This document shows positions 1 to 64,000 of a DNA stretch of 64,000 nt, piece by piece (positions within the stretch are counted from its first letter, which is position 1; each line of letters starts with the position of its first letter). Source of the DNA: Nitrospirota bacterium. GTDB lineage: Bacteria > Nitrospirota > Thermodesulfovibrionia > Thermodesulfovibrionales > JdFR-86. Made by a program: the position numbers and the translations under genes. The DNA lies in the NCBI GenBank assembly GCA_963721805.1, contig CAVRJY010000001.1, forward strand, positions 499,882 to 563,881. The letters are read 5' to 3'. The notes under the pieces are model-generated. The model was not told the origin of the DNA. It did not search any database and saw only the letters and a list, made by a program, of their open reading frames with translations.

Positions 1-69
1 ATAATGCGGAGAACAAGGCGGCCCTATTTCCTGTATTAAATGTGGTTGGTGAGAGGTAAAATCGGAAAG

Positions 70-735
70 ATGGTCACTGACGAATTTCACTTCGATTTGA
101 ACGCAAAGCGCACTCGCCTTAGCGACGACGATCTTATGATCGCATTGCAGTCTGCTGCTGAGACGCTTGGTGAGGGTTACTTTACGTCCATACAATACAA
201 TGCACTCCCCGGAAAACGGCCTCATTCTGACACAATAAGCGATCGCTTCGGTTCATGGAAAAAGGCACTGACACTCATTGGAATCGCTGGAGGTCGAGAA
301 AGAAAGTATTCGCCCGAAACGCTCATTGACAATATAGAAAACATTTGGAGGAAGTTGGGTTATCCGCCTGGCAAGAGGCAACTCTCAACCTGTGGGGAGA
401 GAATTTCCGAGTCTCCATACAAGAATCACTGGGGTAGCGTGCGTGCCGCATGCGAAGCACTTGAAGAGTTTCACTCTGGAAGAATCTCAAGAGAGCAACT
501 GCTCAAAGGTAAGCCTAATGAACCAACCCGTACAACAATCCCGTTGAAAGATAGATGGGCTGTATTGAAGCGCGACAACTATAGTTGTGCAAAGTGCGGT
601 GCAAGCCCATCCAATGATCACAACGTTGAACTAGAGGTTGACCACAAATTCCCCGTCGCAAGAGGTGGAGAAAATAGCCTTACTAATCTTCAAACACTCT
701 GTCGAAAATGTAACCAAGGGAAGAAAGACAGATAA
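70..735 (+). CDS. HNH endonuclease with two N-terminal homing-endonuclease-associated-type repeats
   Basis: ORF 40..735; C-terminal HNH motif CAKCG...VDHKFPVARGG...NLQTLCRKCN; two internal repeats ending FGSWKKAL and HWGSVRAAC; ATG at 70 follows GAGAGG; visibly lower G+C than the core genes. Confidence 0.8.
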   Translation: MVTDEFHFDLNAKRTRLSDDDLMIALQSAAETLGEGYFTSIQYNALPGKRPHSDTISDRFGSWKKALTLIGIAGGRERKYSPETLIDNIENIWRKLGYPPGKRQLSTCGERISESPYKNHWGSVRAACEALEEFHSGRISREQLLKGKPNEPTRTTIPLKDRWAVLKRDNYSCAKCGASPSNDHNVELEVDHKFPVARGGENSLTNLQTLCRKCNQGKKDR

Positions 736-814
736 TTCCGGCCAACAAAAGACTGTTCAGCAGTCCACTCGAGTAGAAAATAGGAACGGCTCTATCCAAT
801 CAAACCCCTTCAAC

Positions 815-975
815 GGGGGCGCGGGGGGCTCCGTTATCCTCTCCCCCCGAAAGCGCGCCCAAATCGTCTTCAGACAAGGCAGGGCGAGAAGACCGCCCGA
901 TGGTGTACTGAGACGTACATAGAGGGCGCGTCTTCGCAGCCCAACGCAGTATCAAGCGATTTGGAGCGCTTTGAA
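815..975 (+). repeat. Dispersed structured repeat, copy A (plus orientation)
   Basis: Core 843..975 differs from 13271..13403 at only 4 of 133 positions. 5' part folds as GGGCGC/GCGCCC plus G6/C6 stems around a 14-nt loop. The ORFs overlapping copies A and C are in different frames, so the element is non-coding. Confidence 0.85.
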
Positions 976-983
976 GAAGGCAA

Positions 984-1015
984 CAAAAAAAGGGCCGGGA
1001 GAAAATCCCGGCCCT
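984..1015 (-). terminator. Rho-independent terminator downstream of the trpB2-like gene
   Basis: 10-bp stem AGGGCCGGGA / TCCCGGCCCT with GAAAA loop; on the minus strand it is followed by a T-run (A-run 984..990 on plus). Confidence 0.7.
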
Positions 1016-1033
1016 TTGTAGGCTGAGCTATAT

Positions 1034-2387
1034 CTATATCTTGGGCAGCTTGGCCAGCGACTCCTTGATCTTCTCTTCCGGATACTCATAGTCCACCAGC
1101 TTCCCCGCCATATAATCGGCATAGGCCATGAGGTCGAGATACCCATGTCCGCTCAGGTTGAACAGTATCGTCTTTTGCTTGCCCTCTTCCTTGGCAGCCA
1201 AGGCCTCGTCTATCGCGGCGCGGATCGCGTGCGAGCTCTCCGGGGCGGGTATGATCCCCTCGGTGTTCGCGAACTGAAGCGCGGCCTCGAAGACCGCGTT
1301 CTGGCCGTACGCCCTCGCCTCGATCAGGCCGTCTTTGTGGAGCTGGCAGACGAGCGGCGAGTCCGCGTGGTATCTGAGCCCTCCGGCGTGGATGCCGGGG
1401 GGCATGAAGTCGTGGCCCAGCGTGTACATCATCATCAGCGGCGTCATGCCGATCGAGTCGCCGAAGTCATACCGGAACTCGCCCTTGGTGAGCGTGGGGC
1501 AGCTTACGGGCTCGACCGCGATCACGCGCAGCTTCTTGCCGTTGATCTTGTCTTGCAGAAACGGGAAGCCGATGCCGCCGAGGTTGCTCCCGCCGCCGCA
1601 GCAGCCGATCACGATGTCCGGGTAGTCGCCCACGAGCGCGAGCTGCTTCTTCGCCTCCTGCCCGATAATGGTCTGGTGCAGCACCACGTGGTTGAGCACC
1701 GAGCCGAGGGCATAGTTCGTATCCGGCCTGCTCGCGGCGTCCTCGACGGCCTCCGAGATCGCGATGCCCAGGCTGCCCTGGCTGTTTGGGTCCTCGGCCA
1801 GTATCTTGCGCCCTGCGTTCGTGGTGTCCGACGGGCTCGGGATGACCTTCGCGCCCCAGGTCTCCATCGCTATGCGGCGGTAAGGCTTCTGGTTATAGCT
1901 GACCTTGACCATATAGACCATGATCTCGATGCCGAACATCTTGCCCGGCCAGCGCGAGCGCCGAGCCCCACTGCCCCGCGCCGGTCTCGGTCGCGATGCG
2001 CTTGATCCCGGCCTGCTTGTTGTAGTAGGCCTGCGGGACCGAGGTGTTGGGCTTGTGGCTCCCGGCCGGGCTCACGCCCTCGTATTTGTAGTAAATCTTG
2101 GCCGGGGTGCCGAGCGCGGCCTCGAGCCTGTGCGCGCGGTACATCGGCGAGGGCCGCCAGAGGGTGTAGATGTCGAGGACCTCCTCGGGGATGTCGATCC
2201 AGCGCTGCGTGCTGACCTCCTGCTCGATCAGGGACATCGGGAAGATCGCGCTTAAGTCCTCCGGGCCTATCGGCTTGTGAGTGCCGGGGTGCAGCGGCGG
2301 CTGGACCGGGTTTGGCATGTCGGCCGCGATGTTATACCACTGGCGCGGCATCTCGGACTGCGGAAGGTTGATGATCGTCTGTCTCAT
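1034..2387 (-). pseudogene. TrpB2-type tryptophan synthase beta-like PLP enzyme, split by one single-base insertion
   Basis: ORFs 1893..2387 (N-terminal part, ...[16 protein letters not shown]) and 1034..1939 ([22 protein letters not shown]...) are consecutive parts of one TrpB2-like protein. The frames join if one C of the CCC run at 1944..1946 is removed. Span minus 1 nt gives 451 codons. Confidence 0.8.
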
Positions 2388-2492
2388 CGAGCTGCGTCCC
2401 CCTTGAGGTTTGGATGTTTCGATTATATCACGGCATATGCGAGGGGGCCCCCTGTTAAATCCCGTGCCTGTTTTCCCTTATAATAAGACCCG

Positions 2493-4883
<2,391 letters not shown>

Positions 4884-4885
4884 CG

Positions 4886-5718
4886 ATGACGCGCAAGGTG
4901 AGCATAGGCGGTGTCGAAATCGGGGCCCGTGGCCCCTTGCTGGTCATCGCCGGGCCCTGCGTGATCGAAGACAAAGAGACGATGATGCAGACCGCAGCCG
5001 AGATGCGCGACATTTGCGCCTCACTTGGACTGCCGTTCGTGTTTAAGAGTTCATACGACAAGGCCAACCGAAGCTCGGTCATCGTCCCCCCGCGGCCCCG
5101 GCATCGAGGCCGGGCTCGCGATGCTCAAAGAGATAAAAGACGCGCTCGGCGTGCCGGTCTTAAGCGACGTGCACACCCCCGAGGAGGCCACTGCGCGCGG
5201 CCAAGGTGCTCGACGCGCTGCAGATCCCGGCGTTCCTGTGCCGCCAGACTGACCTGATAGTCGCGGCCGCAAAGACAGGCAAGCCGGTCAATATCAAGAA
5301 GGGCCAGTTCCTTGCGCCCTGGGACGTCCAGAACATCATCGAGAAGGCCCGCTCTACCGGCAACGAAAATATCATGCTCACCGAGCGCGGGACTACGTTT
5401 GGGTACGGGAACCTCGTCGTGGACTTCAAGGGCGTGGCCCTGATGCGCACGTACGGGTATCCGGTGATATTCGACCTCACGCACAGCTTGCAGCTTCCGG
5501 GTGCTCAGGGCACGTTTACCGGAGGCGAGCGGCAGTACGCCGCGCCGCTGATGCGCGCGGCATGCGGCGCGGGGATAGACGGGCTGTTTATAGAGGTCCA
5601 CCCGGAGCCCGAGCGCGCGCTGTCGGACAAGACGACGGTGCTCCCGCTCTCTGACGTGCGCGCGATGCTCGAGGTCGCGCGCGACATACACGCGATAGTG
5701 AGGCGGGGCGGATTATGA
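4886..5718 (+). pseudogene. kdsA: 3-deoxy-8-phosphooctulonate synthase (KdsA), two single-base insertions
   Basis: [13 protein letters not shown]...[12 protein letters not shown], then [15 protein letters not shown], then [13 protein letters not shown]...FDLTHSLQLPG, in three successive frames. The shifts map to the C6 run near 5085..5090 and to GCGCGCGG near 5188..5195. Corrected length is 277 codons. Confidence 0.85.
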
Positions 5719-5742
5719 AAAGAAAAGAGCGATGAGCGGATC

Positions 5743-6723
5743 ATGAAGAAAAAAGAGATCGACGCGGCCGCCGAGGCCCGAAACGTGATACTGACCGAGG
5801 CCGACGCGCTGCGCGATATGGCCGGGAGGATTACCCAGGACTTCTCACGCGCGGTCGATATGATCGCGGCCTCAAAGGGGCGCCTGATCGTGACCGGCAT
5901 GGGCAAGTCCGGGCTGGTCGGGCAGAAGGTCGCGGCCACGCTGGCCTCGACCGGCACGCCCTCGTTCTTCCTGCACCCGGCCGAGGCCTCGCACGGGGAC
6001 CTCGGGATGGTCACGCGCGAGGACATCGTGCTCGCGATATCCAACAGCGGCTCGACCGAGGAGATCGTAAACATCCTGCCCACGCTCAAACGCTTCGGCG
6101 TCGGGCTGATCTCGATGACCGGAAACGCGGAGAGCGTGCTCGGGCGCGCGTCGGACGTGCACCTCGACGTCGCGGTCTCTAAGGAGGCCTGCCCGCTCGG
6201 GATCGTGCCTACGGCATCGACTACCGCAGCGCTCGCGATGGGCGACGCGCTGGCCGTGGCGCTGCTTTTAAAGAGCGGGTTTAGCGAGGAGGACTTCGCG
6301 GCGTTTCACCCTAGAGGCGCGCTCGGCAAGAAACTGCTCATCCGGGTCTCTGACCTGATGCACGCCAAGGACGCGATGCCGCGCGTCTCGCCCACGATGC
6401 CGATGCGCCACGCCCTGATCGAGATATCGACGAAGCGGCTCGGCCTGACGACCGTGGTCGACCAAAGCGGCGCGCTGCTTGGCGTCATCACGGACGGCGA
6501 CCTCCGCCGCGCGATAGAGACCCACGGGGGCAAGCTGTTTGACCTCACGGCGCAGGACATCATGGGCAAAAGCCCGAGGACGATCAGCGAGGACGAACTC
6601 GCCGCGGCCGCGCTTGCGCGCATGGAGGCCCACGCCATCACCGCGCTCGTAGCGCTTAACGAAAGCGGCTACCCCGTAGGCGTCATCCACATCCACGACA
6701 TCCTCAAGGAGGGCATCGCGTGA
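5743..6723 (+). CDS. kdsD: Arabinose-5-phosphate isomerase (KdsD/KpsF; SIS domain plus two CBS domains)
   Basis: Intact 326-aa ORF; SIS motif VTGMGKSG...; C-terminal CBS pair; located within the KDO cluster. Confidence 0.85.
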   Translation: MKKKEIDAAAEARNVILTEADALRDMAGRITQDFSRAVDMIAASKGRLIVTGMGKSGLVGQKVAATLASTGTPSFFLHPAEASHGDLGMVTREDIVLAISNSGSTEEIVNILPTLKRFGVGLISMTGNAESVLGRASDVHLDVAVSKEACPLGIVPTASTTAALAMGDALAVALLLKSGFSEEDFAAFHPRGALGKKLLIRVSDLMHAKDAMPRVSPTMPMRHALIEISTKRLGLTTVVDQSGALLGVITDGDLRRAIETHGGKLFDLTAQDIMGKSPRTISEDELAAAALARMEAHAITALVALNESGYPVGVIHIHDILKEGIA

Positions 6724-7256
6724 GCCATACCGCGGCCGTGCTCGAGGCCGCCGCGAAGGTGCGCATGCTCATCCTCGACGTCGACGGCGTGCTCACGGAC
6801 GGCGGGATCATACTCGACGACTTCGGCAACGAGATAAAGAAATTCCATGTCCGCGACGGCCACGGCATAAAGCTCGTCCAGCGCGCCGGCATCACCGTGG
6901 CGCTCATCACCGGGCGCAACTCGCGCGTCGTCGCGCACCGCGCGCGCGAGCTCGGCATTAAAGAGGTCCACCAGCGCGTGTTTAAGAAGGCCGAGGTCTA
7001 CGAGGCGATGCGCGACCGCTACTCGCTTAGCGACGAGGAGGTCGCGTTCATAGGCGACGACGTCGTGGACATACCGATACTCGTGCGCGTGGGGCTGCCG
7101 GTCTGCGTGGCCGACGCGGTCGTCGAGGCCAAGGAGCACGCGATGTTCGTCACCGATGCGCCCGGCGGCGGAGGGGCGGTGCGCGAGGTCACGGACCTGA
7201 TCCTCAAGGCCAGGGGGCTCTGGCAGGGCATCATCGATGGCTATAGCAAGGCTTAA
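6720..7256 (+). CDS. kdsC: KDO 8-phosphate phosphatase (KdsC, HAD family)
   Basis: 178-aa ORF; HAD motif LILDVDGVLTDG; 4-nt overlap with kdsD. Confidence 0.8.
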   Translation: MSHTAAVLEAAAKVRMLILDVDGVLTDGGIILDDFGNEIKKFHVRDGHGIKLVQRAGITVALITGRNSRVVAHRARELGIKEVHQRVFKKAEVYEAMRDRYSLSDEEVAFIGDDVVDIPILVRVGLPVCVADAVVEAKEHAMFVTDAPGGGGAVREVTDLILKARGLWQGIIDGYSKA

Positions 7257-7801
7257 CCTCCCGACCGTCCTGAGCCTCAGCCGCATCGTCATCATACCGC
7301 TTTTCATCTACGTCACGCCCGACTATAACGTGCTCGGCGCGGCGATATTCGCCCTGGCCTCGGTCACGGACTTCCTCGACGGATACCTCGCGCGCAGAAA
7401 GGGGCAGATCACGACCTTCGGGATCATCATCGACCCTATCGCGGACAAGTTCCTGGTGATCTCGGCCCTGTTCCTGCTCGTGGACATGGGGAGGCTCTCG
7501 GTGCTCCCGGCGGTCATCATAACCGTCAGGGAGTTTCTGATCACCGCGCTTCGGGGCGTGGCGCTCGCGAAGGACATAGTGATAAAGGCCGAGATGGGCG
7601 GCAAGCTCAAGGTCGGCGCGCAGATCACGGCCGTGATATGCCTGATACTCGGCTGGGACGTTATCGGGATCGATTTCTTCGACCTCGGCATAGCCGCGAT
7701 ATGGGTATCGGTCGTGCTCGGGGTCATCTCCGGGGTGCAGTATATCGTCGCGTTCTGGCGCAGGCTCGCCGCAGAGAACAGGGCAGGGCGACGTTCGGTG
7801 A
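7237..7801 (+). CDS. pgsA: CDP-diacylglycerol--glycerol-3-phosphate 3-phosphatidyltransferase (PgsA); 3' end uncertain
   Basis: CDP-alcohol phosphotransferase motif DFLDGYLARR...G..IDPIADK. The raw ORF runs to 8340 across plsY in another frame. Removing one G near the GGG at about 7785 gives ...NRAGDVR and a stop at 7799..7801 (188 codons). Confidence 0.7.
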
Positions 7802-7828
7802 TCGGCGTCAAGGAGGCGTTGCTGTGCC

Positions 7829-8395
7829 GTGATGGCCTATCTGGTCGGGGGGATCCCGTTCGGCCTGATATTTTCGCGCATGAAGGGCGTGGACCTGCGT
7901 GCGGTCGGCAGCGGCAACATCGGCGCGACCAACGCGCTTCGCGGCGCCGGAAAGACGGTGGCCGCCCTGACGCTGCTGGGCGATATCGCAAAGGGCACGG
8001 CGGCGGTGGCCTTAGGCCGCGCGTTTGGAGCGAGCGAGGCGCTTCAGGGAGCTCTCGGGGTGCTCGCGGTGCTCGGCCACGACTTCCCGGCGTTTTTGGG
8101 CTTCCGGGGGGGCAAGGGCGTTGCGACCAGCCTCGGGGTCATATTGATTTACTTACCGGGGGCTGGTATCCTTACTATAGTTATCTGGCTTATTGTGGCA
8201 TTGGTATTCAGGTATTCGTCACTCGGGGCGCTGGTCTCGTTCGCCGCCCTGCCGTTGGTCGCGTGGGGTCTTGGGTATGGGGGCATCAAGATCGCTGTGG
8301 CGTGCGTCCTGACCGCACTGCTTGTGGCGAGACACCATGAAAACATTCGGAGGCTTCTTGCCGGGACCGAAAGCAGGATCGGCAGCAAAGTCTAG
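7829..8395 (+). CDS. plsY: Glycerol-3-phosphate acyltransferase PlsY
   Basis: 188-aa ORF; GSGNIGATNALR motif; multiple TM segments; AGGAGG upstream. Confidence 0.85.
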   Translation: MMAYLVGGIPFGLIFSRMKGVDLRAVGSGNIGATNALRGAGKTVAALTLLGDIAKGTAAVALGRAFGASEALQGALGVLAVLGHDFPAFLGFRGGKGVATSLGVILIYLPGAGILTIVIWLIVALVFRYSSLGALVSFAALPLVAWGLGYGGIKIAVACVLTALLVARHHENIRRLLAGTESRIGSKV

Positions 8396-10034
8396 CCTCA
8401 TCCTTCTGGCCGGTGCGCTATGCGCCGCGCTGATACTTGCCGTCTCATTCTCCTGGGCGCAGCCGGCCCCGGGCTACCTCGACAAGCTCCTGGACCGCGG
8501 CCTCTCGACGGACAGCTACGAAAGCCGCGTGCTGATGCAGCAGGCCTCCGAGGCCCACGGCGGGGACGCGGCGCGGCTGCTCGCCGATGCGGCAGCGATA
8601 AGCCCGGACCTCCCGGCCGTGCATTTGCGGCTCGCGCTGGCGGCCCTGCCTGACGCGTTTGAGTCGCTAAGCGAGCTGATCGCGGCCGGCGAGGCCTACA
8701 AGCACAGCTTCTGGTGGTCGATGAGCCTGCGCGCAAGCGCGCTGCAAGCCCTCGTGGCCGCCGTCATGCTCGGCCTCGCGGGGCTGATCGCGATCAGGCT
8801 TACGGTCGACCTGCCGCTTTTGATGCACGATATCAACGAAAAACGCGTGCGCCTCATCCTGCCTGCCCTGATGCTCCCGTTTTCGCCCCTGGGGCCGGCC
8901 CTCGTGCTGCTCGCTGCGCTTATGACCGTCTGCCTGTATGCGCGCAAGGGCGTGGCGGTGTTCTATCTGGCGGCGGTCTTCGCGGTAGCGCTGCCCGCGC
9001 TCCAGGGCCCGCTCGATGACGCGTACACCGCCAGCATGCCCCGGATGGCCGCGATAGTCGGCGTCAACGAGGGCTCGACCAACCGCTACGCCATAGGCGT
9101 GCTTGCGGGGCACGACGACTACATGTCGAGGTTCGCTTACGGCCTGGCGCTCAGGCGCGACGGCCGCATAGAGGACTCGGTCGCGGTATTCCGCAAGCTG
9201 CTTGCCGAGACGCCCGATGACGGCCGGGCGCTGATAAACCTCGGCAACGCGCAATTCGCCGCCGGCCGCTTCGCCGAGGCGCGCGACTCATACCAGAAGG
9301 CGTACGATAGCTCAAAGACCGTCGTCTCGGCCTATAACCTGGCCATGGCCTCGCGCGCGCTTTTCGATTACGCCTCGGGCGACAAGTTCTACGCCGAGGC
9401 CGCGGCGCTTGACGCCCAGGTGGTGTCGGCCTTCAACTCCATCGCATCCAAAAACCCGAACCGGACCGTCATGGACTCGGTCTTCACCCACGCCGAACTC
9501 GAGGACTACATCGCGCATAACGCCACTAATGCGGCCTCGCTCTACCCGCTGGGCGGCAAGGCCGCGATGGCCGGGGCCGGGGTGCTGGCCGTGATATTCA
9601 CGGTGCTCCTGTTTTCGGGCATCGGGCTTGCGGGCCGCTGCACGAACTGCGGCAAGGTGCTCTGCGAGCGCTGCGCGCCGACGAGGAACTATGCCGGCAA
9701 GTGCGCCTCGTGCCACAGGCTGCTTGCGGAGTTCGACGACACCAGCCCGAGGGCCAAGGTGGCGCGCATGCTCTCGTCCATGCGCATCAAGGACAAGATG
9801 CGCGACCGCCTGAAGGCGCTCTCGTTCGCCCCGCCGGGCATCGCCCAGATATTCGCCGGGAAGCTCTTGGAGGGTTTCCTCTACCTCACCGGGTTCCTGT
9901 TTCTGGTATTCGCGGCCATACTCGCGGCCGACCCCATCTTCACGGTCGGCCTCGCGGGGCTGACCCACCTCTGGCTCACGCCGCCCCTGGCGGCCGCGGC
10001 GGCCTGCTGTATCTGTTGTCATTCATGTCCGTAA
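8337..10034 (+). CDS. Polytopic membrane protein with TPR repeats and a CxxC...CxxC zinc-ribbon
   Basis: ORF 8322..10034; ATG at 8337; hydrophobic segments, TPR-like region (ALINLGNAQFAAGRFAEARDSYQKAY) and CTNCGKVLCERCAPTRNYAGKCASCH. Confidence 0.6.
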   Translation: MKTFGGFLPGPKAGSAAKSSLILLAGALCAALILAVSFSWAQPAPGYLDKLLDRGLSTDSYESRVLMQQASEAHGGDAARLLADAAAISPDLPAVHLRLALAALPDAFESLSELIAAGEAYKHSFWWSMSLRASALQALVAAVMLGLAGLIAIRLTVDLPLLMHDINEKRVRLILPALMLPFSPLGPALVLLAALMTVCLYARKGVAVFYLAAVFAVALPALQGPLDDAYTASMPRMAAIVGVNEGSTNRYAIGVLAGHDDYMSRFAYGLALRRDGRIEDSVAVFRKLLAETPDDGRALINLGNAQFAAGRFAEARDSYQKAYDSSKTVVSAYNLAMASRALFDYASGDKFYAEAAALDAQVVSAFNSIASKNPNRTVMDSVFTHAELEDYIAHNATNAASLYPLGGKAAMAGAGVLAVIFTVLLFSGIGLAGRCTNCGKVLCERCAPTRNYAGKCASCHRLLAEFDDTSPRAKVARMLSSMRIKDKMRDRLKALSFAPPGIAQIFAGKLLEGFLYLTGFLFLVFAAILAADPIFTVGLAGLTHLWLTPPLAAAAACCICCHSCP

Positions 10035-10053
10035 ACCGGAGGCTCGAAATCGG

Positions 10054-11091
10054 ATGGCTCTAGAGGGATCGCTCAGGGAGTTCAGCCTCGCCGACATATT
10101 GCAGCTCCTGCACTTCCAGCGGAAGACCGGGGTGCTCACGATCGCGGGCAAGTCCGACAAGATCCGGCTGATGTTCAACGAGGGCCAGATAGTCGCGGCC
10201 GAGAGCCAGAAGCGCGACGTCGCGGGGCGCCTGGGCCGGGTGCTGGTATCGCGCGGGATCATAACCGAGGACTCGCTCGAGCAGGCCATCGAACGGCAGA
10301 AGGACTCGGGCATGCGCCTCGGAGAGATACTCATCGCCGACGGCCGCGCCACGCCCGAGGACATCAAGGGCGTGCTCTCGTTTCAGATCACCGAGGCAGT
10401 AAACCAGCTCTTCACCTGGAAGGAGGGCCGGTACGACTTCACCGCGCAGGCCGTGCCCGTGGACCAGGAGCTCTCGGTGAGCCTCGATACGCAGCACGTC
10501 CTGATGGAGGGCCTGCGCCTCCTTGACGAATGGACCCAGCTCGGGGACATGATAAACGTCGATACCGTATTCGTCCAGAGGGAGAACCCCGATGCCGAGG
10601 TCACGGACGAGGAGCAGCGCATACTCGCGTTCGTCGACGGCGCAAACGACGTCGGCACTATCGCGGACCTCACAGGCATAGACAGCTTCAACGTCTCGAT
10701 GCTGCTGCTGGGGCTCATACAGAAGGGCAGGGCCGCCAAGAAAGAGGCGATTACCGCGCAGTCGGTCGCGGCGGTGCGCATCTACATCCCGCCGCCCCCG
10801 GTGCCGCAGCTCACGCTCATCCTCGCCCTGATGCTGGCGGTATCGCTGGCCATAAGCGTGGCGCTCGTCTGGGCCACCGGTGACGTGCGGGCGTTTAAGG
10901 CCGCAACGCAGATAGACCGCATTCGCACCTCTGTCGAAATGCAGCAGCGCATGAGCGGCTCGTACCCGGCGGCGATAGAAGGCACTGACCCGTGGGGGAC
11001 GCCGTATGTATATCAAGCGACCGCGCAGGGATTCACCATCTTCTCCGCAGGGCCGGATCGCACGCCCAACACGCCGGACGACATCCACTAA
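10054..11091 (+). CDS. DUF4388-domain protein with TM helix and GspG-like pseudopilin C-terminal domain
   Basis: N-terminus LEGSLREFSLADILQLLHFQRKTGVLTI (DUF4388 type); C-terminus DPWGTPYVYQATAQGFTIFSAGPDRTPNTPDDI resembles the type II secretion G-protein C-terminal motif. Confidence 0.65.
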   Translation: MALEGSLREFSLADILQLLHFQRKTGVLTIAGKSDKIRLMFNEGQIVAAESQKRDVAGRLGRVLVSRGIITEDSLEQAIERQKDSGMRLGEILIADGRATPEDIKGVLSFQITEAVNQLFTWKEGRYDFTAQAVPVDQELSVSLDTQHVLMEGLRLLDEWTQLGDMINVDTVFVQRENPDAEVTDEEQRILAFVDGANDVGTIADLTGIDSFNVSMLLLGLIQKGRAAKKEAITAQSVAAVRIYIPPPPVPQLTLILALMLAVSLAISVALVWATGDVRAFKAATQIDRIRTSVEMQQRMSGSYPAAIEGTDPWGTPYVYQATAQGFTIFSAGPDRTPNTPDDIH

Positions 11092-11097
11092 ATCGTT

Positions 11098-11266
11098 TTC
11101 AATCCAAAGTCGCGTTAAATACGCGTGATACGTTGTCAGGCCTTCAAAGACGCGCCCTCGGAGTACGTCTCAGTACACCGTCGGGCGGTCTTCTCGCCCT
11201 TCCTAGTCTGACGCGATTTATCGCGCTTTAAGTGGCTGATGCGGGATCGTGCGAGCGGTCAACGGC
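11098..11266 (-). repeat. Dispersed structured repeat, copy B (minus orientation, diverged)
   Basis: The reverse complement aligns with copies A and C through ...GGGCGAGAAGACCGCCCGA.GGTGTACTGAGACGTAC...GAGGGCGCGTCTT...TTTGGA..TTGAA. It starts 7 nt after the stop codon at 11091. The inner end shares GCCGTTGACC with copy C. Confidence 0.8.
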
Positions 11267-11365
11267 ATTGATTAGAGCGCCCCAGCATATTATTATTTGA
11301 TGCCACGCAAAGCAACTAAGGTTTATTTTGACATCATAGGCCATTCAAGAGTATTATAAGAATCT

Positions 11366-11950
11366 ATGGAAACTGAGATAAAATTAAATCAAATAAATAT
11401 TAAGGTTCCTGGCAACTGGAACAGAAGAATTTTTTCACCAGCTTGGATTAGCAAGAATTTTACTGTGCCCGAAGGTATTCGTGAGATAAATTTACTTTTT
11501 AATCCAGACGATATAGAGATCGGCTATAAAATAATGGGAGTGCAAATTTTTCCTAAAGAAAACGAATTGGCCTTAGTTATTGGAAATTCAGACGAAATTA
11601 ACAATGACAACATACTTTTATGTTTTAAGCTTTTCATAAAGATTTTAGACATTCTTCCTCAAACCCCGATAAAAGCAATTGGATTCAATGTGGACTATTT
11701 GTTACCTGTTAATGCAAAGTCTAATTTAGGTGATTGGATAAAAAAGCAAAAACAAGATTATGAAAAGCTCGCAATGAATGGCTTGACATTAAAACAAGAC
11801 ACCGAGAAATATACATTAAATTTAAAAATCGAAATCATCGCAGATACCTTTAAGGTAGATTTTAATTACCATTTCAAAAATTACGTTGACATTGATCAAT
11901 CTCCAGATTTTTTCATAAAGCTTATCGAAGACACAAAGAGGTACTTATAA
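11366..11950 (+). CDS. Hypothetical protein, first gene of AT-rich orphan operon
   Basis: 194-aa ORF in an AT-rich island; no motif recognised; its stop overlaps the next start (TAATG). Confidence 0.6.
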   Translation: METEIKLNQINIKVPGNWNRRIFSPAWISKNFTVPEGIREINLLFNPDDIEIGYKIMGVQIFPKENELALVIGNSDEINNDNILLCFKLFIKILDILPQTPIKAIGFNVDYLLPVNAKSNLGDWIKKQKQDYEKLAMNGLTLKQDTEKYTLNLKIEIIADTFKVDFNYHFKNYVDIDQSPDFFIKLIEDTKRYL

Positions 11951-12435
11951 TGTCTGACTCTCCTAATATGGCGCTCTCAAACACTGAAAACAATGAGCAT
12001 GAAAATATCTGGACATTTTCTATAGAGAATCCACATAACCAATTTAGCTTTAAATTTCCAGAGCGAACTTTTAGGACAAAGTATTTCACTGTCTTAAGCA
12101 ACTTGACGCGCACAGAAGACTACTATGTAACCGCTATAAGAAATTTGCTGAAAAAAACAAATTTCCTTGAATTATATCAACAGCTCTTGGAAGATCAGAT
12201 ATCACAAGAAAGTTTCCATAAAGAACTCGCGGAATCCTCCAATAAGTATGTTGTTGATATACATCCTCTTGCCAACAAAGAAGATATTAATATAATTATA
12301 GGAATTGTCAACAGAATAGGCTATGAACTCAGAGAGTTTTCTGGGAATGAAATTGATGAGCTTTTTTCAACCAATATTAGTGAAGAGATTGCTGCTATCG
12401 ACAGCAGTTCGCTGACGAAAAATCTGTATGGTTAA
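11950..12435 (+). CDS. Hypothetical protein, second gene of AT-rich orphan operon
   Basis: 161-aa ORF; overlaps the upstream gene by 1 nt and the downstream gene by 8 nt; no motif recognised. Confidence 0.6.
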   Translation: MSDSPNMALSNTENNEHENIWTFSIENPHNQFSFKFPERTFRTKYFTVLSNLTRTEDYYVTAIRNLLKKTNFLELYQQLLEDQISQESFHKELAESSNKYVVDIHPLANKEDINIIIGIVNRIGYELREFSGNEIDELFSTNISEEIAAIDSSSLTKNLYG

Positions 12436-12808
12436 GCTAATTGCCCAAGGCGCTTCAATCGAAGGCGAAAGAGTATCAGTATATACTCGCAAACAAATAT
12501 TCCACTCTCTTGTTCAAATAGGAGGTATGACATTATGTAAATACAAATGTTCGACACATGTAAAATCAGAAGTTATAGAGGAACTAATCCCAAAAAGATA
12601 TAAGATCAAAAAGACCTCCAATCTGAATGCTGGAGATTTGTTGGAGGCAGATGTTATTGAAGTATATCCCCAATCTATGCTGACGTTCGAAAAAGAAGCA
12701 AATTATAGTCATACTCATGGCATCCAAACAGCTCAATCAAAAGGTTTCACATATGCTGAAATAGCGATCCCTTTTCGGTTTTTGTTAGAAAGAGCTATTG
12801 GGAGATAA
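12428..12808 (+). CDS. Hypothetical protein, third gene of AT-rich orphan operon
   Basis: 126-aa ORF whose start lies inside the end of the previous ORF (ATGGTTAA); no motif recognised. Confidence 0.55.
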   Translation: MVKLIAQGASIEGERVSVYTRKQIFHSLVQIGGMTLCKYKCSTHVKSEVIEELIPKRYKIKKTSNLNAGDLLEADVIEVYPQSMLTFEKEANYSHTHGIQTAQSKGFTYAEIAIPFRFLLERAIGR

Positions 12809-12927
12809 GAAAATGGGAGAACCGGGACAGCTATACTTTTTACGAATTTCGATGCAGGCGGCCCTCTTCATTAACCACAGTTAATCGGAAGTTAATAGAA
12901 AACGCATGACCCTTCATTTTTCCTATC

Positions 12928-12973
12928 AACCTTCGGTTTATATATAAACCGTAGGTTATCGCATTTTTTATTT
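12928..12973 (+). terminator. Hairpin plus T-run downstream of the orphan operon
   Basis: AACCTTCGGTTTA-TATA-TAAACCGTAGGTT (13-bp stem, one mismatch), followed after 6 nt by TTTTTTATTT. Confidence 0.5.
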
Positions 12974-13219
12974 CGTTGTGCTTCAATACTGCATGAGGCT
13001 GATATGCTCATATTTGAAGGTGCTGAAAACGCGGAAGGATGCCGATGGGCGGCGCGAAAAACGTTTCTGAACGCCTAAACACGGAGGTCGCAAAAAAGCG
13101 ATGAAATCCGCATGGTTAGAAGCTGTTTTCTTCGTTCATTTGAACGCTCTAAAAAAATACGCGCGGCCGCGCGCGGTAAGTATGTATATAACTAAGGCTA
13201 CGGATGCAGGTCAAAGAAA

Positions 13220-13403
13220 GCCGTTGACCTCGTGGGGCGCGGGGGGCGGGGCCGACTGGCCCCCTTCTTTCCCCCCGAAAGCGCGCCCAAATCGGCTTCA
13301 GACAAGGCAGGGCGAGAAGACCGCCCGATGGTGTACTGTGACGTACATAGAGGGCGAGTCTTCGAAGCCCAACGCAGTATCAAGCGATTTGGAGCGCTTT
13401 GAA
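13220..13403 (+). repeat. Dispersed structured repeat, copy C (plus orientation)
   Basis: Core 13271..13403 is near-identical to copy A. It has the same GGGCGC/GCGCCC and G6/C6 stems, but the apical region is replaced by a longer self-pairing insert (CGGGGCC-GACT-GGCCCC). It ends at TTGAA, 10 nt before the regulator promoter. Confidence 0.85.
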
Positions 13404-13413
13404 AAAAAGCTTG

Positions 13414-13443
13414 TTGAGCGGTGGGGCGTTGTGAGGGTATACT
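13414..13443 (+). promoter_or_regulatory. Putative sigma-70-type promoter, possibly giving a leaderless mRNA
   Basis: TTGAGC - 18 nt - TATACT. The -10 element ends 7 nt before ATG 13451, and no Shine-Dalgarno sequence lies between them. Confidence 0.35.
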
Positions 13444-13450
13444 GTTAGTT

Positions 13451-14146
13451 ATGGCTGACAAGGGAAGAATCCTGGTAGTCGAGGACGAACAGAAGATCGC
13501 CGACGTTACCAAGGCCTATCTCGAGCGCGCCGGCTTCGAGGTCGTGCATGCCGCTACAGGCGCGCGCGCGGTCTCGCTCCTGAAGGAGAAGTTCGACCTC
13601 ATCTTGCTTGACCTGATGCTCCCGGACATGGACGGCGAGGAGATATGCCGCCTCGTGCGCGAGCACTCGCAAGTGCCGATCATCATGCTCACGGCCAAGA
13701 GCGCCGAGGACGACCGCGTCAAGGGCCTGGGCATGGGCGCGGACGACTACGTTGTGAAGCCCTTCAGCCCGCGCGAGCTGGTCGCGCGCGTAGAGGCGCA
13801 CCTGAGGCGCACGAAGAAGCCTCAGCACACGATGAAGTTCAACGGCGGGGCGCTGGTTATCAACGTCGAGAACCACGAGGTGCTGGTCGACGGCTGCCCG
13901 ATCACGCTGACCCCGACCGAGTTCAAGATACTCCAGTGCCTGGCCGACAGGCCGCAGGCCGTCCTGGGGCGGCTTCAGCTCGTGAACCTCGTGCAGGGCT
14001 ATGACTTCGAGGGCTACGAGCGCACCATAGACGCGCACGTCAAGAACCTCCGCCACAAGATCGAGGAGGACTCGCGCTCGCCGCGCTTCATCAAGACCGT
14101 CTACGGCATGGGCTACAAGTTCATCGGCACGCGGGATGAGGACTAA
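13451..14146 (+). CDS. OmpR-family response regulator (receiver plus winged-helix)
   Basis: ORF 13421..14146; ATG at 13451 gives MADKGRILVVEDE...DLMLPDMDG...; C-terminal YGMGYKF. Confidence 0.9.
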   Translation: MADKGRILVVEDEQKIADVTKAYLERAGFEVVHAATGARAVSLLKEKFDLILLDLMLPDMDGEEICRLVREHSQVPIIMLTAKSAEDDRVKGLGMGADDYVVKPFSPRELVARVEAHLRRTKKPQHTMKFNGGALVINVENHEVLVDGCPITLTPTEFKILQCLADRPQAVLGRLQLVNLVQGYDFEGYERTIDAHVKNLRHKIEEDSRSPRFIKTVYGMGYKFIGTRDED

Positions 14147-15500
14147 GCTTTTCGTAGCCTTCCTGGCCGTCATCCTCATGGCCCTGCTGTCGAACCTCAT
14201 CTTCCACTACAAGATAATCGACGACTTCGAGGAATACTCGCGCAGCGTCGTCGAGGACGAGCTCTACCTCGTCCTGGCGGCCGTCGAGGGCTGCCGCAAA
14301 GAGGACGGCACGTGGGACCGCGAGGAGCTGGTCGACTCGGTGCGCTGGGCCGCGATGCTCGGTTTCGGCGTCGAGGTGCTCGACGAGGGCGGCCACGTGA
14401 TGCTGACCACCAGGGACTCGCTCCAGGACATCACGCCCGCGCTCTGGCGGAGGGTCAACGCGATAGTTGAGCTCAACTCTCCGGCCGGGGAGTTCGAGGA
14501 CTACCCGCTTTTCTCCGGCGGGGTCGAGATCGGGACGCTCAAGATCAGGCCGCTTCGGAAGCACGGGCTTCAAGCCAAGAAGGAAGACACGTTCAAGCGC
14601 CGCGAGAACGAGTTTCAGAACTTCTCGTTCCTGATCGCGGGGGGCGGTGCGGTATTCCTGGCGCTGATGCTGGTGGCGTACATCACGCGGCCGCTCAGAA
14701 GGCTCAGAGAGGCCGCGTCGCGCGTCGCTTCCGGGGATTTCTCGGTGCGCATCAGGCCTCCGTCGAGCGGGGACGAGATCGAGGAACTCGGCAAGAGCTT
14801 CGACCACATGGTCGAGAGCCTCGAGCGCGAGGAGGCGATCAGGAAGCGGCTCACGTCGAATATCGCGCACGAACTCCGCACGCCGCTTACGGTCATGCGC
14901 GCCCAGATCGAGGCGATCTCGGACGGCGTGATCGAGCCGGACCGCGAGACGATAGATACGCTCTCCGGCGAGGTCCACCGGCTCGTGAGGCTCGTCGAGG
15001 GCATCGAGGAGATCACGCGCGCCGAGGCGAGCATATTCAAGCAGCCCTCGGTCGATTCGGTCAACTTGCGGGGCATGCTCGAGGGCATCGCCCAGTCTCT
15101 GGGCCTGATCTTCGAGCGCAAGGGCCTGAGCCTGGAGCTTGCGGGCCCGGCGCTCGTCGTGCGCACCGATGCCGACAAGCTCGAGATAATCCTCCGGAAC
15201 CTCCTTAACAACGCAGCCCAGCACACCGCGGCCGGAGGCGTCTCGGTCTCGTGGGGCGCGGAGTCCGGGGGCTTCTCCATCGAGGTCAGGGACACCGGCC
15301 CCGGTATCCCGGCCGAGGAGATCCCGCTGCTGTTCAAGCGCTTCTACAAGGGCTCGGCCTCGAGCGGCACCGGCGTCGGGCTCTCGATAGTGCGCGAGCT
15401 GCTCGATATCCTCGGCGGCACCGTTACGGTCATGAGCAAGCCCGGCGAGGGCGCGGTTTTTCGCGTGAGCATACCCGAGGCCGGCTCCAGGCGCAGGTAG
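14136..15500 (+). CDS. Sensor histidine kinase (TM, HAMP, HisKA, HATPase)
   Basis: 454-aa ORF overlapping the regulator stop; H-box AHELRTPLT; G-boxes DTGPGI and GTGVGLSIV. Confidence 0.9.
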   Translation: MRTKLFVAFLAVILMALLSNLIFHYKIIDDFEEYSRSVVEDELYLVLAAVEGCRKEDGTWDREELVDSVRWAAMLGFGVEVLDEGGHVMLTTRDSLQDITPALWRRVNAIVELNSPAGEFEDYPLFSGGVEIGTLKIRPLRKHGLQAKKEDTFKRRENEFQNFSFLIAGGGAVFLALMLVAYITRPLRRLREAASRVASGDFSVRIRPPSSGDEIEELGKSFDHMVESLEREEAIRKRLTSNIAHELRTPLTVMRAQIEAISDGVIEPDRETIDTLSGEVHRLVRLVEGIEEITRAEASIFKQPSVDSVNLRGMLEGIAQSLGLIFERKGLSLELAGPALVVRTDADKLEIILRNLLNNAAQHTAAGGVSVSWGAESGGFSIEVRDTGPGIPAEEIPLLFKRFYKGSASSGTGVGLSIVRELLDILGGTVTVMSKPGEGAVFRVSIPEAGSRRR

Positions 15501-15666
15501 TTGGTGTCTGTCTCAGGGGCGGCCATATCGACCGACGGTTTTTTGGCGCTTGTGTCATGACAGCATGCTCCGGCGGGATATCAGAAGCTGAAAAAGCATT
15601 TAATTACGGCCTGTTACGTCTGGGCATCCATCTTGCATCACTGGGGTTGCAAGGAGGGATCGAGAT

Positions 15667-15864
15667 ATGTCCATTGACAGAGTCGGCGCATCGGCCGCGC
15701 GCGAGGAGCTGTTGGCGATGATAAGGTCTTCGCGTCAGGCGGCACCGGCCGCCCCGGCCCGGAAGCCTCAGCCAGCGGCCCTCACAAGCCCTGCTCCAGC
15801 GCTGGCCGAACGCCCGGTGGCAGAGGGCCGCATGCCGGTCAGGCGCATCAGCATCTACGTCTGA
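15667..15864 (+). CDS. Small Ala/Pro-rich hypothetical protein
   Basis: 65-aa ORF preceded by a strong Shine-Dalgarno sequence (AAGGAGGG, 7-8 nt before the ATG); no motif recognised. Confidence 0.45.
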   Translation: MSIDRVGASAAREELLAMIRSSRQAAPAAPARKPQPAALTSPAPALAERPVAEGRMPVRRISIYV

Positions 15865-15866
15865 AG

Positions 15867-16241
15867 CTATGGGATCGGGTTGCCGCCGATGGTCTGGGTT
15901 AGGGCCTCGATGAGCTGCGGCGTTTCGAAGGGCTTGATCAGCAGGCCGCTCGATGCGATGCTTGAGGCCTCGCGCATGGCGTAAGCATCCATCGTGTCCG
16001 CTATCAGGACGACTGGCACGCTGTGGGTTTCGGTGAGGCTCCTGGCGAGGCTCAGTTTGTTGCGGTCAAACGATATGTCCAGCACCATGGCGTCCGGACG
16101 CGTCTGCTCCAGGAGGGCCGCCGCGTCCTGGCGGTTCGCGGCTATGCCGACCACGTCATAGCCGGCGCGCTGAAGGGCGCTCTGTATGTCCATCGCGATG
16201 ATGGACTGGTCTTCGATTATGAGAACCTTTACCGGCGCCAT
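15867..16241 (-). CDS. Single-domain CheY-like response regulator
   Basis: 124-aa ORF; VLIIEDQ...AMVLDISF...LLIKPF receiver pattern. Confidence 0.85.
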   Translation of the reverse strand: MAPVKVLIIEDQSIIAMDIQSALQRAGYDVVGIAANRQDAAALLEQTRPDAMVLDISFDRNKLSLARSLTETHSVPVVLIADTMDAYAMREASSIASSGLLIKPFETPQLIEALTQTIGGNPIP

Positions 16242-16537
16242 TGCATTGCTCCCTCCCTGCCTACGCTTAGATGTTAAGTGAATGCAAGCAGGAAGGCAAC
16301 TAGGTAATTATACTTACATAGACACAACCGGCTATAGTAAAGCATCGGCCTAAAATTCATATTATGGTTGTATGATATAATGAATTAGTTATAAATAACA
16401 TAAGCATTATTGGTGTTGGCGTAGATGAATTTTTTGAGTTAGCCTGCAAGCATCAGTGTGCGGCGCGCTCTGGATGTCGAACCTATGCTGTGTGTTAAAT
16501 TATCGGATCGGTTCAATGCTATCATTGGGGGAGATCA

Positions 16538-16624
16538 ATGAAAACAGTAATCTGTCGCGGAGGTCTGTGCTGTCTAATGGATGTGTTTAAATGCGCTTGT
16601 ACTAGGGGTGCGGCGCATGTCTGA
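16538..16624 (+). CDS. 28-codon cysteine-rich mini-ORF overlapping the LuxR-type gene start
   Basis: Read by hand: MKTVICRGGLCCLMDVFKCACTRGAAHV. GGGGAG lies 5 nt upstream of the ATG. Its TGA (16622..16624) overlaps ATG 16617 of the next gene. Too short for the ORF track. Confidence 0.3.
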   Translation: MKTVICRGGLCCLMDVFKCACTRGAAHV

Positions 16625-17696
16625 GGGCAAGGGACGCAACAACCTGCGGAAACTCGGCCGCGAGATCAAGCGGCGCAGCATCTGCCTCATGGACCGCGAG
16701 TCCTTCACCGAATCCATCATGCGCCACTTGAAGACCTCGCTCGGGTGCGCCGTTACGGCCGTGGTCCATGCCTCCGATACGGGGCTCGACCTCTGCGGCG
16801 GGATCCTCCTCGGTTTTTCGCCCGAGCGCGTCAACGCTTTTTTCAACAACGACCACGGTAAGCTCGCGGTCTATAAGGACCTTTTTGACGGGGCCAGGCG
16901 ACACGGCTACCACTGCATGTTTTTCAACGACGCCGAAAAGAACGCCAAGCCCATATTTGACGAACTCTACAAGCCCTTCGGCCTGACCTGCGGGGCGAAG
17001 ATCGTCTTCAGCGATGCCGCCGGCTCGGTGATCGGGGCATATACCCTCAGCAGGGAGACGGGCCCCGATTTCAGCGATGCGGAAAAGGAGCTCATCCAGG
17101 ACATTGCGCCTTACGTGTTTTTCGCGTTCAGGCGCTACCGCTGGCTGGTCGCGCTCGATTTTTTCGGCGTGATCCGCCACGACGAGCTGATGTACGGTAT
17201 GCTTATCACCGACGACTCCGGACGCGTAACATACCAAAACGATGCCGCGAGGTTTCTGCTTAAATCCAAGGAGGGCGATACGGTCCCGATGCCGCTGCTG
17301 GGGGTGTCAGGCAGGCTTGAGGCGGCCTCGAACTCCGCCGATAAGCATACGTTTAACTTCAGGGAACTCGAGGCCTACAAGCCCCCTATCGGAGGCGTTA
17401 CCGCCTACAGGTTCGATGAGGCCCATGGCAACGGCCGCCTCCCTGTCAGCGGCTCGGGCTGGGTGTACCTGCTGAACCCCTGCCACAAGGACGAGCGGGA
17501 GAAGTCCCTATTGACGAAACGCGAACTGGAGGTCATAAGGTGCATAGGCCGCGGCCTGCAGGACAAGGAGATCGCGCTTGCGCTTAACATCTCCGAGAAG
17601 ACCGTGCAGGCCTTCGTGCAGAAGATATACAAGAAGCTCAACACCGAAAACCGGACCGAGGCGGCCATGAAGGCCATACGCCTCGGGCTCCAGTAA
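16617..17696 (+). CDS. LuxR-family transcriptional regulator with uncharacterised ~290-aa N-terminal domain
   Basis: ORF 16581..17696; C-terminal HTH LTKRELEVIRCIGRGLQDKEIALALNISEKTVQAFVQKIYKKL; alternative start at 16581. Confidence 0.85.
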   Translation: MSEGKGRNNLRKLGREIKRRSICLMDRESFTESIMRHLKTSLGCAVTAVVHASDTGLDLCGGILLGFSPERVNAFFNNDHGKLAVYKDLFDGARRHGYHCMFFNDAEKNAKPIFDELYKPFGLTCGAKIVFSDAAGSVIGAYTLSRETGPDFSDAEKELIQDIAPYVFFAFRRYRWLVALDFFGVIRHDELMYGMLITDDSGRVTYQNDAARFLLKSKEGDTVPMPLLGVSGRLEAASNSADKHTFNFRELEAYKPPIGGVTAYRFDEAHGNGRLPVSGSGWVYLLNPCHKDEREKSLLTKRELEVIRCIGRGLQDKEIALALNISEKTVQAFVQKIYKKLNTENRTEAAMKAIRLGLQ

Positions 17697-17702
17697 CGCG
17701 CG

Positions 17703-19040
17703 CTAAGATATCGACTCGATGACGGCCGGGCGCGGCGGCTTCTCGCGCTCTCCGATCTCGATGCCCGAGACGAAGGCCTCCTCGGCCTCCGCTAAGGCCG
17801 CGCCGTCGTTGTAGTGCAGTATCGCCAGCGGCTCGCCCTCGCGCACCGTCTCTCCGACCTTGCGGTTTATCACGATGCCGGCCGCCAGGTCTATCTCGTC
17901 TTCGGCCCTCATGCGGCCGGCCCCCAGCAGCCTTGCGGCCGTGCCCACGGCCTCGGCGTCCAGCGCCCTGAGTATGCCGTCCCTCGGCGCGGGGACGACC
18001 TTCGTGAAGGCCGCGCCCGGGAGCGCCGAGCGCCCCATCACCGCGTCCACATCTCCGCCCTGCGCGTCGACCATCTCCAGGAACTTCTTAAGCGCGTCGC
18101 CTTTTTCTATGAATTCCATCGCCTCGTGCTTGTAGCCTCTGGTCGTGAAATCCGTGAGCCTCGCGGTGGGGCACTCCTCCGTGATCGCGTCGGAGAGGCT
18201 TAGCATCGAGGCCGCGAGGATCAGCGTGACCTCCATCAGGTCCGGTGCGCCCTTGCCCTTAAGCGCGCTTATGGCCTCCTTGATCTCGAGCGAGTTGCCG
18301 ACCGTGCGCCCCAGCGGCTGGTCCATGTCCGTTATCACCGCGACCGTTCGCACGCCCATCGCGTTGCCGATCTTGACCATCGTGTGGGCGAGGGAGCGGG
18401 CCGATTGCAGGTCCTTCGTAAACGCCCCGGAGCCGACCTTGACGTCCAGCACGAGGCCTCTCAAGCCCTCCGAGAGCTTCTTGGACATGATGCTGGACGC
18501 TATGAGCGGGATCGACTCCACCGTGGCGGTCACGTCCCTGAGGCGGTAGAGCACGCGGTCGGCCGGGGCTATCTCCGGGCCCTGCTCGGCTATCGCCACC
18601 CCTATATCGCCCACTATGGCCGAGAACTCATCCGCGCTAAGGTCGGTCCTGAAGCCGGGGATCGCGTGCAGCTTGTCGATAGTCCCGCCGGTATGCCCGA
18701 GCCCGCGCCCGGCTATCATCGGCACCTTCGTGCCCATCGCGGCCATCAGCGGGGCGAGTATTATGCTCGTCTTGTCACCGACGCCGCCGGTCGAGTGCTT
18801 GTCCACTATCGGCGTTGCGGCGTCGCCGAATTCCAGCGTCCGCCCGGAGCGCACCATCGCCTCTGTCATCGCGACCGTCTCGGGGTCGGTCATGCCGCGC
18901 AGGAATACGGCCATCAGGAACGCCGAGGCCTGGTAGTCCGGCACCAGGCCCGTGGCGATGCCGCCTATGATGAAGGCTATCTCCTCATGGGAGAGTTCGC
19001 CGCCGTCGCGTTTCTTCTTTATGATGTCATAGGTATGCAT
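17703..19040 (-). CDS. deoA: Thymidine / pyrimidine-nucleoside phosphorylase
   Basis: 445-aa ORF; N-terminus IIKKKRDGGELSHEEI...PDYQASAFLMA...; HSTGGVGDKTS motif. Confidence 0.9.
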   Translation of the reverse strand: MHTYDIIKKKRDGGELSHEEIAFIIGGIATGLVPDYQASAFLMAVFLRGMTDPETVAMTEAMVRSGRTLEFGDAATPIVDKHSTGGVGDKTSIILAPLMAAMGTKVPMIAGRGLGHTGGTIDKLHAIPGFRTDLSADEFSAIVGDIGVAIAEQGPEIAPADRVLYRLRDVTATVESIPLIASSIMSKKLSEGLRGLVLDVKVGSGAFTKDLQSARSLAHTMVKIGNAMGVRTVAVITDMDQPLGRTVGNSLEIKEAISALKGKGAPDLMEVTLILAASMLSLSDAITEECPTARLTDFTTRGYKHEAMEFIEKGDALKKFLEMVDAQGGDVDAVMGRSALPGAAFTKVVPAPRDGILRALDAEAVGTAARLLGAGRMRAEDEIDLAAGIVINRKVGETVREGEPLAILHYNDGAALAEAEEAFVSGIEIGEREKPPRPAVIESIS

Positions 19041-19163
19041 AGTCCCTCCTGTAGCTGAGCGTATTCTTTTTTATTGATTAATGGCTGAAAGTATAGTATA
19101 TTTACACGAATAGTATACATGTGGCGTTATGCATATTAAAACAGGGGGTGAAAGGGGAATCCT

Positions 19164-19445
19164 ATGGGAGAAGAAAAACTCTCGAAAGAGGAGTTCATCA
19201 GACAGGCTATCGTAGGGCTCAGGAAAGAGGGGTACAAGGGTATCCATACCGTCTATTCCGGCTTTAACGAGGCCTTCAAAGCCTATTATCCCGGCGAGGA
19301 TCCGATAGTGAACACGACCAAGCTCGCATCCGAGGGCAAGATCGTCATCCGTCCCGTCAGGGGCGGCGTGATGCTATACCTGCCCGAGGACGCCCCCGCT
19401 CAGGGCCGCACGGCCGAGGAGGCTCTCAAAAAAATGGGCCTATGA
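19164..19445 (+). CDS. Small conserved-looking hypothetical protein coupled to nadD
   Basis: 93-aa ORF with a purine-rich Shine-Dalgarno region; its stop overlaps the nadD start (ATGA). Confidence 0.55.
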   Translation: MGEEKLSKEEFIRQAIVGLRKEGYKGIHTVYSGFNEAFKAYYPGEDPIVNTTKLASEGKIVIRPVRGGVMLYLPEDAPAQGRTAEEALKKMGL

Positions 19446-20149
19446 AAATAGGCATCCTCGGCGGGACCTTCAACCCGGTCCATTACGGCCACCTGAGGGC
19501 CGCCGAAGAAGTACGGGAGCGGCTTGCCCTGGAGCGGGTGCTGTTCGTGCCCGCCGGCACGCCTCCCCTTAAATCCGGCGAACTCGCTGATGCCCGCCAC
19601 CGTCTCGAGATGGTAACTCTCGCGGTGGCGGGCAATCCTTTTTTCGAGGTCTCCGGCGTCGAGTGCAACAGGCCCGGGACCTCCTATCTCATCGAGACGC
19701 TCGAGACCATCTCGGCCGGACACCCGGACTGGGAGCTGTATTTCATCATCGGCTCCGAGGCGTTCGCCGAGCTCCCGAGGTGGCGCGAGCCCAGGCGGCT
19801 CCTGAATATGGCGCGCTTCGTCGTGCTCGGCCGCCCGCCGCTCGGGTTCGAGGCCGCGCTTAAGGGCTCGCCGTACATCGGCGACGCGCACGCGCTCCGG
19901 GCGCTTGACCGGGGTGAGACCGGGGAGGCCGAGGTCAGCGTTATGGGCGGGGGCTCGGTCATAATGCTCCGGATGGATGCCCTGCCGGTCTCGTCCACCG
20001 CGATACGCTCGGCCCTCAGGGAGGGCAGGAGCATAAGGTATCTGTTGCCACGCGACGTTGAGTTATATATAATAACTGAGAAGCTTTATTTGCCTATGCT
20101 CAGGGAGGACCAGACGACAAGGCGCGAAGGGAAGACAGATTGCCGTTAA
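19442..20149 (+). CDS. nadD: Nicotinate-nucleotide adenylyltransferase
   Basis: GILGGTFNPVHYGHL motif; ...SSTAIR near the C-terminus. Confidence 0.9.
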   Translation: MKIGILGGTFNPVHYGHLRAAEEVRERLALERVLFVPAGTPPLKSGELADARHRLEMVTLAVAGNPFFEVSGVECNRPGTSYLIETLETISAGHPDWELYFIIGSEAFAELPRWREPRRLLNMARFVVLGRPPLGFEAALKGSPYIGDAHALRALDRGETGEAEVSVMGGGSVIMLRMDALPVSSTAIRSALREGRSIRYLLPRDVELYIITEKLYLPMLREDQTTRREGKTDCR

Positions 20150-20565
20150 AACGCAAGGACGCAAGCAGGCGGCGCGCGATTGAAATTGCCCGTATAGCCC
20201 TGGATAAGAAGGCCTCATCGGTAGTCGTTCTAGATATGTCCGGTCTCGTGTATTTCACCGATTACTTCGTGATCTGCTCGGCCGATAACGTCACCCACGC
20301 CGGGGCGCTCGTGGACCACATCGAGCAGGGCATGAAGACCGCCCACAGGCTCAGGCCGATAGGGATCGAAGGCAGGCAGCACGCCCACTGGGTGCTGATC
20401 GATTACGGCGACGTCGTCGTGCATGTGTTTGACAGGGAAACCCGCGAGCACTACGAGCTCGAGAAGCTCTGGCTCGACGCCCCGGAGGTCGCGGTTGAGG
20501 AAGCTAAGGATAAGGCTGCTGTGGGTGGGAAAGACACGGGAGGCGTATCTGAAAAAAGGCATTGA
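20140..20565 (+). CDS. rsfS: Ribosome silencing factor RsfS
   Basis: 141-aa ORF; ...TDYFVICS...W.LIDYGDVVVHVF...R..Y.LE.LW pattern. Confidence 0.85.
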   Translation: MPLKRKDASRRRAIEIARIALDKKASSVVVLDMSGLVYFTDYFVICSADNVTHAGALVDHIEQGMKTAHRLRPIGIEGRQHAHWVLIDYGDVVVHVFDRETREHYELEKLWLDAPEVAVEEAKDKAAVGGKDTGGVSEKRH

Positions 20566-20950
20566 CGACTACCTCGAGAGGCTCGGCCCGTACGCCGAGG
20601 TCGAGGTCGTGGAGATAAGGGAAGAGAAGGGCGCAAGCGGCGGGCTGAGCGCCGAGGGCCTTGCGCGCGAGGGCAGGCGTATTGCCGGGAAGTCCGGCGG
20701 CTACGTCCTGCTCGACGAGCGGGGCCGCCAGCTGAGCTCCCCCGAGCTCGCCTCATACCTGGGCAAGCACCCCTCGGTGGACTTCGTCCTGGGAGGGGCC
20801 TACGGCGTGAGCGACGAGGTGCGCAAGGGCGCTGGCGATACGATCTCTCTCTCGCAAATGACGCTCACCCACGAGATGGCCCGGCTGCTGTTTACGGAGC
20901 AGCTCTACAGGGCATGCACCATAATCCGCGGCATGAGGTATCATCACTGA
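20495..20950 (+). CDS. rlmH: 23S rRNA (pseudouridine1915-N3)-methyltransferase RlmH
   Basis: ORF 20423..20950. The homologous part starts at RIRLLWVGK. TTG at 20495 is preceded by GGAGG at 6-nt spacing. The C-terminus has LSLSQMTLTHEMARLLFTEQLYRA. Confidence 0.8.
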   Translation: MRKLRIRLLWVGKTREAYLKKGIDDYLERLGPYAEVEVVEIREEKGASGGLSAEGLAREGRRIAGKSGGYVLLDERGRQLSSPELASYLGKHPSVDFVLGGAYGVSDEVRKGAGDTISLSQMTLTHEMARLLFTEQLYRACTIIRGMRYHH

Positions 20951-20951
20951 G

Positions 20952-22265
20952 ATGGCCAAGCTCGTCCTGCTGATATTCATAATCGTGCTCGGGGCGTTCG
21001 GTCTCCTGGCCGCCTACAACCACGGCACCACGGACATAAACGTCCCTTTTGACAAGACCTACGAGGTCTCGAAGCCCGGCCTGATACTGATGTCCTCGGC
21101 GGTGGGCGCGCTGCTGATGTTCGTCATGTTCGTCGTGCGCGACACGCGGAGGTTCCTGCTCACCTACCAGTTCCAGCGCAACCGCAAGCGCGAGGAGCGC
21201 ATAGACAACCGCTACTCCAAGGCCATGAACGCGATGCTTGCCGAGGACGAGGCCGAGGCGCGCGCCGCTTTAGAGGGCATACTCAAGGAGGACCCGGAGC
21301 ACACCGGGGCGCTCCTGAGGCTCGGCGACCTGGAGCTCAGGCGCAAGGAGTACCAGGCCGCGCTCGAGTGCTACCGCAGGGCGCTTGCGATCTCCCCGCG
21401 GAGCCTCGAGGTGCTTTTCAGCATAGTGACCGCCAACGAGAAGCTCCACCGCACCGTCGACGCGATCCGGTATATCGAGGAGATCCTCGAGATAGACCCC
21501 GACAACCTCAACGCCCACCACCGGAAGCGCTCGATCCTCGAGGCCCAGGGCCGGTGGGAAGACGTCATGGACCTTCAAAAGCAGATCGTCCGCTACGAGC
21601 ACGACGGCCACCAGCGCTCGGTCGAGCAGGCCCTGCTTCTGGGCTACCGCTACGAGGTCAGCCGCGAGCACCTTGAGCGCGGCGACGTCGAGAAGGCGAT
21701 GAAGGGCTTCAAGGCCATACTCAAGGACGACAAGGACTTCATCCCGGCTTACCTGGGCGCGGCCGAGGGGCTGTTTCTGTCCGAGCCCGAGCCGGAGGAG
21801 GCCGTGGAGTTCCTGGAGAAGGGCTACGAGCAGACCTCGTCGCACATCATACTGGCTCGGCTCGAAGACATGCTGATAAACCTCGGCGAGCCCGCCCGGC
21901 TTATCAAGACATACAGGGCCGCCATAGCGCGCGACCCAAAAAACGACATGCTCAAGTTCTTCCTCGCGAAGCTCTACTACAGGCTCGAGATGATCGACGA
22001 CGCCTTCTCGATCATGTCCGCGCTCGATATGCCGCAGCCGTTCCCGGAGTTCTCGACCCTGATGGGGCAGCTCCACCTCAGGCGCGGCCAGTGCGAGCGC
22101 GCCGTGGAGGAGTTCAAGAAGTCCCTCGACTTCAAACGCGCCATCCTGGTGCCCTACTGCTGCTCCGCCTGCGGCACCGTGGCGCAGGAGTGGTCCGGCC
22201 GCTGCGCCAACTGCGGCGGATGGAACACCTACAAGTTCAAGTTCAATGTCTCCTGCAAGCTCTAG
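20952..22265 (+). CDS. lapB: LapB (YciM)-like LPS assembly protein: LapA-like N-terminal membrane segment, TPR repeats, C-terminal rubredoxin-type zinc site
   Basis: 437-aa ORF; two N-terminal TM helices; multiple TPRs; C-terminal CCSACGTVAQEWSGRCANCGGWNTY. Confidence 0.7.
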   Translation: MAKLVLLIFIIVLGAFGLLAAYNHGTTDINVPFDKTYEVSKPGLILMSSAVGALLMFVMFVVRDTRRFLLTYQFQRNRKREERIDNRYSKAMNAMLAEDEAEARAALEGILKEDPEHTGALLRLGDLELRRKEYQAALECYRRALAISPRSLEVLFSIVTANEKLHRTVDAIRYIEEILEIDPDNLNAHHRKRSILEAQGRWEDVMDLQKQIVRYEHDGHQRSVEQALLLGYRYEVSREHLERGDVEKAMKGFKAILKDDKDFIPAYLGAAEGLFLSEPEPEEAVEFLEKGYEQTSSHIILARLEDMLINLGEPARLIKTYRAAIARDPKNDMLKFFLAKLYYRLEMIDDAFSIMSALDMPQPFPEFSTLMGQLHLRRGQCERAVEEFKKSLDFKRAILVPYCCSACGTVAQEWSGRCANCGGWNTYKFKFNVSCKL

Positions 22266-22851
22266 CCGGCTGCGAGTCGTCCTGGACACGAGCCTCTTCG
22301 TCAACCCCGACGTGAGGGCCAGCCTTGGGGAGAACCCGACCGAGGCGATCACCAGGTTTCTGGAGCTCGCCTCGCGCATACCCTCGGTGGAGTTTTACAT
22401 GCCCCCCTCCGTGTTTGAGGAACTCATGAACTTCGTCGAGCGCGGGCGGCTGCCCGCGGCGCTCCTGATCCACCTGATACAGAAGTCCCCGCAGCGGTAC
22501 GAACTCATGACCCCGGCCGCGTTCATATACGAGCTCATCGAGGAGATCAGGGAGCGCATCAACCGCGGCCTGCGCGTGGCCGAGACCGCGGTGCGCGGCG
22601 CGGCCTTAAAGGGCGGCGTGGACGAGGTGATCAAGGACCTGCGGCGGAAGTACCGCGAGGCGCTCAGGGAGGGGATCATCGACAGCCGCGAGGACGTGGA
22701 CCTGATCCTGCTCGCGCGCGAACTGGACGCCACGCTCGTAAGCGCCGACCAGGGGGCGGTGAAGTGGGCCGACAAGCTCGGCATCAAGTGGCTGCTGCCG
22801 GAGAAATTCAAGGAATACCTCGAGGCGCTGGAGCAGAGTCCCGCCGAATAG
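22246..22851 (+). CDS. PIN-like metallonuclease of the HARP family (Aq_880-type protein-only RNase P; older label RNA ligase partner MJ_0950 family)
   Basis: 201-aa ORF; VVLDTSLFVNP..., FYMPPSVFEEL, FIYELIEEIRERINRGLRVAE, KYREALREGIIDSREDVDLILLARELDATLVSADQG. This matches my memory of the Aq_880 family pattern and size. Confidence 0.6.
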   Translation: MSPASSSRLRVVLDTSLFVNPDVRASLGENPTEAITRFLELASRIPSVEFYMPPSVFEELMNFVERGRLPAALLIHLIQKSPQRYELMTPAAFIYELIEEIRERINRGLRVAETAVRGAALKGGVDEVIKDLRRKYREALREGIIDSREDVDLILLARELDATLVSADQGAVKWADKLGIKWLLPEKFKEYLEALEQSPAE

Positions 22852-22997
22852 CGCTTCTAAGGCGGTGACGGTTTTCTCCCGGAGCGATGAGTCCATGGCG
22901 GTCGAGTGCCCTGGGTGAAGCGGAGGGGTGAACCTTATAAGCCGCCGTATCCCGCGATTTCAGTCTCTTGAGGCCGGAAGCAATCTCTTGACAGGCG

Positions 22998-24113
22998 CTA
23001 TTTTGCGGGCTGCTTGTCTTTGGGACCTTTTGCCGTGGGGGTGTCGGCGGGTTTTTCGGCCGGATGCAGGGCCGGATCGTCGGGGTGTGCCTGCTTGTAG
23101 CGGTCCGAAAGGTACTGGAAGATCTGGACCCTTCCGTTTACGCTGTCCGCGACGTAGACCTTGTCGTTGTGGTCAACGAAGATGTCCTCCGGGATCCGGA
23201 ACGTCCCGAGGCTGCTGCCGGTCGCGCCGACGAAGAGATAGACGAGGCCCTTGGAGTCGAATATCTGGAAATTGCCGAACGCGGCGTCCGTGATGAAGAC
23301 ATACCCGTCGTCGCTTATGGCGATGCCCTTCGGCCTGGCCACGCTCCCCGGGGTGTCGCCGTGCTGGCTGAATGCGCGCGAGGTCTTGCCGTCGGGGCTT
23401 ATCACCTGTATCCTGAAGTTCATCGTGTCGACGACGTAGACGTTGCCGTCCTTATCCAGCGCGATGCCGGTCGGAAAATGGATCTGGCCTACATCGATGC
23501 CCCCTGAGGCGAGCTGTCCCACGTATTCGCCTTTATCGTCGAATATGAAAATCCCCTCCAGCTTCGAGTCGCTCACGTACATGAGCTTGCGCACCGGGTC
23601 GAGCGCCACCCCTACGGGGTTTCTAAGCTTGCCTTTCGCCGTAATGTACTTGAGCTTGGAGCTGTCCAGGTCGAAGATATATACCGAGCCGGCCCCGGCG
23701 TCCGCCACGGCGATCAGCCTGTTTGTGAGGTCGACCGCGATCGACATGGGGGTCTTCCAGCCGTATGGATGCGCCAGGAAGTCGAGCGTGTTTTTCTGCA
23801 GGTTGATGACAGCCACCTTATGGAGCTGGATGTCGGAGACGTAGATGTTCCCCTTGTCGTCGGCTGCGATGCCGTGCGGCTTGGCGAACCTGAACGTGTA
23901 ATCATCGCCGAACATGGCGTCGAAGTTGCTGTTGCTCGATACGTCGAGGTCAGTGGTGATGGTTTTGAGGAGCTTTATCTTCGCGGGCTCGGGGGGCTTC
24001 GGCCATACGTAGCCGGAGAGGTCCATCGGTTTGCGCGGGGCCGCGCAGCCGACGATCATCGCCGCGAGGATGGCAAGGCTTACAGCCAGGATGGATTTAT
24101 TGAGCTTGTACAC
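22998..24113 (-). CDS. NHL-repeat beta-propeller lipoprotein
   Basis: 371-aa ORF; lipobox LAAMIVGC; repeated ...G.L..P.G(I/V)A.D..GN(I/V)YV(S/V)D NHL-type units. Confidence 0.8.
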   Translation of the reverse strand: MYKLNKSILAVSLAILAAMIVGCAAPRKPMDLSGYVWPKPPEPAKIKLLKTITTDLDVSSNSNFDAMFGDDYTFRFAKPHGIAADDKGNIYVSDIQLHKVAVINLQKNTLDFLAHPYGWKTPMSIAVDLTNRLIAVADAGAGSVYIFDLDSSKLKYITAKGKLRNPVGVALDPVRKLMYVSDSKLEGIFIFDDKGEYVGQLASGGIDVGQIHFPTGIALDKDGNVYVVDTMNFRIQVISPDGKTSRAFSQHGDTPGSVARPKGIAISDDGYVFITDAAFGNFQIFDSKGLVYLFVGATGSSLGTFRIPEDIFVDHNDKVYVADSVNGRVQIFQYLSDRYKQAHPDDPALHPAEKPADTPTAKGPKDKQPAK

Positions 24114-24189
24114 TGATCCATTTTAATTAAACTTCCGCCCCCGAGTCAAGGCGGCCCAGGTGACGTCCGGCGCGATATGTGATATATTT

Positions 24190-27100
24190 ATGTCATATAC
24201 GTATATAAGGGGTGGGGGTGCGTTGAATTACTTAGGGCTTGATGCCGGCTCCGTAAGCGTAAAGGCCGTTGTGCTGGATCCCTCCGGAAGCAGGGTGAGG
24301 TCGACCTATGTCCTGCACAGGGGACATCCCCTGCCTGTGGCGCTCTCGGTGCTCAGGGAGTTCAGCTCCGCTTCAGAGTGCCTCGTGTCCGTCACAGGTT
24401 CCGCCGGGCGGCTCATATCCTCCGTGCTGGGGCTGGAGCCCATAAACGAGATCGTCGCCCAGTCCTATGCCGCGAGGCGGCTCTATCCCCACGTCCGCAC
24501 CGTGATCGAGATGGGGGGCGAGGACTCGAAGCTCATCCTGCTTGGCGAGGCCGGGGTCAGGGACTTCGCGATGAACTCGGTCTGCGCCGCTGGCACCGGC
24601 TCGTTCCTGGACCAGCAGGCCGAGCGGCTCAGGCTCCGGGTGGAGGAGCTCGGCGAGCTCTCGCTTCAGTGCAAAAAGCCGCCCCGCATAGCCGGGCGGT
24701 GCAGCGTGTTCGCCAAAAGCGACATGATCCACCTCCAGCAGATCGCCACTCCGGTTCACGATATCGTGGCCGGGCTGTGCTTCGCGGTGGCCCGCAACTT
24801 CAAGGGCTCGATCGCGCGCGGCCGCACGGTCGCGGCTCCCGTGGCGTTTCAGGGCGGGGTCGCCGCCAATGTGGGCATGGTGCGCGCCTTCAGGGAGATA
24901 TTCGGCCTCGAGGAGCTGTTCGTGCCCGAGGAGTTCGCGCTTACGGGCGCGATCGGCGCAGCGCTGAAGGGCATCGAGGAGGGCACCGCCCGCGCCATCG
25001 ACCTCAGCGCTCTCGAGCGCTACATCGACGAAGGCCACACTGCGCGCGAGGGCCACGCGCCGCTGATATCCGTTGGCGACGGGTTTAAGGCCCGCCACCT
25101 CGACCCGGACCTTTCGGTCATGCACCCGCCGAAGGCCGGTCAGCCTGACGCCTATATGGGCATAGATATCGGCTCGATCAGCACGAACCTCGCGGTGACA
25201 GACGCCGAAGGCCGCCTGCTCGCCAAGCGCTACCTGATGACCGCCGGCCGGCCGATCGAGGCCGTAAGCCGGGGACTCGCCGAGATAGCCGCCGAGGTTG
25301 GGGGCAAGGTCAATATCCGCGGCGTCGGCACCACGGGATCGGGCCGGTACATGATAGCGGACTACGTCGGGGCCGACATCGTCAAAAACGAGATCACCGC
25401 CCAGGCCACCGCGGCCGCGCACATCGACCCCACCGTGGATACGATCTTCGAGATCGGCGGGCAGGACTCGAAGTTCATATCGCTTAGAGACGGCGTGATC
25501 GTGGACTTCGAGATGAACAAGGCCTGCGCCGCAGGCACGGGATCGTTTTTGGAGGAGCAGGCCGAGAAGCTCGGCATCTCGATCAAGGGCGAGTTTCAGG
25601 ACGCCGCGTTTTCATCGGATAACCCCTGCAAGCTCGGCGAGCGCTGCACCGTGTTCATGGAAAACTCGCTGATGGCTAATCTCCAAACCGGCACCGCGAC
25701 CCCGGACCTCCTGGCCGGGCTTTCGTACTCAATCGTCCAAAACTACATAAACCGCGTAGTCGCCGGCCGCGCGATAGGCAAGCGGATCTTCTTTCAGGGC
25801 GGCGTCGCGTTTAACAAATCCGTGGTCGCCGCGTTCGAGAAATACACCGGAGAGACCGTCACCGTCCCGCCGAACCACGACGTCACCGGCGCGATAGGCA
25901 TGGCGCTCATCGCCCAGCGCAACGCGCGGGACAACTCTGCCGGGCGCTCTTCGTTTAAGGGCTTCGAGTACTCGAGCCGCCCCTATACGGTCTCGTCGTT
26001 TGAGTGCCGGGGCTGCGAGAACCTCTGCGAGATCAACCGCGTGCAGGTCGAGGGACACCAGGAAAAGCTGTTCTACGGCGGCAGGTGCGAGAAATACGAC
26101 ATCCGCAAGAAACGCGCCTCCGGGCCCCCGGACCTCTTCGCGTTCAGGGAAGAGCTGATGGCCTCGTATGTCAGGCCGCCCAAAGGGTCCCGGCCCACGG
26201 TCGGAGTCCCGCGCATATTCTATTTCGAGGAGATGCTGCCCTATTGGGCCACGCTGCTTGAGGAGCTTGGGTTTGATGCGGTACTTTCGCCGCACACGAA
26301 CCGCAGCGTGGTGGACCTCGGGCTCGAGACCGTGCTCTCGGAGGCCTGTTTCCCGGTGAAGGTCGCGCTCGGGCATGTCCGGCAGCTCAAGAACTCCGGG
26401 GTCGATGCGGTCATTCTGCCGAGCTTCATCAACATGAATACCGCGAGCGAGGAGTTCGCAAGCGGCCAGGCCTGCCCGCACACCCAGACTATCCCCTATG
26501 TCGCGCGCACGGCGGTCGAGGGGCTGCGCACGGTCACCCCGGTGGTCGATGTCGCGCGCGGCCAGGAATACATGATCAGGGAACTCGGCCGGGCGTTTAG
26601 AGAGGCCGGGCTCGGGCGCGGCAAAGGGGCGATAAAACGCGCCGTGACCGCGGCCGAACGCTCGCAGGAAGCCTTCAGGCAGGCGCTGCTCGAGCGCGGG
26701 CGGATCGCGCTTGAATCGCTTGCCGGCCGCGCGGTGGTCGTGATCGGCCGGGCGTATAACGCGCTGGACCGCGGGATGAACCTCGGCGTGCCGGAGAAGC
26801 TCGCGACACTCGGGGTGCTCTCGATCCCGATGGACATGCTCCCGATAGACGATATCCGCCTCAGCGACGACTGGCCTGACATGTACTGGAGGTCGGGGCA
26901 GCGCGTGCTGCGCGCCGCGCGGTTCGTGGCGGGCCACGAGCACCTCTATCCGATCTTCATCGGCAGCTTCCTGTGCGGCCCGGACTCTTTCATACTCAAG
27001 TATTTCGCCAGGGAGCTGATGGACAAACCGTACCTGCACCTCGAGATCGACGAGCACAGCGCCGACGCAGGTGCGATCACGCGCTGCGAGGCCTTCCTCG

Positions 27101-28392
27101 ACAGCATCGACGGACAGAGGCGGGCCGCTCCAAAGCCGGTTGCCGTATTGCCTGTCAGGAGAGGGGCCGAGCCCTCGGGCATCGGCGGCAGGACGATCTA
27201 TATCCCCAATATGTCAGACCACGCCTGGGCGCTCGCCGCCGCGTTCGAACGCGCCGGGGGCCGCGCCGAGGTCCTGCCCGAGAGCGACAGCCGCTCGGTC
27301 GAGTTGGGCATGCGGCACGTCTCCGGCAAGGAGTGCTATCCCTGCGCGGTGACTACAGGCGATATGGTGCGGGCCGCAACCGACCCGGGATTCAGGCCCG
27401 AGCAGTCAGCGTTTTTCATGCCGTCCGGCTCCGGGCCGTGCAGGTTCGGGCAGTATAACGTATTTCACAAGCAGGTGCTCGAATCGATAGGGATGGCGGA
27501 CGTCCCGGTCTTCGCCCCCGTGCAGGACGATACCCTCTATGCCACGCTCGGCGTCATCGGCAAGGACTTCGTAAAGCACTCCTGGCATGGCATCGTGGCC
27601 ATGGAGCTCCTGGGCAAATGCCTGCGCGAGACACGCCCGTACGAACGCGAAACCGGAGCGTCCGACGCACTCTATGGGGATTACTTAAAGCGGCTGTATG
27701 CGGCCCTGCGCTCAGGCCGGGGCGGCGTCGAAGGCGTGCTCAGAGACATGAGGCGCGATTTCGTCGCGGTGCCGCGCACGGGCGAGCCCCGCCCCCTGAT
27801 CGGCGTGATCGGCGAGATATTCGTCCGCAGCAACCGGTTCTCCAACGAGGACCTGGTCAGAAAGATCGAGAGCTTGGGCGGCGAGGCATGGCTTTCGCCG
27901 GTCGAGGAGTGGATTTATTACATAAATCAGATGGCGATGCGGCAGGCCTTGATAAAGCGGGACGTCTCTGTTATCATAGACACTTTCGTGAAAAGGAAGT
28001 ACAAGCATTACGTCGAGCGCCGTTACAGCGGCGCGTTCGAGGGGTTCTTAAGGACGCTCCACGAGCCGGGTACGGGGGACATTCTCAGAAAGGCCGCCCC
28101 CTATGTCCACGATTCCTTCGAGGGCGAGACCGTGCTGAGCATCGGCAAGGCCGTCGACCTCTGCGAGCGCGGGGCCTCGGGGATCGTAAACGCGATGCCC
28201 TTCGGGTGCATGCCGGGCACTATAGTGACCGCCCTGATGAGGGGCATAAGCAGGCGCTACGGCATCCCGTCGATAAGCGTGCCGTACGACGGAACAGCGT
28301 CTCCGGCCAACGCCATCGTGCTGGAGGCGTTCATGGACCAGGCGAAGGGCATGAAAAAAAGCTCAACCGCGCGGGAGACGGTCCCGCGTTAA
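24190..28392 (+). CDS. Large fusion of two BadF/BadG/BcrA/BcrD(HgdC)-type activase ATPase domains with 2-hydroxyacyl-CoA-dehydratase-like domains
   Basis: ORF 24160..28392. Two actin-fold ATPase units (LGLDAGSVSVKAVVLD...; MGIDIGSISTNLAVTD...), each with MNSVCAAGTGSFLD / MNKACAAGTGSFLE. The C-terminal ~750 aa is dehydratase/DUF2229-like. Start candidates: ATG 24190 or TTG 24223. Confidence 0.8.
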   Translation: MSYTYIRGGGALNYLGLDAGSVSVKAVVLDPSGSRVRSTYVLHRGHPLPVALSVLREFSSASECLVSVTGSAGRLISSVLGLEPINEIVAQSYAARRLYPHVRTVIEMGGEDSKLILLGEAGVRDFAMNSVCAAGTGSFLDQQAERLRLRVEELGELSLQCKKPPRIAGRCSVFAKSDMIHLQQIATPVHDIVAGLCFAVARNFKGSIARGRTVAAPVAFQGGVAANVGMVRAFREIFGLEELFVPEEFALTGAIGAALKGIEEGTARAIDLSALERYIDEGHTAREGHAPLISVGDGFKARHLDPDLSVMHPPKAGQPDAYMGIDIGSISTNLAVTDAEGRLLAKRYLMTAGRPIEAVSRGLAEIAAEVGGKVNIRGVGTTGSGRYMIADYVGADIVKNEITAQATAAAHIDPTVDTIFEIGGQDSKFISLRDGVIVDFEMNKACAAGTGSFLEEQAEKLGISIKGEFQDAAFSSDNPCKLGERCTVFMENSLMANLQTGTATPDLLAGLSYSIVQNYINRVVAGRAIGKRIFFQGGVAFNKSVVAAFEKYTGETVTVPPNHDVTGAIGMALIAQRNARDNSAGRSSFKGFEYSSRPYTVSSFECRGCENLCEINRVQVEGHQEKLFYGGRCEKYDIRKKRASGPPDLFAFREELMASYVRPPKGSRPTVGVPRIFYFEEMLPYWATLLEELGFDAVLSPHTNRSVVDLGLETVLSEACFPVKVALGHVRQLKNSGVDAVILPSFINMNTASEEFASGQACPHTQTIPYVARTAVEGLRTVTPVVDVARGQEYMIRELGRAFREAGLGRGKGAIKRAVTAAERSQEAFRQALLERGRIALESLAGRAVVVIGRAYNALDRGMNLGVPEKLATLGVLSIPMDMLPIDDIRLSDDWPDMYWRSGQRVLRAARFVAGHEHLYPIFIGSFLCGPDSFILKYFARELMDKPYLHLEIDEHSADAGAITRCEAFLDSIDGQRRAAPKPVAVLPVRRGAEPSGIGGRTIYIPNMSDHAWALAAAFERAGGRAEVLPESDSRSVELGMRHVSGKECYPCAVTTGDMVRAATDPGFRPEQSAFFMPSGSGPCRFGQYNVFHKQVLESIGMADVPVFAPVQDDTLYATLGVIGKDFVKHSWHGIVAMELLGKCLRETRPYERETGASDALYGDYLKRLYAALRSGRGGVEGVLRDMRRDFVAVPRTGEPRPLIGVIGEIFVRSNRFSNEDLVRKIESLGGEAWLSPVEEWIYYINQMAMRQALIKRDVSVIIDTFVKRKYKHYVERRYSGAFEGFLRTLHEPGTGDILRKAAPYVHDSFEGETVLSIGKAVDLCERGASGIVNAMPFGCMPGTIVTALMRGISRRYGIPSISVPYDGTASPANAIVLEAFMDQAKGMKKSSTARETVPR

Positions 28393-28416
28393 TCAATATT
28401 GCGAGGAGGTGATCTG

Positions 28417-28512
28417 GTGGGTAGTGTCGTAAAGTGGCGCAAGAAGAAGATGAGCAAGCACAAGCACCGCAAGCTCAGGAAGAAGATGAAGTTCTCCCGC
28501 AGGAACAAGTAG
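28417..28512 (+). CDS. 31-aa highly basic peptide resembling ribosomal protein bS22 (AURKAIP1/COX24-type)
   Basis: Read by hand: GTG start preceded by GAGGAGG; VGSVVKWRKKKMSKHKHRKLRKKMKFSRRNK then TAG. Resembles the actinobacterial MGSV.KKRRKRM.KKKHRKLL..TR.QRR peptides. Too short for the ORF track. Confidence 0.55.
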   Translation: MGSVVKWRKKKMSKHKHRKLRKKMKFSRRNK

Positions 28513-28663
28513 CGCGCTCAAGCACCCCGGGCAGCCCGTCGGCCCCATTGCAGCCGATGGCAAAAAGATTTTAGAGAACCGCCCGGTCTGGCCAGCCGAT
28601 TACTCGTACCTCTCAAGTGAAAAGCCTTATATCAGGGAAGGGACAGTTGCGCCCGGAGCTTTT

Positions 28664-29413
28664 TTAAGGCAGCCTGCCGACCATGACGCCCACAAAGGGC
28701 ATCCCGGCCGCGTAGTCCGCGAAAACCACCTTCTTGACCTCGCCCCCGGAGCCCTTCGAACCCGAGGCATGGATCATATAGGCCACGCCTCCCTCGCGCT
28801 TGATGATCCCGATATGGCCGACTATCTCCCCTGCCTTGCGCCTCGAGGCGTCCTTGACGAAATATATGATGTCCCCGTCCCTGAGTTTGGGGATGATCTT
28901 TGGAATGCTGGCTGACATGATGACCGGGACGGTCTTAATCCCGCGGCTGCCCTTGTATCCTACAAACGGCGCGCCGAGGGCGGTCGTGATATCTTCGCCC
29001 CACCTGCCGCTTCTGAGCATGTCCTCGCCGTACTGGAACCGTTCCGCGTAATTGAGCACCTTGCCTTGAGGGTCGAGGCGGCCCTGTCCGGGAAACCTCA
29101 TCCGAAGCGCGGCGTTTACGGCCCCGGCCGGGGAATCCGAGAGCGCGAGCTCCGCGGCCCTGAACGTCAGGTACATGCAGTCCACGTGGTCGTCCGCCAC
29201 TATCGCATTGCGGGTTACGTATGCGCCCATGGGGTCGGTGTCATAGGGGGTGCCGATGAACTCTCCGGCCCAGTATGCGATCCGTTGATTTAGAGGGGAG
29301 TTGCTCATCGCGGCCTGCCGGGCCTGGATATCGGCGTCGGGCATGAAGGCTTGGGCCAGGGCCGGGGTGATGAGGATGAGGGATATGAGTGCGGTAATCC
29401 TTAACTTTCTCAC
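28664..29413 (-). CDS. Secreted NlpC/P60-like or DUF1460-like putative cell-wall hydrolase
   Basis: ORF 28664..29488. A GTG at 29413 gives the signal peptide (V)RKLRITALISLILITPALAQA. Candidate Cys (HVDCMYL) and His (GHIGII) residues are present. The longer start would leave only 3 nt to the divergent gene. Confidence 0.55.
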   Translation of the reverse strand: MRKLRITALISLILITPALAQAFMPDADIQARQAAMSNSPLNQRIAYWAGEFIGTPYDTDPMGAYVTRNAIVADDHVDCMYLTFRAAELALSDSPAGAVNAALRMRFPGQGRLDPQGKVLNYAERFQYGEDMLRSGRWGEDITTALGAPFVGYKGSRGIKTVPVIMSASIPKIIPKLRDGDIIYFVKDASRRKAGEIVGHIGIIKREGGVAYMIHASGSKGSGGEVKKVVFADYAAGMPFVGVMVGRLP

Positions 29414-29491
29414 TTTTTTAATATAACCCGGCCGCGTGTTATAATACCAGAGGCTTATTAACGTCAAATAACGGCAAGGAGCGAACAAAAA

Positions 29492-29797
29492 ATGAAGCGG
29501 ATTTTTACGGTATTGGCACTGGCGGCATGCGCGTTAATGCTCACGGTCTCGATGGCATTCGCGGTTGACAGCAACAACCTCAGCGGCAAGGTCCTTGACA
29601 CGGTCAACAGCGGCGGCTACACCTATGCCCAGATCGACGTCAAGGGCGAGAAGGTCTGGGTCGCGGTCCCCGAGGCCAAGGTTACGAAGGGCAAGGTCGC
29701 GTCGTTTCAGCCCGGCATGCCTATGAAGAACTTCAAGAGCAAAACTCTAAATCGCACGTTCCCCGTGATCTATTTCTCGGGCGGCCTCGCCAAGTAG
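29492..29797 (+). CDS. Small secreted hypothetical protein
   Basis: 101-aa ORF; AAGGAG upstream; signal peptide ...SMAFA/VD; GGYTYAQIDVKGEKVWVAVP motif. Confidence 0.65.
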   Translation: MKRIFTVLALAACALMLTVSMAFAVDSNNLSGKVLDTVNSGGYTYAQIDVKGEKVWVAVPEAKVTKGKVASFQPGMPMKNFKSKTLNRTFPVIYFSGGLAK

Positions 29798-29824
29798 GCA
29801 GCGCCCGCAACTGCCGCGCCTGAT

Positions 29825-29858
29825 ACATCCCCCCTGTCCGCAGGGGGGATGTTTTTAT
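29825..29858 (+). terminator. Rho-independent terminator
   Basis: Perfect 12-bp stem ACATCCCCCCTG / CAGGGGGGATGT, TCCG loop, followed by TTTTTA. Confidence 0.85.
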
Positions 29859-29877
29859 CCGCGGTCAGGCCTCTATC

Positions 29878-30291
29878 TTACTGCACGACCTCTATCTTGC
29901 CCTCCATGCCCTTCTCGCGGTGGCTCTCGAAGAACAGGAGCTTCTTGTCGCAATAAAACGGGTAGGTGCCGGTCTTGGTCGGCGTGAACTTGATGACCGA
30001 GCCATCCGACGAGATCGCCTCCTTGAACTTCATCCCGGCCTCGGGCGACTCCATCATTATATCGTGCGGCACAAAGCCCTTGGTCTTCTTCACGTGGAGC
30101 TCGACCGGGACGTTCACCTTCACGATTATGCGGTCGGGGTCGAAGAAGTACTCCCCGCCGAGTACGTCCACGACCTGTACGCCCTGGGCGTTGACAGAGG
30201 CGGTAACGGTCTTTTCCTCATGCGTGCCGGCTGCGTAGGCCACCCCGGCAAGGCAGGCGGCGGCGATAAGCGCTATCAGGACTTTCTTCAT
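29878..30291 (-). CDS. Periplasmic cupredoxin-domain protein
   Basis: 137-aa ORF with a signal peptide; candidate copper ligands H (VPHD), C (YPFYC), H (ESH), M (GMEG); C-terminal GTYPFYC....H...GMEGKIEV pattern. Confidence 0.7.
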   Translation of the reverse strand: MKKVLIALIAAACLAGVAYAAGTHEEKTVTASVNAQGVQVVDVLGGEYFFDPDRIIVKVNVPVELHVKKTKGFVPHDIMMESPEAGMKFKEAISSDGSVIKFTPTKTGTYPFYCDKKLLFFESHREKGMEGKIEVVQ

Positions 30292-30335
30292 CTGTTGATC
30301 CTCCTATGGGTGTAATACCCACATTATCCCGCACG

Positions 30336-30489
30336 CCGGGGCTATGCGCAAGCGATAATATCGAGCTATACTAAGCGTATGAAGGTCATAGCCCTAAACG
30401 GCAGCCCGCGCACCGGGGCTATGCGCAAGCGATAATATCGAGCTATACTAAGCGTATGAAGGTCATAGCCCTAAACGGCAGCCCGCGCA
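30336..30489 (+). repeat. Perfect 2 x 77-bp tandem duplication spanning a -10 box and the first 13 codons of the flavoprotein gene
   Basis: 30336..30412 and 30413..30489 are identical when read base by base. Each unit contains TATACT followed 6 nt later by ATGAAGGTCATAGCCCTAAACGGCAGCCCGCGCACCGG. Confidence 0.9.
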
Positions 30490-31010
30490 CCGGCGGCAAC
30501 ACCGAGCTGCTCCTCGACGCCGCGATAGAGGGCGCGGGGGGCGCTGTCACCGTATTCAGGCTCAACGATATGAATATCAGGGCCTGCCAGAACTGCGGCG
30601 GCTGCGACAAGACCGGCATCTGCGTGATGCGCGACGACATGGACGCGATATACGACGCCATACGCACGGCAGACCGCATTATACTCGCAAGCCCGATCTA
30701 CTTCATGGCGCTCTCGGCCCAGATAAAGGCGATGATGGACCGCTGCCAGGCGCTCTGGTGCGAGAAGTACCTCCTCGGTCGCAAGTCCGTGAAGGACGGC
30801 TGCCGGGGGCTGCTGCTGGTGGTCGGCGGGCTTAAGCGCGAATCGGGGATCAGGTGCTGCGAGACCTCGGCGACCGCGTTTTTCCGCTCTATCGGGGTCG
30901 AAAAGCACGAGTCCCTCGGCTTCGTCGGCATAGACGGGAAGGGCGATATACTCACGCACCCCACCGCACTTGGTGAGGCCCGCGCAAAGGGCGCGGCGCT
31001 CGTCGGCTAG
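30456..31010 (+). CDS. NADPH-dependent FMN reductase / iron-sulfur flavoprotein family protein
   Basis: 184-aa ORF; MKVIALNGSPR.GGNT...; Cys cluster CQNCGGCDKTGIC; ...ASPIYF. Confidence 0.8.
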   Translation: MKVIALNGSPRTGGNTELLLDAAIEGAGGAVTVFRLNDMNIRACQNCGGCDKTGICVMRDDMDAIYDAIRTADRIILASPIYFMALSAQIKAMMDRCQALWCEKYLLGRKSVKDGCRGLLLVVGGLKRESGIRCCETSATAFFRSIGVEKHESLGFVGIDGKGDILTHPTALGEARAKGAALVG

Positions 31011-32182
31011 CGCTTCTTCTGAGACTTCTTCGCGGCCTCGATAACGTCGAGTAGCGGAATGCCTGAGTTCCGCGCCAGCGCGGCGCAGTCCTCATACTCC
31101 GGGGTACGCTGCACGACCTCTGCGCCCATACTCGATACCTTGACCCTCACCTTGCCCCATGGCGTGGCCGCCTCCTCGATCCTGCGGTCGAGCACCGTGC
31201 GCCCTGCCCTGTGGTGGCGCACGCCTATCGTGGTCGTCTCTTTAAATAGCGTCTCGATCACGGCGGGCCGCGCCTCTTCCGTGCACAGCACCGTGAGCAC
31301 CACGCCCGGCCGGGACTTTTTCATTATCACGGGCGCAAGCCACGCATCGAGCGCCCCGGCCGCGAGCAGCCTCTCTATCGCGTATCCGTATACCTGCGGG
31401 CTCATATCGTCAATCGTAGCTTCGACCACTGTGACGGAATCATCGGTGGAGGTCACAGCCGAGACCTCGCCCACCATGGCCCGTAAAACGTTAGGGTGGC
31501 CCTCGGTGTCCCGCCCTCCGGCTCCGTAGCCTATCGAGCCTATCGCCATCGCCGGCATCTGGCCGAAGCCGCTCGATACCGTCGCGACTATCGCGGCCCC
31601 GGTCGGCGTCGTAAGCTCGAATGCCGGGCCGCAGGAATATACCGGGATGTTCTTTTCCTTTAAGACTTCGGCGGTCGCCGGGGCTGGCACAGGGAGCACG
31701 CCGTGCGCGGCGCGCACCGTACCTGAGCCGACATTTATGGCCGAAGCGTATACGCGCTCGACAGCCAGCAGCTCTATCGCGACCATCGTGCCCACGATGT
31801 CCACGAGCGCGTCCGTGGCCCCGAGCTCGTGCAGGTGGACGTCATCGTACTGCCCGCCATGGACCTTGGCCTCTGCCTCGAACAGCCGCCTGAAGCACGC
31901 AAGCGAGCGTTCCTTCACCGCACTAGACAGGCCCGAGCGAGTGATGATCGATCTGATCCCGGCCCATCTGCGCGCTGGCTCCTTGCCTTTCAATCCTACG
32001 CGCACCGAGAGGGCGTCGATGCCCGAGCGCGAGACACGCCGCGAGCCGATCGAATAGCCAGCGATGCCCAGTTTTACCAACTCTCGTTTAATGGGGGCTA
32101 GCCCCCCACCGGCGTCCGCGAGCGCCCCAAGGCACATGTCCCCGCTGATGCCCGAGAAACAATCGAAATATAAAGCCTTCAT
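31007..32182 (-). CDS. larC: Nickel-pincer cofactor biosynthesis protein LarC (DUF111 family)
   Basis: ORF 31007..32221; internal ATG gives MKALYFDCFSGISGDMCLGAL... Confidence 0.8.
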   Translation of the reverse strand: MKALYFDCFSGISGDMCLGALADAGGGLAPIKRELVKLGIAGYSIGSRRVSRSGIDALSVRVGLKGKEPARRWAGIRSIITRSGLSSAVKERSLACFRRLFEAEAKVHGGQYDDVHLHELGATDALVDIVGTMVAIELLAVERVYASAINVGSGTVRAAHGVLPVPAPATAEVLKEKNIPVYSCGPAFELTTPTGAAIVATVSSGFGQMPAMAIGSIGYGAGGRDTEGHPNVLRAMVGEVSAVTSTDDSVTVVEATIDDMSPQVYGYAIERLLAAGALDAWLAPVIMKKSRPGVVLTVLCTEEARPAVIETLFKETTTIGVRHHRAGRTVLDRRIEEAATPWGKVRVKVSSMGAEVVQRTPEYEDCAALARNSGIPLLDVIEAAKKSQKKR

Positions 32183-32276
32183 AGGCCTCCCTCGTGTGCT
32201 ATCAAATTGCGCCCATCCCATCTATAATTTAACATAGGCTCTGGAAACGCGAATCCAAAATGGAGGACAGCGCGTA

Positions 32277-33329
32277 GTGCAGGATGATATCTTCGGACTG
32301 ATCGTGTTCGGAAACACGGTGGGGCAGTATGCCATAAGCCTGGGCATTCTTCTGGGCGGTGCGCTCCTGATAAAGCTCTTCGAGTCGATAGTGCTCAGGC
32401 GGGCGAGGGCGCGCGCCGCCGCGACCGAGACGAAGGTGGACGACGTCCTCGTTGGGCTCATAGACCGGGCTGTGTTGCCGGTTTTGTTTTTCGTCCTGTT
32501 TTACCTATCGGTCCAGCACCTGAAGCTGCACCCCAAGGTCGAGCGCGGCATATGGCTGCTGGGCGTCTCGATCTTCACCTACGTAGGCGCACGGCTGTTA
32601 AGTGCGATACTCACCGCGTATTTCGAGCACTTCTGGGGCGCGCACGACCCTGCGCGCAAAGAGAGCATTCGGAGGCTCATGCCGTTTGCGCGGGCCCTGA
32701 TCTGGGTATCCGCGACTGTGTTCCTGCTCGATAACCTCGGCTTCAGGGTCTCGGCCGTGGTGGCGGGGCTCGGCATAGGGGGCGTGGCCGTGGCGCTCGC
32801 CGCGCAGGCGATACTCGGGGACCTCTTCAGCTACTTCGCGATCATGCTGGACCGGCCGTTTTATATAGGCGAGGTGATCATGGTCGGGGAGTTCAGCGGG
32901 GCGGTCGAGCACATAGGGATAAAGACCACGCGCCTCAGGAGCCAGAGCGGCGAGCAGCTCATCGTGCCTAACAAGGACCTCACCGGCTCGCGGCTCAGGA
33001 ACCTCTCGAAGCTCCAGGGGCGGGGGGTGCAGGTCACGGTCGGCGTGACGTACCAGACCCCCGAGCCGCTCGTCTCGGCCATACCCTCGATAGTCCAGTC
33101 CGTGGTCAGCGGGATCGATTCAGCGCAGTTCGAGCGCTGCCATCTGAAGAGCCTCAGCGCCTCGAGCCTCGATTACGAGATCGTGTTTCAGGTGGCGGGA
33201 AACGACTATAATAAATATATGGACGCGCTGCAGGCGTTTAATATCGCGCTGCTTCGCGAGTTCCGCGCCAGGGGGATAGAGTTCGCGTACCCGACGCGGA
33301 CCGTATACAGCATCAGCACGGAGGGGTAA
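32277..33329 (+). CDS. Small-conductance mechanosensitive channel (MscS family)
   Basis: 350-aa ORF; N-terminal TM helices; ...AGLGIGGVAVALAAQ..LGDLFS...; beta-domain. Confidence 0.85.
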   Translation: MQDDIFGLIVFGNTVGQYAISLGILLGGALLIKLFESIVLRRARARAAATETKVDDVLVGLIDRAVLPVLFFVLFYLSVQHLKLHPKVERGIWLLGVSIFTYVGARLLSAILTAYFEHFWGAHDPARKESIRRLMPFARALIWVSATVFLLDNLGFRVSAVVAGLGIGGVAVALAAQAILGDLFSYFAIMLDRPFYIGEVIMVGEFSGAVEHIGIKTTRLRSQSGEQLIVPNKDLTGSRLRNLSKLQGRGVQVTVGVTYQTPEPLVSAIPSIVQSVVSGIDSAQFERCHLKSLSASSLDYEIVFQVAGNDYNKYMDALQAFNIALLREFRARGIEFAYPTRTVYSISTEG

Positions 33330-33356
33330 GGCCGCATAACAATCATCTTCGTATGG

Positions 33357-34175
33357 ATGGAGGCCCCGATGGCGAGCGGCAAGGGTTTATACACTGGATT
33401 ACTGCTGGTGGCGGGCGCGATAGCCGTCGCGCTCATGGCCGCTGAATTCATGACCGCGGAGGGCATGTCCATGTCAGGGAAAGAACCTGTCACCGATGCC
33501 GCGATATTCACCTCCCACCGCCCGGCCGGAAGTGCTCTCGCCACGTTCGCTATCGGCTGATTCTGGGGCACCGACTCCCGGTTCGGGAGCCTTAAGGGCG
33601 TTATCTCAACCCGCGCGGGCTATGCGGGAGGAACGACCTCCTCGCCCACATACCACGACATCGGCGACCACAGCGAGAGCCTCCAAGTGCTCTACGACCC
33701 CTCGGTGATTAGCTACGAGGCCCTGCTTCGAGTCTTCATCGAGGGCCACGACCCGTTCTCCCAGCCGTATTCGAGGCAGTACCAAAACATCGTCTTTTAC
33801 TCCGGCGAGGCCCAGCGGGCCGCGATAGAACGCGAGTTCGGCAGGCTCTCGGTTGGCGGCAGGAAGGTCACGACGCGCGTCGAGCCGCTCCGCACCTTCA
33901 CGCAGGCCGAGGACTACCACCAGAAGCACGACCTCCGCATGTTCGGAGAGTTCGAGGCTGAGCTCTCGGCGAAGCTCGGCCCCCAGTGGCTGTTCTCGAC
34001 TCCGGCGACGAGGATAAACGGATACCTAGGCGGAAGCGGCAGCTGCGAGGAGCTTCAAGCGGAACTCAAGGGATTTCAACTATCAGAGAGGCTCTCAAGC
34101 GAGCTTCGCTCTACCGTATGCCAGGGACAGGAGAGCCGCCCCGGTGCAACGTGCCCGGTCCCGGCGAGGAAATAA
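33357..34175 (+). CDS. msrA: Peptide-methionine (S)-S-oxide reductase MsrA, probable selenoprotein (in-frame UGA at the catalytic position), with N-terminal membrane anchor
   Basis: ORFs 33357..33560 and 33687..34175 are in the same frame. Hand translation across TGA 33558..33560 gives ATFAIG-U-FWGTDSRFGSLKGVISTRAGYAGGTTSSPTYHDIGDHSESLQVLYDPSVISYEALL...AEDYHQ, so the TGA replaces the Cys of the GCFWG motif. Confidence 0.75.
33575..33589 (+). promoter_or_regulatory. Candidate bacterial SECIS apical hairpin
   Basis: CTCCCG-GTT-CGGGAG starts 17 nt after the first base of the in-frame TGA and has a G/U-containing loop. Confidence 0.45.
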
Positions 34176-34193
34176 TAATGTATCATATCCCCC

Positions 34194-34958
34194 ATGGGAA
34201 TTGACGAGCTTCGTGAGATAATGGTGGCGCTCCGTGAGCGCTGCCCGTGGGACAAGAAACAGACTCGCCGCACCCTGCTGCCTTATCTGGTCGAGGAGAG
34301 CTACGAGCTTTTGGAGGCGCTCGAGGCCGACGACACCCCGGCCATACGCGAAGAACTCGGCGACCTGCTCTTTCAGATCGTGTTTCACTCCCGCATCGCC
34401 GAGGAGCGCGGCGAGTTCACGCTCGACGACGTGATCGGCGACATATCCCAAAAGATGCGCCACCGCCACCCGCACGTGTTCGGCGACGCCCGGTACGATA
34501 CGGCCGAGGAGGTCCTGGGCCAGTGGGAGACCCGGAAGAAGGAAGAGGGCAAGGGCAGGACCTCGATCCTCGAGGGCGTGCCTTCCTCGATGCCAGCGCT
34601 CCTGCGCGCCCACAGGCTCCAAAGCCGTGCGGCGCGCGCCGGGTTCGACTGGCCGCACATCGACGGCGCGCTCGGCAAGCTCGAAGAGGAACTCGGCGAG
34701 TTCCGCGAGGCGCTAAAGAAGCCCGAGGACGCCGAGGCGGTCGAGGACGAACTCGGGGACATATTCTTCGCGCTCGTAAACGTCGCGCGGTTCGTGGACG
34801 TCAATCCCGAGCACGCCCTCAGAAAGACGATCAGCCGCTTCATCGGACGCTTCCGTCATATCGAGGAGCACGCCGAGTCGGAGGGCCGCTCGCTCGATGA
34901 CATGACCCTTGAGGAGATGGACGCCCTCTGGGACGAGGCCAAACTCAAAGAACGCTAA
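34194..34958 (+). CDS. mazG: Nucleoside triphosphate pyrophosphohydrolase MazG
   Basis: 254-aa ORF; two MazG repeats with EE..EL.EA and ELGD(L/I)(L/F)F motifs. Confidence 0.9.
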   Translation: MGIDELREIMVALRERCPWDKKQTRRTLLPYLVEESYELLEALEADDTPAIREELGDLLFQIVFHSRIAEERGEFTLDDVIGDISQKMRHRHPHVFGDARYDTAEEVLGQWETRKKEEGKGRTSILEGVPSSMPALLRAHRLQSRAARAGFDWPHIDGALGKLEEELGEFREALKKPEDAEAVEDELGDIFFALVNVARFVDVNPEHALRKTISRFIGRFRHIEEHAESEGRSLDDMTLEEMDALWDEAKLKER

Positions 34959-34990
34959 AAGAAAAAGGCCGCCGGACGAATCCGGCGGCC
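34957..34990 (-). terminator. Rho-independent terminator for the convergent minus-strand operon
   Basis: GGCCGCCGGA-CGAA-TCCGGCGGCC; on the minus strand it is followed by TTTTTCTTTT. Confidence 0.8.
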
Positions 34991-35008
34991 CGTATCAGGC
35001 ATCATCCC

Positions 35009-36547
35009 CTACGAATTAAAGACGTAGTCCCATATCATCCTGAATATCCTGAACTTCGAGTCCGTGGTTCTGGCACGGAATTGCGAGCCGAGTCCATAGC
35101 CGCCGCCGGTGTCGTAATCGAGGTTGGTCGGCAGATCTACGCGCGTGGAATCCGGCGTCACGTCCGCCCTAAAGTCGTATAAGTGTCCAGAAAAATTACC
35201 GGTATAGAATATCTCCATCTCGGCGTTGGCAGGAGTATACGATGGCATCGTATAGAAAAAGCTCATCGGCGTGGGCGGCCCCGAGCTGAAATAATGTCCG
35301 GCCGGCGGGTTCGCGTCAGCCGTTGAATTGACTAGCGTGGCGAAGTCCGATGAGGTGAGTGCGGTGGACTGCTTCGCGGTGTACGGTATGGCGACGTCCT
35401 TGGACTCATAGGTGTCGGTGGCGTAAGTGGCATACCAGACGTCCACCGTATAGGCCGATGCGTCCGGGATAGCCGCGAGCGTGGCGTCGTTTATTATCAG
35501 AGCGTCGCTCCCGGAGCTTAGGAAAAACGGGTTACCGCTGGGGTCCATCTCGGCGCACTCGCTGGCGACTCCGGGGCCTGTAACGCAGATGCTGACGATG
35601 CCGAACTGACCAGGGTCTTCCGCGTTGATCTTAACGCCGCCGCCGAACGAGACGTTGTTGTCGGCGTCGATGTGCTCCTCGTTATACGCAAAGAGATAGA
35701 CGTCCGAGTGAAACCCGTTGCCTATAAACACCCAGCCGCCCGCACCGCTGTAGGCAGAGATGTCATATATGAGCCTGTAACTCATGGGGTAATAAGACCC
35801 GTCGTCTAAATGGGCTATGATTGATACGTCATACATGCCGTCGAAGGTCTGATCGGTGATCGTGACTCCGGTTACCTGGGTCAGCGCGCGGCCCGGGGCG
35901 TTAAACTTCGATATAAAGTGCTGGATCAGGCCGGACGAAATGAGCGTGGAATCGGCATTGAAGATGTCGTCGCGGGAATACCCGTCGTGGACGCCGAAGG
36001 AGGTCGCATTCGCGAGAAAGAATCCGTCGATGTCCGAGTCTGTAAGCGACGGGCTTTTGGCCTTGGATACTGCCGCAAAATCATTGAACATCTTCGCTAT
36101 CAGGTCCTGAATCGAGATGTTCAGGCTGACCGAGGCGGTCAGTATGTCGGCCGTCGCGCTCCCGGAGTAAAGCGGGTGTCCAAACGCATCGAGGAGGTCG
36201 ACATGAAACACGCGGCTGTTGCCGGCCGGGACGTCCATGGTGAGCGTCACCGAGGTGGCTCCGTTGATGTCGGCGCTGGCGGACAGCGTGCTCATGTCGC
36301 TGCCGCTGATGGTCAGGCTCACCGAGTTAAGAAAAGACGGGCCCCCGCCGACCGCCGCCTTCATCCCGGCCGAGCCCGCCAGCGCTGCCTCGGCCGACTT
36401 GGGCAGCCCCTTGAGGTTGATCGATACGCTCGCGCTGCCCGAAAAATGCGACGACGATGACGATGATCCCGATCCCCCGCCCGTGCAGCCCGCTATCATG
36501 AGCAGCCCGAGCAGGGCCGCGAGGAGTGCGAATTTATATCTGTCCAT
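35009..36547 (-). CDS. Lipoprotein of unknown function
   Basis: ORF 35009..36556; lipobox LLMIAGC followed by a Gly/Ser linker; no other motif recognised. Confidence 0.7.
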   Translation of the reverse strand: MDRYKFALLAALLGLLMIAGCTGGGSGSSSSSSHFSGSASVSINLKGLPKSAEAALAGSAGMKAAVGGGPSFLNSVSLTISGSDMSTLSASADINGATSVTLTMDVPAGNSRVFHVDLLDAFGHPLYSGSATADILTASVSLNISIQDLIAKMFNDFAAVSKAKSPSLTDSDIDGFFLANATSFGVHDGYSRDDIFNADSTLISSGLIQHFISKFNAPGRALTQVTGVTITDQTFDGMYDVSIIAHLDDGSYYPMSYRLIYDISAYSGAGGWVFIGNGFHSDVYLFAYNEEHIDADNNVSFGGGVKINAEDPGQFGIVSICVTGPGVASECAEMDPSGNPFFLSSGSDALIINDATLAAIPDASAYTVDVWYATYATDTYESKDVAIPYTAKQSTALTSSDFATLVNSTADANPPAGHYFSSGPPTPMSFFYTMPSYTPANAEMEIFYTGNFSGHLYDFRADVTPDSTRVDLPTNLDYDTGGGYGLGSQFRARTTDSKFRIFRMIWDYVFNS

Positions 36548-36562
36548 GGAGGTCACCTCTTT

Positions 36563-37339
36563 TTATCTTGGGATATTGATCTTTATCTTTACGGGCACCG
36601 GAGTGCCCGGCGCCACCGGCGGCGTTATGCCGGACGTCGGGGCCTGCAGGACCGGCGGCTCGCCGCTTGCGCCCGCGAGGTCGTCATAAAGTATCACGCC
36701 GCTCATGCCGCCCTCAGCGCCCTCAGCGCCTCCGCCACTGCTGCCGCCGGATCCGGCCGGCACGGGGCTCGGAAGCGGCTCTCCGGCTATGATCATGACC
36801 TCCTCGCCGGCATTGAGGAATATCGAGCCGGGTATCGAGGGGTCGGTGCTCCGGATCTCGACCGTGCCCTCGAGGCACGTTATGCGCGTGAAGGGCTTGC
36901 CATTAAGCATGCCGACCTCGAACTCTATGACCGTGCCGCGCGCCGCCGCTATTGTCGTCGAGGTATGGACCTCGAAGCGGTTCTTGCCCACGACGGTGCG
37001 CATCTTGCCCTCTATCAGGTTGAAGATCGTGATCCCGCCGCCCTCGCGGCCGTATACGAACTCCTTAACGCTCACCTTCGAGTTCGGCGCGAGCGTAAGG
37101 ATGCTCTCGTCTAAAAACAGCATCTTGGCGCGCGCCCCGGCCCCGGTTGTGACCGTGTCCTGGAGCTGGAGCCTGTCGTTAAGCTTTGCGTCGAGCCTCT
37201 GTCCGGCGCGCTCTATTGTAGCGCTGCCCTTGAGGTTTACAATCGAGCCGACCTCGGCGCTCGGTGCGGGCGCGGCCCATGCCGCGGAGGCCGCCGCGAG
37301 CGCGATCAAAAACGCCAATGCGTATGCGGTTTTCCTCAT
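36563..37339 (-). CDS. Secreted FecR-domain protein
   Basis: 258-aa ORF; signal peptide ...AAWA/AP; FecR-type core G.V..L.G.A.I.R.G....A....L...D.V.T...A.A...F.D.S...L...S. Confidence 0.7.
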   Translation of the reverse strand: MRKTAYALAFLIALAAASAAWAAPAPSAEVGSIVNLKGSATIERAGQRLDAKLNDRLQLQDTVTTGAGARAKMLFLDESILTLAPNSKVSVKEFVYGREGGGITIFNLIEGKMRTVVGKNRFEVHTSTTIAAARGTVIEFEVGMLNGKPFTRITCLEGTVEIRSTDPSIPGSIFLNAGEEVMIIAGEPLPSPVPAGSGGSSGGGAEGAEGGMSGVILYDDLAGASGEPPVLQAPTSGITPPVAPGTPVPVKIKINIPR

Positions 37340-37345
37340 GGCGTG

Positions 37346-38671
37346 CTAGAACCTCGCTTTCAGCAGGACGCTCGTGACCGTCCTGTCATATGTATAGAAT
37401 GATACGTTGGAATCGTTGTAGACGTATGTGACCCCCGCCTCAGCGCTCAGCCAGTTCAGTATCGGCCTTCTGACCGCTACCGAGTAGGCGCTCTCGAATT
37501 CCCTGCGGTGCCTGCCCGTGGTGGGCTCCCGCTGGAAGCGGTAGTCTCTGGCCGAGAAGTCCCCGGAGCCGATTACGGTGATCTTCCAGGGCAGCGATGC
37601 GTTTAGGACCGCGAAGCCCTTGCACATGTCGTACGATTCCCAGTCAGCGCGCGCGTCGAAGTCCTCGTACTCAAACCCGAGCCTCGCCTTGACCAGCGGC
37701 CCTATCGGGAACGCCTGCGAAATGCTGCCCGACCATCCCTCGCCGCTCATGCCGCGGTTCTGCTGCTGCACTATGACGTTATAGTACGACTCGTTGGAGT
37801 ATTTGGCGTCGAACTCGGTCGAGAGGCCGCGGCCCTCGTTGATCGTGGCCGAGGCGAGCGCACTTCGGGTCTCGCTGAACATGTCCCCGCCCATCGTGCT
37901 GAACTCATACGAGCCGATGAGCGCGGTCTTCAATAACTTCGACGGCTCGAACCCGAAGCCTATGCGTGCGGTCTGGGCCTGGACGTCGTATTCCTTGAGC
38001 ACCGCGTTCTCGTTCTGGTAGAAAGAGTAACCTATGCTGCCCGTGGCGGGCCCTGCCTTCAGGAAGTTATACTCGCCTGCGAACGAATAGACGCTCCGCC
38101 AGTCGTACTGCTGGCGGATGTCATCCGGGAGGCTCGAGCCGTGCCCCTTGAGCGCGACGTTGGAGTCGTACTGCACGCCGGTAGAAAACGCCAGCGCCCA
38201 GCGCTTCCGGGCCTCGCTGACAGTCCCTCCGGGGGCCGCCCCTTCCTCCTGCATGATCCTGAGCTGGTCTTGTGCCATGCGCGCCAGCTCGCCTCCGGGC
38301 GCGAACTCAAGCACGTTTTCGAAGAAGTCCCTGGCCTCGGAGGGCACCGCGCGCCTGTAGAAGACCATTCCGAGTTCGAAGTTCGTCACGGGGTCCATGG
38401 GCGAGGCCGCGAGCGCGCGCTTGAGGTGGCTGGTGGCCTCCTTGTACTGTGACTTGTCGCCCTTGCGGCTGAGCGTGATGCCGAGGTAGAGCTCGGCCTC
38501 TGCGCTATACGGGTTTTCGGCCAGCGCAGAGCGGAACGCCTTCTCTGCGTGCGAGTAGTCTTTGGAAGCGAGCGCTGCCTTGCCCTCGGACATGAGCGAG
38601 CCGAAATCCGCCCCCCATGCAAGAGACGCGGTAAATAACAACACGATGGCAAGCGTTAGGATTCTTCTCAT
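37346..38671 (-). CDS. Outer-membrane beta-barrel protein with N-terminal TPR region
   Basis: 441-aa ORF; signal peptide; TPR segment; alternating beta-strand pattern; C-terminal ...VLLKARF with terminal Phe. Confidence 0.65.
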   Translation of the reverse strand: MRRILTLAIVLLFTASLAWGADFGSLMSEGKAALASKDYSHAEKAFRSALAENPYSAEAELYLGITLSRKGDKSQYKEATSHLKRALAASPMDPVTNFELGMVFYRRAVPSEARDFFENVLEFAPGGELARMAQDQLRIMQEEGAAPGGTVSEARKRWALAFSTGVQYDSNVALKGHGSSLPDDIRQQYDWRSVYSFAGEYNFLKAGPATGSIGYSFYQNENAVLKEYDVQAQTARIGFGFEPSKLLKTALIGSYEFSTMGGDMFSETRSALASATINEGRGLSTEFDAKYSNESYYNVIVQQQNRGMSGEGWSGSISQAFPIGPLVKARLGFEYEDFDARADWESYDMCKGFAVLNASLPWKITVIGSGDFSARDYRFQREPTTGRHRREFESAYSVAVRRPILNWLSAEAGVTYVYNDSNVSFYTYDRTVTSVLLKARF

Positions 38672-38767
38672 GACGGTTTGATCCCCTCCCCCTGATATGT
38701 CACGGCATAACTAAACTATTCTTTAAAGGGAGGAAAAGTCAATAGATTTCGTTATCCAGCGCGCTTT

Positions 38768-41101
38768 TTAGCGCAGTTTCGCTACCGTGGCCCCGGCCCC
38801 GCCCTCTTCGCGCTCTCCGGGCCTGAATCCCTCGACCGCAGGGTGCGACGAGAGGAATTCCTGCACCGCACGCCTAAGCGCCCCGGTGCCGATGCCATGG
38901 ATCACGCGCACCTCCTCCACACCCGCGAGAGACGCGCGGTTGAGGAACGCTTCCAGCAGTTCGAGGGCCTCGTCCACGCGCCTGCCTATAAGCTTGATCT
39001 CGCGCGGGGCGGCCTCCTCCACGGGCGCGCTCACCTCCGCCTGCCTCGGTGCGCCGCGCGGGGGCGAGAGGTATGACGCCGGGAGTTCGAGTTCCTTGTT
39101 GCCGTGCTTTATCGTGACGCGCCCCTGGCTGCGGTTGACCCTGAGCACCGCCGCATCCGCCCCGATGGACTTCACGAACACCGCGTCGCCAGCTTTAAGG
39201 GAATCAATCTTTAAAGAGCGGTTTTCGGGCTCGATCGCGTCGATTTTTTTGTCTATATCTGCGCGCGCAGCCTCAAGCGCCTTCAGAGGTGCGCGCTTCT
39301 TCTCGCGCCTGACCTCTTCCAGTATCTCGTGTGCCTCGCGGCTGGCCTTGGCTATCAGCTCCCTGGCCTCCTCGAGCGCGTTTTTGACCGCGAGCTTGCG
39401 CTCGTGCTCGATGCGGGCGAGCCGCTCGCTTAAGGCCGCGCGGTCGCGCTCGGCCTGGACGCGCAAAGTCTCTGCCTTGCGGAGTTCCTCTTCATATGCC
39501 ATGCGCTTGCGCTTCATGTCCGATACGAGCGATTGGAACTCGGCGCGTATAGGGCCCATGAGCTCGCGCGCCTCATCCACTATATGCGCGGGCAGGCCGT
39601 AGCGCGCGGCCGCCTCAAGCGCGTAGCTCTGGCCGGGCTCGCCGAGTTTGAGGCGGTACAATGGGACATGGCGCTCGGGATCGAACTCCATCGAGGCGTT
39701 GCGCATCCCTGATTCGCGCTCGACGAACCCCACGATGTCGACCAGGTGCGTAGTAACGAGCACCATCGCGCCGCGGCGCAGGAGTTCGCGCATGATCGCG
39801 CAGCCGAGCGCCGCGCCCTCGGCCGGATCGGTCCCGGTGCCGAGTTCGTCCATCAGCACGAGCGTCGACGGCCCGGCCGCATTCAATATCCTCGCGAGGT
39901 TTCCTATATGCCCGGCGAAGGTCGAGAGGCTCGCCTCGATCGACTGCTCGTCTCCGATGTCAGCGAGCACGCCTTCGAGCACAGGATAGCTCGAGCCGTC
40001 CCCGCCGGGCACCGGCATGCCCGAGAGCGCCATCAGGGTCAGGAGCCCGGCCGCCTTGATCGCTATGGTCTTGCCCCCGGCGTTCGGGCCGGTGATCACC
40101 AACGCCCGGCCCCCGGCCTCCTCGGAGAGTTCCAGATCCAGCGGGACGACTTCCCTGCCAAGCAGCATCATCAATAGCGGGTGGCGCGCTCCGCTGAGCT
40201 TGAGCCTCCCCTCGGCGTTAAGCTCGGGGGAGGTCATCCTGAGCCTCTGGGCCAGCGCGGCTATCGAGGCGATCATGTCGATATGCACGAGTTCCCCAAA
40301 CTGGGGCTCGATTTCCGGCAGGGCCTCTCTGAGCGATTTGCTTATCGCCTTAAGGATGCGTATCACCTCGGCCTTCTCCTCGGCCGAGAGGTTCTCAAGC
40401 TCGTTGCTCAGTCCTATTATCTCGAGCGGCTCGACGAACGCGGTCTCGCCGGTGCGAGATACGTCATGCACGACGCCCTTGACCTGTCCCTTGGCGTCCA
40501 TGCGCACAGGTATAACCCATCTCCCCGAGCGCGTCGTGATGAAGTCGTCCTGGATAAACGGCGTGTAGTCGGCGTCGCGGACTATTTCCTCCAGGCGCCG
40601 GGTGATCTTTTTCTGTAGCGCGCGGAGCCTGACTCTCAGCTCGCGCAGCGTGATCGATGCCGAATCCAGGATCTCGCCCTCGCCGCCGACGGTGCGCGTG
40701 ATCGTGCGCCGAAGGGCCGGAAAGCCGGTCAGCCGCTCCGCTATGGAGGCGAGCCTCGGCGTCGATTCGTCGGGCTTATAGTCCTCAAACGTGTGCTCCA
40801 TCGCCCAAAGCGCCGAGAGCACCGCCAGCAGCTCCATCGGCTCGAGCACCGAGCCCACCGGCCTGAGCCGATCCAGCAGCGGCCTGATGTCCTCGAACGA
40901 TCCGAGCCCGAGCGGGGCGCCCCTATCCGAGACCCTGCGGACCTCGTCGATGAGGGCGTGGCGCTCCGAGATCGGGAGGCGCTCTGACATTGGCGTGATA
41001 TTCGAGATCGCCTCGCGCGTGGCGGGCGAGTGCGCGTATTCCGAGATCGCGTGAAGCACCCTCGGGAACTCAAGGAGTTTGAGCGTCTCGGGCCGGTTCA
41101 T
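38768..41101 (-). CDS. mutS2: Endonuclease MutS2 (MutS domain plus C-terminal Smr)
   Basis: 777-aa ORF; Walker A GPNAGGKT; DELGTGTDP; C-terminal Smr (...VIHGIGTGALR..V). Confidence 0.9.
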   Translation of the reverse strand: MNRPETLKLLEFPRVLHAISEYAHSPATREAISNITPMSERLPISERHALIDEVRRVSDRGAPLGLGSFEDIRPLLDRLRPVGSVLEPMELLAVLSALWAMEHTFEDYKPDESTPRLASIAERLTGFPALRRTITRTVGGEGEILDSASITLRELRVRLRALQKKITRRLEEIVRDADYTPFIQDDFITTRSGRWVIPVRMDAKGQVKGVVHDVSRTGETAFVEPLEIIGLSNELENLSAEEKAEVIRILKAISKSLREALPEIEPQFGELVHIDMIASIAALAQRLRMTSPELNAEGRLKLSGARHPLLMMLLGREVVPLDLELSEEAGGRALVITGPNAGGKTIAIKAAGLLTLMALSGMPVPGGDGSSYPVLEGVLADIGDEQSIEASLSTFAGHIGNLARILNAAGPSTLVLMDELGTGTDPAEGAALGCAIMRELLRRGAMVLVTTHLVDIVGFVERESGMRNASMEFDPERHVPLYRLKLGEPGQSYALEAAARYGLPAHIVDEARELMGPIRAEFQSLVSDMKRKRMAYEEELRKAETLRVQAERDRAALSERLARIEHERKLAVKNALEEARELIAKASREAHEILEEVRREKKRAPLKALEAARADIDKKIDAIEPENRSLKIDSLKAGDAVFVKSIGADAAVLRVNRSQGRVTIKHGNKELELPASYLSPPRGAPRQAEVSAPVEEAAPREIKLIGRRVDEALELLEAFLNRASLAGVEEVRVIHGIGTGALRRAVQEFLSSHPAVEGFRPGEREEGGAGATVAKLR

Positions 41102-42264
41102 TTTGCTGACAGCCTCCTTGTGGCCGCGTGCACGAGGCTTGCGTAATACTCGGCCCCGATCTTAAGCGCGGCCTCGTCGAAATCGAACGTGGGGCTGTGG
41201 CCCAGCAGCAGGCCCGCGCCCTTCTTGGCCGCTCCGATGCGCACGAAGCACCCGGGGGCCTCGTGGAGGTAATACGCGAAGTCCTCCCCGCCCATGCTGG
41301 GCTTCGGGATCACCCTGACGTTGCGCGGCCCGACCAGCTCTCTCGCTGTATCCATGGCGATTTCGAATCCGTCTTCGGAGTTTACGGTGGGCGGGTAGCC
41401 CTCGATCACCTTCAGGTCGGTTTTCACTCTGTGCTGGGCCGCGACGGCACGCACCGTGTCCTTGATCCGCTTAAGAAGCTCACGCCGGGTCTCGGCGTCG
41501 GTCGTCCTTAAGGTGCCTTCTAGGTACGCCTTTTCGGCGATGATGTTGTGCGCAGTCCCGGCATGGAGGCTTCCTATCGTGAGCACCGAGGGTTCGAGCG
41601 GGTCGGCCCCGCGCGATATCACGCCCTGCAGCGCCACGACGAGCGAGCTTGCGGCGTATACCGCGTCGAGCGCCTCATGGGGTCGCGCGGCATGGCCGCC
41701 CTTGCCCTGAATGCTTATATGGAGCGCGTCGGTGTATGCGCTCTCGATGCCGTGCCTGAGAGCGATCACCCCGGTGGGCAGGTTCGGCTCAAGGTGGCCG
41801 CCGAAGACCATGTCCACGCCGTCCATCGCGCCGTCGCGTATGAGCGCCTGAGCGCCGCCCTCGCTTTCCTCCGCCGGCTGAAACATCAGCACCGTGCGGC
41901 AGCGAGCGGGGTTCTTTATAAGCAATGCAGCCGCGCCGAGGACTATCGCAATATGTCCGTCGTGACCGCACGCGTGCATCACTCCCCTGTATCGGGATGC
42001 GAAAGCAAGCCCCGTTGCCTCCACTATGGGAAGCGCGTCGATGTCCGCGCGCAGCGCTATCGCCGGGACGCCTTTCCCCGCATCCCCAAACCGCCCCACC
42101 ACGCCGGTTTGGGCCACGGCCCCGGCGCCGATGCCGAGGCGCCCGAGTTCCGCCTTGATGAGGGCTGACGTGCGCGCTTCCTTGTATCCCAGCTCGGGGT
42201 TGCGGTGCACGTCGCGCCTGATCGAGGTGATGTGTTTCAGGAGCTTGCCGTCCATGCGTATCAT
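41098..42264 (-). CDS. M20-family amidohydrolase (N-acyl-amino-acid / hippurate hydrolase type)
   Basis: 388-aa ORF; HRNPELGYKE..., MHACGHDGH, FQPAEE motifs. Confidence 0.85.
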   Translation of the reverse strand: MIRMDGKLLKHITSIRRDVHRNPELGYKEARTSALIKAELGRLGIGAGAVAQTGVVGRFGDAGKGVPAIALRADIDALPIVEATGLAFASRYRGVMHACGHDGHIAIVLGAAALLIKNPARCRTVLMFQPAEESEGGAQALIRDGAMDGVDMVFGGHLEPNLPTGVIALRHGIESAYTDALHISIQGKGGHAARPHEALDAVYAASSLVVALQGVISRGADPLEPSVLTIGSLHAGTAHNIIAEKAYLEGTLRTTDAETRRELLKRIKDTVRAVAAQHRVKTDLKVIEGYPPTVNSEDGFEIAMDTARELVGPRNVRVIPKPSMGGEDFAYYLHEAPGCFVRIGAAKKGAGLLLGHSPTFDFDEAALKIGAEYYASLVHAATRRLSAK

Positions 42265-42364
42265 GCGATAGAGTTTATCATAACGCGCCGGGGCCTTTGC
42301 CCATGCCAGACGGGCCGGGTTTCTATTTATAGTTTTAATCGACCGATAAAAGGCCTGATTTCCC

Positions 42365-42392
42365 TTGACTCAGCTTGCGGCGCTGTGATACT
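42365..42392 (+). promoter_or_regulatory. Putative sigma-70 promoter of the ATP synthase operon
   Basis: TTGACT (42365..42370) - 16 nt - GATACT (42387..42392), with TGT immediately upstream of the -10 element; about 60 nt before ATG 42455. Confidence 0.45.
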
Positions 42393-42454
42393 CTCAACAC
42401 GTCTTTGCGGCGATACCGCGTACTCTACGCAGGTTTTTATCGAAGGGGAGAACA

Positions 42455-42874
42455 ATGCTGGAATTCAATCATTGGTTTTTTGTCCTGCTCGCGAACTTCC
42501 TCGTCCTGCTCTTTGTCCTGAATAAAATCCTCTTCCAGCCCCTGCTCGGAACTTTCAAGGAGCGCGAGGCCTCCACAAAGGGTTTTATGGACAACGCGCG
42601 CACGATGGAAGCCGAGAAGGAATCAGCCATAGCGGGTATGAGGAGCCGGTTCGCCGAGGCAGGCAAACAGGCCCGGAAGGAGTTCGAGGCGCTCAAGTCC
42701 GAGGGCCTCGACAACCAGCGCGCCCAGATGGCCGAGGCCGCAAAGCAGGCCGCGGCGACGATCGAGCGCGCACGCGCCGAGATCGAGTCCGATGCAGCCA
42801 AGGCCCGCCAGGCCCTGCAGGGCGAGGTCGTGAAGCTCTCGGCCGAGATTTCGCTCAAGGTCGCGGGAGTCTAA
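42455..42874 (+). CDS. F0F1 ATP synthase subunit b'
   Basis: 139-aa ORF; one N-terminal TM helix followed by a long charged helix; first gene of the atp cluster. Confidence 0.8.
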   Translation: MLEFNHWFFVLLANFLVLLFVLNKILFQPLLGTFKEREASTKGFMDNARTMEAEKESAIAGMRSRFAEAGKQARKEFEALKSEGLDNQRAQMAEAAKQAAATIERARAEIESDAAKARQALQGEVVKLSAEISLKVAGV

Positions 42875-42995
42875 CTGCAATGATAAAGAGAGAAAACATA
42901 AAGTATATGGCTTACGGCTTCGCCTCTACGCTCACGCTCGTGGCGGCCAAGACCGCGTTTGCGGCCGAAGGCGCCGAGGAGGGCGGCGCGAGATA

Positions 42996-43467
42996 ATGGT
43001 GTACGTCTGGCAGATCCTGAACTTCGCGATACTGGTCGTGGCCCTCGTCTACTTCGGCAAGAAGCCCCTGGCCAGCTACCTCGCCGAGCGCACCGCGACG
43101 ATCAAGAAGAGCCTCGACGAGGCCCGCTAGGCCCGCGAACTAGCCCAGAAAGCACTCGACGAGGTGAAGGACCGCTTAAAGACCGTCGACAGCGAGGTCG
43201 CCGAGATGATCGCCGCCTCCAAGGCCTCCGGCGAGCGCGAGCGCGACCCAGCTCATCGAGGACGGCAAGGCGCTGAGCGCCCGCATCCTGGAGCAGGCCA
43301 AGGCCAATATCGATTTCGAGGTCAAGCGCGCCAAGGACGCCATCCGCGACGAGGCCGTACGCACGACGATGGACCTGGTCGAGAAGCACATATCCGAGAA
43401 GCTCTCGGAAAAGGAGCGCAAGTCGCTCCTCGAAGAGGCGCTCGTTAAGATGGAGGGCAGGAATTGA
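42996..43467 (+). pseudogene. atpF: F0F1 ATP synthase subunit b, interrupted by an in-frame TAG and one single-base insertion
   Basis: MVYVWQILNFAILVVALVYFGKKPLASYLAERTATIKKSLDEAR, then TAG (43128..43130), then ARELAQKALDEV...GERERD. The frame shifts at the CCC run 43247..43249 into QLIEDGKALSARILEQAKANIDFEVKRAKDAIRDEAV...; the stop at 43465..43467 overlaps the atpH start. Confidence 0.75.
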
Positions 43468-44003
43468 AGCCCGTAAAGCACGCACGCAAGTACGCCAAGA
43501 TGTACCTTAACGCCGTCGGGATGGACGCCGCGCCCAAGGCCCTCAAGGACCTCGAGGCCGCGCGCGACCTGATGGAGAAGGCCCCGGAGTTCCGGCGGCT
43601 GATGCTCAGCCCGATCTTCACCGAGAAGGAGCGCGCCGAAGCGCTCGCGGCCGTGGCCGCGAAGCTCGGTATGCAGGCCGAGACCGTAAAGTTCCTCAAA
43701 TTCCTGGGCGATAAGGGCGCGGCGCACGGGCTTGCAATAATCACCGCCAAGGCCAGCGCGATGTACGCCGAGAGCAAGAGCGTGGTGAAGGCCACCGTAG
43801 TGACCCCGGCCGCGATTGGCACCGAGTACGGCGCACGCCTCACGGTCGCGCTTAAAAATATGACAGGCAGGGATGTCGATATCGAATACGCCACGGACCC
43901 GTCGCTGCTGGGCGGAGTGCTCGTTAAGGTCGGCAGCACGATGTACGACGGCACCGTAAAGGGACAACTGAGAATCCTTCGGGATGAGCTTCTAAAGGGG
44001 TGA
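43464..44003 (+). CDS. atpH: F0F1 ATP synthase subunit delta
   Basis: 179-aa ORF (TTG start); OSCP-like; ...DPSLLGGVLVKVGSTMYDGTVKGQL. Confidence 0.85.
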   Translation: MKPVKHARKYAKMYLNAVGMDAAPKALKDLEAARDLMEKAPEFRRLMLSPIFTEKERAEALAAVAAKLGMQAETVKFLKFLGDKGAAHGLAIITAKASAMYAESKSVVKATVVTPAAIGTEYGARLTVALKNMTGRDVDIEYATDPSLLGGVLVKVGSTMYDGTVKGQLRILRDELLKG

Positions 44004-44006
44004 TAA

Positions 44007-45518
<1,512 letters not shown>

Positions 45519-45526
45519 GGGCATAG

Positions 45527-46402
45527 ATGGCAACTCTACGCGACATAAAACGGCGCATCAAGGCGGTAACGAGCACACGGCAGATCACGAAGGCCATGAA
45601 GATGGTCTCGGCCTCGAAGCTCAAGAGGGTGCAGGGCCGGATGCTCGAGATGAGGCCTTACGCAACGAAGATGGACGAGGTCATAAAGAGCCTCGCACGC
45701 GGGGCTGACAAGGAATCCAGCCCGCTGCTGATAGAGCGGCCGCGCAAGAACGTCGAGGTGATCGTCCTTACAAGCGACCGCGGCCTCTGCAGCGCGTTTA
45801 ACACCAACGTAATGAAGCTCGCGACCAGGGTCATGGCCGAAATGAAGACGCAGGGCGTCGAGAACGTCCAGATCAGCACCGTGGGCAAGAAGGCCGCTGA
45901 CTTCTACAGGCGGCGCGGCATAAAGCTTAAGAACTCATGGACCGGTTTTTCGGGCCGAGTGAGCTACGAAAACGCGAAGCTCGTCGCGACCTCGATGATC
46001 CAGGGCTACGTCTCTGGCGAGGTCGACGAGGTCGTGGTCATCTATAACAAGTTCAAAAACGTAGTGCAGCAGATACCGACCTCGGTGAAGTTCCTCCCCG
46101 CATCGATAGAAGAGGGCGAGGCCCCCGCGGAAGGCGGCGGCGCTGATTTCATCTATGAGCCCCAGGAGGACGTGCTGCTTGAGTTCCTGCTTCCGAAGAA
46201 CATAGAGATACAGGTCTTCAGTGCGCTTCTTGAGTCGCAGACTTCCGAGGAGGCCGCCCGCATGGCCGCCATGGAGAACGCGACGAAGAGCTCCACCGAG
46301 ATGATCGACAAGCTCTCGCTCAAATACAACAAGGCGCGCCAGGCCGGCATCACCGCGGACCTCATGGACATCGTCGGCGGCGTGGAGGCACTCAAGCAGT
46401 AG
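45527..46402 (+). CDS. atpG: F0F1 ATP synthase subunit gamma
   Basis: 291-aa ORF; MATLRDIKRRIKAVTSTRQITKAMKMVSASKL; C-terminal ITADLMDIVGG. Confidence 0.95.
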   Translation: MATLRDIKRRIKAVTSTRQITKAMKMVSASKLKRVQGRMLEMRPYATKMDEVIKSLARGADKESSPLLIERPRKNVEVIVLTSDRGLCSAFNTNVMKLATRVMAEMKTQGVENVQISTVGKKAADFYRRRGIKLKNSWTGFSGRVSYENAKLVATSMIQGYVSGEVDEVVVIYNKFKNVVQQIPTSVKFLPASIEEGEAPAEGGGADFIYEPQEDVLLEFLLPKNIEIQVFSALLESQTSEEAARMAAMENATKSSTEMIDKLSLKYNKARQAGITADLMDIVGGVEALKQ

Positions 46403-46479
46403 GGCGGTCCGGGGCAGGATGCCCGGGCCGATGAAAAGAGCAATTAAGAAGTGATGAGAAATACACGGAGGTAATGTAG

Positions 46480-47904
<1,425 letters not shown>

Positions 47905-47929
47905 GAAGGCTTACGGAGGATAGTGAAAC

Positions 47930-48340
47930 GTGGCTGAAACCATACAGCTTGAGATAGTGACCCCGTACGGCACGATATACAGCGAGCCGGTCGAGGAAGT
48001 GGGGGCATCCGGCACCGAGGGCGACTTCGGCGTATACCCGGGCCATGCCCCGATGCTCACCTCGCTCCGCGTGGGCGAGCTCTCAGCCCGCAAGGGCAGT
48101 GCGACCGAGTGGTTTTTCGTGAGCACCGGATTCGCCGAGGTCGGCTCCGAGAAGATCATCGTCCTGGCAGACAGCGCCGAGAACGCGTCATCCATCGACG
48201 TGGCGCGCGCGGCCGAGGCCAAGAAGAGGGCCGAGGAGCGGATCGCAAAGAACGACAATGTCGACTTCCGCCGCGCGGAACTCGCACTTCAGCGCGCAAT
48301 CATGCGCATAGGCGTTGCCGAACATTCGAGTGGAAGATAG
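47930..48340 (+). CDS. atpC: F0F1 ATP synthase subunit epsilon
   Basis: 136-aa ORF (GTG start); LEIVTP...G.FGV.PGHAP. Confidence 0.9.
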   Translation: MAETIQLEIVTPYGTIYSEPVEEVGASGTEGDFGVYPGHAPMLTSLRVGELSARKGSATEWFFVSTGFAEVGSEKIIVLADSAENASSIDVARAAEAKKRAEERIAKNDNVDFRRAELALQRAIMRIGVAEHSSGR

Positions 48341-48370
48341 GGCGCGGATAAAATTTAACGGCTGAAAATA

Positions 48371-48428
48371 CCGGGGGCGTGCCGCAGAGATATGGGGGTG
48401 GGACCCGGCGGTACGCTCCCGGTTTTTT
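48371..48428 (+). terminator. Rho-independent terminator of the atp operon
   Basis: 14-bp stem CCGGGGGCGTGCCG / CGGTACGCTCCCGG (two G-U pairs), followed by TTTTTT. Confidence 0.7.
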
Positions 48429-48475
48429 GTTCGGCAGGTATACGAACCCGGCCGTGAGCGCCTTGGTACGAGTCT

Positions 48476-49369
48476 CTAGGTGAGGGACCGCGTCCCCTTC
48501 AGGAAATCCCTGAACGCGGAATATTTGGGCGGCAGAGCCCGCTTTTTATGCGTCGAGACATAAAACTCCCTCTTGAGCGTCGCGCCGTGTATCGGGATCT
48601 CAACGAGCGCACCATACTCCAATTCATCCTGTACCGCTACCCTGGAGATGAAGCTCACGCCCATCGCTGACTTCACGGCCTGCTTTATGCACTCGGTCGA
48701 GCCCAGTATGGCCGCGACCTGAAGCGAGCGCGGGGCTATGCCGTGGGATTCGAGGAACCGCTCCATGATCTTCCGCGTCCCCGAGCCGCGCTCCCTTATG
48801 ACGAACGGGAGCCCGGCGATCGCCCTAAGCGCGATCTTCTTTTTCCTGAGCAGGCCGGGCGAGGCGACCAGTATCATCTCGTCGTCCGCAAACGGCTCGT
48901 AATTCAGGCGTTCGGGCTCCATGACCGCCCCCACGCAGCCCATCATTATCTCGTTGCCCTGCACCCACTGGGCCACCTGCTGCGAGTCGCCGATGCGCAC
49001 CTCGATCGAGACCTCCGGGTGCAGGGCCCTGAACCTCTGGAACAGCACCGGGATGATGTACGTCCCCGGTATCGTGCTTGCGCCGACGAGTATCGTCCCC
49101 GAGATGCTCCCGGACATCCTCTCGGCGGTGTCCTTAAGGGCCTCGGCCTCCTGGATGATCCTGATGACCTTGCGGTAGATGCCTTCGGCCTCGCGCGTCG
49201 GGACGATGTTGCGGTTGAGCCTGTCAAACAGGTTGCAGCCGAGTTCGTCCTCGAGGCCCTTGATGTGTTCGCTGATCGTGGGCTGGCTCAGGCCGAGTTC
49301 GGCCGCGGCCTTCGTGAAGCTCCTGTTGTTGAATACCGCAACGAACGAGACCAGCTTGCCGATGTCCAT
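48476..49369 (-). CDS. LysR-family transcriptional regulator
   Basis: 297-aa ORF; N-terminal HTH FTKAAAELGLSQPTISEHIKGLE. Confidence 0.9.
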   Translation of the reverse strand: MDIGKLVSFVAVFNNRSFTKAAAELGLSQPTISEHIKGLEDELGCNLFDRLNRNIVPTREAEGIYRKVIRIIQEAEALKDTAERMSGSISGTILVGASTIPGTYIIPVLFQRFRALHPEVSIEVRIGDSQQVAQWVQGNEIMMGCVGAVMEPERLNYEPFADDEMILVASPGLLRKKKIALRAIAGLPFVIRERGSGTRKIMERFLESHGIAPRSLQVAAILGSTECIKQAVKSAMGVSFISRVAVQDELEYGALVEIPIHGATLKREFYVSTHKKRALPPKYSAFRDFLKGTRSLT

Positions 49370-49495
49370 GTCCTTATAGCCTTTCTCGATTCATATGGGT
49401 GCGCTCCATTATTTTAGGCTATTTGACTTGTCTATTGCAAGAATTGCTAATATCGATGTGAAGGCCTTGATAACAGGGCCGGGGAGGCCATTGAA

Positions 49496-49879
49496 ATGGG
49501 ATGCGACAAGCCTGAAGGGGCCGGGAATGTGAGAGACTCTGCTGTCGAAAACGCGCTGTTCATAGTTGTGACCTCGGATGTCATGGGGCGCGACCCCGAT
49601 ATCGGCCGCGTGCTGATGAAGGGTTTCTTCGAGACCATGAAGGCCACGGCCGCATATCCGCGTGCGGTATTTTTCATGAACGCCGGGGTGAGGCTGACTA
49701 CCGTGGACGAGGAGTTCGTCCCCCTGCTTAAGGCCATCGAAGAGGCCGGAGTCGAGGTGTTCTCCTGCGGCACCTGCCTCAAGCATTATGGGTTCGAGGA
49801 GGCCCTGAAAGTCGGATATCGCGGCAGCACCGCTCAGGTGCTCGAGGGCATAAAAGAAGCCCGGACGCTATGGATATGA
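49496..49879 (+). CDS. DsrE-like domain protein matching the C-terminal domain of the selenium-metabolism protein YedF (no TusA-like N-terminal domain)
   Basis: 127-aa ORF; VVTSDVMGRDPDIGRVLMKGFF...P.AVFFMNAGV.L......L..(I)EEAGVEV.SCGTCL.HYG....L.VG pattern as I recall it for TIGR03527-type YedF proteins. Confidence 0.6.
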   Translation: MGCDKPEGAGNVRDSAVENALFIVVTSDVMGRDPDIGRVLMKGFFETMKATAAYPRAVFFMNAGVRLTTVDEEFVPLLKAIEEAGVEVFSCGTCLKHYGFEEALKVGYRGSTAQVLEGIKEARTLWI

Positions 49880-49967
49880 ACGCTTTGCAACGGTTTCGGA
49901 GAGATGAAACTGTAACTTTAGGGGCCACTTTGCTTGTCAAGACTTTTTGTGCTAAACTCAAAATGAA

Positions 49968-50429
49968 ATGAAAAACCATATATACCGTCCACTGTATGTC
50001 GTCGTCGCACTGATCGCCGTGATACTCATCGCAAGGGCGATTTATGTGCCGAAGGATTTCGGTATCCAGGCCAGGGGATACCGCTTCGGCTGGCACAGGC
50101 TGGGCAACGAGCAGGAATGGAAGGACTTCACTTCCAAGTATGCCCAGAAGGATTATTGCAAGGGGTGCCACTCGGACAAGGCAGATCAAATCGCTGCCTC
50201 GCCGCACGTGATCATCCCCTGCCAGGACTGCCATGGGCCCGCGTTGCAGCACCCGGATAACCCGCCGAAGCTGGCCATCGACAAGGCCCGCTCCCTGTGC
50301 CTGCGTTGCCACGCCAAGCTCGTGGACGTGGGTTCCGGAAGGGCCGGAATCCGGGGCATAGACGACTCTCAGCATAACCCGGGCGCGGAGTGTGTCAGCT
50401 GTCATAACCCGCATTCCCCCGTGATATAG
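49968..50429 (+). CDS. Membrane-anchored tetraheme c-type cytochrome
   Basis: 153-aa ORF; N-terminal TM helix; four CxxCH motifs (CKGCH, CQDCH, CLRCH, CVSCH). Confidence 0.85.
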   Translation: MKNHIYRPLYVVVALIAVILIARAIYVPKDFGIQARGYRFGWHRLGNEQEWKDFTSKYAQKDYCKGCHSDKADQIAASPHVIIPCQDCHGPALQHPDNPPKLAIDKARSLCLRCHAKLVDVGSGRAGIRGIDDSQHNPGAECVSCHNPHSPVI

Positions 50430-50434
50430 GTGCC

Positions 50435-51214
50435 ATGATGATAACGAGAAGAAATTTCATAAAGAATGCGTGTATCGGGGCGGCGGCGCTCGGCGCGGCC
50501 TCTCTGACAGGGATTAAAGGGGTGCATGCGTCCGAGCCCCCGAGCAAGGACTTGCGCTACGGCTTCCTCGTCGACACGTACAAGTGCGTCGGCTGCGGCA
50601 TGTGCGTCAAGGCCTGCAAGCTGGAAAACGAGATACCCTGGAATATCCCGGCCTCGCGCACGTGGGTCGAGCGGTACGTCGTCAAGAAAGACGGCGAGGT
50701 GCTGGCAGACTCGCCGATGGCCGGCCGCGACGGGTTCACCGATCCAAAGATAGACCAGGGCGAGGACTTCCCCAAGGCGACCGTGGCCGAGGCCGATGTC
50801 TCCAAGACGATCTTCGTCCCCAAGCTCTGCAACCAGTGCGACAAGCCCGCCTGCGTGCAGGTCTGCCCGGTCGGCGCGACCTACCAGACCGCCGAGGGCA
50901 TAGTCCTGGTCGACCGCACCTGGTGTATCGGCTGCGGCTACTGCATCGAGGCCTGCCCCTACGGCGTGAGGTTCTTCAACCCCATCTACGGGACGGCCGA
51001 GAAGTGCACGTGGTGCTACCATCGCATCTCCAAGGGCATGAAGCCCGCTTGCGTGGATGCCTGCCCGTTCGGTGCCAGGGACATCGGCAACTTGAAAGAC
51101 CCCAACGACCCCGTGACGAAGATCATTATGGAGGAGCGCGTGCAGGTACTCAAGGAAGAGTTCGGAACTGGGCCTCAGGCCTTCTACCGCGGGCTTGATT
51201 GGAGGATCCGGTGA
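50435..51214 (+). CDS. Tat-exported 4x[4Fe-4S] ferredoxin subunit (NrfC/HybA/PsrB type)
   Basis: 259-aa ORF; twin-arginine signal TRRNFIK; four Cys clusters (CVGCGMCVKAC, CNQCDKPACVQVCP, CIGCGYCIEACP, CTWC...ACVDACP). Confidence 0.9.
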   Translation: MMITRRNFIKNACIGAAALGAASLTGIKGVHASEPPSKDLRYGFLVDTYKCVGCGMCVKACKLENEIPWNIPASRTWVERYVVKKDGEVLADSPMAGRDGFTDPKIDQGEDFPKATVAEADVSKTIFVPKLCNQCDKPACVQVCPVGATYQTAEGIVLVDRTWCIGCGYCIEACPYGVRFFNPIYGTAEKCTWCYHRISKGMKPACVDACPFGARDIGNLKDPNDPVTKIIMEERVQVLKEEFGTGPQAFYRGLDWRIR

Positions 51215-52482
51215 TCGACCCCAATACTATTACAGAAGTACACGGCTCCCTCTGGACCGTAAAAGAGCTGTTCGTATATCCCAACGAGTTCATCGTCTGG
51301 AGCATACAGATCGTCATGTACCCTTACATGACCGGTCTCGTGGCCGGGGCGTTCGTGCTCTCGTCGCTCTACCATGTCTTCGGCCGCGAGGAGCTCAAGG
51401 GAATAGCCTCTTTCTCGCTCGCGTTCAGCTTCGCGCTCCTGCCGGTGGCCATGATGCCGCTGGAGCTGCACCTGCAACACCCCTTCCGCGGGGTCGAGGT
51501 CTTCTTCACGCCTCACTTCACCTCGGCCATCGCTGCGTTCGGCATCGTGTTCAGCACCTATGGGGCCATAGTGGCCTCCGAGATCTGGTTCGTTTACAGG
51601 AAGTTCTTCGTCGAGGAGGCCAAGAGGCTTTCCAAGGCATCGGGCTTCGACGCGTTCAGAGGCAAGGTATACTCAATCCTGACCCTCGGCGCCTGGGACG
51701 TCTCAGAAGATGCGATACACGCAGACCACAAGGCGGTCAGTCTGCTGGCCGCCATCGGCATCCCGGTCGCGTGCTTCCTGCACGGGTATGCCGGGTTCAT
51801 CTTCGGCTCGGTCAAGGCCAACGCGCTGTGGATGACGCCGCTGATGCCGGTCATCTTCATCGTCTCCGCTATCGTCTCGGGCATCGCGCTTTGCATGTTC
51901 GTCTACACCTGCGTGCTCGAGATCGCGCGGCACCGCCACCGCAACGAGCCCAACCACAAAGAGGTCGCGCTCCAGCTGAGGGATACACAGCGCAAGACGA
52001 TAGCCGATACCAGGAAATATCTCCTCGCGTTCCTGATCGCTGCGATCACGCTTGAGCTGCTGGACCTCGTTTTCCGCGGCTATACCGCCGTCAAGAGCTG
52101 GAACATCCTCAGCACGGTCATATTCCAGAGGGACTTCGTAAAGATCTTCATCCTGCAGTACACGGTCGGCGACCTGATACCCTTCGTCCTGCTGATCCTC
52201 CCCGGCAAGATCTCACTCAAGCGCACGATGGCCGCGCTCCTCATGATCCTGTTTGGCGTGTTCATGATGCGCTGGAACGTCGTCATCGGCGGCCAGTCGT
52301 TCTCGCTGAGCTTCGCCGGGTACATGGACTACGTCCTGCCGATCATCCCCCGCAGCTGGGAGACCCTGAAGGAGGGCGTCGTTGGGGCGCTCGCGGTCAT
52401 CGCCACGCCGTTTTTGCTGCTTTACATCATCAGTTTCTTCATCCCTATCGTCCCGAAGCTCGGGAACAAGGCGGAGCACTAA
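51199..52482 (+). CDS. NrfD/PsrC-family integral membrane quinone-interacting subunit
   Basis: 427-aa polytopic ORF overlapping the end of the FeS gene; alternative GTG start at 51211. Confidence 0.8.
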   Translation: MEDPVIDPNTITEVHGSLWTVKELFVYPNEFIVWSIQIVMYPYMTGLVAGAFVLSSLYHVFGREELKGIASFSLAFSFALLPVAMMPLELHLQHPFRGVEVFFTPHFTSAIAAFGIVFSTYGAIVASEIWFVYRKFFVEEAKRLSKASGFDAFRGKVYSILTLGAWDVSEDAIHADHKAVSLLAAIGIPVACFLHGYAGFIFGSVKANALWMTPLMPVIFIVSAIVSGIALCMFVYTCVLEIARHRHRNEPNHKEVALQLRDTQRKTIADTRKYLLAFLIAAITLELLDLVFRGYTAVKSWNILSTVIFQRDFVKIFILQYTVGDLIPFVLLILPGKISLKRTMAALLMILFGVFMMRWNVVIGGQSFSLSFAGYMDYVLPIIPRSWETLKEGVVGALAVIATPFLLLYIISFFIPIVPKLGNKAEH

Positions 52483-52512
52483 GCCGTATAAAGCCTGCGA
52501 TCGCGAAACCCG

Positions 52513-52542
52513 AGGGGCCCTTTTACAGGGCCCCTTTTTTTT
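52513..52542 (+). terminator. Rho-independent terminator
   Basis: AGGGGCCC-TTTTACA-GGGCCCCT followed by a T-run. Confidence 0.8.
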
Positions 52543-52641
52543 GATCAGCCTCCCTCTGCGCAGACGACAAGCGCCTGTCTGAGGCCGGTCCCGGCAAGGC
52601 TTAGGCTGGCATGTTATAGTATTTGATGCTCAGGGGGGTGG

Positions 52642-53316
52642 ATGGATAAGGACGCAGCGTTAAAGCTCAAGGTCGTGGGTTTTTTCTCCGCCCTCACCGA
52701 CGACGAATTCCAGCGGATCGGCCACCGCGTCAGGATCGAGAGGTTCCAGCGTGGGACCGCGATCTTAAACGAGACCGACACGAACGAGTATATGTACGCT
52801 GTAGTCGAAGGTGAGGTGAAGGCCTCACGCACCCTCGATGACGGCCGCGAGACTATCCTCGCCATACACGGCGCTGGCGAGTCCTTCGGGGAACTCGCTC
52901 TGATCGACGGCCGGACCGCCCCGGCCACGGTCACGGCCGCAAGAGACTCCATTGTTGCGCTCATAGCGAAGCGTGATTTTCACGAGATCCTTATGGCCGA
53001 CCGGAAGGTGCTCTCCTATTTTCTCCGCCTGATGTGCTCCCGCCTCCGCGAGGCCTGGCGCACGCATGAGATACTCCAGCAGCGGGACGCCTGCGAGCGG
53101 ATCAGGATGATGCTCGGAAAGCTCGCCGCGGAGCGCGGCACACAGCTCCCGGAGGGAGTGCTGATCAACTCACGCCTGACCCACCAGGAGATGGCCGAGA
53201 TGACCGGCCTGACGCGCGAGACCGTCACGCGCGTGATCGACCAGATGAAACTGGACGGCCATTTAAGGCTCGGCGAAGACCGCCTGTACGTACTTCTGAA
53301 AGATTTTTTTGCGTAG
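52642..53316 (+). CDS. Crp/Fnr-family transcriptional regulator
   Basis: 224-aa ORF; cNMP-binding-type domain (GESFGELALIDG) and C-terminal HTH (THQEMAEMTGLTRETVTRVI). Confidence 0.9.
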   Translation: MDKDAALKLKVVGFFSALTDDEFQRIGHRVRIERFQRGTAILNETDTNEYMYAVVEGEVKASRTLDDGRETILAIHGAGESFGELALIDGRTAPATVTAARDSIVALIAKRDFHEILMADRKVLSYFLRLMCSRLREAWRTHEILQQRDACERIRMMLGKLAAERGTQLPEGVLINSRLTHQEMAEMTGLTRETVTRVIDQMKLDGHLRLGEDRLYVLLKDFFA

Positions 53317-53599
53317 TCAGCTTCCGAAATAACAAAATCAATTGCCTTCCGCATCCATGCGCTGGGCCATGTTTGTGGGTGTTTCAATCAAAGGCTTAAT
53401 CCACAATCCCGTTGCCTCCATTTTTTATCCCGGAATGCCGGTCCATTTCACAGGATATTCACATTGAGCATGTTACTATACATGCGAAAAATCGAAACAG
53501 TATAAATACTCTGCTCAGAGCAAACCGAGGGGAAACCCCGGGGCGCAGAGCAACGGGACTAAACAACGGGGACGCGGTTCCCGTTCCATGTCAGCCGGG

Positions 53600-53639
53600 C
53601 CGCCAGAGGGAAGCGTACTCTGGCGGTTTTTCTTTTTTT
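53600..53639 (+). terminator. Strong intrinsic terminator inside the crp-cytochrome gap
   Basis: 9-bp stem CCGCCAGAG / CTCTGGCGG, 9-nt loop, followed by TTTTTCTTTTTTT; about 280 nt after the crp stop and 195 nt before the next ATG. Confidence 0.7.
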
Positions 53640-53833
53640 GGCTGCCTCTAGGGGAGGGAGCCGATCCGATGTGCGTGATGGCTGAGGTACAGTTGCGCCT
53701 TCACGAACATGGCAACGAAAACTCCGGATCGAAGGGAGGGGATAAGACGATTAGGGGCGTTTCCCAAATATGACAGTTTTTTTCTCAAGGACGTGAAACG
53801 AGTTCAACCAAATATAAAGGAGGCGTTAAGAGT

Positions 53834-55153
53834 ATGAGGAAATATTCAGCGGGCATAGCAGCGCTGGCCGTGTTATTCGCCCTGTCATTCGGCATGGGTG
53901 CGGTGGCGCATGCGGATGACGGTGGCGACGGCGTGAGTGCAAAGACGATCGGCGCGGCATCAAGCGCATATGTCGTGTTCTCCTGGAACGACCTCGGCAT
54001 GCACTGCATGAACCCCACTTACGACAAGGCGGTTATCCTGCCTCCGTATAACAACCTCTACGTACAGGTCGTGAAGCGCGGCAACCCGCCCATGATTGTC
54101 AACAGCGGGATCTCCGTCTCGTACAGCATCGCCGGCAATACGTATACCTACGGCAAGCGCAGCTACGGCCAGTTTTGGGACAATATGATGGAGCTGTTCG
54201 GCATATCGCTGCCCAAAAACAAGGGGCTTAACCTGACGGACCCGACCGTCAATAACGGTCTTTCGGGAAAGATGCTTGCGAAGCCTGACTATTACGTCGC
54301 CAACGGCATACCCGTCTCTCCGGTCTCGGACAAGGGTGCCTGGAACCCCTACCAGGTAGCGAATATCACGGTCAAGAACAGCTCCGGTACGGTCATCGCC
54401 AGGACGCAGGCCACCATCCCGGTCTCGGACGAGATCAGCTGCTCGAAGTGCCACGGGGCCGACCCGTTCGACGATATCCTCACCAAGCATGACGCGATGC
54501 ACGGCACCGACCTGATGAACAGCAAGCCGGTCATATGCGCCGGCTGCCACGGCGATCCGATTCTCGGCCAGACCGACACGGGCGCGGCGGGCATCTACCT
54601 CTCCGCGGCGATACACAGCTCACACGCCGACAGGGGCGCAGCCTGTTATGACTGCCACCCGGGGGACAAGACGCAGTGCAGCAGGAGCCTCGCCCACACC
54701 GCACCTGACGGCAACTGCACGACCTGCCACGGCCAGATGAGCGACGTCGGCGGCAGCATTCTAAACGGCACGCGCACCCCCTGGGCCGGCGAGCCCAAGT
54801 GCTATACCTGCCACAACGTCGCAAGCCAGGTCGACACCGGCGATGCCCTCTACCGCAACTCACGCGGCCACGGCAATATGTTCTGCTCGGCTTGCCACGG
54901 AAGCCCGCATGCCATGGTCCCCACTAGCAAGGCCTCGGATAACTATCAGGCCATACAGGACCAGAGCGCAGCCTACACGATCGGTGACTGCAGGGTCTGC
55001 CACCAGACCTCGCGCGGCGGCGGCAGCGCCTCTGAGTTCGCCGAGGAGCATGGCGGCAGCAACAAGAGCGCCTGCAACGTTTGTCACACCGGCTACAAGT
55101 CAGCGCGCGACACCACCAAGTGGCCGCATAACTTCCTCTGGAAGTCGAGATAA
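53834..55153 (+). CDS. Secreted octaheme c-type cytochrome with ~170-aa heme-free N-terminal domain (paralog 1)
   Basis: 439-aa ORF; AAGGAGG upstream; signal peptide ...AVAHA/DD; eight CxxCH motifs, all in the C-terminal ~240 aa; N-terminal WNDLGMHC motif. Confidence 0.9.
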   Translation: MRKYSAGIAALAVLFALSFGMGAVAHADDGGDGVSAKTIGAASSAYVVFSWNDLGMHCMNPTYDKAVILPPYNNLYVQVVKRGNPPMIVNSGISVSYSIAGNTYTYGKRSYGQFWDNMMELFGISLPKNKGLNLTDPTVNNGLSGKMLAKPDYYVANGIPVSPVSDKGAWNPYQVANITVKNSSGTVIARTQATIPVSDEISCSKCHGADPFDDILTKHDAMHGTDLMNSKPVICAGCHGDPILGQTDTGAAGIYLSAAIHSSHADRGAACYDCHPGDKTQCSRSLAHTAPDGNCTTCHGQMSDVGGSILNGTRTPWAGEPKCYTCHNVASQVDTGDALYRNSRGHGNMFCSACHGSPHAMVPTSKASDNYQAIQDQSAAYTIGDCRVCHQTSRGGGSASEFAEEHGGSNKSACNVCHTGYKSARDTTKWPHNFLWKSR

Positions 55154-55184
55154 GCACAAACATATAGCCACGCCGCACCGCTAC

Positions 55185-55220
55185 ACGGCCCCGCATGGAT
55201 GTGCGGGGCCGTGTTTTTTT
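55185..55220 (+). terminator. Rho-independent terminator after paralog 1
   Basis: ACGGCCCCGCA-TGGATG-TGCGGGGCCGT followed by GTTTTTTT. Confidence 0.85.
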
Positions 55221-55391
55221 CGCCGAAGCCCCTGTGCGGAATACGTTGCATCGCATAGGCGTGCCGGTTCCCGCGATTGCGCGGCCCGGTTCACAGATTA
55301 TTCATATTCAGGTGTTAAAATATTTCGAACAATCTAAACTGAAGCGGCCCTGTTCAGGGCGAACTGTTTCACAAAACCAACAGGAGGCACA

Positions 55392-56693
55392 ATGCGGAAA
55401 GGCTTAATAGTCTCGCTCGCGGCAATCGCATTATTGTTCTGGTCATTCGGGATGGCGTTTGCGGATGACGACGTCGGGTCCAAGAAGATCGGCGCGGCCA
55501 AGAAACCATACGTTGTGTTCGCCTGGAACGACCTCGGGATGCATTGCCTGAACCCCACTTACGACACTGCCGTGATCCTGCCTCCGTATAACAGCCTTTA
55601 CGTTCAGGTCGTCAAGCGCGGCAACCCCCCCACGATAGTCAACAGCGGGATCTCGGTCAGTTATAGCATCGCCGGGAATACCTATTCATACGGCAAGCGC
55701 AGCTACGGCCAGTTCTGGGACAACATGCAGGCTCTGTTCGGGATAACGCTCCCGCATGACAAGGGCCTTAACCTCACGGACCCGACGGTCAACAACGGGC
55801 TCTCGGGCGGGATGCTAGCCAAGGGCGACTACTATGTCGCAAACGGGATACCAGTGACGCCGGTCCTCGACAAGAAGCTTAAATGGAACCCCTATCAGGT
55901 CGCCAATATAACGGTCAAGGACGCAAGCGGCAAGGTCATCGCCAAGACCAAGGCGACCATCCCGACCTCGGACGAGATCAACTGCGCCAAGTGCCACGGG
56001 GCCGACGCTTTCAACGATATCCTCGCCAAGCATGACGCCCTGCACGGCACAGACCTGATGAACAGCAAGCCTGTAATCTGCGCCGGCTGCCATGGCGACC
56101 CCATCCTGGGCCAGACCGACGAGGGCGCGGCGGGCATCTACCTCTCGGACGCGATCCACAGCTCTCACGCCGACAGGGGGGCGGCCTGCTATGACTGCCA
56201 CCCCGGTGAGACCACGAAGTGCAGCCGCAGCCTCGCCCATACCGCCGCGGACGGCAACTGCACGACCTGCCACGGCCAGATGAGCGACGTGGCCTCGAGC
56301 ATCGAGGCCGGCCGCATACCCTGGAGCGGCGAGCCCAAATGCTATACCTGCCATAACGTCTCAAGCCAGGTCGATACCGGTGACGCCCTCTACCGCAACT
56401 CGCGCGGACACGGCAACCTGTTCTGTTCGGCCTGCCACGGGAGCCCGCACGCCATGGTCCCGTCAAGCCAGAAGTCCGACAACTACCAGGCCAAGCAGTA
56501 CCAGAGTGCGGCCAGGACGATAGGCGACTGCAAGGTCTGCCATAGGACCTCGCGCGGTGGAGGCGGCGCCTCGGAGTTCGCCCATGAGCACGGGGGCGGC
56601 AGGAAGAGCGCGTGCAGCGTCTGCCATACCGGATTTACCGCTGCCGCCGACTCCTCAAAATGGCCTCACGCCTTCCTCTGGAAGTCGAGGTAA
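55392..56693 (+). CDS. Secreted octaheme c-type cytochrome (paralog 2)
   Basis: 433-aa ORF; AGGAGG upstream; signal peptide ...GMAFA/DDD; eight CxxCH motifs at positions equivalent to paralog 1. Confidence 0.9.
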   Translation: MRKGLIVSLAAIALLFWSFGMAFADDDVGSKKIGAAKKPYVVFAWNDLGMHCLNPTYDTAVILPPYNSLYVQVVKRGNPPTIVNSGISVSYSIAGNTYSYGKRSYGQFWDNMQALFGITLPHDKGLNLTDPTVNNGLSGGMLAKGDYYVANGIPVTPVLDKKLKWNPYQVANITVKDASGKVIAKTKATIPTSDEINCAKCHGADAFNDILAKHDALHGTDLMNSKPVICAGCHGDPILGQTDEGAAGIYLSDAIHSSHADRGAACYDCHPGETTKCSRSLAHTAADGNCTTCHGQMSDVASSIEAGRIPWSGEPKCYTCHNVSSQVDTGDALYRNSRGHGNLFCSACHGSPHAMVPSSQKSDNYQAKQYQSAARTIGDCKVCHRTSRGGGGASEFAHEHGGGRKSACSVCHTGFTAAADSSKWPHAFLWKSR

Positions 56694-56728
56694 GCCCGGC
56701 AGGCCATCACATTTAGTTAGCGGATGAT

Positions 56729-56763
56729 ACGGCCCCGCATGGAAGTGCGGGGCCGTATTTTAT
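56729..56763 (+). terminator. Rho-independent terminator after paralog 2 (same stem as the first)
   Basis: ACGGCCCCGCA-TGGAAG-TGCGGGGCCGT followed by ATTTTAT. Confidence 0.7.
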
Positions 56764-56768
56764 ATGGG

Positions 56769-57887
56769 TTAGAGCGTGCGCTTGAAGGTCAGGATCGACA
56801 GCGTCAGCATTATGGTGGTGAATCCGGCAAGAAAAAATATATCGCCGGATATGCCCAATAGCCCAGCATCCCTGAACAGCACCGCCTTAAACGCGTCGAC
56901 CGCGTAGGCCTCGGGGTTTACCTTGGCAAACGCCTTGAGCCATGGCGGGAAGCTCGCTATCGGATAGACCGAGCCGCTCGGGAAAAACAGTATCACGTTC
57001 AAAAAACCGCTCAGCACGCCGACGATCCTCGGGTGGTTGACCCTGCCGAGCATGACGAACATCAGGCTCAGGAGGCAGAGCGTTGTGAGCACCATCACGA
57101 TAAAAAGCGGCAGGAAGTGCGTAAACCCGTGGGCCAGCGGTATGCCGGTCAGGAGCATGCTCACTACGAGTATGAACGTAGCGGTGACGAGCGTGACCGA
57201 AAGCCCGCTGATGATCAGGCCGCTCACGATATGCGCCTTCGTCAGCGGCGTCAGCAGGTAGCTCTCGTCCGTGCCCATAAAACGGTCCATTACGAGGTTG
57301 AACACCCCGGTGGTCAGGGTGCCCAGGAATATCGCCATGATTACTACGCCTGGCACGAGGGACTGGTAATAGTCCACCTTGGGGTACAGGTTGATGTCAC
57401 GCAGGAGCACTGTGTTCGTGACCTCCCTTATAGGCACGTACTCGGCCTGTATCGATTGCAGCGCGGCGTTTACGAGGTTGCGGATCATCTCGGAGGATAT
57501 GGCGTCCGTGTTGTCGAGGAACAGCCCGACCTCCGGCCTGGATGTGAGCGCGACCTTTTTGCTGAAGTCCCTGGGTATGACGAGCGCCGCCTTGTATGTC
57601 CCGTTTTTTACGCCGTCGACTGCCCGCTGCTCGTCCGAATCGCCCAGGAGTGTGAAAGTCCGCGGCCCGGCCGCGATAGCGTGAAGGTTTTCTATGACAC
57701 GCTTGGCCGACGGCCCCGAGTCGTTGTCCACGATGACTATCGGGAGGCCCACCAGCTTCCCCTGAAACGAGTTGCCCAGGATTAGCAGATATATGATCGG
57801 CATAAGGACGCTCATGCCGAGGACGACCGGGTTACGCTTGAACTTCTTGAGGTCCCGCTCGACGACGGCCAGCAGCCTTGTCATCAT
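56769..57887 (-). CDS. ABC-2-type transporter permease
   Basis: 372-aa ORF; one N-terminal TM helix, a large loop, then five or six C-terminal TM helices; overlaps the ATPase gene by 4 nt. Confidence 0.85.
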   Translation of the reverse strand: MMTRLLAVVERDLKKFKRNPVVLGMSVLMPIIYLLILGNSFQGKLVGLPIVIVDNDSGPSAKRVIENLHAIAAGPRTFTLLGDSDEQRAVDGVKNGTYKAALVIPRDFSKKVALTSRPEVGLFLDNTDAISSEMIRNLVNAALQSIQAEYVPIREVTNTVLLRDINLYPKVDYYQSLVPGVVIMAIFLGTLTTGVFNLVMDRFMGTDESYLLTPLTKAHIVSGLIISGLSVTLVTATFILVVSMLLTGIPLAHGFTHFLPLFIVMVLTTLCLLSLMFVMLGRVNHPRIVGVLSGFLNVILFFPSGSVYPIASFPPWLKAFAKVNPEAYAVDAFKAVLFRDAGLLGISGDIFFLAGFTTIMLTLSILTFKRTL

Positions 57888-58885
57888 CTCCCGAAGCCCT
57901 GCGGTATGCCCGCGCCGGCCAGGACGTTGAACTTCCTGACCTCTTCCTGACGTATGGACTTGCCTGTGTAGTGGATGAATACGTCCTCAAGGGACTGCTC
58001 GTGCAGCGAGGCCGAAAGCACGGTGTTGCCGGCCTTTCTCACTGCGTCGATGAGCATCGGCAGGTTCTTCGCGCCGTTTTCGACGTATACCCTCAGCGCG
58101 TCGTCCTCTGCCTTGACGCTGTGCACGAACTCGAGCTTCCCGATCTCGCCTGCGAGAGCCTCCGAGGGGTCCGTGACCGTAAGCGATATGATGTCGTTGC
58201 CTGGTATGTTGGCCTTAAGCTCCGCCGGGCTGCCCATCGCGATGATCTTGCCCGCGTCGATGATCGCGACCCTTCCGCACAGCGTCTCGGCCTCATCGAG
58301 GTAATGGGTCGTGAGGAATATCGTCATCGAGTCGCCCTTGATGAGTTCCCTCAGGAAGTCCCAGACGACGTGCCTGGCCTGGGGGTCCAGTCCGATGGTG
58401 GGCTCGTCGAGAAACAGCATGGCGGGCCTGTGCACCAGCACGCGCGCGATCTCGAGCCTTCGGCGCATGCCGCCCGAGTAGGTCACGACCAAGTCGTTCG
58501 CGCGCTGCGTCAGGCCGACCATCTCAAGCAGGTACTTAACGCGTTCGGTCCGCTCTTTTTTGCGTATGCCGTAGAACCGGCCGTAGAGGTCCATGTTCTC
58601 GTAGCCCGTGAGGTCGAGGTCGCTGGTCATCGCCTGCGGCACCACTCCGATGCGCTTGCGGACCTCTGCCGGCTCCTGGGCCACGTCAAAGCCTGCGACC
58701 GTGGCCTTGCCGCTCGTGGGCCTGCGCAGGGTATTGAGCATCCTGATGAGGGTCGTCTTGCCCGCCCCGTTCGGGCCTAGGAACCCGAAGAACTCGCCCT
58801 CGTCGACGTCGAAGCTCACGTGGTCCACGGCGGTCATTTCGCCGAACTTCATGGTAAGCTCAGATACCGTGATGGCCTTTCCCAT
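57884..58885 (-). CDS. ABC transporter ATP-binding protein (DrrA/ABC-2 type)
   Basis: 333-aa ORF; Walker A GPNGAGKT, signature YSGGMRRRL, Walker B MLFLDEPT. Confidence 0.9.
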   Translation of the reverse strand: MGKAITVSELTMKFGEMTAVDHVSFDVDEGEFFGFLGPNGAGKTTLIRMLNTLRRPTSGKATVAGFDVAQEPAEVRKRIGVVPQAMTSDLDLTGYENMDLYGRFYGIRKKERTERVKYLLEMVGLTQRANDLVVTYSGGMRRRLEIARVLVHRPAMLFLDEPTIGLDPQARHVVWDFLRELIKGDSMTIFLTTHYLDEAETLCGRVAIIDAGKIIAMGSPAELKANIPGNDIISLTVTDPSEALAGEIGKLEFVHSVKAEDDALRVYVENGAKNLPMLIDAVRKAGNTVLSASLHEQSLEDVFIHYTGKSIRQEEVRKFNVLAGAGIPQGFGR

Positions 58886-58897
58886 GGCGGCCGGGCC

Positions 58898-59959
58898 TCA
58901 GTGTCCGGCCGGGAACGCGACGTCGACCGTCATGCCGGGCTTCAGGATGCCGCCGCTGTCATCGAGCCGGACCTTGACGCGGAAGGTCTTGATGTCCTCC
59001 CTGCCCCTCAGCACGTCGCGCTGTGTCGCGAACTCCGCGTACCTGCCTATCTCGCTGACCCTGCCGCTGAAGGTGCGCCCCGGCAGCCCGTCGACCGTGA
59101 TCACGGCCGGGGCGTGGAGCTTTATCTCGGCTATGCGCGACTCGTCTATGTCCACGCGGGCATATAGGCCGCCGAGGTCCACTAGGGTCATCATCGTTAC
59201 GCCGGGACTTACGGTCTCGCCCGCCTCTACGGATTTGAATATGACTACGCCGTCGATAGGGGCGTTGATTATCGTGTCGCCGAGCTTCGAGCGGTTGAAG
59301 GCGAGGTTCGCCCCGGCCTCCCTTAGCGCGGCCCTCGATGAGTTCAGCTGGCCGAGAGCGGCCTTAAGCTGGCTTTCCGAGGCGTTCTTCCTCGAAGCGG
59401 CGGAGTTCAGCTGCTCCTTTGCAGAATCGTACGAAGCCGTGTCCGCCTTATACGCGGTGACGGACTGGTCGCGCGACTCTTGAGATATGAACCCGCTGCT
59501 GAGGAGCTTATCGGCCCGCTCGGATTCTCGCTTCGATTCCTCCATCTGTGCGCGGGCCTTGTCCATGTTTGCCGAGGCGCTTTTCATGTCGGCCTCTGCC
59601 CCGGAGATATTGGCGCGCGCGGCCTCGGCGGACGCCCCGGCCGCAGCGATGTCAGCGTTAGCACGCTCGACCCCTGCCGCGGCCTGATCGACTGAGGCCT
59701 GCAAGTCCAGGCTCTCGAGCGTGATCGCGCGCTGTCCGGCCTTTACCGTGTCGCCTTCCCTGCAGCACATCCACGATACCTTGCCCGCGACCTTCGACGA
59801 CAGGTTAACCTCAGGGCCGTCAACGACCCCGGTTGCATGCAGCGCAGTGACCTTGTTGTTATGCAGCAGATAGTACGCGAGGCCGCCTGCGAGGGCGAGG
59901 ACAATAAGGACGGCGATCATCTTGATGGGCATTTTCTTCAGGGTGCCAGTGATATTCAT
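58898..59959 (-). CDS. HlyD-family periplasmic adaptor protein
   Basis: 353-aa ORF; N-terminal TM helix, long coiled-coil region, beta-barrel ends. Confidence 0.85.
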   Translation of the reverse strand: MNITGTLKKMPIKMIAVLIVLALAGGLAYYLLHNNKVTALHATGVVDGPEVNLSSKVAGKVSWMCCREGDTVKAGQRAITLESLDLQASVDQAAAGVERANADIAAAGASAEAARANISGAEADMKSASANMDKARAQMEESKRESERADKLLSSGFISQESRDQSVTAYKADTASYDSAKEQLNSAASRKNASESQLKAALGQLNSSRAALREAGANLAFNRSKLGDTIINAPIDGVVIFKSVEAGETVSPGVTMMTLVDLGGLYARVDIDESRIAEIKLHAPAVITVDGLPGRTFSGRVSEIGRYAEFATQRDVLRGREDIKTFRVKVRLDDSGGILKPGMTVDVAFPAGH

Positions 59960-60039
59960 AGGCTAACTATACAATAATACGCCTGGGCGTTCAACCGGCG
60001 CGGCTGGGGTTGCGGCACGCGTTGGGGCTGGACCTGGCC

Positions 60040-61014
60040 TCAGGCAGTCGCCCGGGACGCTCCGTAAAGAAAAGAGTTGACGCTGAAGAGTATGACCTCC
60101 GGTTTTACCGGTTTTCTTAGGTAGTCCACTGCCCCGAGGTTCCGGGCCCTGACGACGTCCTCGTCCGCGGTGCGTGAGGTTAGGATGATAAACGGCAGGT
60201 CCATCTTACGCTGGCTGATGACTTCCATCAGCTTGAAGCCGTCCATGTTCGGCATGTTTATATCGGAGATTACGAGGTCGAACGGGTATTGGGTGTTAAA
60301 TAGCACGTTGGCTGCCTCGATGCCGTCGGTGGCGATGTCGACATGATGGCCAGCGGCCGAGAGGATATCAAACAGGAACGTGCGCGTGAATAGGCTGTCC
60401 TCGACTATCAGTATATGGCCCTTGCGTGCGGCAGGCGTCTCGGCCGTGCCTTCGGGACGGAGGGCCATGCTATCGACGGCCTCGGGCTCAGGTTTTAGTT
60501 CCTCGGGTTTCACCCCAAGGTCCATGAGCGATTGAGCGAGTCCCGCAGGGACTGCGATTCCGCGCGATGCGATGAACTGCTCAAGTTCCCTGTAGTGCTC
60601 CACGTACTTTCCGCCGAGGTTCCCCATCATGGCCGAGAGGTCTCCACTGACCTGTGCGATCGCGGTGACGTAATAGACCGCTGCGGGGTTGCGGTCGATC
60701 TCGAGACAGGCCCCGAATGCCTCCCCAAGCGAGATGCCCGGCATCTTTGCGGAAGCCACGAGACCAAGCACGGTGTCGATATTGCCAAGGGTGACGGTTA
60801 CGTTGTCGAAGTTGAGGCGCGAGTTTCTGACCAGGCGCTTCTGGAACCTGACGACGTCGCGGTGCGCGATCTCGTCCATGTTCATGCGGTAGAAAAACGA
60901 GGCGGCCTCAGGGTCGGCTTTGAAATTCTCTCTGAGCACGTCATACATCCCGGCGATGCGGGATTCCATATCCTCGATGCGGTCAAGGAGTTTATTTAGC
61001 TCGATTTCAGTCAA
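60040..61014 (-). CDS. Response regulator with C-terminal receiver and uncharacterised helical N-terminal domain
   Basis: 324-aa ORF; C-terminal ILIVEDS...DLVISDINMPNMDG...LRKP receiver. Confidence 0.8.
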   Translation of the reverse strand: MTEIELNKLLDRIEDMESRIAGMYDVLRENFKADPEAASFFYRMNMDEIAHRDVVRFQKRLVRNSRLNFDNVTVTLGNIDTVLGLVASAKMPGISLGEAFGACLEIDRNPAAVYYVTAIAQVSGDLSAMMGNLGGKYVEHYRELEQFIASRGIAVPAGLAQSLMDLGVKPEELKPEPEAVDSMALRPEGTAETPAARKGHILIVEDSLFTRTFLFDILSAAGHHVDIATDGIEAANVLFNTQYPFDLVISDINMPNMDGFKLMEVISQRKMDLPFIILTSRTADEDVVRARNLGAVDYLRKPVKPEVILFSVNSFLYGASRATA

Positions 61015-61363
61015 CGCGTCCCCCGATCAATGCGCCCACCCGTGAGCACAAGGTCAACGAAAAAGCACTTTATTAAACCCATTGTACGCCAATTATATTA
61101 AGCGGCAGGCAGGTTTTTTGTCAACGGCGCGAGTGAGGCTTGGCTGGGAGAGCTTGATAATAGGCGGAAGGAGACGAGGCCCAAGGGCTCCGTCATGAGA
61201 CGAGAGCCGTTGAGCCGCTTGGGGTGTTTTTTGTAACCGTCAGCACTATGTTCCTGCCGATGCTTTTCGCCGTGTCCCGCCGGGCACCGCGTGGACCATG
61301 TGCCGACGTTGGCGCAGTACGCGTCGAGAGATTGCATGACTCAGGCTTCTGCGATTTCATTGC

Positions 61364-64000
61364 CTACGGCTGCGTGTTGTTGCTCATCCCGCTTGCAGAG
61401 GCCGTTTTCTGCTTAACCGTTGAGGTCTTCACCCCCTCGGTGTTGCCGGCCTTGTCCTTTGACTGATACCGGACGTACTGCGTACACGTGCTCCCCGAGG
61501 CGCAATTTACCTTAAACGCAGTAGAGTAGCTCGTTGCCGGTGTGCAGGCATTTGCCTTATCCACGCAGTATTTGGGGAATCCTGTAGCGATCCCTGAGCC
61601 CGAACCGTCTGTCGCTGTGAGCGTCACGCTTATTGAGTTAGATGAGCTCAACGCGCCGAACGTATAGCCGGCCGCCGAGGCCGTCGTGACCGGTTTTGCA
61701 CCCACGTCCTGCTTTACCGTGGCGCTCTTTACAGTAGTGGTGTTGCCGAGCTTGTCCTTTGTCTGATACCGGATGTACTGGGTGCAGGCAGTCCCTGCGG
61801 CGCAATTGACCTTAAACGCCGTGGAGTAGCTCGCGCCCGGAGTGCAGGTGTTGGCCTTATCCACGCAGTACTTCGGGAATCCTGCCGCGATGCCCGAGCC
61901 CGCGCCATCTGAAGATATAAGCGTCACGCTTATCGAGCTTGATATGCTCCATGTGCCGAACGTGTAGCCCGCTGCGGTTGGCGTTGTACCGGGGGCCTGA
62001 AGGTCTTGCTTCACCACAGAGCTCCTTACGGCCTCGACGTTGCCCGCGTTATCTCGCGACTGATAGCGGACGTATTGCATGCACGCGCTGTAGGCGGCGC
62101 AGGTTGCCTTGATCGCCCCGGCGACATAGCTAGTGGCAGGTGCGCAGGTGTTCGTCTTATCCACGCAGTATTTGGGATACCCTGTAGCAATCCCCGAACC
62201 GTCTGCTGCCGAGAGCGTCACGCTTATCGAATTAGACATGCTCCAAGTGCCGAACGTATAGCCGGCCGCCGAGGCCGCCGTGACAGGTTTCGCGCCCACG
62301 TCCTGCCTGACCGCAGCGCTCTTTACTGCCTCGGAGTTGCCGGCCTTGTCCTTTGACTGATAGCGGAAGTACTGAGTGCATGTGGTCCCTGCGGCGCAAT
62401 TTACCTTAACCGCAGCCGTATAGCTAGTGGCAGGCGTGCATGTGTTGGCCGCATCCACGCAGTACTTCGGATATCCCGCCGCAAGCCCCGAGCCCGCCCC
62501 GTCGGCTGCCGAGAGCGTCACGTTAATGGAATTGGAAATGCTCCATGCGCCAAAAGTATAGCCCGAGGCGGCTGCGATACTCACAGGCGCTTGAACGTCC
62601 TGTTTTACGACGACGCCCTTCAGCCCCTCGGCGTTGCCGGCCTTGTCCTTTGACTGATAGCGGACGTACTGGGTGCAATTAGTTCCGGCAGCGCAATTTA
62701 CCTTTATCGCAGTCGTATAGCTAATGGCAGTCGCGCACGTGTTGGCCGCATCCACGCAGTACTTCGGATATCCCGCCGCAAGCCCCGAGCCGCCCGCGCC
62801 ATCCGTAGCCGAGAGCGCCACGCTGATCGAATTGGACATGCTCCATGCGCCAAACGTATAACCCGTGGCGGACGGCGCGCTTACAGGGGCTTGAAGGTCC
62901 TGCTTTACGATGGCGTTCTTAATTGCCTCGGTATTGCCGATTGTATCTTTTGACTGATAGCGGACGTACTGAGTGCATGTGGTCCCTGCGGCGCAATTCA
63001 CCTTAATGGCCGCGGTATAGCTCGTGCTGGGAGAGCATGTATTAGTTAAGTCCATGCAGTACTTGGGATATCCCGCCGCGATCCCAGGACCTGCCCCGTC
63101 GGCTGCCGAGAGCGTCACGTTAATGGAATTGGAAATGCTCCATGTGCCAAATGTATAGCCTGCTGTTGAGGCCGTGGTCACTGGCGGGGCGTTCGTCGCG
63201 AATGCGGCGCTGACAGTCTTTGCGCCGCTGATCAGTATCGGGCATGTGCTTCCAACGGGGCTGCTGCAGCCCGTCCACCCGGTAAATACGAATCCTGCGC
63301 CGGGTGTAGCGGTGAGTGTCACGGTCGAGCCGGAGGCGTAAAATGCCGTACCGGTCGAGCCCGACCACTCGATCGCGCCTTTATCCGGAGAGACGCTGCC
63401 AGAGCCAGTGATGTCTACGGTAAGGTCATGATGCTCGTACAGTTCCGCGCTCGATAGAGAGTCAATCGCTGCGGTGCCGCCCGCAACGAGGACCCTGCCG
63501 TCATTAAGTAGCGTGGAGGTCTGGAAGGACCGGGCGTCCTGCATCGGGCCTGCGAACTGCCACCCTTTAGATGACGGGTCATAGAGTTCGGCGCTTCTGT
63601 ATGAGTCATAGCCGTTGCCCCCGCCCGAGACCAGTACCTTCCCCTGAACAAGCGTGGCGCCCTGGCCGTACCGGCCGGTGTACATCGTCTCCGCCTGGCT
63701 CCATGAGTTTTCGGCTGGGTCATATATCTCCGCAGTGGCGAGCGCATCGCTCTGGTTAAAGCCTCCGGCGACCAGAACCTTGCCGTCCGGCAGTAATGCG
63801 GCGGTGGCTACGTAACGCGCGTCCGTCATCGTCCCGGCAGCGCTCCATGAGTTGTCTGCCGGATCGAATATCTCGGCGCTTGCAAGCGGGCCTTCCCAGC
63901 CGTAGCCGCCCGCGATCAGCACTCTGCCATCGGGGAGCGTGGCGACAGCGGGCTTGTAACGATAGTCCAGCATGGGGTCGATAGTGCTCCAGGTATTGTC
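61364..64000 (-). CDS. Large secreted protein (5' end beyond the window): Kelch repeats, one GW-type bacterial repeat, six tandem ~98-aa four-Cys Ig-like repeats
   Basis: ORF 61364..63973 stays open to the window edge (upstream codons read ...DNTWSTIDP). Kelch units (PDGRVLIAGG...AEIYDP..N.W); FVFTGWTGC; six repeats of AGYTFG.WS.SNSI.VTLSA.DG.GSG.A.G.PKYCVD..NTC.P..SY..A.KVNCAAGT.CTQY.RYQSKDKAGN.E. Confidence 0.8.
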   Translation of the reverse strand, partial: DNTWSTIDPMLDYRYKPAVATLPDGRVLIAGGYGWEGPLASAEIFDPADNSWSAAGTMTDARYVATAALLPDGKVLVAGGFNQSDALATAEIYDPAENSWSQAETMYTGRYGQGATLVQGKVLVSGGGNGYDSYRSAELYDPSSKGWQFAGPMQDARSFQTSTLLNDGRVLVAGGTAAIDSLSSAELYEHHDLTVDITGSGSVSPDKGAIEWSGSTGTAFYASGSTVTLTATPGAGFVFTGWTGCSSPVGSTCPILISGAKTVSAAFATNAPPVTTASTAGYTFGTWSISNSINVTLSAADGAGPGIAAGYPKYCMDLTNTCSPSTSYTAAIKVNCAAGTTCTQYVRYQSKDTIGNTEAIKNAIVKQDLQAPVSAPSATGYTFGAWSMSNSISVALSATDGAGGSGLAAGYPKYCVDAANTCATAISYTTAIKVNCAAGTNCTQYVRYQSKDKAGNAEGLKGVVVKQDVQAPVSIAAASGYTFGAWSISNSINVTLSAADGAGSGLAAGYPKYCVDAANTCTPATSYTAAVKVNCAAGTTCTQYFRYQSKDKAGNSEAVKSAAVRQDVGAKPVTAASAAGYTFGTWSMSNSISVTLSAADGSGIATGYPKYCVDKTNTCAPATSYVAGAIKATCAAYSACMQYVRYQSRDNAGNVEAVRSSVVKQDLQAPGTTPTAAGYTFGTWSISSSISVTLISSDGAGSGIAAGFPKYCVDKANTCTPGASYSTAFKVNCAAGTACTQYIRYQTKDKLGNTTTVKSATVKQDVGAKPVTTASAAGYTFGALSSSNSISVTLTATDGSGSGIATGFPKYCVDKANACTPATSYSTAFKVNCASGSTCTQYVRYQSKDKAGNTEGVKTSTVKQKTASASGMSNNTQP
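61400..63190 (-). repeat. Six tandem coding repeats of about 290-300 bp
   Basis: Periodic recurrence of GGATATCCCGCCGCAAGCCCCGAGCC / CCACGCAGTACTT-type strings and of the protein repeat listed above. Confidence 0.8.

Follow-up and report, generated by a model that had tools for sequence, protein, structure and literature searches.

An uncatalogued family of structured intergenic elements beside foreign DNA in a Nitrospirota-like genome

Three copies and their surroundings

The window, by which we mean the whole 64-kb stretch of DNA that was analyzed, belongs to a GC-rich host (GC3 0.8-0.9), and the closest named relatives of the DUF4388 protein encoded in it are found in the Nitrospirota. It contains three copies of a modular unit of ~185-200 nt, in which a 19-nt box is followed by either a GC hairpin or a 27-nt linker and then by a core of 126-133 nt. 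Copy A (796-975) and copy C (13210-13403) lie on the plus strand and consist of a 5' box, a GC hairpin and a core; copy B (11098-11283) lies on the minus strand and consists of a core, the 27-nt linker, a box and the remnant of a G-run. Each has a core transcription unit on one side and low-GC foreign DNA on the other.

Copy A is situated between an HNH endonuclease gene on its 5' side (40..735, plus strand, GC3 0.46) and, on its other side, the terminator of a convergently oriented PLP-enzyme gene. The domains of the 231-aa HNH protein are, by Pfam, an HNH domain and a homing-endonuclease-associated repeat (HNH_repeat) only. Its homologs, 70-79% identical, are encoded in many phyla, and DNA homology to them extends only over 73-746; to judge from these comparisons, the gene is a self-contained, selfish mobile unit. 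The strong terminator hairpin between A and the PLP-enzyme gene (989..1017) has a long T-run on the minus strand, with TTTGT following it on the plus strand, and it could possibly form the 3' end of a putative forward transcript of A as well.

About 10 kb of housekeeping genes separates A from B, which starts 7 nt past the stop codon of the DUF4388 gene; this gene, encoded on the other strand, closes a long housekeeping operon (kdsB-pyrG-kdsA ... DUF4388). Together, B and C form an inverted, outward-facing pair that flanks a 1.76-kb low-GC island (11284..13045, 31-39% GC, GC3 about 0.3), on the plus strand of which three orphan ORFs are found (11366-11950, 11950-12435 and 12428-12808). The first of these has no homolog among 5.8 billion proteins. 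Between the island and C lies an ordinary conserved intergenic stretch (13046..13206), 78% identical to the corresponding DNA of the sister species described below, in which a strong minus-strand terminator (13160-13175) is followed by the AT-rich block GGTAAGTATGTATATAACTAAG (13176-13197), conserved in full. The match of this block to dif/Xer sites is limited to the central TGTATA. Beyond C, only 10 nt separate the end of the element from the -35 sequence of an OmpR-type response-regulator/kinase operon. The predicted promoter of this operon (TTGAGC-N18-TATACT, 13414..13451, plus strand) is 92% conserved in the sister species; the regulator ATG follows the -10 sequence by 7 nt, and the mRNA may possibly be leaderless.

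A preliminary description of this DNA had reported a three-copy repeat family, and repeat finding, alignments and a covariance model all place the copies where it did. Repeat finding matched 839-978 to 13267-13406 at 96% identity and identified 11139-11214 as an inverted repeat of both the A and the C segments (86-88%). The window contains three occurrences of a 20-mer taken from the core, compared with 0.05 expected by chance. The near-identity of A and C is as described, with mismatches at 4 of 133 positions between 843-975 and 13271-13403 (at 867, 911, 929 and 937), and A resembles C at 96.8% identity. Likewise, B is on the opposite strand, homologous but diverged, with 77% identity to A and C over the core and 16 gap columns. 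The 5-nt deletion ascribed to B near its TTGAA end turned out to be the opposite: B has ~5 extra bases there, CTTTGGATTGAA versus CTTTGAA. Its 5' arm is 2 nt shorter, and the core measures 133 nt in B and 126 nt in A and C. The covariance model, R1, was built from five copies, namely A, B, C and the two sister-species copies B' and C'. For the three copies in the window its scores range from 128 to 156 bits, with E values from 1e-29 to 1e-36 (150.8 bits for the A core, 127.7 for the B core and 155.8 for the C core), and with filters off it found no further copies in the 64-kb window.

The copies had been marked in the right places, but with a 5' limit that was too short, because alignment revealed a conserved box farther upstream. 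This box, CTAATCAA(T)GCCGTTGACC, is common to all copies and is the piece best kept between the subtypes (18/19). Alignment with the other boxes places the variant v1 of copy A, the degenerate CCAATCAAACCCCTTCAAC, at 796..814. It is followed by the GC hairpin (815..849, from sequence and fold), comprising a G-run (815-829), a loop (830-842) and a C6 run (843-848), and then by the 126-nt C-type core (850..975), a long imperfect hairpin delimited by fold and covariance model. Copy C begins with a v2 box aligned at 13210..13229, GTCAAAGAAAGCCGTTGACC, and continues with a GC hairpin (13234..13277) that carries a 23-nt apical insert, itself containing a GGGGCC-GACT-GGCCCC hairpin at 13248-13263; its 126-nt C-type core (13278..13403) is defined by the covariance model, identity to the sister locus and the substitution pattern. 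In copy B, on the minus strand, the B-type core of 133 nt including the TTGAA tail (11098..11229; covariance model, fold and sister-species ortholog) is joined to a linker that by alignment replaces the GC hairpin (11230..11256, two substitutions relative to the sister species). A v2 box, CTAATCAATGCCGTTGACC, occupies 11257..11275, where homology to the sister species stops, and the G-run remnant GGGGCGC lies at the island edge (11277..11283); the sister-species equivalent of the remnant is a full GGGGGCGGGGGGC.

The GC hairpins of A and C share GGGGCGCGGGGGGC, a variable loop and CCCCCC, and the stems claimed before, G6/C6 and GGGCGC/GCGCCC with a GAAAGC bulge, are indeed present in the sequence. 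The apical parts do differ, with a self-pairing insert in C, but the loop of A is 13 nt rather than the 14 nt given before. The earlier observation that stems are kept while tips vary extends to the sister species: the GC stem is conserved, and the loop differs among A, C and C'.

Orthologous copies in a sister species

One ENA contig (hereafter L005) encodes a close relative of the DUF4388 protein (86% protein identity). It is syntenic with positions 1035-11275 and 13046-21843 of the window at 86.5-87.3% nucleotide identity. B' and C' occupy the same sites in L005, between the DUF4388 gene and the response-regulator/kinase operon, and the family thus has orthologous copies in a second species, which bears on the earlier concern that no further copies might be found. 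The DNA between B' and C' is unrelated to the window island and contains a gene for a CopG antitoxin as well as an orphan ORF of 150 aa on the other strand. The CopG of L005 is the only recognizable cargo of either island; the 150-aa ORF and the three island ORFs of the window have no match in Pfam or PADLOC. Neither copy A nor the HNH gene is present at the syntenic L005 site. However, a fragment comprising a v1 box and a G-run lies upstream of B' and is 88-90% identical to the 5' flank of A, indicating that modules have been shuffled among copies. The preliminary description noted that A and C adjoin lower-GC DNA, and low-GC foreign DNA indeed lies on the box side of all five copies. Two more distant loci (L006 and L007, 66-67% protein identity) showed neither synteny nor the element.

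The elements are conserved beyond their genomic background. Between the window and L005, identity is 87.7% in coding sequence, 71.6% at four-fold degenerate sites and 69-86% in other intergenic DNA, compared with 97.8% for the B unit (11092-11275), 99.2% for the B core and 94.3% for the C core. This excess has P <= 7e-7 for B and P of 0.012 to 2e-10, depending on the baseline, for C. In B, conservation jumps at the stop codon and drops at the box.

Substitutions are concentrated outside the predicted stems. Among the A, C and C' cores nine columns vary, of which eight are unpaired, compared with 32% of columns overall (binomial P = 6.7e-4); the ninth changes G-C to G-U on the forward strand. 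Differences between C and C' affect 6 of 40 unpaired positions versus 1 of 86 in stems, and the sole core change between B and B' lies inside a 1x1 mismatch, the loops of B being frozen between the species too. Between the subtypes we observed a compensatory change in the basal stem (U-A to G-C), a second one, C-G to U-A, in a hand alignment of the folds, a bulge that switches strand, and three G-C/G-U alternations that leave standard pairs on the forward strand only. Automatic covariation analysis of the five sequences returned one pair, and 55 of 500 shuffles reached the observed score. The proposed check for compensatory changes thus yielded structure-respecting substitutions, but classical covariation is thin with five sequences. 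Because conservation exceeds the coding level and substitutions avoid the stems, we conclude that the fold is under purifying selection. For B, where conservation is nearly total and includes the loops, recent exchange between the two species instead of purifying selection could also account for the pattern.

A and C differ at 4 positions, whereas A and C' and C and C' each differ at 7. Since A is nearer to C than either is to C', A arose or was homogenized after the species split. By these comparisons, there are at least two old subtypes, B-type and C-type, with A as one recent extra copy.

The conservation is non-coding, as had been proposed. ORF 13101-13448, which overlaps copy C, has lost its ATG in L005 and is interrupted there by a 10-nt indel, and no conserved small ORF is present in the cores on either strand; the 16-codon reverse and 3-codon forward ORFs of the C-type have no start in the B-type. 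A type I toxin-antitoxin arrangement, in which a small hydrophobic ORF is antisense to an RNA, was rejected because the B-type has no such ORF.

Searches of larger collections gave only chance matches or none. A pattern scan of GTDB representative genomes produced four matches, all by chance and in coding regions of haloarchaea and one actinomycete; scans of JGI metagenome contigs produced one chance match (L008) and scans of IMG/VR viral contigs none, and blastn against phage and plasmid records was likewise without a match. The family, known from two genomes, therefore looks restricted to this lineage.

Predicted fold and comparison with known families

At the center of the core, the palindromic 17-mer GGGCGAGAAGACCGCCC and its imperfect inverse GGGCGCGTCTTCGCAGCCC lie 25 nt apart, forming an inverted doublet around a small GTAC hairpin, which is the GTAC-TGAGAC-GTAC pairing pointed out previously. 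The core ends form further inverted arms (AAAGCGC..CCAAATCG / CGATTTGG..GCGCTTT), with AAAGCGCGCCCAAATCG at one end pairing with CGATTTGGAGCGCTTT at the other. Each core is predicted to adopt a single long, imperfect hairpin with 43-44 bp and a free energy between -55 and -62 kcal/mol; the A core, for example, has a minimum free energy of -60.7 kcal/mol with 43 bp. For the complete elements, comparison with shuffled sequences gave z-scores of -6.0 for A and -5.0 for C. The outer GGGCGC/GCGCCC stem of the preliminary description exists, but the basal helix of the core (AAAGCGC/GCGCTTT) competes with it. When enforced, this stem is 8-11 kcal/mol less stable than the full core, and a riboswitch-like alternation with this extended 5' hairpin was rejected on these grounds; the hairpin might still have a kinetic role.

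An intrinsic terminator should consist of a GC-rich stem followed directly by a U-tract of 4-5 or more. The cores lack such a tract, being followed by TTTGAA on the forward strand and by TTTCGG or TTTAAG on the reverse, and a terminator scan within the elements picked out nothing beyond the apical insert of C and, in B, a weak sub-hairpin. Nor did we find a convincing promoter conserved across the copies on either strand, with TTGACC considered as the -35 sequence together with upstream AT-rich hexamers. Because the sequence upstream of the B box is unconserved between the species, any promoter would have to be confined to the box and linker, where the -10 sequence is poor.

At Rfam 15 gathering thresholds, the whole window contains only a c-di-GMP-I riboswitch (53509-53607). 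With E values up to 10, the A, B and C regions matched only terminator-driven or microRNA noise at <= 22 bits. The gathering thresholds thereby argue against 6S, HEARO, IS605-orfB, msr, STAXI, SRP and Y RNA. A retron msr-msd was rejected because the scanned window ORFs contain no RT domain and there is no msr match. Assignment as an OMEGA guide RNA (IscB/TnpB) or HEARO requires an adjacent RuvC-containing IscB or TnpB gene together with an RNA-model match. Here, the neighboring protein has HNH and HNH_repeat only, no such RNA lies beside its homologs and Rfam gives no match. Similarly, seven HNH loci from other phyla share the gene only, with no hairpin core adjacent, which rules against an HNH-associated RNA. 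The template and variable repeats of a diversity-generating retroelement (DGR) do not fit either, because the differences between A and C are not adenine-specific and the repeats lie outside genes. 6S RNA is largely double-stranded, with a closing stem, a partly open middle and a terminal stem. The cores resemble it in all these features, with CAGACAAGGCA facing AACGCAGTATC in the conserved, partly open middle, but they are only 126-133 nt long, occur in three copies with an extra 5' hairpin, have no large bubble in the predicted folds and do not match Rfam 6S at E <= 10.

The closest architectural parallels are palindromic intergenic repeats. ERIC- and Correia-type MITEs are imperfect palindromes of about 100-150 bp in transcribed intergenic DNA. 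The elements described here are similar in length (126-133 nt versus about 127 nt), in forming a long imperfect hairpin and in lying intergenically at gene ends in either orientation. They differ in the absence of a TA or other target duplication and of any sequence relationship, in belonging to a Nitrospirota-like phylum, in their very low copy number and in the cross-species conservation measured at orthologous sites. Terminal inverted repeats, as in a MITE, are present, but a target-site duplication is absent (the flanks are CCG|...|GAA for A and C, and CTT|...|GGA for B), and the 64-kb window contains no parent IS with the same ends. Orthologous copies that are conserved above the coding level and have preserved their fold also argue against a decaying MITE.

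REPINs are inverted doublets of a REP palindrome with a spacer, which form a hairpin (PMC3116915). The present elements share with them the inverted GC-rich palindromes and spacer, the doublet being able to form, as RNA or as single-stranded DNA, a hairpin of at least ~100 nt, as well as an extragenic, non-coding location in both orientations and an alternative fold in which each half pairs with itself, in this case GGGCG-AGAAGAC-CGCCC and GTCTTC...GAAGAC. In contrast to REPINs, there are only three copies in 64 kb and no singlet 17-mers (a match at 20328 falls in coding sequence). No cognate RAYT (Y1 transposase) is encoded in the window or in L005. The additional box, GC hairpin and basal arms extend the unit to ~190 nt, orthologous copies are kept above the coding level with stem-sparing substitutions, and the copies are tightly linked to foreign DNA. 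As for the earlier proviso of a match to a known family, none in Rfam matches, although the core has the architecture of REPIN/ERIC-type palindromic repeats. We conclude that this is an uncatalogued, selected family of structured elements on a known architectural theme.

The attC sites of sedentary chromosomal integrons are near-identical repeats of 120-130 nt in which structure, not loop sequence, is kept. The hairpins in the window are of similar length and, as in attC arrays or CALINs, lie beside small, promoterless-looking, low-GC cassettes of orphan or toxin-antitoxin genes. An attC site should have an R'' sequence, RYYYAAC, at its 5' end that pairs with an R' sequence, GTTRRRY, at its 3' end. 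By eye, only A has ends of this kind, an R''-like CTTCAAC (6/7) and an R'-like TTTGAAG (5/7); B, B', C and C' carry GTTGACC on the 5' side, whereas their 3' ends lack a GTT. Because 4 of 5 copies lack the core sites, B is inverted relative to C and housekeeping genes separate A from B, we rejected assignment as attC sites. The window also contains no IntI or other tyrosine recombinase and no co-oriented array of sites.

Candidate roles

The preliminary description offered three roles: the end of a mobile element, a recombination site or a structured ncRNA. Selection on the fold favors a folded nucleic acid, either RNA or single-stranded DNA, over a plain double-stranded transposase-binding end, and the last of these is correspondingly disfavored. 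We assign a probability of roughly 0.45 to the interpretation that, judging from sequence and predicted folds, this is a new family of structured elements of REPIN/ERIC-like architecture that marks the edges of an insertion hotspot and has an RNA-level role on the forward strand. The elements would form a small, lineage-restricted family of modular, non-coding units whose fold is kept by selection, and they would most likely act as transcribed RNA structures, read forward from box to core. In every copy, this direction runs from the foreign AT-rich DNA toward the core transcription unit, and the inverted pair B and C would be the two edges of a slot in which cassettes of foreign genes are exchanged. 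Descent from REPIN/ERIC-like palindromic repeats is suggested by the architecture. We infer that RNA, and not single-stranded DNA, is what folds, that the forward strand is the relevant one and that the origin is REPIN-like; the elements may serve as a stable non-coding RNA or as insulators at transcript ends.

Three observations favor forward RNA: the pairs that alternate between G-C and G-U, the greater stability of the B-type core when folded forward (-55.5 kcal/mol versus -50.7 in reverse, a difference of 5 kcal/mol) and the constraint in the C-type cores, which is on structure only, as is typical of RNA. Several others count against it. In the C-type cores the forward and reverse folds are equally stable, only A has a clear forward terminator downstream, and the strong, conserved minus-strand terminator beyond C would suit a reverse-strand transcript. 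Finally, the constant adjacency of foreign DNA and the inversion of B and C fit a DNA-level role more directly.

Were the RNA interpretation true, the elements would constitute a new and strongly constrained family of structured RNAs in a poorly studied phylum, with stems frozen and loops free, one paralog being conserved more than the neighboring essential genes. If the elements instead act as DNA, they would be boundary elements of a gene-exchange hotspot, possibly with a new, shape-based mode of integration-site recognition. Either way, the covariance model R1 could serve as a marker for variable slots in related genomes, although the narrow distribution and low copy number limit the wider impact.

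It is possible, if on balance somewhat unlikely, that the elements serve as recombination sites made of folded DNA, or else as structured ends of a non-autonomous mobile element that carries cargo. At about the same level of likelihood, B would act as a "left end" and A and C as "right ends", an enzyme encoded elsewhere in the genome would read the hairpins in single-stranded DNA, as happens with attC sites, the ends of IS200/IS605 elements or REPINs, and cassettes would be swapped or inserted on the box/G-run side. The position of low-GC foreign DNA on the box side of 5 of 5 copies and the inverted, outward-facing arrangement of B and C are consistent with it, and A, at 96.8% identity to C but 77% to B, shows the divergence expected of distinct left and right ends. 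Cargo that differs wholly between the species, between ends that are kept above the host background, would fit exchange through a shared pool. The lack of A and the HNH gene at the syntenic L005 site, the v1-box/G-run fragment shuffled to B', the G-run truncated differently at the island edge in the two species and the break of a Logan contig inside B' point the same way. Furthermore, if sites are recognized as hairpins, selection would be expected to act on their fold as well. Insertion elements are known to target structured intergenic repeats, REP hairpins being "safe" integration targets of IS110-family elements such as ISPpu10 (bioRxiv 10.64898/2026.03.19.712850). There too, mobile DNA collects next to a conserved intergenic hairpin repeat, but the present loci have no IS110/DEDD recombinase or bridge RNA, and the inserts are unrelated sets of genes instead of copies of a single IS. 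More generally, recombinase, transposase, integrase and reverse transcriptase genes are all missing among the proteins of the 64-kb window and in the gene list of L005 (21 kb), target-site duplications were not found, and RYYYAAC/GTTRRRY, the core sites of attC, are absent from 4 of 5 copies. Between C and the right island edge lie 190 nt of ordinary intergenic DNA, and the cargo ORFs are orphans. Absence from the viral, plasmid, phage, GTDB-representative and JGI collections would also be odd for a successful mobile family.

We consider it improbable that the copies are selfish repeats of the REPIN/ERIC/MITE type that serve no host function, in which recent spread, or gene conversion among many copies located elsewhere in the genome, would account for the conservation and the hairpin would simply reflect paired arms. 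The architecture does match: a doublet of a GC-rich palindromic 17-mer in a non-coding element of 126-133 bp, intergenic and in both orientations. The REPIN-type hairpin is present as an inverted doublet of a REP-like palindrome, and the 4 differences between A and C, versus 7 from each to C', would fit duplication or conversion within the genome after the species split. However, the resident orthologs have diverged by 0.8% and 5.7%, compared with the 14-31% of intergenic DNA expected from decay, which would have brought neutral repeats fixed since speciation down to 70-85% identity, and substitutions avoid the stems, which implies selection on individual resident copies. There are only three copies in 64 kb, with none in the other 50 kb and no singlets, and the window provides neither a target-site duplication nor a RAYT or IS.

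More speculative, and in our estimation quite improbable, is the analogy that the cores are recognition sites of an undescribed Nitrospirota system for cassette capture and exchange that is attC-like in function. Such a system would recognize its sites as folded single strands, but with neither the attC core sequence nor a nearby integrase. The inverted pair would then be a slot replaced wholesale between the sister species, and the solo copy A would have captured the HNH gene.

An assembly artifact, with copy A or its near-identity to C resulting from a collapsed or mis-joined repeat, can be given hardly any weight: repeats of this length can mis-join contigs, and the Logan assembly does break inside B', but A is distinguished by two private substitutions (929 and 937), by its loop and by its 5' box, and B and C were recovered at the corresponding sites when another species was assembled independently.

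Surroundings of the slot in the two species

In the syntenic sister-species locus L005, which carries other DNA between B' and C', its versions of copies B and C, the palindrome GGAAC(T/C)(G/A)GTTCC occurs three times upstream of a CopG antitoxin gene (L005 12120-12165), and the triplet is probably the operator of that gene. The Logan contig carrying P0122 stops 80 nt past the stop codon of the DUF4388 gene, that is, within B', and, from this contig end, the element seems to be a branch point of the assembly graph. A break at this point is compatible either with a repeat or with population variation in the slot.

Between the low-GC island and copy C, the minus strand encodes a strong GC hairpin followed by a run of seven T residues (13160-13175, -). 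This arrangement is kept in L005 (about 12400-12420) with different stem sequences, and no minus-strand gene is present for it to terminate. Just past copy C, at the start of the OmpR-type response-regulator gene (13414-13451), a -10 hexamer, TATACT, ends 7 nt 5' of the ATG, with no Shine-Dalgarno sequence at the usual spacing. Judged from its sequence, the mRNA may be leaderless; this layout is retained in L005.

The HNH endonuclease gene beside copy A

The gene beside copy A (40-735) encodes an HNH endonuclease with homing-endonuclease-associated repeats and has more than 1,200 homologues. The top homologues are 70-79% identical and occur in hosts from widely separate phyla (Nitrotoga, Gammaproteobacteria and Elusimicrobiota), usually within islands rich in toxin-antitoxin genes, and DNA similarity is limited to the gene proper (73-746). 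Together, this distribution and the confinement of DNA homology to the gene point to a selfish gene that travels widely.

Other repeats, inserts and regulatory elements

A near-match to the 17-mer, the palindromic unit of the hairpin core, at 20328 was rejected as an element copy: although the crude ORF map scored 20150-20422 as intergenic, this interval, in translation (...IDYGDVVVHVF), is recognisable as the conserved end of a ribosome-silencing-factor-like gene, and the match is therefore a coding coincidence.

Two neighboring ORFs at 49409-50414 (-), flanked on one side by a LysR regulator and on the other by an Fe-S/NrfD gene pair, have GC3 lowered to 0.54-0.57 and no Pfam match; the two ORFs may be another small foreign insert.

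A 77-nt tandem duplication (30328-30481; copies 97% identical) takes in the start codon of an FMN-reductase gene (at 30456) together with the first codons that follow, creating a decoy start 5' of the gene start. Internal 300-nt DNA repeats (63-81% identity) occur in a large Kelch and Flg_new repeat protein gene (61364-63973, -). Finally, a c-di-GMP-I riboswitch (53509-53607, +; 45 bits, over the gathering threshold) lies upstream of tandem multihaem cytochrome c genes (53834-55153 and 55392-56693), which are duplicates with 82-85% identity and whose terminators are likewise duplicated.

Follow-up and report, generated by a model that had tools for sequence, protein, structure and literature searches.

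Among essential ribozymes, RNase P is the textbook case, and Aquifex aeolicus has neither rnpA nor rnpB. The RNA-free RNase P enzymes PRORP and HARP are of independent origin. Both the structure and the biochemistry of HARPs, a family of small RNase P proteins that work without RNA, have been described before, and the result reported here is the correct functional annotation of one further member. Pre-tRNA cleavage in vitro was reported for TcHARP and PbHARP (PMC9051087), the catalytic Asp residues of HARP have an essential role (PMC8266387), and the residue roles referred to below are drawn from these two studies and PMC12217051. The presence of HARP in Nitrospirota, including in genomes that have HARP as their only RNase P and in genomes that lack an RNA ligase, has also been published (Daniels 2019; Seshadri & Gopalan 2025).

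In this study, we analyzed a 64,000-nt stretch of DNA (the window) with a GC content of 60.7%, which comes from a high-GC, Thermodesulfovibrionia-like member of the Nitrospirota. An ORF of 201 codons plus stop with an ATG start, located at 22246..22851 on the + strand, had been proposed in a preliminary description to encode a candidate HARP of the Aq_880 family, and every motif quoted in support of that proposal was found in the translation, which carries VLDTSLFVNP, FYMPPSVFEEL, FIYELIEEIRERINRGLRVAE and KYREALREGIIDSREDVDLILLARELDATLVSADQG. The proposal was upheld by profile searches in which Pfam PIN_5 (PF08745) matched with an E-value of 5.3e-62 and 209.3 bits (cut-off 27), spanning residues 10-195 of the ORF and profile positions 1-203 of 205. 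TIGR03875 ("RNA ligase partner") scored 213.8 bits (cut-off 95.3), and NF003344 passed its cut-off of 241 with 243.2 bits. The best PDB matches were HARP structures throughout, with seven distinct sequences named RNA-free ribonuclease P aligning nearly gap-free at E-values of 1.4e-60 to 1.3e-46. As judged from the sequence, such match strengths are far above chance level, and the product of 22246..22851 is clearly recognizable as an intact, full-length HARP (COG1458). Placement in a different PIN subfamily (VapC- or NOB1-like), one of the two outcomes named beforehand as counting against the initial proposal, was not observed, as the generic PIN family PF01850 reached 22.3 bits, under its cut-off of 23.6. 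The ATG at 22246 is the sole canonical start codon 5' of the codon for the catalytic residue D14, and the resulting N-terminal extension of 9-10 residues has the same length in the closest relatives. An AlphaFold2 model computed from the single HARP sequence was not good enough to base a fold search on (mean pLDDT 57, pTM 0.42), and the domain assignment is based on sequence alignment to the solved HARP structures 7e8j, 7e8k and 8kd9.

Pairwise mapping to Aq_880 (8kd9_A), a comparison proposed at the outset, revealed that the conserved acidic residues, the loss of which was the other outcome named as counting against the proposal, are all retained. The codon for D14 (GAC, 22285..22287) corresponds to catalytic D7 of Aq880, and D146 (22681-22683) and D150 (22693-22695), which together span 22681..22695 inside the motif IIDSREDVD, correspond to D138 and D142. 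The fourth catalytic Asp is D168 (GAC, 22747..22749) in the motif VSAD, whose counterpart is position 160 in 8kd9_A, written as D161 in PMC8266387, and D173 in PbHARP. In an alignment of 66 HARPs taking in five or more phyla, the columns of D146, D150 and D168 contain Asp in all 66 sequences, and that of D14 in 65, the lone exception being a truncated sequence. A two-helix, Arg-rich insertion (the spike-helix or protruding-helix domain) was assigned by alignment to approximately residues 90-145 (22513..22680) and aligns nearly gap-free with the same three solved HARPs. It bears R102, R110, R117, R133, R137 and R141, the equivalents of Aq880 R94, R102, R109, R125, R129 and R133, respectively, the importance of which has been demonstrated by mutagenesis (PMC12217051). 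Four of these Aq880 positions (R94, R125, R129 and R133) are invariant among the 66 HARPs, while R123, which makes a secondary acceptor-stem contact in Aq880, is replaced by D131 in a column that is variable across the family. The sequence of the C-terminal oligomerization helix is likewise present, at approximately residues 185-195 (PEKFKEYLEAL, 22798..22830, aligned to PKNFKNILESL of Aq880), and the matching Aq880 region includes residues 177-183, on which higher-order oligomers depend according to truncation experiments (PMC8266387); oligomer formation by the window protein itself is a prediction.

The HARP gene is the last in a run of six genes, all on the + strand, whose order is common to 39 Nitrospirota loci. 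The cluster starts with an uncharacterized ORF of 93 codons (19164-19445), followed by nadD (19442-20149), rsfS (20140-20565) and rlmH (20423-20950, as a mechanically called ORF), the latter three having been identified by Pfam and NCBIfam matches, and by a gene for a 437-residue LapB-like membrane protein (20952..22265). The preliminary description had placed HARP downstream of lapB, and the protein encoded there does have a LapB-like layout, with a hydrophobic segment at its N-terminus, TPR repeats, and a CxxC...CxxC zinc ribbon at its C-terminus. However, the best NCBIfam LapB model, despite aligning over its full length, fell far short of its cut-off of 363, at 58.9 bits, and Zn_ribbon_LapB scored 20.5 bits, below its cut-off of 25.7, with many TPR families matching as well. 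The name lapB thus expresses a resemblance in architecture only. The LapB-like gene and HARP overlap by 20 nt (22246..22265), and this overlap suggests that the two genes are translationally coupled and probably co-transcribed. Overlaps of 13 or 16 nt between tblastn matches to the two genes were found at nine related loci. Promoter-like sites were detected for the upstream part of the cluster, at 19074-19102 and 20045-20073, and neither a promoter-like nor a terminator-like site was found between the LapB-like gene and HARP.

Comparison of the cluster between loci revealed that HARP is the best conserved of nadD, rsfS, rlmH, the LapB-like gene and HARP in all 38 comparable loci, with a median identity of 66.5% versus 46-51% for the other four genes. 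This degree of conservation, together with the retention of the cluster in 39 loci, is indicative of a housekeeping role. Recent transfer is not apparent, since the GC3 of HARP (0.90) resembles that of the adjoining LapB-like gene (0.91). In a neighbor-joining tree of 65 sequences, the window HARP falls within a monophyletic Nitrospirota clade whose sister group is the Thermococci, and its closest relative among 185,579 species genomes is just 73% identical. It can be read directly from the sequence that HARP closes a housekeeping cluster inherited vertically in Nitrospirota of the Thermodesulfovibrionia type.

These features make it highly probable that the window encodes a homolog of the Aquifex RNase P that acts as a constitutively needed enzyme of tRNA 5'-end maturation, and possibly as the sole RNase P of the organism, although the constitutive need is something we infer. 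Its predicted activity is the Mg2+-dependent removal of the 5' leader from pre-tRNA, and a likely mechanism can be outlined by homology to the solved HARPs of Aquifex, Halorhodospira, Thermococcus and Planctomycetes. The protein would be a metallonuclease of the PIN_5 type of ~22 kDa, whose monomers are expected to pair via the two-helix, arginine-rich insertion to form a four-helix bundle dimer, with the C-terminal helix stacking dimers into tetramers and up to dodecamers. Through R110, R117, R133 and R137, one dimer would grasp the tRNA precursor by the phosphate backbone of its T-psi-C elbow, and the leader/acceptor-stem junction would be put into a neighboring dimer's active site, with R102 and R141 assisting. 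There, D14, D146, D150 and D168 together with Mg2+ would remove the 5' leader by a cut whose distance from the elbow is fixed, in the manner of a molecular ruler.

Whether such an enzyme would act alone or beside the ribozyme is a separate matter. That a genuine HARP coexists with a classical rnpB/rnpA system, serving as a back-up or acting on other RNA substrates as has been proposed for archaea and gammaproteobacteria, has in our assessment only slightly less than an even chance. Of five bacterial HARPs whose genomes also carry an RNP RNase P, four cleaved pre-tRNA weakly or not at all, although their sequences were highly similar and their oligomers normal (PMC9945441; PMC12153264). Robust RNase P activity therefore does not follow from conserved residues, and the HARPs of dual organisms are mostly weak enzymes; archaeal HARP knock-outs also had no phenotype (PMC12153264). 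Nothing in the 64-kb window speaks against an rnpB gene elsewhere in the source genome, and both rnpB and rnpA may well occur there. Against this, HARP-only genera have been reported in Nitrospirae specifically, where a few genera have HARP without RnpA (Daniels 2019, PMC6380272), and the position of HARP as the most conserved gene of a housekeeping cluster would be odd for a dispensable back-up, but neither point is decisive. No RNase P RNA was found within the window by Rfam at gathering thresholds, and tblastn with RnpA of E. coli, B. subtilis and T. maritima, and with L34 of E. coli, gave no credible match in either the window or the 65 loci, which was the extent of the search. A further clue might come from the nucleotide at position -1 of tRNA genes, which is A in 38 of 44 in A. 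aeolicus (PMC12439589). There are no tRNA genes within the window, and the 10 found in the Nitrospirota loci (six with A and four with T) are too few to weigh and non-independent, being mostly one tRNA-Leu orthologue. A further reading, offered tentatively and at a probability that we place appreciably below even, is that the ribozyme has been lost entirely from this high-GC lineage of Nitrospirota, leaving as its sole RNase P a HARP that is fixed in a housekeeping operon of the order nadD-rsfS-rlmH-LapB-like-HARP and no longer coupled to the Rnl3 ligase.

The name "RNA ligase partner" reflects a different idea, underlying both TIGR03875 and Seshadri & Gopalan 2025, in which HARP would trim RNA ends for an Rnl3-type ligase to circularize or adenylate. 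The match of the window HARP to TIGR03875 is in keeping with this idea, as is the presence of Rnl3 in 89% of HARP-positive genomes and within 5 kb of HARP in 80% of the bacterial genomes having both genes (PMC12153264), and in three Thermodesulfovibrionales loci (L024, L036 and L037) a convergent ligase lies immediately 3' of HARP. In the window, however, tblastn with one Aquificaceae and one Thermococcus ligase yielded no Rnl3 match (PF18330/TIGR01209) even at E<10, and no ligase remnant 3' of HARP, whereas identical queries detected a ligase beside HARP in 24 non-Nitrospirota and three Nitrospirota loci. The pairing typical of bacteria, with the ligase within 5 kb and usually convergent, is absent around the window HARP. 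Most of the remaining Nitrospirota loci, typically with ~10 kb of flank per side, are likewise without a ligase, every Thermodesulfovibrio genome in Table S1 of Seshadri & Gopalan 2025 is HARP-positive and ligase-negative, and the HARP residues are fully kept where the ligase is missing. A function as ligase partner is consequently unlikely for the window HARP. That the protein is a defense nuclease, or the VapC-like toxin in a toxin-antitoxin system, is so improbable as to be effectively refuted, since, although HARPs fall in the VapC group of PIN domains in structural classification and published work (including PMC6380272) has considered an origin from toxins, PF01850 scored below its cut-off while PIN_5 scored 209 bits, VapC has no counterpart of the ~55-residue helical insertion, a 437-residue TPR protein within a housekeeping cluster shared by 39 loci stands upstream in place of a small antitoxin ORF, and PADLOC gave no match for HARP or the LapB-like protein.

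Returning to the reading of the window HARP as a tRNA 5'-maturation enzyme, every lineage whose RNase P ribozyme gave way to a small protein bears on the near-universal persistence of that RNA enzyme. With the gene described here, a Nitrospirota HARP is added that is well conserved, lies in a housekeeping context and has no ligase in its vicinity. Should the genome prove to be without rnpB and rnpA, the case for a clade-wide replacement of the ribozyme in Thermodesulfovibrionia would be stronger, and that replacement would be untied from the HARP-Rnl3 pairing and possibly from extreme habitats, as the lineage is possibly not an extremophile, judging solely by the names of related MAGs. A HARP acting as sole RNase P here would thus make for a second large bacterial clade beside the Aquificaceae with a replaced ribozyme, possibly outside extreme habitats.

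Comparison with known systems places the window protein close to Aq_880 (AaHARP; 7F3E, 8KD9/8KDA), with which it shares a similar length and two-domain layout, 50% computed identity over 183 residues, the identical Asp tetrad, the six arginines from R94 to R133 discussed above and the C-terminal helix. It differs in having a 9-residue Ser/Arg N-terminal extension and in the substitution at R123, and it comes from a high-GC Nitrospirota, not from one of the hyperthermophilic Aquificaceae, in whose loci HARP adjoins a convergent Rnl3 whereas the window HARP closes the nadD-rsfS-rlmH-LapB-like cluster with no ligase nearby. The best PDB match was to TcHARP of Thermococcus celer (7E8J; E=1.4e-60, 53% identity), an archaeal protein that coexists with an RNP RNase P. 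PbHARP of Planctomycetes bacterium GWF2_40_8 (7E8K, 7E8O; E=3.6e-58, 54% identity) carries 13 Lys/Arg-rich residues at its N-terminus and forms a dimer in vitro (PMC9051087), whereas the N-terminus of the window protein is Ser-rich. The HARPs of Thermodesulfovibrio spp. and other Thermodesulfovibrionia belong to the same phylum-level clade and occupy the orthologous position, as illustrated by a T. yellowstonii MAG locus (L010) in which rsfS, rlmH and a LapB-like gene precede a HARP with 66% identity to that of the window. Published Thermodesulfovibrio genomes resemble the window in being ligase-negative (Seshadri & Gopalan 2025), but are those of hot-spring thermophiles with ~34% GC. VapC-type PIN toxins (PF01850) have the core PIN alpha/beta/alpha fold and acidic metal-binding residues in common with the window HARP, which is set apart by its inserted helical domain, its sub-cut-off PIN score and its lack of an antitoxin partner. 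Eukaryal PRORP is also RNA-free, its PIN-like metallonuclease active site superposes with that of HARP (PMC8266387), and the two have the logic of a molecular ruler in common (PMC12217051), although PRORP binds the elbow as a single chain via a fused PPR domain whereas HARP does so via a neighboring subunit of its homo-oligomer.

Searches of three independent libraries (Pfam, NCBIfam and the sequences of all PDB chains) bore out the proposal of the preliminary description that the gene at 22246-22851 (+) encodes a HARP, a small protein-only RNase P of the PIN_5 family. The PIN_5 profile (PF08745) matched residues 10-195 over profile positions 1-203 of 205 (E=5.3e-62, 209 bits), whereas the generic VapC-type PIN profile PF01850 reached only 22.3 bits, below its cut-off of 23.6, which answers the concern that the protein might fall in another PIN subfamily. 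NCBIfam returned TIGR03875, "RNA ligase partner protein" (213.8 bits, cut-off 95.3), and NF003344 (243.2 bits, cut-off 241). All seven top PDB matches (7e8j, 7e8k/7e8o, 8kd9, 7f3e, 7og5, 8ssf/8ssg and 8kda; E=1.4e-60 to 1.3e-46) carry the name "RNA-free ribonuclease P", including the HARPs of Thermococcus celer (TcHARP, 7E8J) and a Planctomycetes bacterium (PbHARP, 7E8K/7E8O) (PMC9051087), and the alignments shown are almost without gaps across ~185 residues. Membership of the HARP family is therefore virtually certain. AlphaFold, run on the single sequence, gave a low-confidence model (pLDDT 57), which was left out of the evidence. A VapC-type toxin was excluded by the profile scores, the helical insertion, the lack of an antitoxin gene, the conserved housekeeping cluster and a PADLOC search that gave no match for HARP.

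The 201-residue translation contains all of the motifs first quoted for it. No canonical start codon other than the ATG at 22246 precedes the first catalytic residue, and the N-terminal extension of 9-10 residues that this ATG gives has the same length in the closest relatives, so this start is sound. Functional residues were mapped from the Aquifex aeolicus enzyme (Aq880) by numbering 8kd9_A with VLDTS from residue 5, a register confirmed by its giving back every published residue number of that enzyme. The catalytic, metal-binding aspartates, whose possible loss had been a concern, are all kept: D7, D138, D142 and the SAD-motif Asp correspond to D14, D146, D150 and D168. This last residue, the Asp of the SAD motif, has number 160 in 8kd9_A and appears as D161 in PMC8266387; its homologue in PbHARP is D173 (PMC9051087). 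Also retained are the arginines that bind the tRNA elbow (R102, R109, R125 and R129, here R110, R117, R133 and R137) and those at the cleavage site (R94 and R133, here R102 and R141), whose substitution by Ala abolishes binding or activity (PMC12217051). Among secondary acceptor-stem contacts, K127 is kept as K135, K99 is replaced by R107 and R123 by D131. In an alignment of 66 HARPs (the window protein, Aq880 and 64 locus sequences from Nitrospirota, Aquificaceae, Thermococci, WOR-3, Gammaproteobacteria and one myxobacterium), the four Asp and R94, R125, R129 and R133 are invariant, except for the first Asp in one truncated sequence, and the column of R123 is highly variable. The C-terminal helix, which truncation showed Aq880 to need for activity and for assembly beyond dimers (PMC8266387), is present (PEKFKEYLEAL, aligned to PKNFKNILESL of Aq880). 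We predict that the protein is likely to carry out robust pre-tRNA 5' processing. Of five HARPs taken from bacteria with an RNP enzyme as well, four were weak or inactive, although their sequences and oligomers were typical (PMC9945441).

HARP lies at the end of a run of forward-strand genes comprising an uncharacterised 93-residue ORF without a Pfam or NCBIfam match (19164-19445), nadD (19442-20149), rsfS (20140-20565), rlmH (ORF 20423-20950) and a gene at 20952-22265, the last four assigned with Pfam and NCBIfam. The preliminary description called this last neighbour lapB. Its 437-residue product does have the LapB layout, in which TPR repeats are followed by a CxxC...CxxC ribbon at the C terminus, but it is far from reaching the LapB equivalog cut-offs, and LapB-like is thus the defensible name. 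The HARP ORF starts 20 nt before the stop of this gene (22263-22265), and a convergent NHL-repeat protein is encoded downstream (22998-24113, -). Consensus scans placed promoter-like sites 5' of the small ORF and of rsfS, and detected neither a promoter-like nor a terminator-like site separating the LapB-like gene from HARP, which we infer to be the final gene of this transcription unit.

Two details of the cluster concern other genes. The 93-residue ORF is 53-79% identical in nine Nitrospirota loci, more conserved than nadD, rsfS or rlmH, and is 5' of nadD in all nine, abutting it in about half; in the window its stop overlaps the nadD start. The rlmH ORF as listed begins within rsfS and its SPOUT_MTase match starts only at residue 28. 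Translation from a TTG (20495-20497) would yield the usual M-R-K-L-R-I-R-L-L-W-V-G-K beginning, and the real start is probably ~70 nt downstream of that listed; overlap with the low-complexity C-terminal tail of rsfS would remain.

A scan of 185,579 species, with one genome each and the window's own organism absent, yielded 64 related loci. The best relatives are 57-73% identical, and MAGs with the label Nitrospirota, Thermodesulfovibrionales or Dissulfurispiraceae account for nearly all of them. By tblastn with the window proteins, the order (small ORF)-nadD-rsfS-rlmH-LapB-like-HARP was seen in 39 loci, and in none from Aquificaceae, Thermococcus, WOR-3 or proteobacteria. Median identity in these loci was 66.5% for HARP, compared with 46.5% for nadD, 51.1% for rsfS, 51.4% for rlmH and 46.7% for the LapB-like gene, and HARP was the most conserved of the five in all 38 comparable loci. 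The GC3 of HARP (0.90) matches that of its LapB-like neighbour (0.91) in a window of 60.7% GC, and a neighbour-joining tree placed the protein within a monophyletic Nitrospirota clade. Together, cluster order, conservation, GC3 and tree position indicate that HARP has been inherited vertically, of old, under strong purifying selection. Such a history fits a housekeeping role.

One MAG labelled Chloroflexota (L020, JBLMXV010000165.1) has the full Nitrospirota-type rsfS-rlmH-LapB-like-HARP cluster and a HARP nested within the Nitrospirota clade; misbinning or mislabelling is a likelier cause than a genuine Chloroflexota HARP. Isolate names of many HARP-bearing Nitrospirota MAGs (MFD..., SPRUCE..., NC_groundwater...; loci L012-L015, L017, L019, L021, L022, L025 and L031) hint, by name alone, at soil, peat and groundwater surveys, which sits uneasily with the published view that extreme habitats are the predominant HARP setting (PMC12153264).

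The literature on HARP as sole RNase P cuts both ways, as rnpA and rnpB accompany HARP in most of the bacteria that carry it (PMC12439589), whereas a few Aquificae and Nitrospirae genera are HARP-only with RnpA as proxy (Daniels et al., PMC6380272). In the 64-kb window, and for this stretch alone, Rfam gave no match to RNase P RNA, no tRNA gene was seen and tblastn gave no match to RnpA or L34. The tRNA genes of A. aeolicus are enriched for A at position -1 (PMC12439589); the ten tRNA genes in Nitrospirota loci, with six A and four T, are too few to inform. We consider it slightly less likely than not that HARP is the sole RNase P of this genome. HARP may instead be a back-up beside an RNP RNase P; archaeal HARP knock-outs are silent (PMC12153264).

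The Rnl3 RNA ligase is present in 89% of HARP-positive genomes and, in bacterial genomes with both genes, lies within 5 kb of HARP in 80%, usually convergently (Seshadri and Gopalan, PMC12153264). As queries we used the convergent 372- and 382-residue ORFs adjoining HARP in Aquifex and Thermococcus loci, assumed to be Rnl3 from position and KxDG motif. By tblastn, these queries found a ligase beside HARP in 24 non-Nitrospirota loci and gave no match in the window, even with values up to E<10 allowed. Among Nitrospirota loci, a ligase was detected only in three Thermodesulfovibrionales MAGs, L024 (1236-2339, -), L036 (2492-3094, -) and L037 (3129-3995, -; locus coordinates), and not nearby in most others. 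In these three it is convergent and directly 3' of HARP, and L036 and L037 also retain the upstream LapB-like gene, which suggests insertion of a HARP-ligase pair behind the LapB-like gene, followed by repeated loss of the ligase. In published listings every Thermodesulfovibrio genome has HARP and lacks the ligase, and Dissulfurispira thermophila has a convergent one (Table S1, PMC12153264), so the window represents, at least locally, an already documented ligase-less Nitrospirota type. That HARP acts here in a ligase-coupled role is unlikely, with none nearby and related genomes also without one.

Elsewhere in the window, a 1410-residue protein (24160-28392, +) with a promoter-like site at the start of its gene fuses two BcrAD_BadFG ATPase modules to a DUF2229 "CoA enzyme activase" domain (Pfam) and has no relation to the HARP finding. 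A c-di-GMP-I riboswitch (RF01051, 53509-53607, +; Rfam, 45 bits, gathering score 35) lies ~225 nt 5' of two tandem paralogous secreted proteins (ORFs 53834-55153 and 55392-56693, +), each with about eight CxxCH haem-binding motifs and hence, by their look, multihaem cytochromes c. Just 5' of the riboswitch, an ORF ending at 53316 reads as a putative Crp/Fnr-like regulator. The layout is reminiscent of cytochromes under riboswitch control in Geobacter.

The additions of this case are modest, namely a conserved operon context, high relative conservation and a ligase lacking locally, and its import is little to moderate unless the whole genome turns out to be without rnpB and rnpA. The gene adds to a family whose structure and biochemistry are well characterised, in a phylum already known to carry HARP, and its product is 50, 53 and 54% identical to the Aquifex enzyme, TcHARP and PbHARP, respectively.

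Follow-up and report, generated by a model that had tools for sequence, protein, structure and literature searches.

Gene Organization at the Locus

The window (the whole 64-kb stretch of Nitrospirota DNA that was analyzed) contains an msrA gene whose two parts, open reading frames (ORFs) 33357..33560 and 33687..34175, appear separately in the ORF list yet lie in the same frame. Translation of 33357..34175 contains a lone stop, between ATFAIG and FWGTDSRFG, that corresponds to TGA 33558–33560; ORF inspection found no in-frame ATG, GTG, or TTG between this TGA and position 33687. The frame is continuous and the PMSR domain match spans the stop, in agreement with the original prediction that the two ORFs are one gene interrupted by the TGA alone. 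The gene and its surroundings are arranged as follows.

32277..33329, forward strand: upstream neighbor, MscS-type mechanosensitive channel gene (NCBIfam and Pfam)
33360..33364, forward strand: Shine-Dalgarno sequence GGAGG, 4–5 nt 5′ of the likely start ATG 33369
33369..34175, forward strand: predicted selenoprotein msrA coding sequence, complete, 268 codons, Sec at codon 64, stop TAA 34173–34175
34194..34958, forward strand: downstream neighbor mazG, NTP pyrophosphohydrolase gene (NCBIfam PRK09562, 321 bits)

The gap between mscS and msrA is 39 nt, no terminator-like site was found between the two genes, and their synteny is kept in the ortholog L077; they are probably co-transcribed. The 18-nt spacing between msrA and mazG separates genes whose synteny is kept in a second assembly (L076) and in the orthologs L077 and L078, which gives an apparent mscS-msrA-mazG operon. 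The gene had originally been drawn from 33357. Because GGAGGCCCCGATG, which combines GGAGG with ATG 33369, is conserved in L077 and ATG 33357 is not, the start is probably at 33369, as judged from sequence conservation. The predicted product then has 267 residues, and its N-terminal extension, formerly put at ~65 aa, comes to about 55–60 aa.

The UGA Lies at the Catalytic Position of a CoMsrA-Type Protein

Domain searches and structural modeling gave the following organization.

33540..33929, forward strand: MsrA (PMSR) catalytic domain (Pfam PF01625, residues 62–191 of the 272-aa translation)
33558..33560, forward strand: UGA, putative codon for selenocysteine (Sec64), the catalytic residue in G-U-F-W-G
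33945..34136, forward strand: C-terminal helical domain of the CoMsrA type (PF20939, 24.2 bits versus a cut-off of 23.7)

The PF01625 match is strong (124.4 bits versus a cut-off of 23.7, E = 6e-36) and runs across the UGA; with NCBIfam TIGR00401 the score, 103.8 bits, narrowly missed the equivalog cut-off of 108.1. The sequence AIG-U-FWG fits the G-[C/U]-F-W-G active-site motif, in which the nucleophile is second, and in the phmmer alignment the UGA column coincides with the GCFWG cysteine of 30 solved MsrA sequences, exactly where the original prediction had located it. The active-site residues Y95, E103, Q137, Y138, and H184 recur in 36 or more of the 40 sequences compared. Five of the six substrate-binding residues of CoMsrA (Tyr47, Glu55, Gln89, Tyr90, His137, Tyr140) are matched; the equivalent of Tyr140 is His187 (YHQKH) in the window's clade.

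CoMsrA is also the best PDB match by phmmer (E = 2e-45, about 50% identity over 186 residues). It is the selenoprotein MsrA of Clostridium/Alkaliphilus oremlandii OhILAs, reportedly described by Kim et al. in 2009. An AF2 model made from the exact post-UGA translation (pLDDT 89) has helices at model residues 129–192 with pLDDT > 87, and Foldseek superimposed both of its domains on 4LWJ, 4LWK, and 4U66 with TM scores of 0.82–0.83 over 189 columns; single-domain MsrAs reached a TMq of only about 0.55. These nearest solved structures represent CoMsrA, a native selenoprotein, in its U16C and U16S forms, and in both the phmmer and the Foldseek alignments the Sec64 codon falls on CoMsrA Cys16, which is natively Sec16. 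The Sec enzyme is 20-fold more active than the Cys form (PDB 4LWJ, 4LWK, 4U66; Lee et al., 2014/2015; PMC4333827).

Conservation of the UGA Codon

The original prediction would have been undermined by TGC or TGT on resequencing, or by another sense codon in close relatives. Neither was seen. L076, assembled from raw reads, is 100% identical over 2,444 bp with the TGA included, and the same TGA is present in L077 (81% identity), L078 (67%), and 37 other loci, these last from distant genomes that span at least eight bacterial lineages. In our comparison set of 60 MsrA loci, the nucleophile codon is TGA in 41 (TGA-type) and the other 19 are Cys-type; all 41 TGA-type loci belong to the G-U-FWG...GDH[ST]E subfamily.

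The 42 codons from the TGA to 33687 are preserved as coding sequence. Against L077 they differ by 8 synonymous and 5 non-synonymous changes, against L078 by 12 and 4, and 26–29 codons are identical in these comparisons. Purifying selection acts on both sides of the TGA. A reassigned code, in which UGA would stand for Trp or Gly, was rejected: TGA is the ordinary stop of 10 of the 47 genes in the window, and Trp or Gly in place of the nucleophile would be inactive.

A Covarying Stem-Loop Follows the UGA

The original prediction also called attention to a hairpin at the distance expected of a bacterial SECIS (bSECIS).

33575..33589, forward strand: putative bacterial SECIS upper stem-loop, 6-bp stem CUCCCG/CGGGAG, apical loop GUU 33581–33583

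In the consensus of Zhang and Gladyshev, as summarized in PMC13188914, a bSECIS has a small loop with a first G, a stem of at least 4 bp, a spacing of 16–37 nt, and a minimum free energy (MFE) of −7.5 kcal/mol or lower. The hairpin agrees in all four respects: its loop is GUU, its stem 6 bp, its UGA-to-loop spacing 20 nt, and its MFE −8.1 kcal/mol.

Support for this element is comparative, not thermodynamic. In an alignment of 40 genes the stem shows 30 double-sided changes versus 13.5 ± 2.5 in shuffled alignments, none of 500 shuffles reaching the observed count, and each slid register scores worse than the actual one. Pair 18–32 occurs as CG22/UA7/GC2, pair 19–31 as GC16/UA13, and pair 23–27 as GC26/AU5. 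The hairpin is confined to TGA-type genes: of the 41 Sec-type genes, 28 can form the complete stem and 35 have an MFE at or below −7.5 kcal/mol, while each count is 0 of 19 in Cys-type genes. Entropy at third codon positions of the stem is 0.17–0.46 bits in Sec-type genes and about 1.85 bits in Cys-type genes. Thermodynamics alone cannot back a SECIS here, since single-sequence folds are no more stable than shuffles (z = +1.46 for 33558–33620 and +1.37 for 33540–33640). Searches against Rfam, both at gathering thresholds and with sensitive scans, gave no match to a SECIS family; the sole local match was a spurious snoRNA (E = 1). RNAalifold proposed an alternative helix for the 40 sequences (columns 1–10 with 20–28), which has zero compensatory changes, and the covarying hairpin was preferred. 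The hairpin overlaps the codons of the conserved D-S-R-F-G-S peptide, so that changes in the stem go together with changes in the protein sequence; in principle, the covariation could reflect coupled amino-acid changes (Ser..Ser versus Ala..Arg/Gln).

Alternative Readings of the UGA

We regard it as very probable that the locus is a genuine selenocysteine-MsrA gene with its UGA recoded through the hairpin. The original assignment of Sec to the catalytic position is borne out by the TGA kept in orthologs and in 37 distant genomes and by the purifying selection on both flanks, and the class that it invoked was already established, with CoMsrA as a characterized member. A Cys-type msrA altered by an assembly or sequencing error, or by a recent nonsense mutation (a mis-sequenced gene or a pseudogene), would need just one substitution, TGC to TGA, and assembly errors do occur in the window, where frameshifts break up four genes between 1034 and 5718. 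Those errors are indels, however, not substitutions, and an error or pseudogene sits poorly with the 2,444 identical base pairs of L076, TGA included, with TGA at the same codon in orthologs as divergent as L078 and in the 37 distant genomes, with selection on both flanks, and with a Sec-specific covarying hairpin 3′ of the TGA; we give it almost no credence. That the UGA is a true stop, separating a 63-aa membrane peptide from a 162-aa truncated MsrA that starts at GTG 33687, is precisely how automatic gene calls present the locus in three assemblies. Some truncated peptide is in any case expected by analogy with E. coli, where RF2 termination competes with UGA/SECIS recoding (PMC4513850). 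The 162-aa fragment, however, would have neither the GUFWG motif with its catalytic residue nor Y95 and E103; in the 42 conserved start-less codons before 33687, synonymous changes outnumber non-synonymous ones; and in the AF2 model the fold needs the segment between the TGA and 33687, which supplies helix 1 and the first two strands. Two separate products are therefore very improbable.

A further reading keeps the recoding and changes the amino acid: a SelC*-type tRNACys (tRNAReC) would read the UGA plus SECIS as Cys, either constitutively or under selenium scarcity, and the product would be a Cys-MsrA. Such tRNAs are reported to read UGA as Cys given a downstream SECIS (PMC13582414), PMC5389517 records selC* tRNACys genes specifically from Thermodesulfovibrio and from Nitrospirae-like contigs, and the organism of the window is itself a Thermodesulfovibrionales-like, uncultured member of the Nitrospirota. 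Against this, all selC*-containing genomes of PMC5389517 also had full selABCD, so that Sec insertion is still possible there; CoMsrA, as characterized, is a true selenoprotein whose Cys form has a 20-fold lower activity (PMC4333827); and the window lacks a tRNA of any kind. Decoding as Cys is accordingly quite unlikely, and we retain selenocysteine. As to the machinery, Pfam searches on 49 further ORFs, synteny annotation of the genes on either side of msrA, and ARAGORN (0 tRNAs) detected no selA, selB, selD, or tRNA-Sec within the 64-kb window, and in a scan for TGA read-through ORFs the candidates were all frame coincidences of neighboring genes, with no second selenoprotein gene in the window. 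Complete selABCD has been reported in genomes of the organism's own Thermodesulfovibrionales-like lineage (PMC5389517), and at one of the other loci (L030) a tRNA-SeC lies 9 kb from the TGA-type msrA.

C-Terminal Cysteines

The following features lie toward the end of the protein.

34044..34046, forward strand: Cys226 codon TGC, in the helical domain (GSGSC), kept in L077, L078, L001, P0003, P0005, P0006, and P0010
34119..34121, forward strand: Cys251 codon TGC, in the last helix (TVCQ), clade-conserved in L077, L078, P0003, P0005, P0006, and P0010
34140..34172, forward strand: flexible C-terminal tail RPGATCPVPARK, with Cys262 (34152–34154) in a C-P-[LVA]-P motif

A 1-Cys MsrA has no resolving cysteine, and here C226, C251, and C262 are conserved in the clade, which places the protein outside that definition and makes these cysteines candidate resolving residues. 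At the Cys262 column, 11 of 40 Sec-type sequences and the Cys-type P0008 carry a Cys. The tail that carries it has pLDDT < 50 in the AF2 model (model residues 194–204).

N-Terminal Segment and Cellular Location

33387..33443, forward strand: N-terminal hydrophobic segment LYTGLLLVAGAIAVALMAA, residues 7–25 (19 residues), read as a signal peptide or signal anchor

This segment reaches a Kyte-Doolittle maximum of 2.9 (12-residue window), with one Lys before it and a net-acidic stretch after it, a charge distribution that would favor an N-in, C-out orientation. Because 27 of the 40 Sec-type homologs carry an equivalent hydrophobic segment, and at least 11 of these a lipobox, the comparison supports a predicted exported or membrane-anchored enzyme. 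The membrane-tethered or exported form suggested originally thus has counterparts among the Sec-type homologs: about two in three share the hydrophobic N-terminus, and many of them have lipoprotein signals.

The N-terminus might instead tether the Sec-MsrA on the cytoplasmic face or target nothing, giving a cytoplasmic enzyme like CoMsrA. The segment of the window protein lacks a lipobox and is flanked by a single Lys, no gene for a periplasmic reductant is nearby, and cytoplasmic Sec-type members without the extension do exist (L037, L039, L030, L023). On the other hand, homologs with the same linker and domain organization bear clear-cut export signals, among them lipoboxes and, in one case, a Tat-like RR motif, and the charges around the segment would favor N-in, C-out. 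We therefore consider a cytoplasmic enzyme unlikely and continue with an extracytoplasmic one. As for redox partners, no thioredoxin-like (CxxC), CcdA, or DsbD gene adjoins msrA in the window, and within about 4 kb of Sec-type msrA genes thioredoxin-like (CxxC) genes gave 5 sporadic matches and no conserved partner.

Proposed Mechanism and Implications

By family membership and motif, the hairpin, 15–29 nt 3′ of the UGA, would bind SelB with GTP and Sec-tRNASec, and Sec would be inserted at UGA 33558–33560 instead of termination. The hydrophobic N-terminus would target the product to the inner membrane, either as a cleaved signal peptide or as an uncleaved N-in/C-out anchor, which would place the catalytic domain in the periplasm of the diderm Nitrospirota host. 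There, by homology with C. oremlandii MsrA, Sec64 would attack the Met-S-O sulfoxide, free Met, and become a selenenic acid. More speculatively, a conserved C-terminal cysteine, Cys262 in the CPVP tail or Cys251, might resolve the intermediate in this clade; a selenenylsulfide would form, followed by a Cys-Cys disulfide that could be handed to a thiol-disulfide reductant. This speculative cysteine relay is modeled on Cys51/Cys198/Cys206 of E. coli MsrA.

The enzyme class is already known, and only the predicted extracytoplasmic location and the three extra C-terminal cysteines are mildly new; no description of exported Sec-MsrAs was found in the literature searched. We tentatively propose, at somewhat less than even chances, a widespread extracytoplasmic group of Sec-MsrAs that repairs envelope methionines, with a sub-clade that uses a Cys251/Cys262 relay instead of the glutaredoxin-dependent 1-Cys mechanism. 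Members of this group may be lipoproteins, secreted, or signal-anchored, and may occur in Nitrospirota, Desulfobacterota, Chloroflexota, Spirochaetota, and other anaerobes; the relay through the CPVP tail may connect to some periplasmic reductant. Export, if true, would add selenium-dependent methionine repair to the activities of the bacterial envelope and raise the question of which periplasmic reductant recycles the selenenylsulfide.

Gene callers give a 63–64 aa ORF and a 162-aa fragment in every assembly that bears this msrA. Because the gene is split in this way, the enzyme is invisible in annotations and the Thermodesulfovibrionales-like selenoproteome is under-counted. The set of 41 TGA-type and 19 Cys-type loci provides a clean, family-specific SECIS signature that can be used for re-annotation.

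Comparison with Known Systems

Relative to the bSECIS consensus and its prototype, E. coli fdhF, the element is likewise a coding-region stem-loop directly 3′ of the UGA, with a G followed by a U in its loop. It differs in being very short, whether drawn as a triloop on 6 bp or as a GGUUC pentaloop on 5 bp, and in having no evident bulged U or lower stem.

With CoMsrA the protein shares the putative Sec in G-U-FWG, the PMSR domain followed by the essential five-helix C-terminal domain (PF20939), and the residues Tyr47, Glu55, Gln89, Tyr90, and His137, which correspond to Y95, E103, Q137, Y138, and H184 here. CoMsrA, in contrast, is a soluble, cytoplasmic 209-aa protein of a Firmicute, with zero Cys, of the 1-Cys type and recycled by glutaredoxin, and it starts ~8 residues before the active-site strand. 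The protein of the Gram-negative Nitrospirota host has a hydrophobic N-terminal extension of ~55 aa and the conserved C226, C251, and C262 with the flexible CPVP tail.

The 3-Cys MsrA of E. coli (1FF3, 2IEM, 7OT4) has the same PMSR fold and, like the window protein, two cysteines near a flexible C terminus: Cys198 and Cys206 recycle its catalytic residue, and Cys251 and Cys262 are similarly placed. The C-terminal regions are nevertheless non-homologous, the cysteines here being appended to the helical domain; the catalytic residue of the E. coli enzyme is Cys, and the structural match is limited to the catalytic domain (TMq about 0.57).

Extracytoplasmic Cys-type Msr proteins include PilB/MsrAB and Streptococcus pneumoniae MsrAB2, which works with Etrx lipoproteins (PMC9404787, PMC3914529, PMC6372556). 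The window enzyme resembles the periplasmic MsrAB/PilB of Neisseria and Haemophilus and the surface MsrAB2 of S. pneumoniae in its predicted extracytoplasmic position, which it would owe to an N-terminal signal or anchor, and in its predicted role, the repair of oxidized envelope proteins. Those proteins, however, are fusions of MsrA with MsrB that use Cys, and their dedicated thioredoxin-like partners or domains are supplied by DsbD or CcdA; the enzyme encoded in the window would be a Sec-MsrA of the CoMsrA type that stands alone, and its gene has no partner gene close by.

An in-frame TGA splits a single msrA gene

The ORF list for the window reports msrA as two pieces lying in one frame:

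33357..33560, (+) strand, first ORF piece of msrA, 67 aa
33687..34175, (+) strand, second ORF piece of msrA, 162 aa, same frame as the first

Translation of 33357..34175 is interrupted by a single stop, TGA at 33558-33560, within ...ATFAIG*FWGTDSRFGSLKGV..., and the frame is otherwise open. When Cys was put in place of the stop, the Pfam domain PMSR (PF01625) spanned it (residues 62-191, E 6e-36); the Pfam model PF20939, [quoted passage not shown], was also above threshold. Alignment with solved structures by phmmer places the stop on the Cys of GCFWG. The original prediction that the two ORFs are one gene with TGA in the column of the nucleophilic Cys is thus borne out, and the two-ORF annotation given by every gene caller is a mis-annotation. 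The NCBIfam model NF041383, "VPGUxxT family thioredoxin-like (seleno)protein, type 2", gave a weak match to MsrA residues 52-124 (E 2e-8, far under its cut-off), which suggests that this model contains an MsrA-like segment.

The TGA is conserved and the codons after it are under selection

A sequence error, or another sense codon in close relatives, had been named as what could undo the prediction. Assembly errors do occur in the window, but they are indels, and the msrA TGA would need a substitution. The affected genes are:

1034-1939 and 1893-2387, (-) strand, PALP, split by a frameshift, apparent assembly indel
2493-2978 and 2926-3246, kdsB, split by a frameshift, apparent assembly indel
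3225-4151, continuing into 4148-5257, which runs on into the kdsA N-terminus, pyrG, apparent assembly indel
5206-5718, kdsA C-terminus, apparent assembly indel

A separate assembly from raw reads (L076; Logan, run ERR12035932) is 100% identical to window positions 32601..35044, TGA included. In two diverged orthologs, L077 (81% identity across the C-terminal 162 residues) and L078 (67%), the TGA is retained together with the protein sequence around it and the gene order mscS-msrA-mazG. Among 60 MsrA loci with a recognisable active site, taken from one-genome-per-species contigs, the catalytic codon is TGA in 41 (TGA-type) and TGT or TGC in 19 (Cys-type). All TGA forms fall within the G-U-FWG...GDH[S/T]E subfamily, and their hosts are Nitrospirota, Desulfobacterota/"Deltaproteobacteria", Chloroflexota, Spirochaetota, Actinomycetota, Myxococcota, Synergistota, and Bacillota. 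We therefore rejected both a sequencing error and a pseudogene. One homologous protein (P0013, JGI) is annotated GWFWG, with Trp in the Sec/Cys column, most likely because the pipeline translated TGA under genetic code 4 or 25.

No in-frame ATG, GTG, or TTG lies between the TGA and 33687, yet the 42 codons of this segment are conserved: against L077, 29 are unchanged, 8 differ synonymously, and 5 differ non-synonymously, and against L078 the corresponding counts are 26, 12, and 4. The segment can therefore be translated only via UGA read-through. A reassigned genetic code was rejected, since TGA ends 10 of 47 window genes as a normal stop. Stop usage over these crude gene calls was TAA 20, TAG 17, and TGA 10, TGA being unusually rare for the GC content of the genome (60.7%; GC3 ~0.85).

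A covarying hairpin is specific to TGA-type genes

The candidate SECIS element downstream of the TGA is:

33575..33589, (+) strand, hairpin CUCCCG-GUU-CGGGAG, -8.1 kcal/mol (-9.2 with flanking bases)

Judged by the published bSECIS consensus in the form quoted in PMC13188914, the hairpin agrees on all four points: loop GUU, stem of 6 bp, spacing of 20 nt, and MFE of -8.1 kcal/mol. Single-sequence folding of the wider region was no better than shuffled controls, RNAalifold chose a different helix lacking covariation, and no Rfam model matched the hairpin, so the case for it is a comparative one. When 40 TGA-type genes are aligned without gaps, stem pair 18-32 is CG in 22, UA in 7, and GC in 2; pair 19-31 is GC in 16 and UA in 13; and pair 23-27 is GC in 26 and AU in 5. 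Double-sided stem changes numbered 30, versus 13.5±2.5 in column shuffles (0 of 500 reached the observed value), and sliding the register always scored worse. With the Cys-type genes as control, all five core pairs form in 28/41 TGA-type and 0/19 Cys-type genes, and the local MFE reaches -7.5 kcal/mol or below in 35/41 and 0/19. Third-codon entropy at stem columns 21/24/30 is 0.17/0.28/0.46 bits in TGA-type genes versus 1.87/1.85/1.82 bits in Cys-type genes. Across the 41 TGA-type genes, the loop reads GGUUC 25 times, AGUUC 7 times, and AGUUU 5 times. The stem encodes the peptide D-S-R-F-G-S, and the variants D-A-Q-F-G-Q and D-A-R-F-G-R alter both sides together, indicating that RNA structure constrains the protein sequence. 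The proposal of a hairpin at SECIS distance is upheld by its agreement with the consensus, its covariation, and its restriction to TGA-type genes.

Decoding of the UGA

We consider it very probable that the UGA is decoded as Sec. Neither selA, selB, selD, tRNA-Sec, nor a second selenoprotein gene was found within the 64-kb window. Two facts have an indirect bearing on the Sec machinery: complete selABCD sets are reported for Thermodesulfovibrio genomes (PMC5389517), and in the isolate genome of Sinobaca qinghaiensis DSM 17008 (L030), a tRNA-SeC with anticodon UCA (18967-19058, (-) strand) lies 9 kb from a TGA-type msrA. SECIS-dependent insertion of Cys at this UGA is a real rival, because selC* tRNACys is reported from Thermodesulfovibrio and Nitrospirae (PMC5389517), but a minor one beside decoding as Sec.

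For the ATP synthase beta of the window, MAGs of Thermodesulfovibrionales and Nitrospirota encode proteins at 85-87% identity. The gene content of the window is consistent with an anaerobe: it includes multihaem cytochromes, DsrE, a BcrAD/BadFG protein, and an NrfD/FeS/cytochrome c3 module. A row of genes at 49496-52482 (+), encoding DsrE-like, cytochrome c3-like, 4Fe-4S dicluster, and NrfD-type membrane proteins in turn, looks like a quinone-interacting redox module. Four consecutive ORFs at 11366-13445 (+), of 194, 161, 126, and 115 aa, had no Pfam match and a GC3 below the rest of the window. A c-di-GMP-I riboswitch immediately precedes one of the multihaem cytochrome genes (53834-55153). 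Features of this region are:

48476-49369, LysR regulator, divergent from and adjoining the redox gene row
52642-53316, Crp/Fnr regulator
53509-53607, (+) strand, c-di-GMP-I riboswitch (Rfam RF01051, 45 bits, E 1.5e-5)
55392-56693, paralogous multihaem cytochrome gene

The N-terminus predicts export or anchoring

The ATG at 33357 is absent from L077, where GGAGG-CCCCG-ATG (start 33369) is conserved, so the predicted protein most likely begins at 33369 with MASGKGLYTGLLLVAGAIAVALMAAEF... One Lys is followed by a 19-residue hydrophobic stretch and a net-acidic linker. This arrangement would fit either a signal anchor of N-in/C-out orientation or a signal peptide, for which cleavage after AVA is possible. 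A hydrophobic 12-mer (Kyte-Doolittle >=2.0; several further ones are borderline) is encoded ahead of the active site in 27 of 40 TGA-type genes, and a lipobox ending (LLASC, ILGC, LSGC, LAGC, and similar) in at least 11. These counts favour the membrane-tethered or exported form originally suggested, and we regard export or anchoring of the window MsrA as probable. Among Cys-type proteins, P0008 combines a signal peptide, PPID linker, GCFWG, helical domain, and CPVP tail, and P0014 and P0015 carry lipoprotein signals. The extension is absent, as in CoMsrA, the Clostridium oremlandii selenoprotein, from a few members (Ammoniphilus, Sinobaca, a Clostridia MAG). The sequences support N-terminal export or anchoring as a property of the subfamily, with a predicted extracytoplasmic location common to most members. 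No description of an extracytoplasmic Sec-MsrA was found in the literature searched; this predicted location and the clade-specific cysteine triad are the moderately new aspects.

Upstream of TGA 9866 in a delta-proteobacterial MAG (L024), the sole Tat-like motif of the 40 genes, SRRVFLKG, accompanies a lipobox, FLKAC, a combination hinting that the selenoprotein may fold before it is exported by the Tat route. In Bacillota/Halanaerobiales MAGs (L045, L047), one ORF joins an MsrB domain to a Sec-type MsrA (FG-U-FWG) behind a signal peptide. The product would be a selenoprotein fusing MsrB with MsrA and apparently exported; the hairpin of this ORF has diverged, its loop being UGUAU.

Comparison with known MsrA enzymes

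Sec-MsrA, as anticipated, is an established class: a bacterial selenoprotein family with the motif GUFWG/H, listed as experimentally verified (PMC13188914), and found in Syntrophobacter fumaroxidans (PMC1794560) and ocean metagenomes (PMC2398784). The nearest solved structures are those of CoMsrA (4U66, 4LWJ, 4LWK; phmmer E 2e-45), whose titles name "U16C" and "U16S". CoMsrA is a native 1-Cys-type selenoprotein of 209 aa without cysteines; its Sec form is 20-fold more active than the Cys form and is recycled by glutaredoxin, and its C-terminal helical domain is essential and not shared by other MsrA structures (PMC4333827). The exact translation after the UGA (33561..34172), modelled with AlphaFold2 (pLDDT 89, pTM 0.84), superposes on CoMsrA over 189 columns (TM 0.82-0.83), and on other MsrAs over the catalytic domain only (TMq ~0.55). 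At least 36 of 40 sequences share the active-site residues Y95, E103, Q137, Y138, and H184 (counted from the M at 33369). The window msrA is a new member of the CoMsrA-type Sec-MsrA family, in an uncultured Nitrospirota bacterium.

E. coli MsrA uses a C-terminal Cys198/Cys206 relay. By analogy, C-terminal cysteines might resolve the selenenic acid in the window enzyme, a speculative step; such a relay is possible, though we hold it only tentatively. The motif C-P-[LVA]-P, present in 11/40 TGA-type genes and in P0008, contains Cys262, and the last 11 residues, which include this cysteine, are disordered in the model. Unlike CoMsrA, which lacks cysteines, the window MsrA has Cys226, Cys251, and Cys262, all conserved in its clade (L077, L078, and proteins P0003, P0005, P0006, and P0010), where Tyr140 of CoMsrA is replaced by His.
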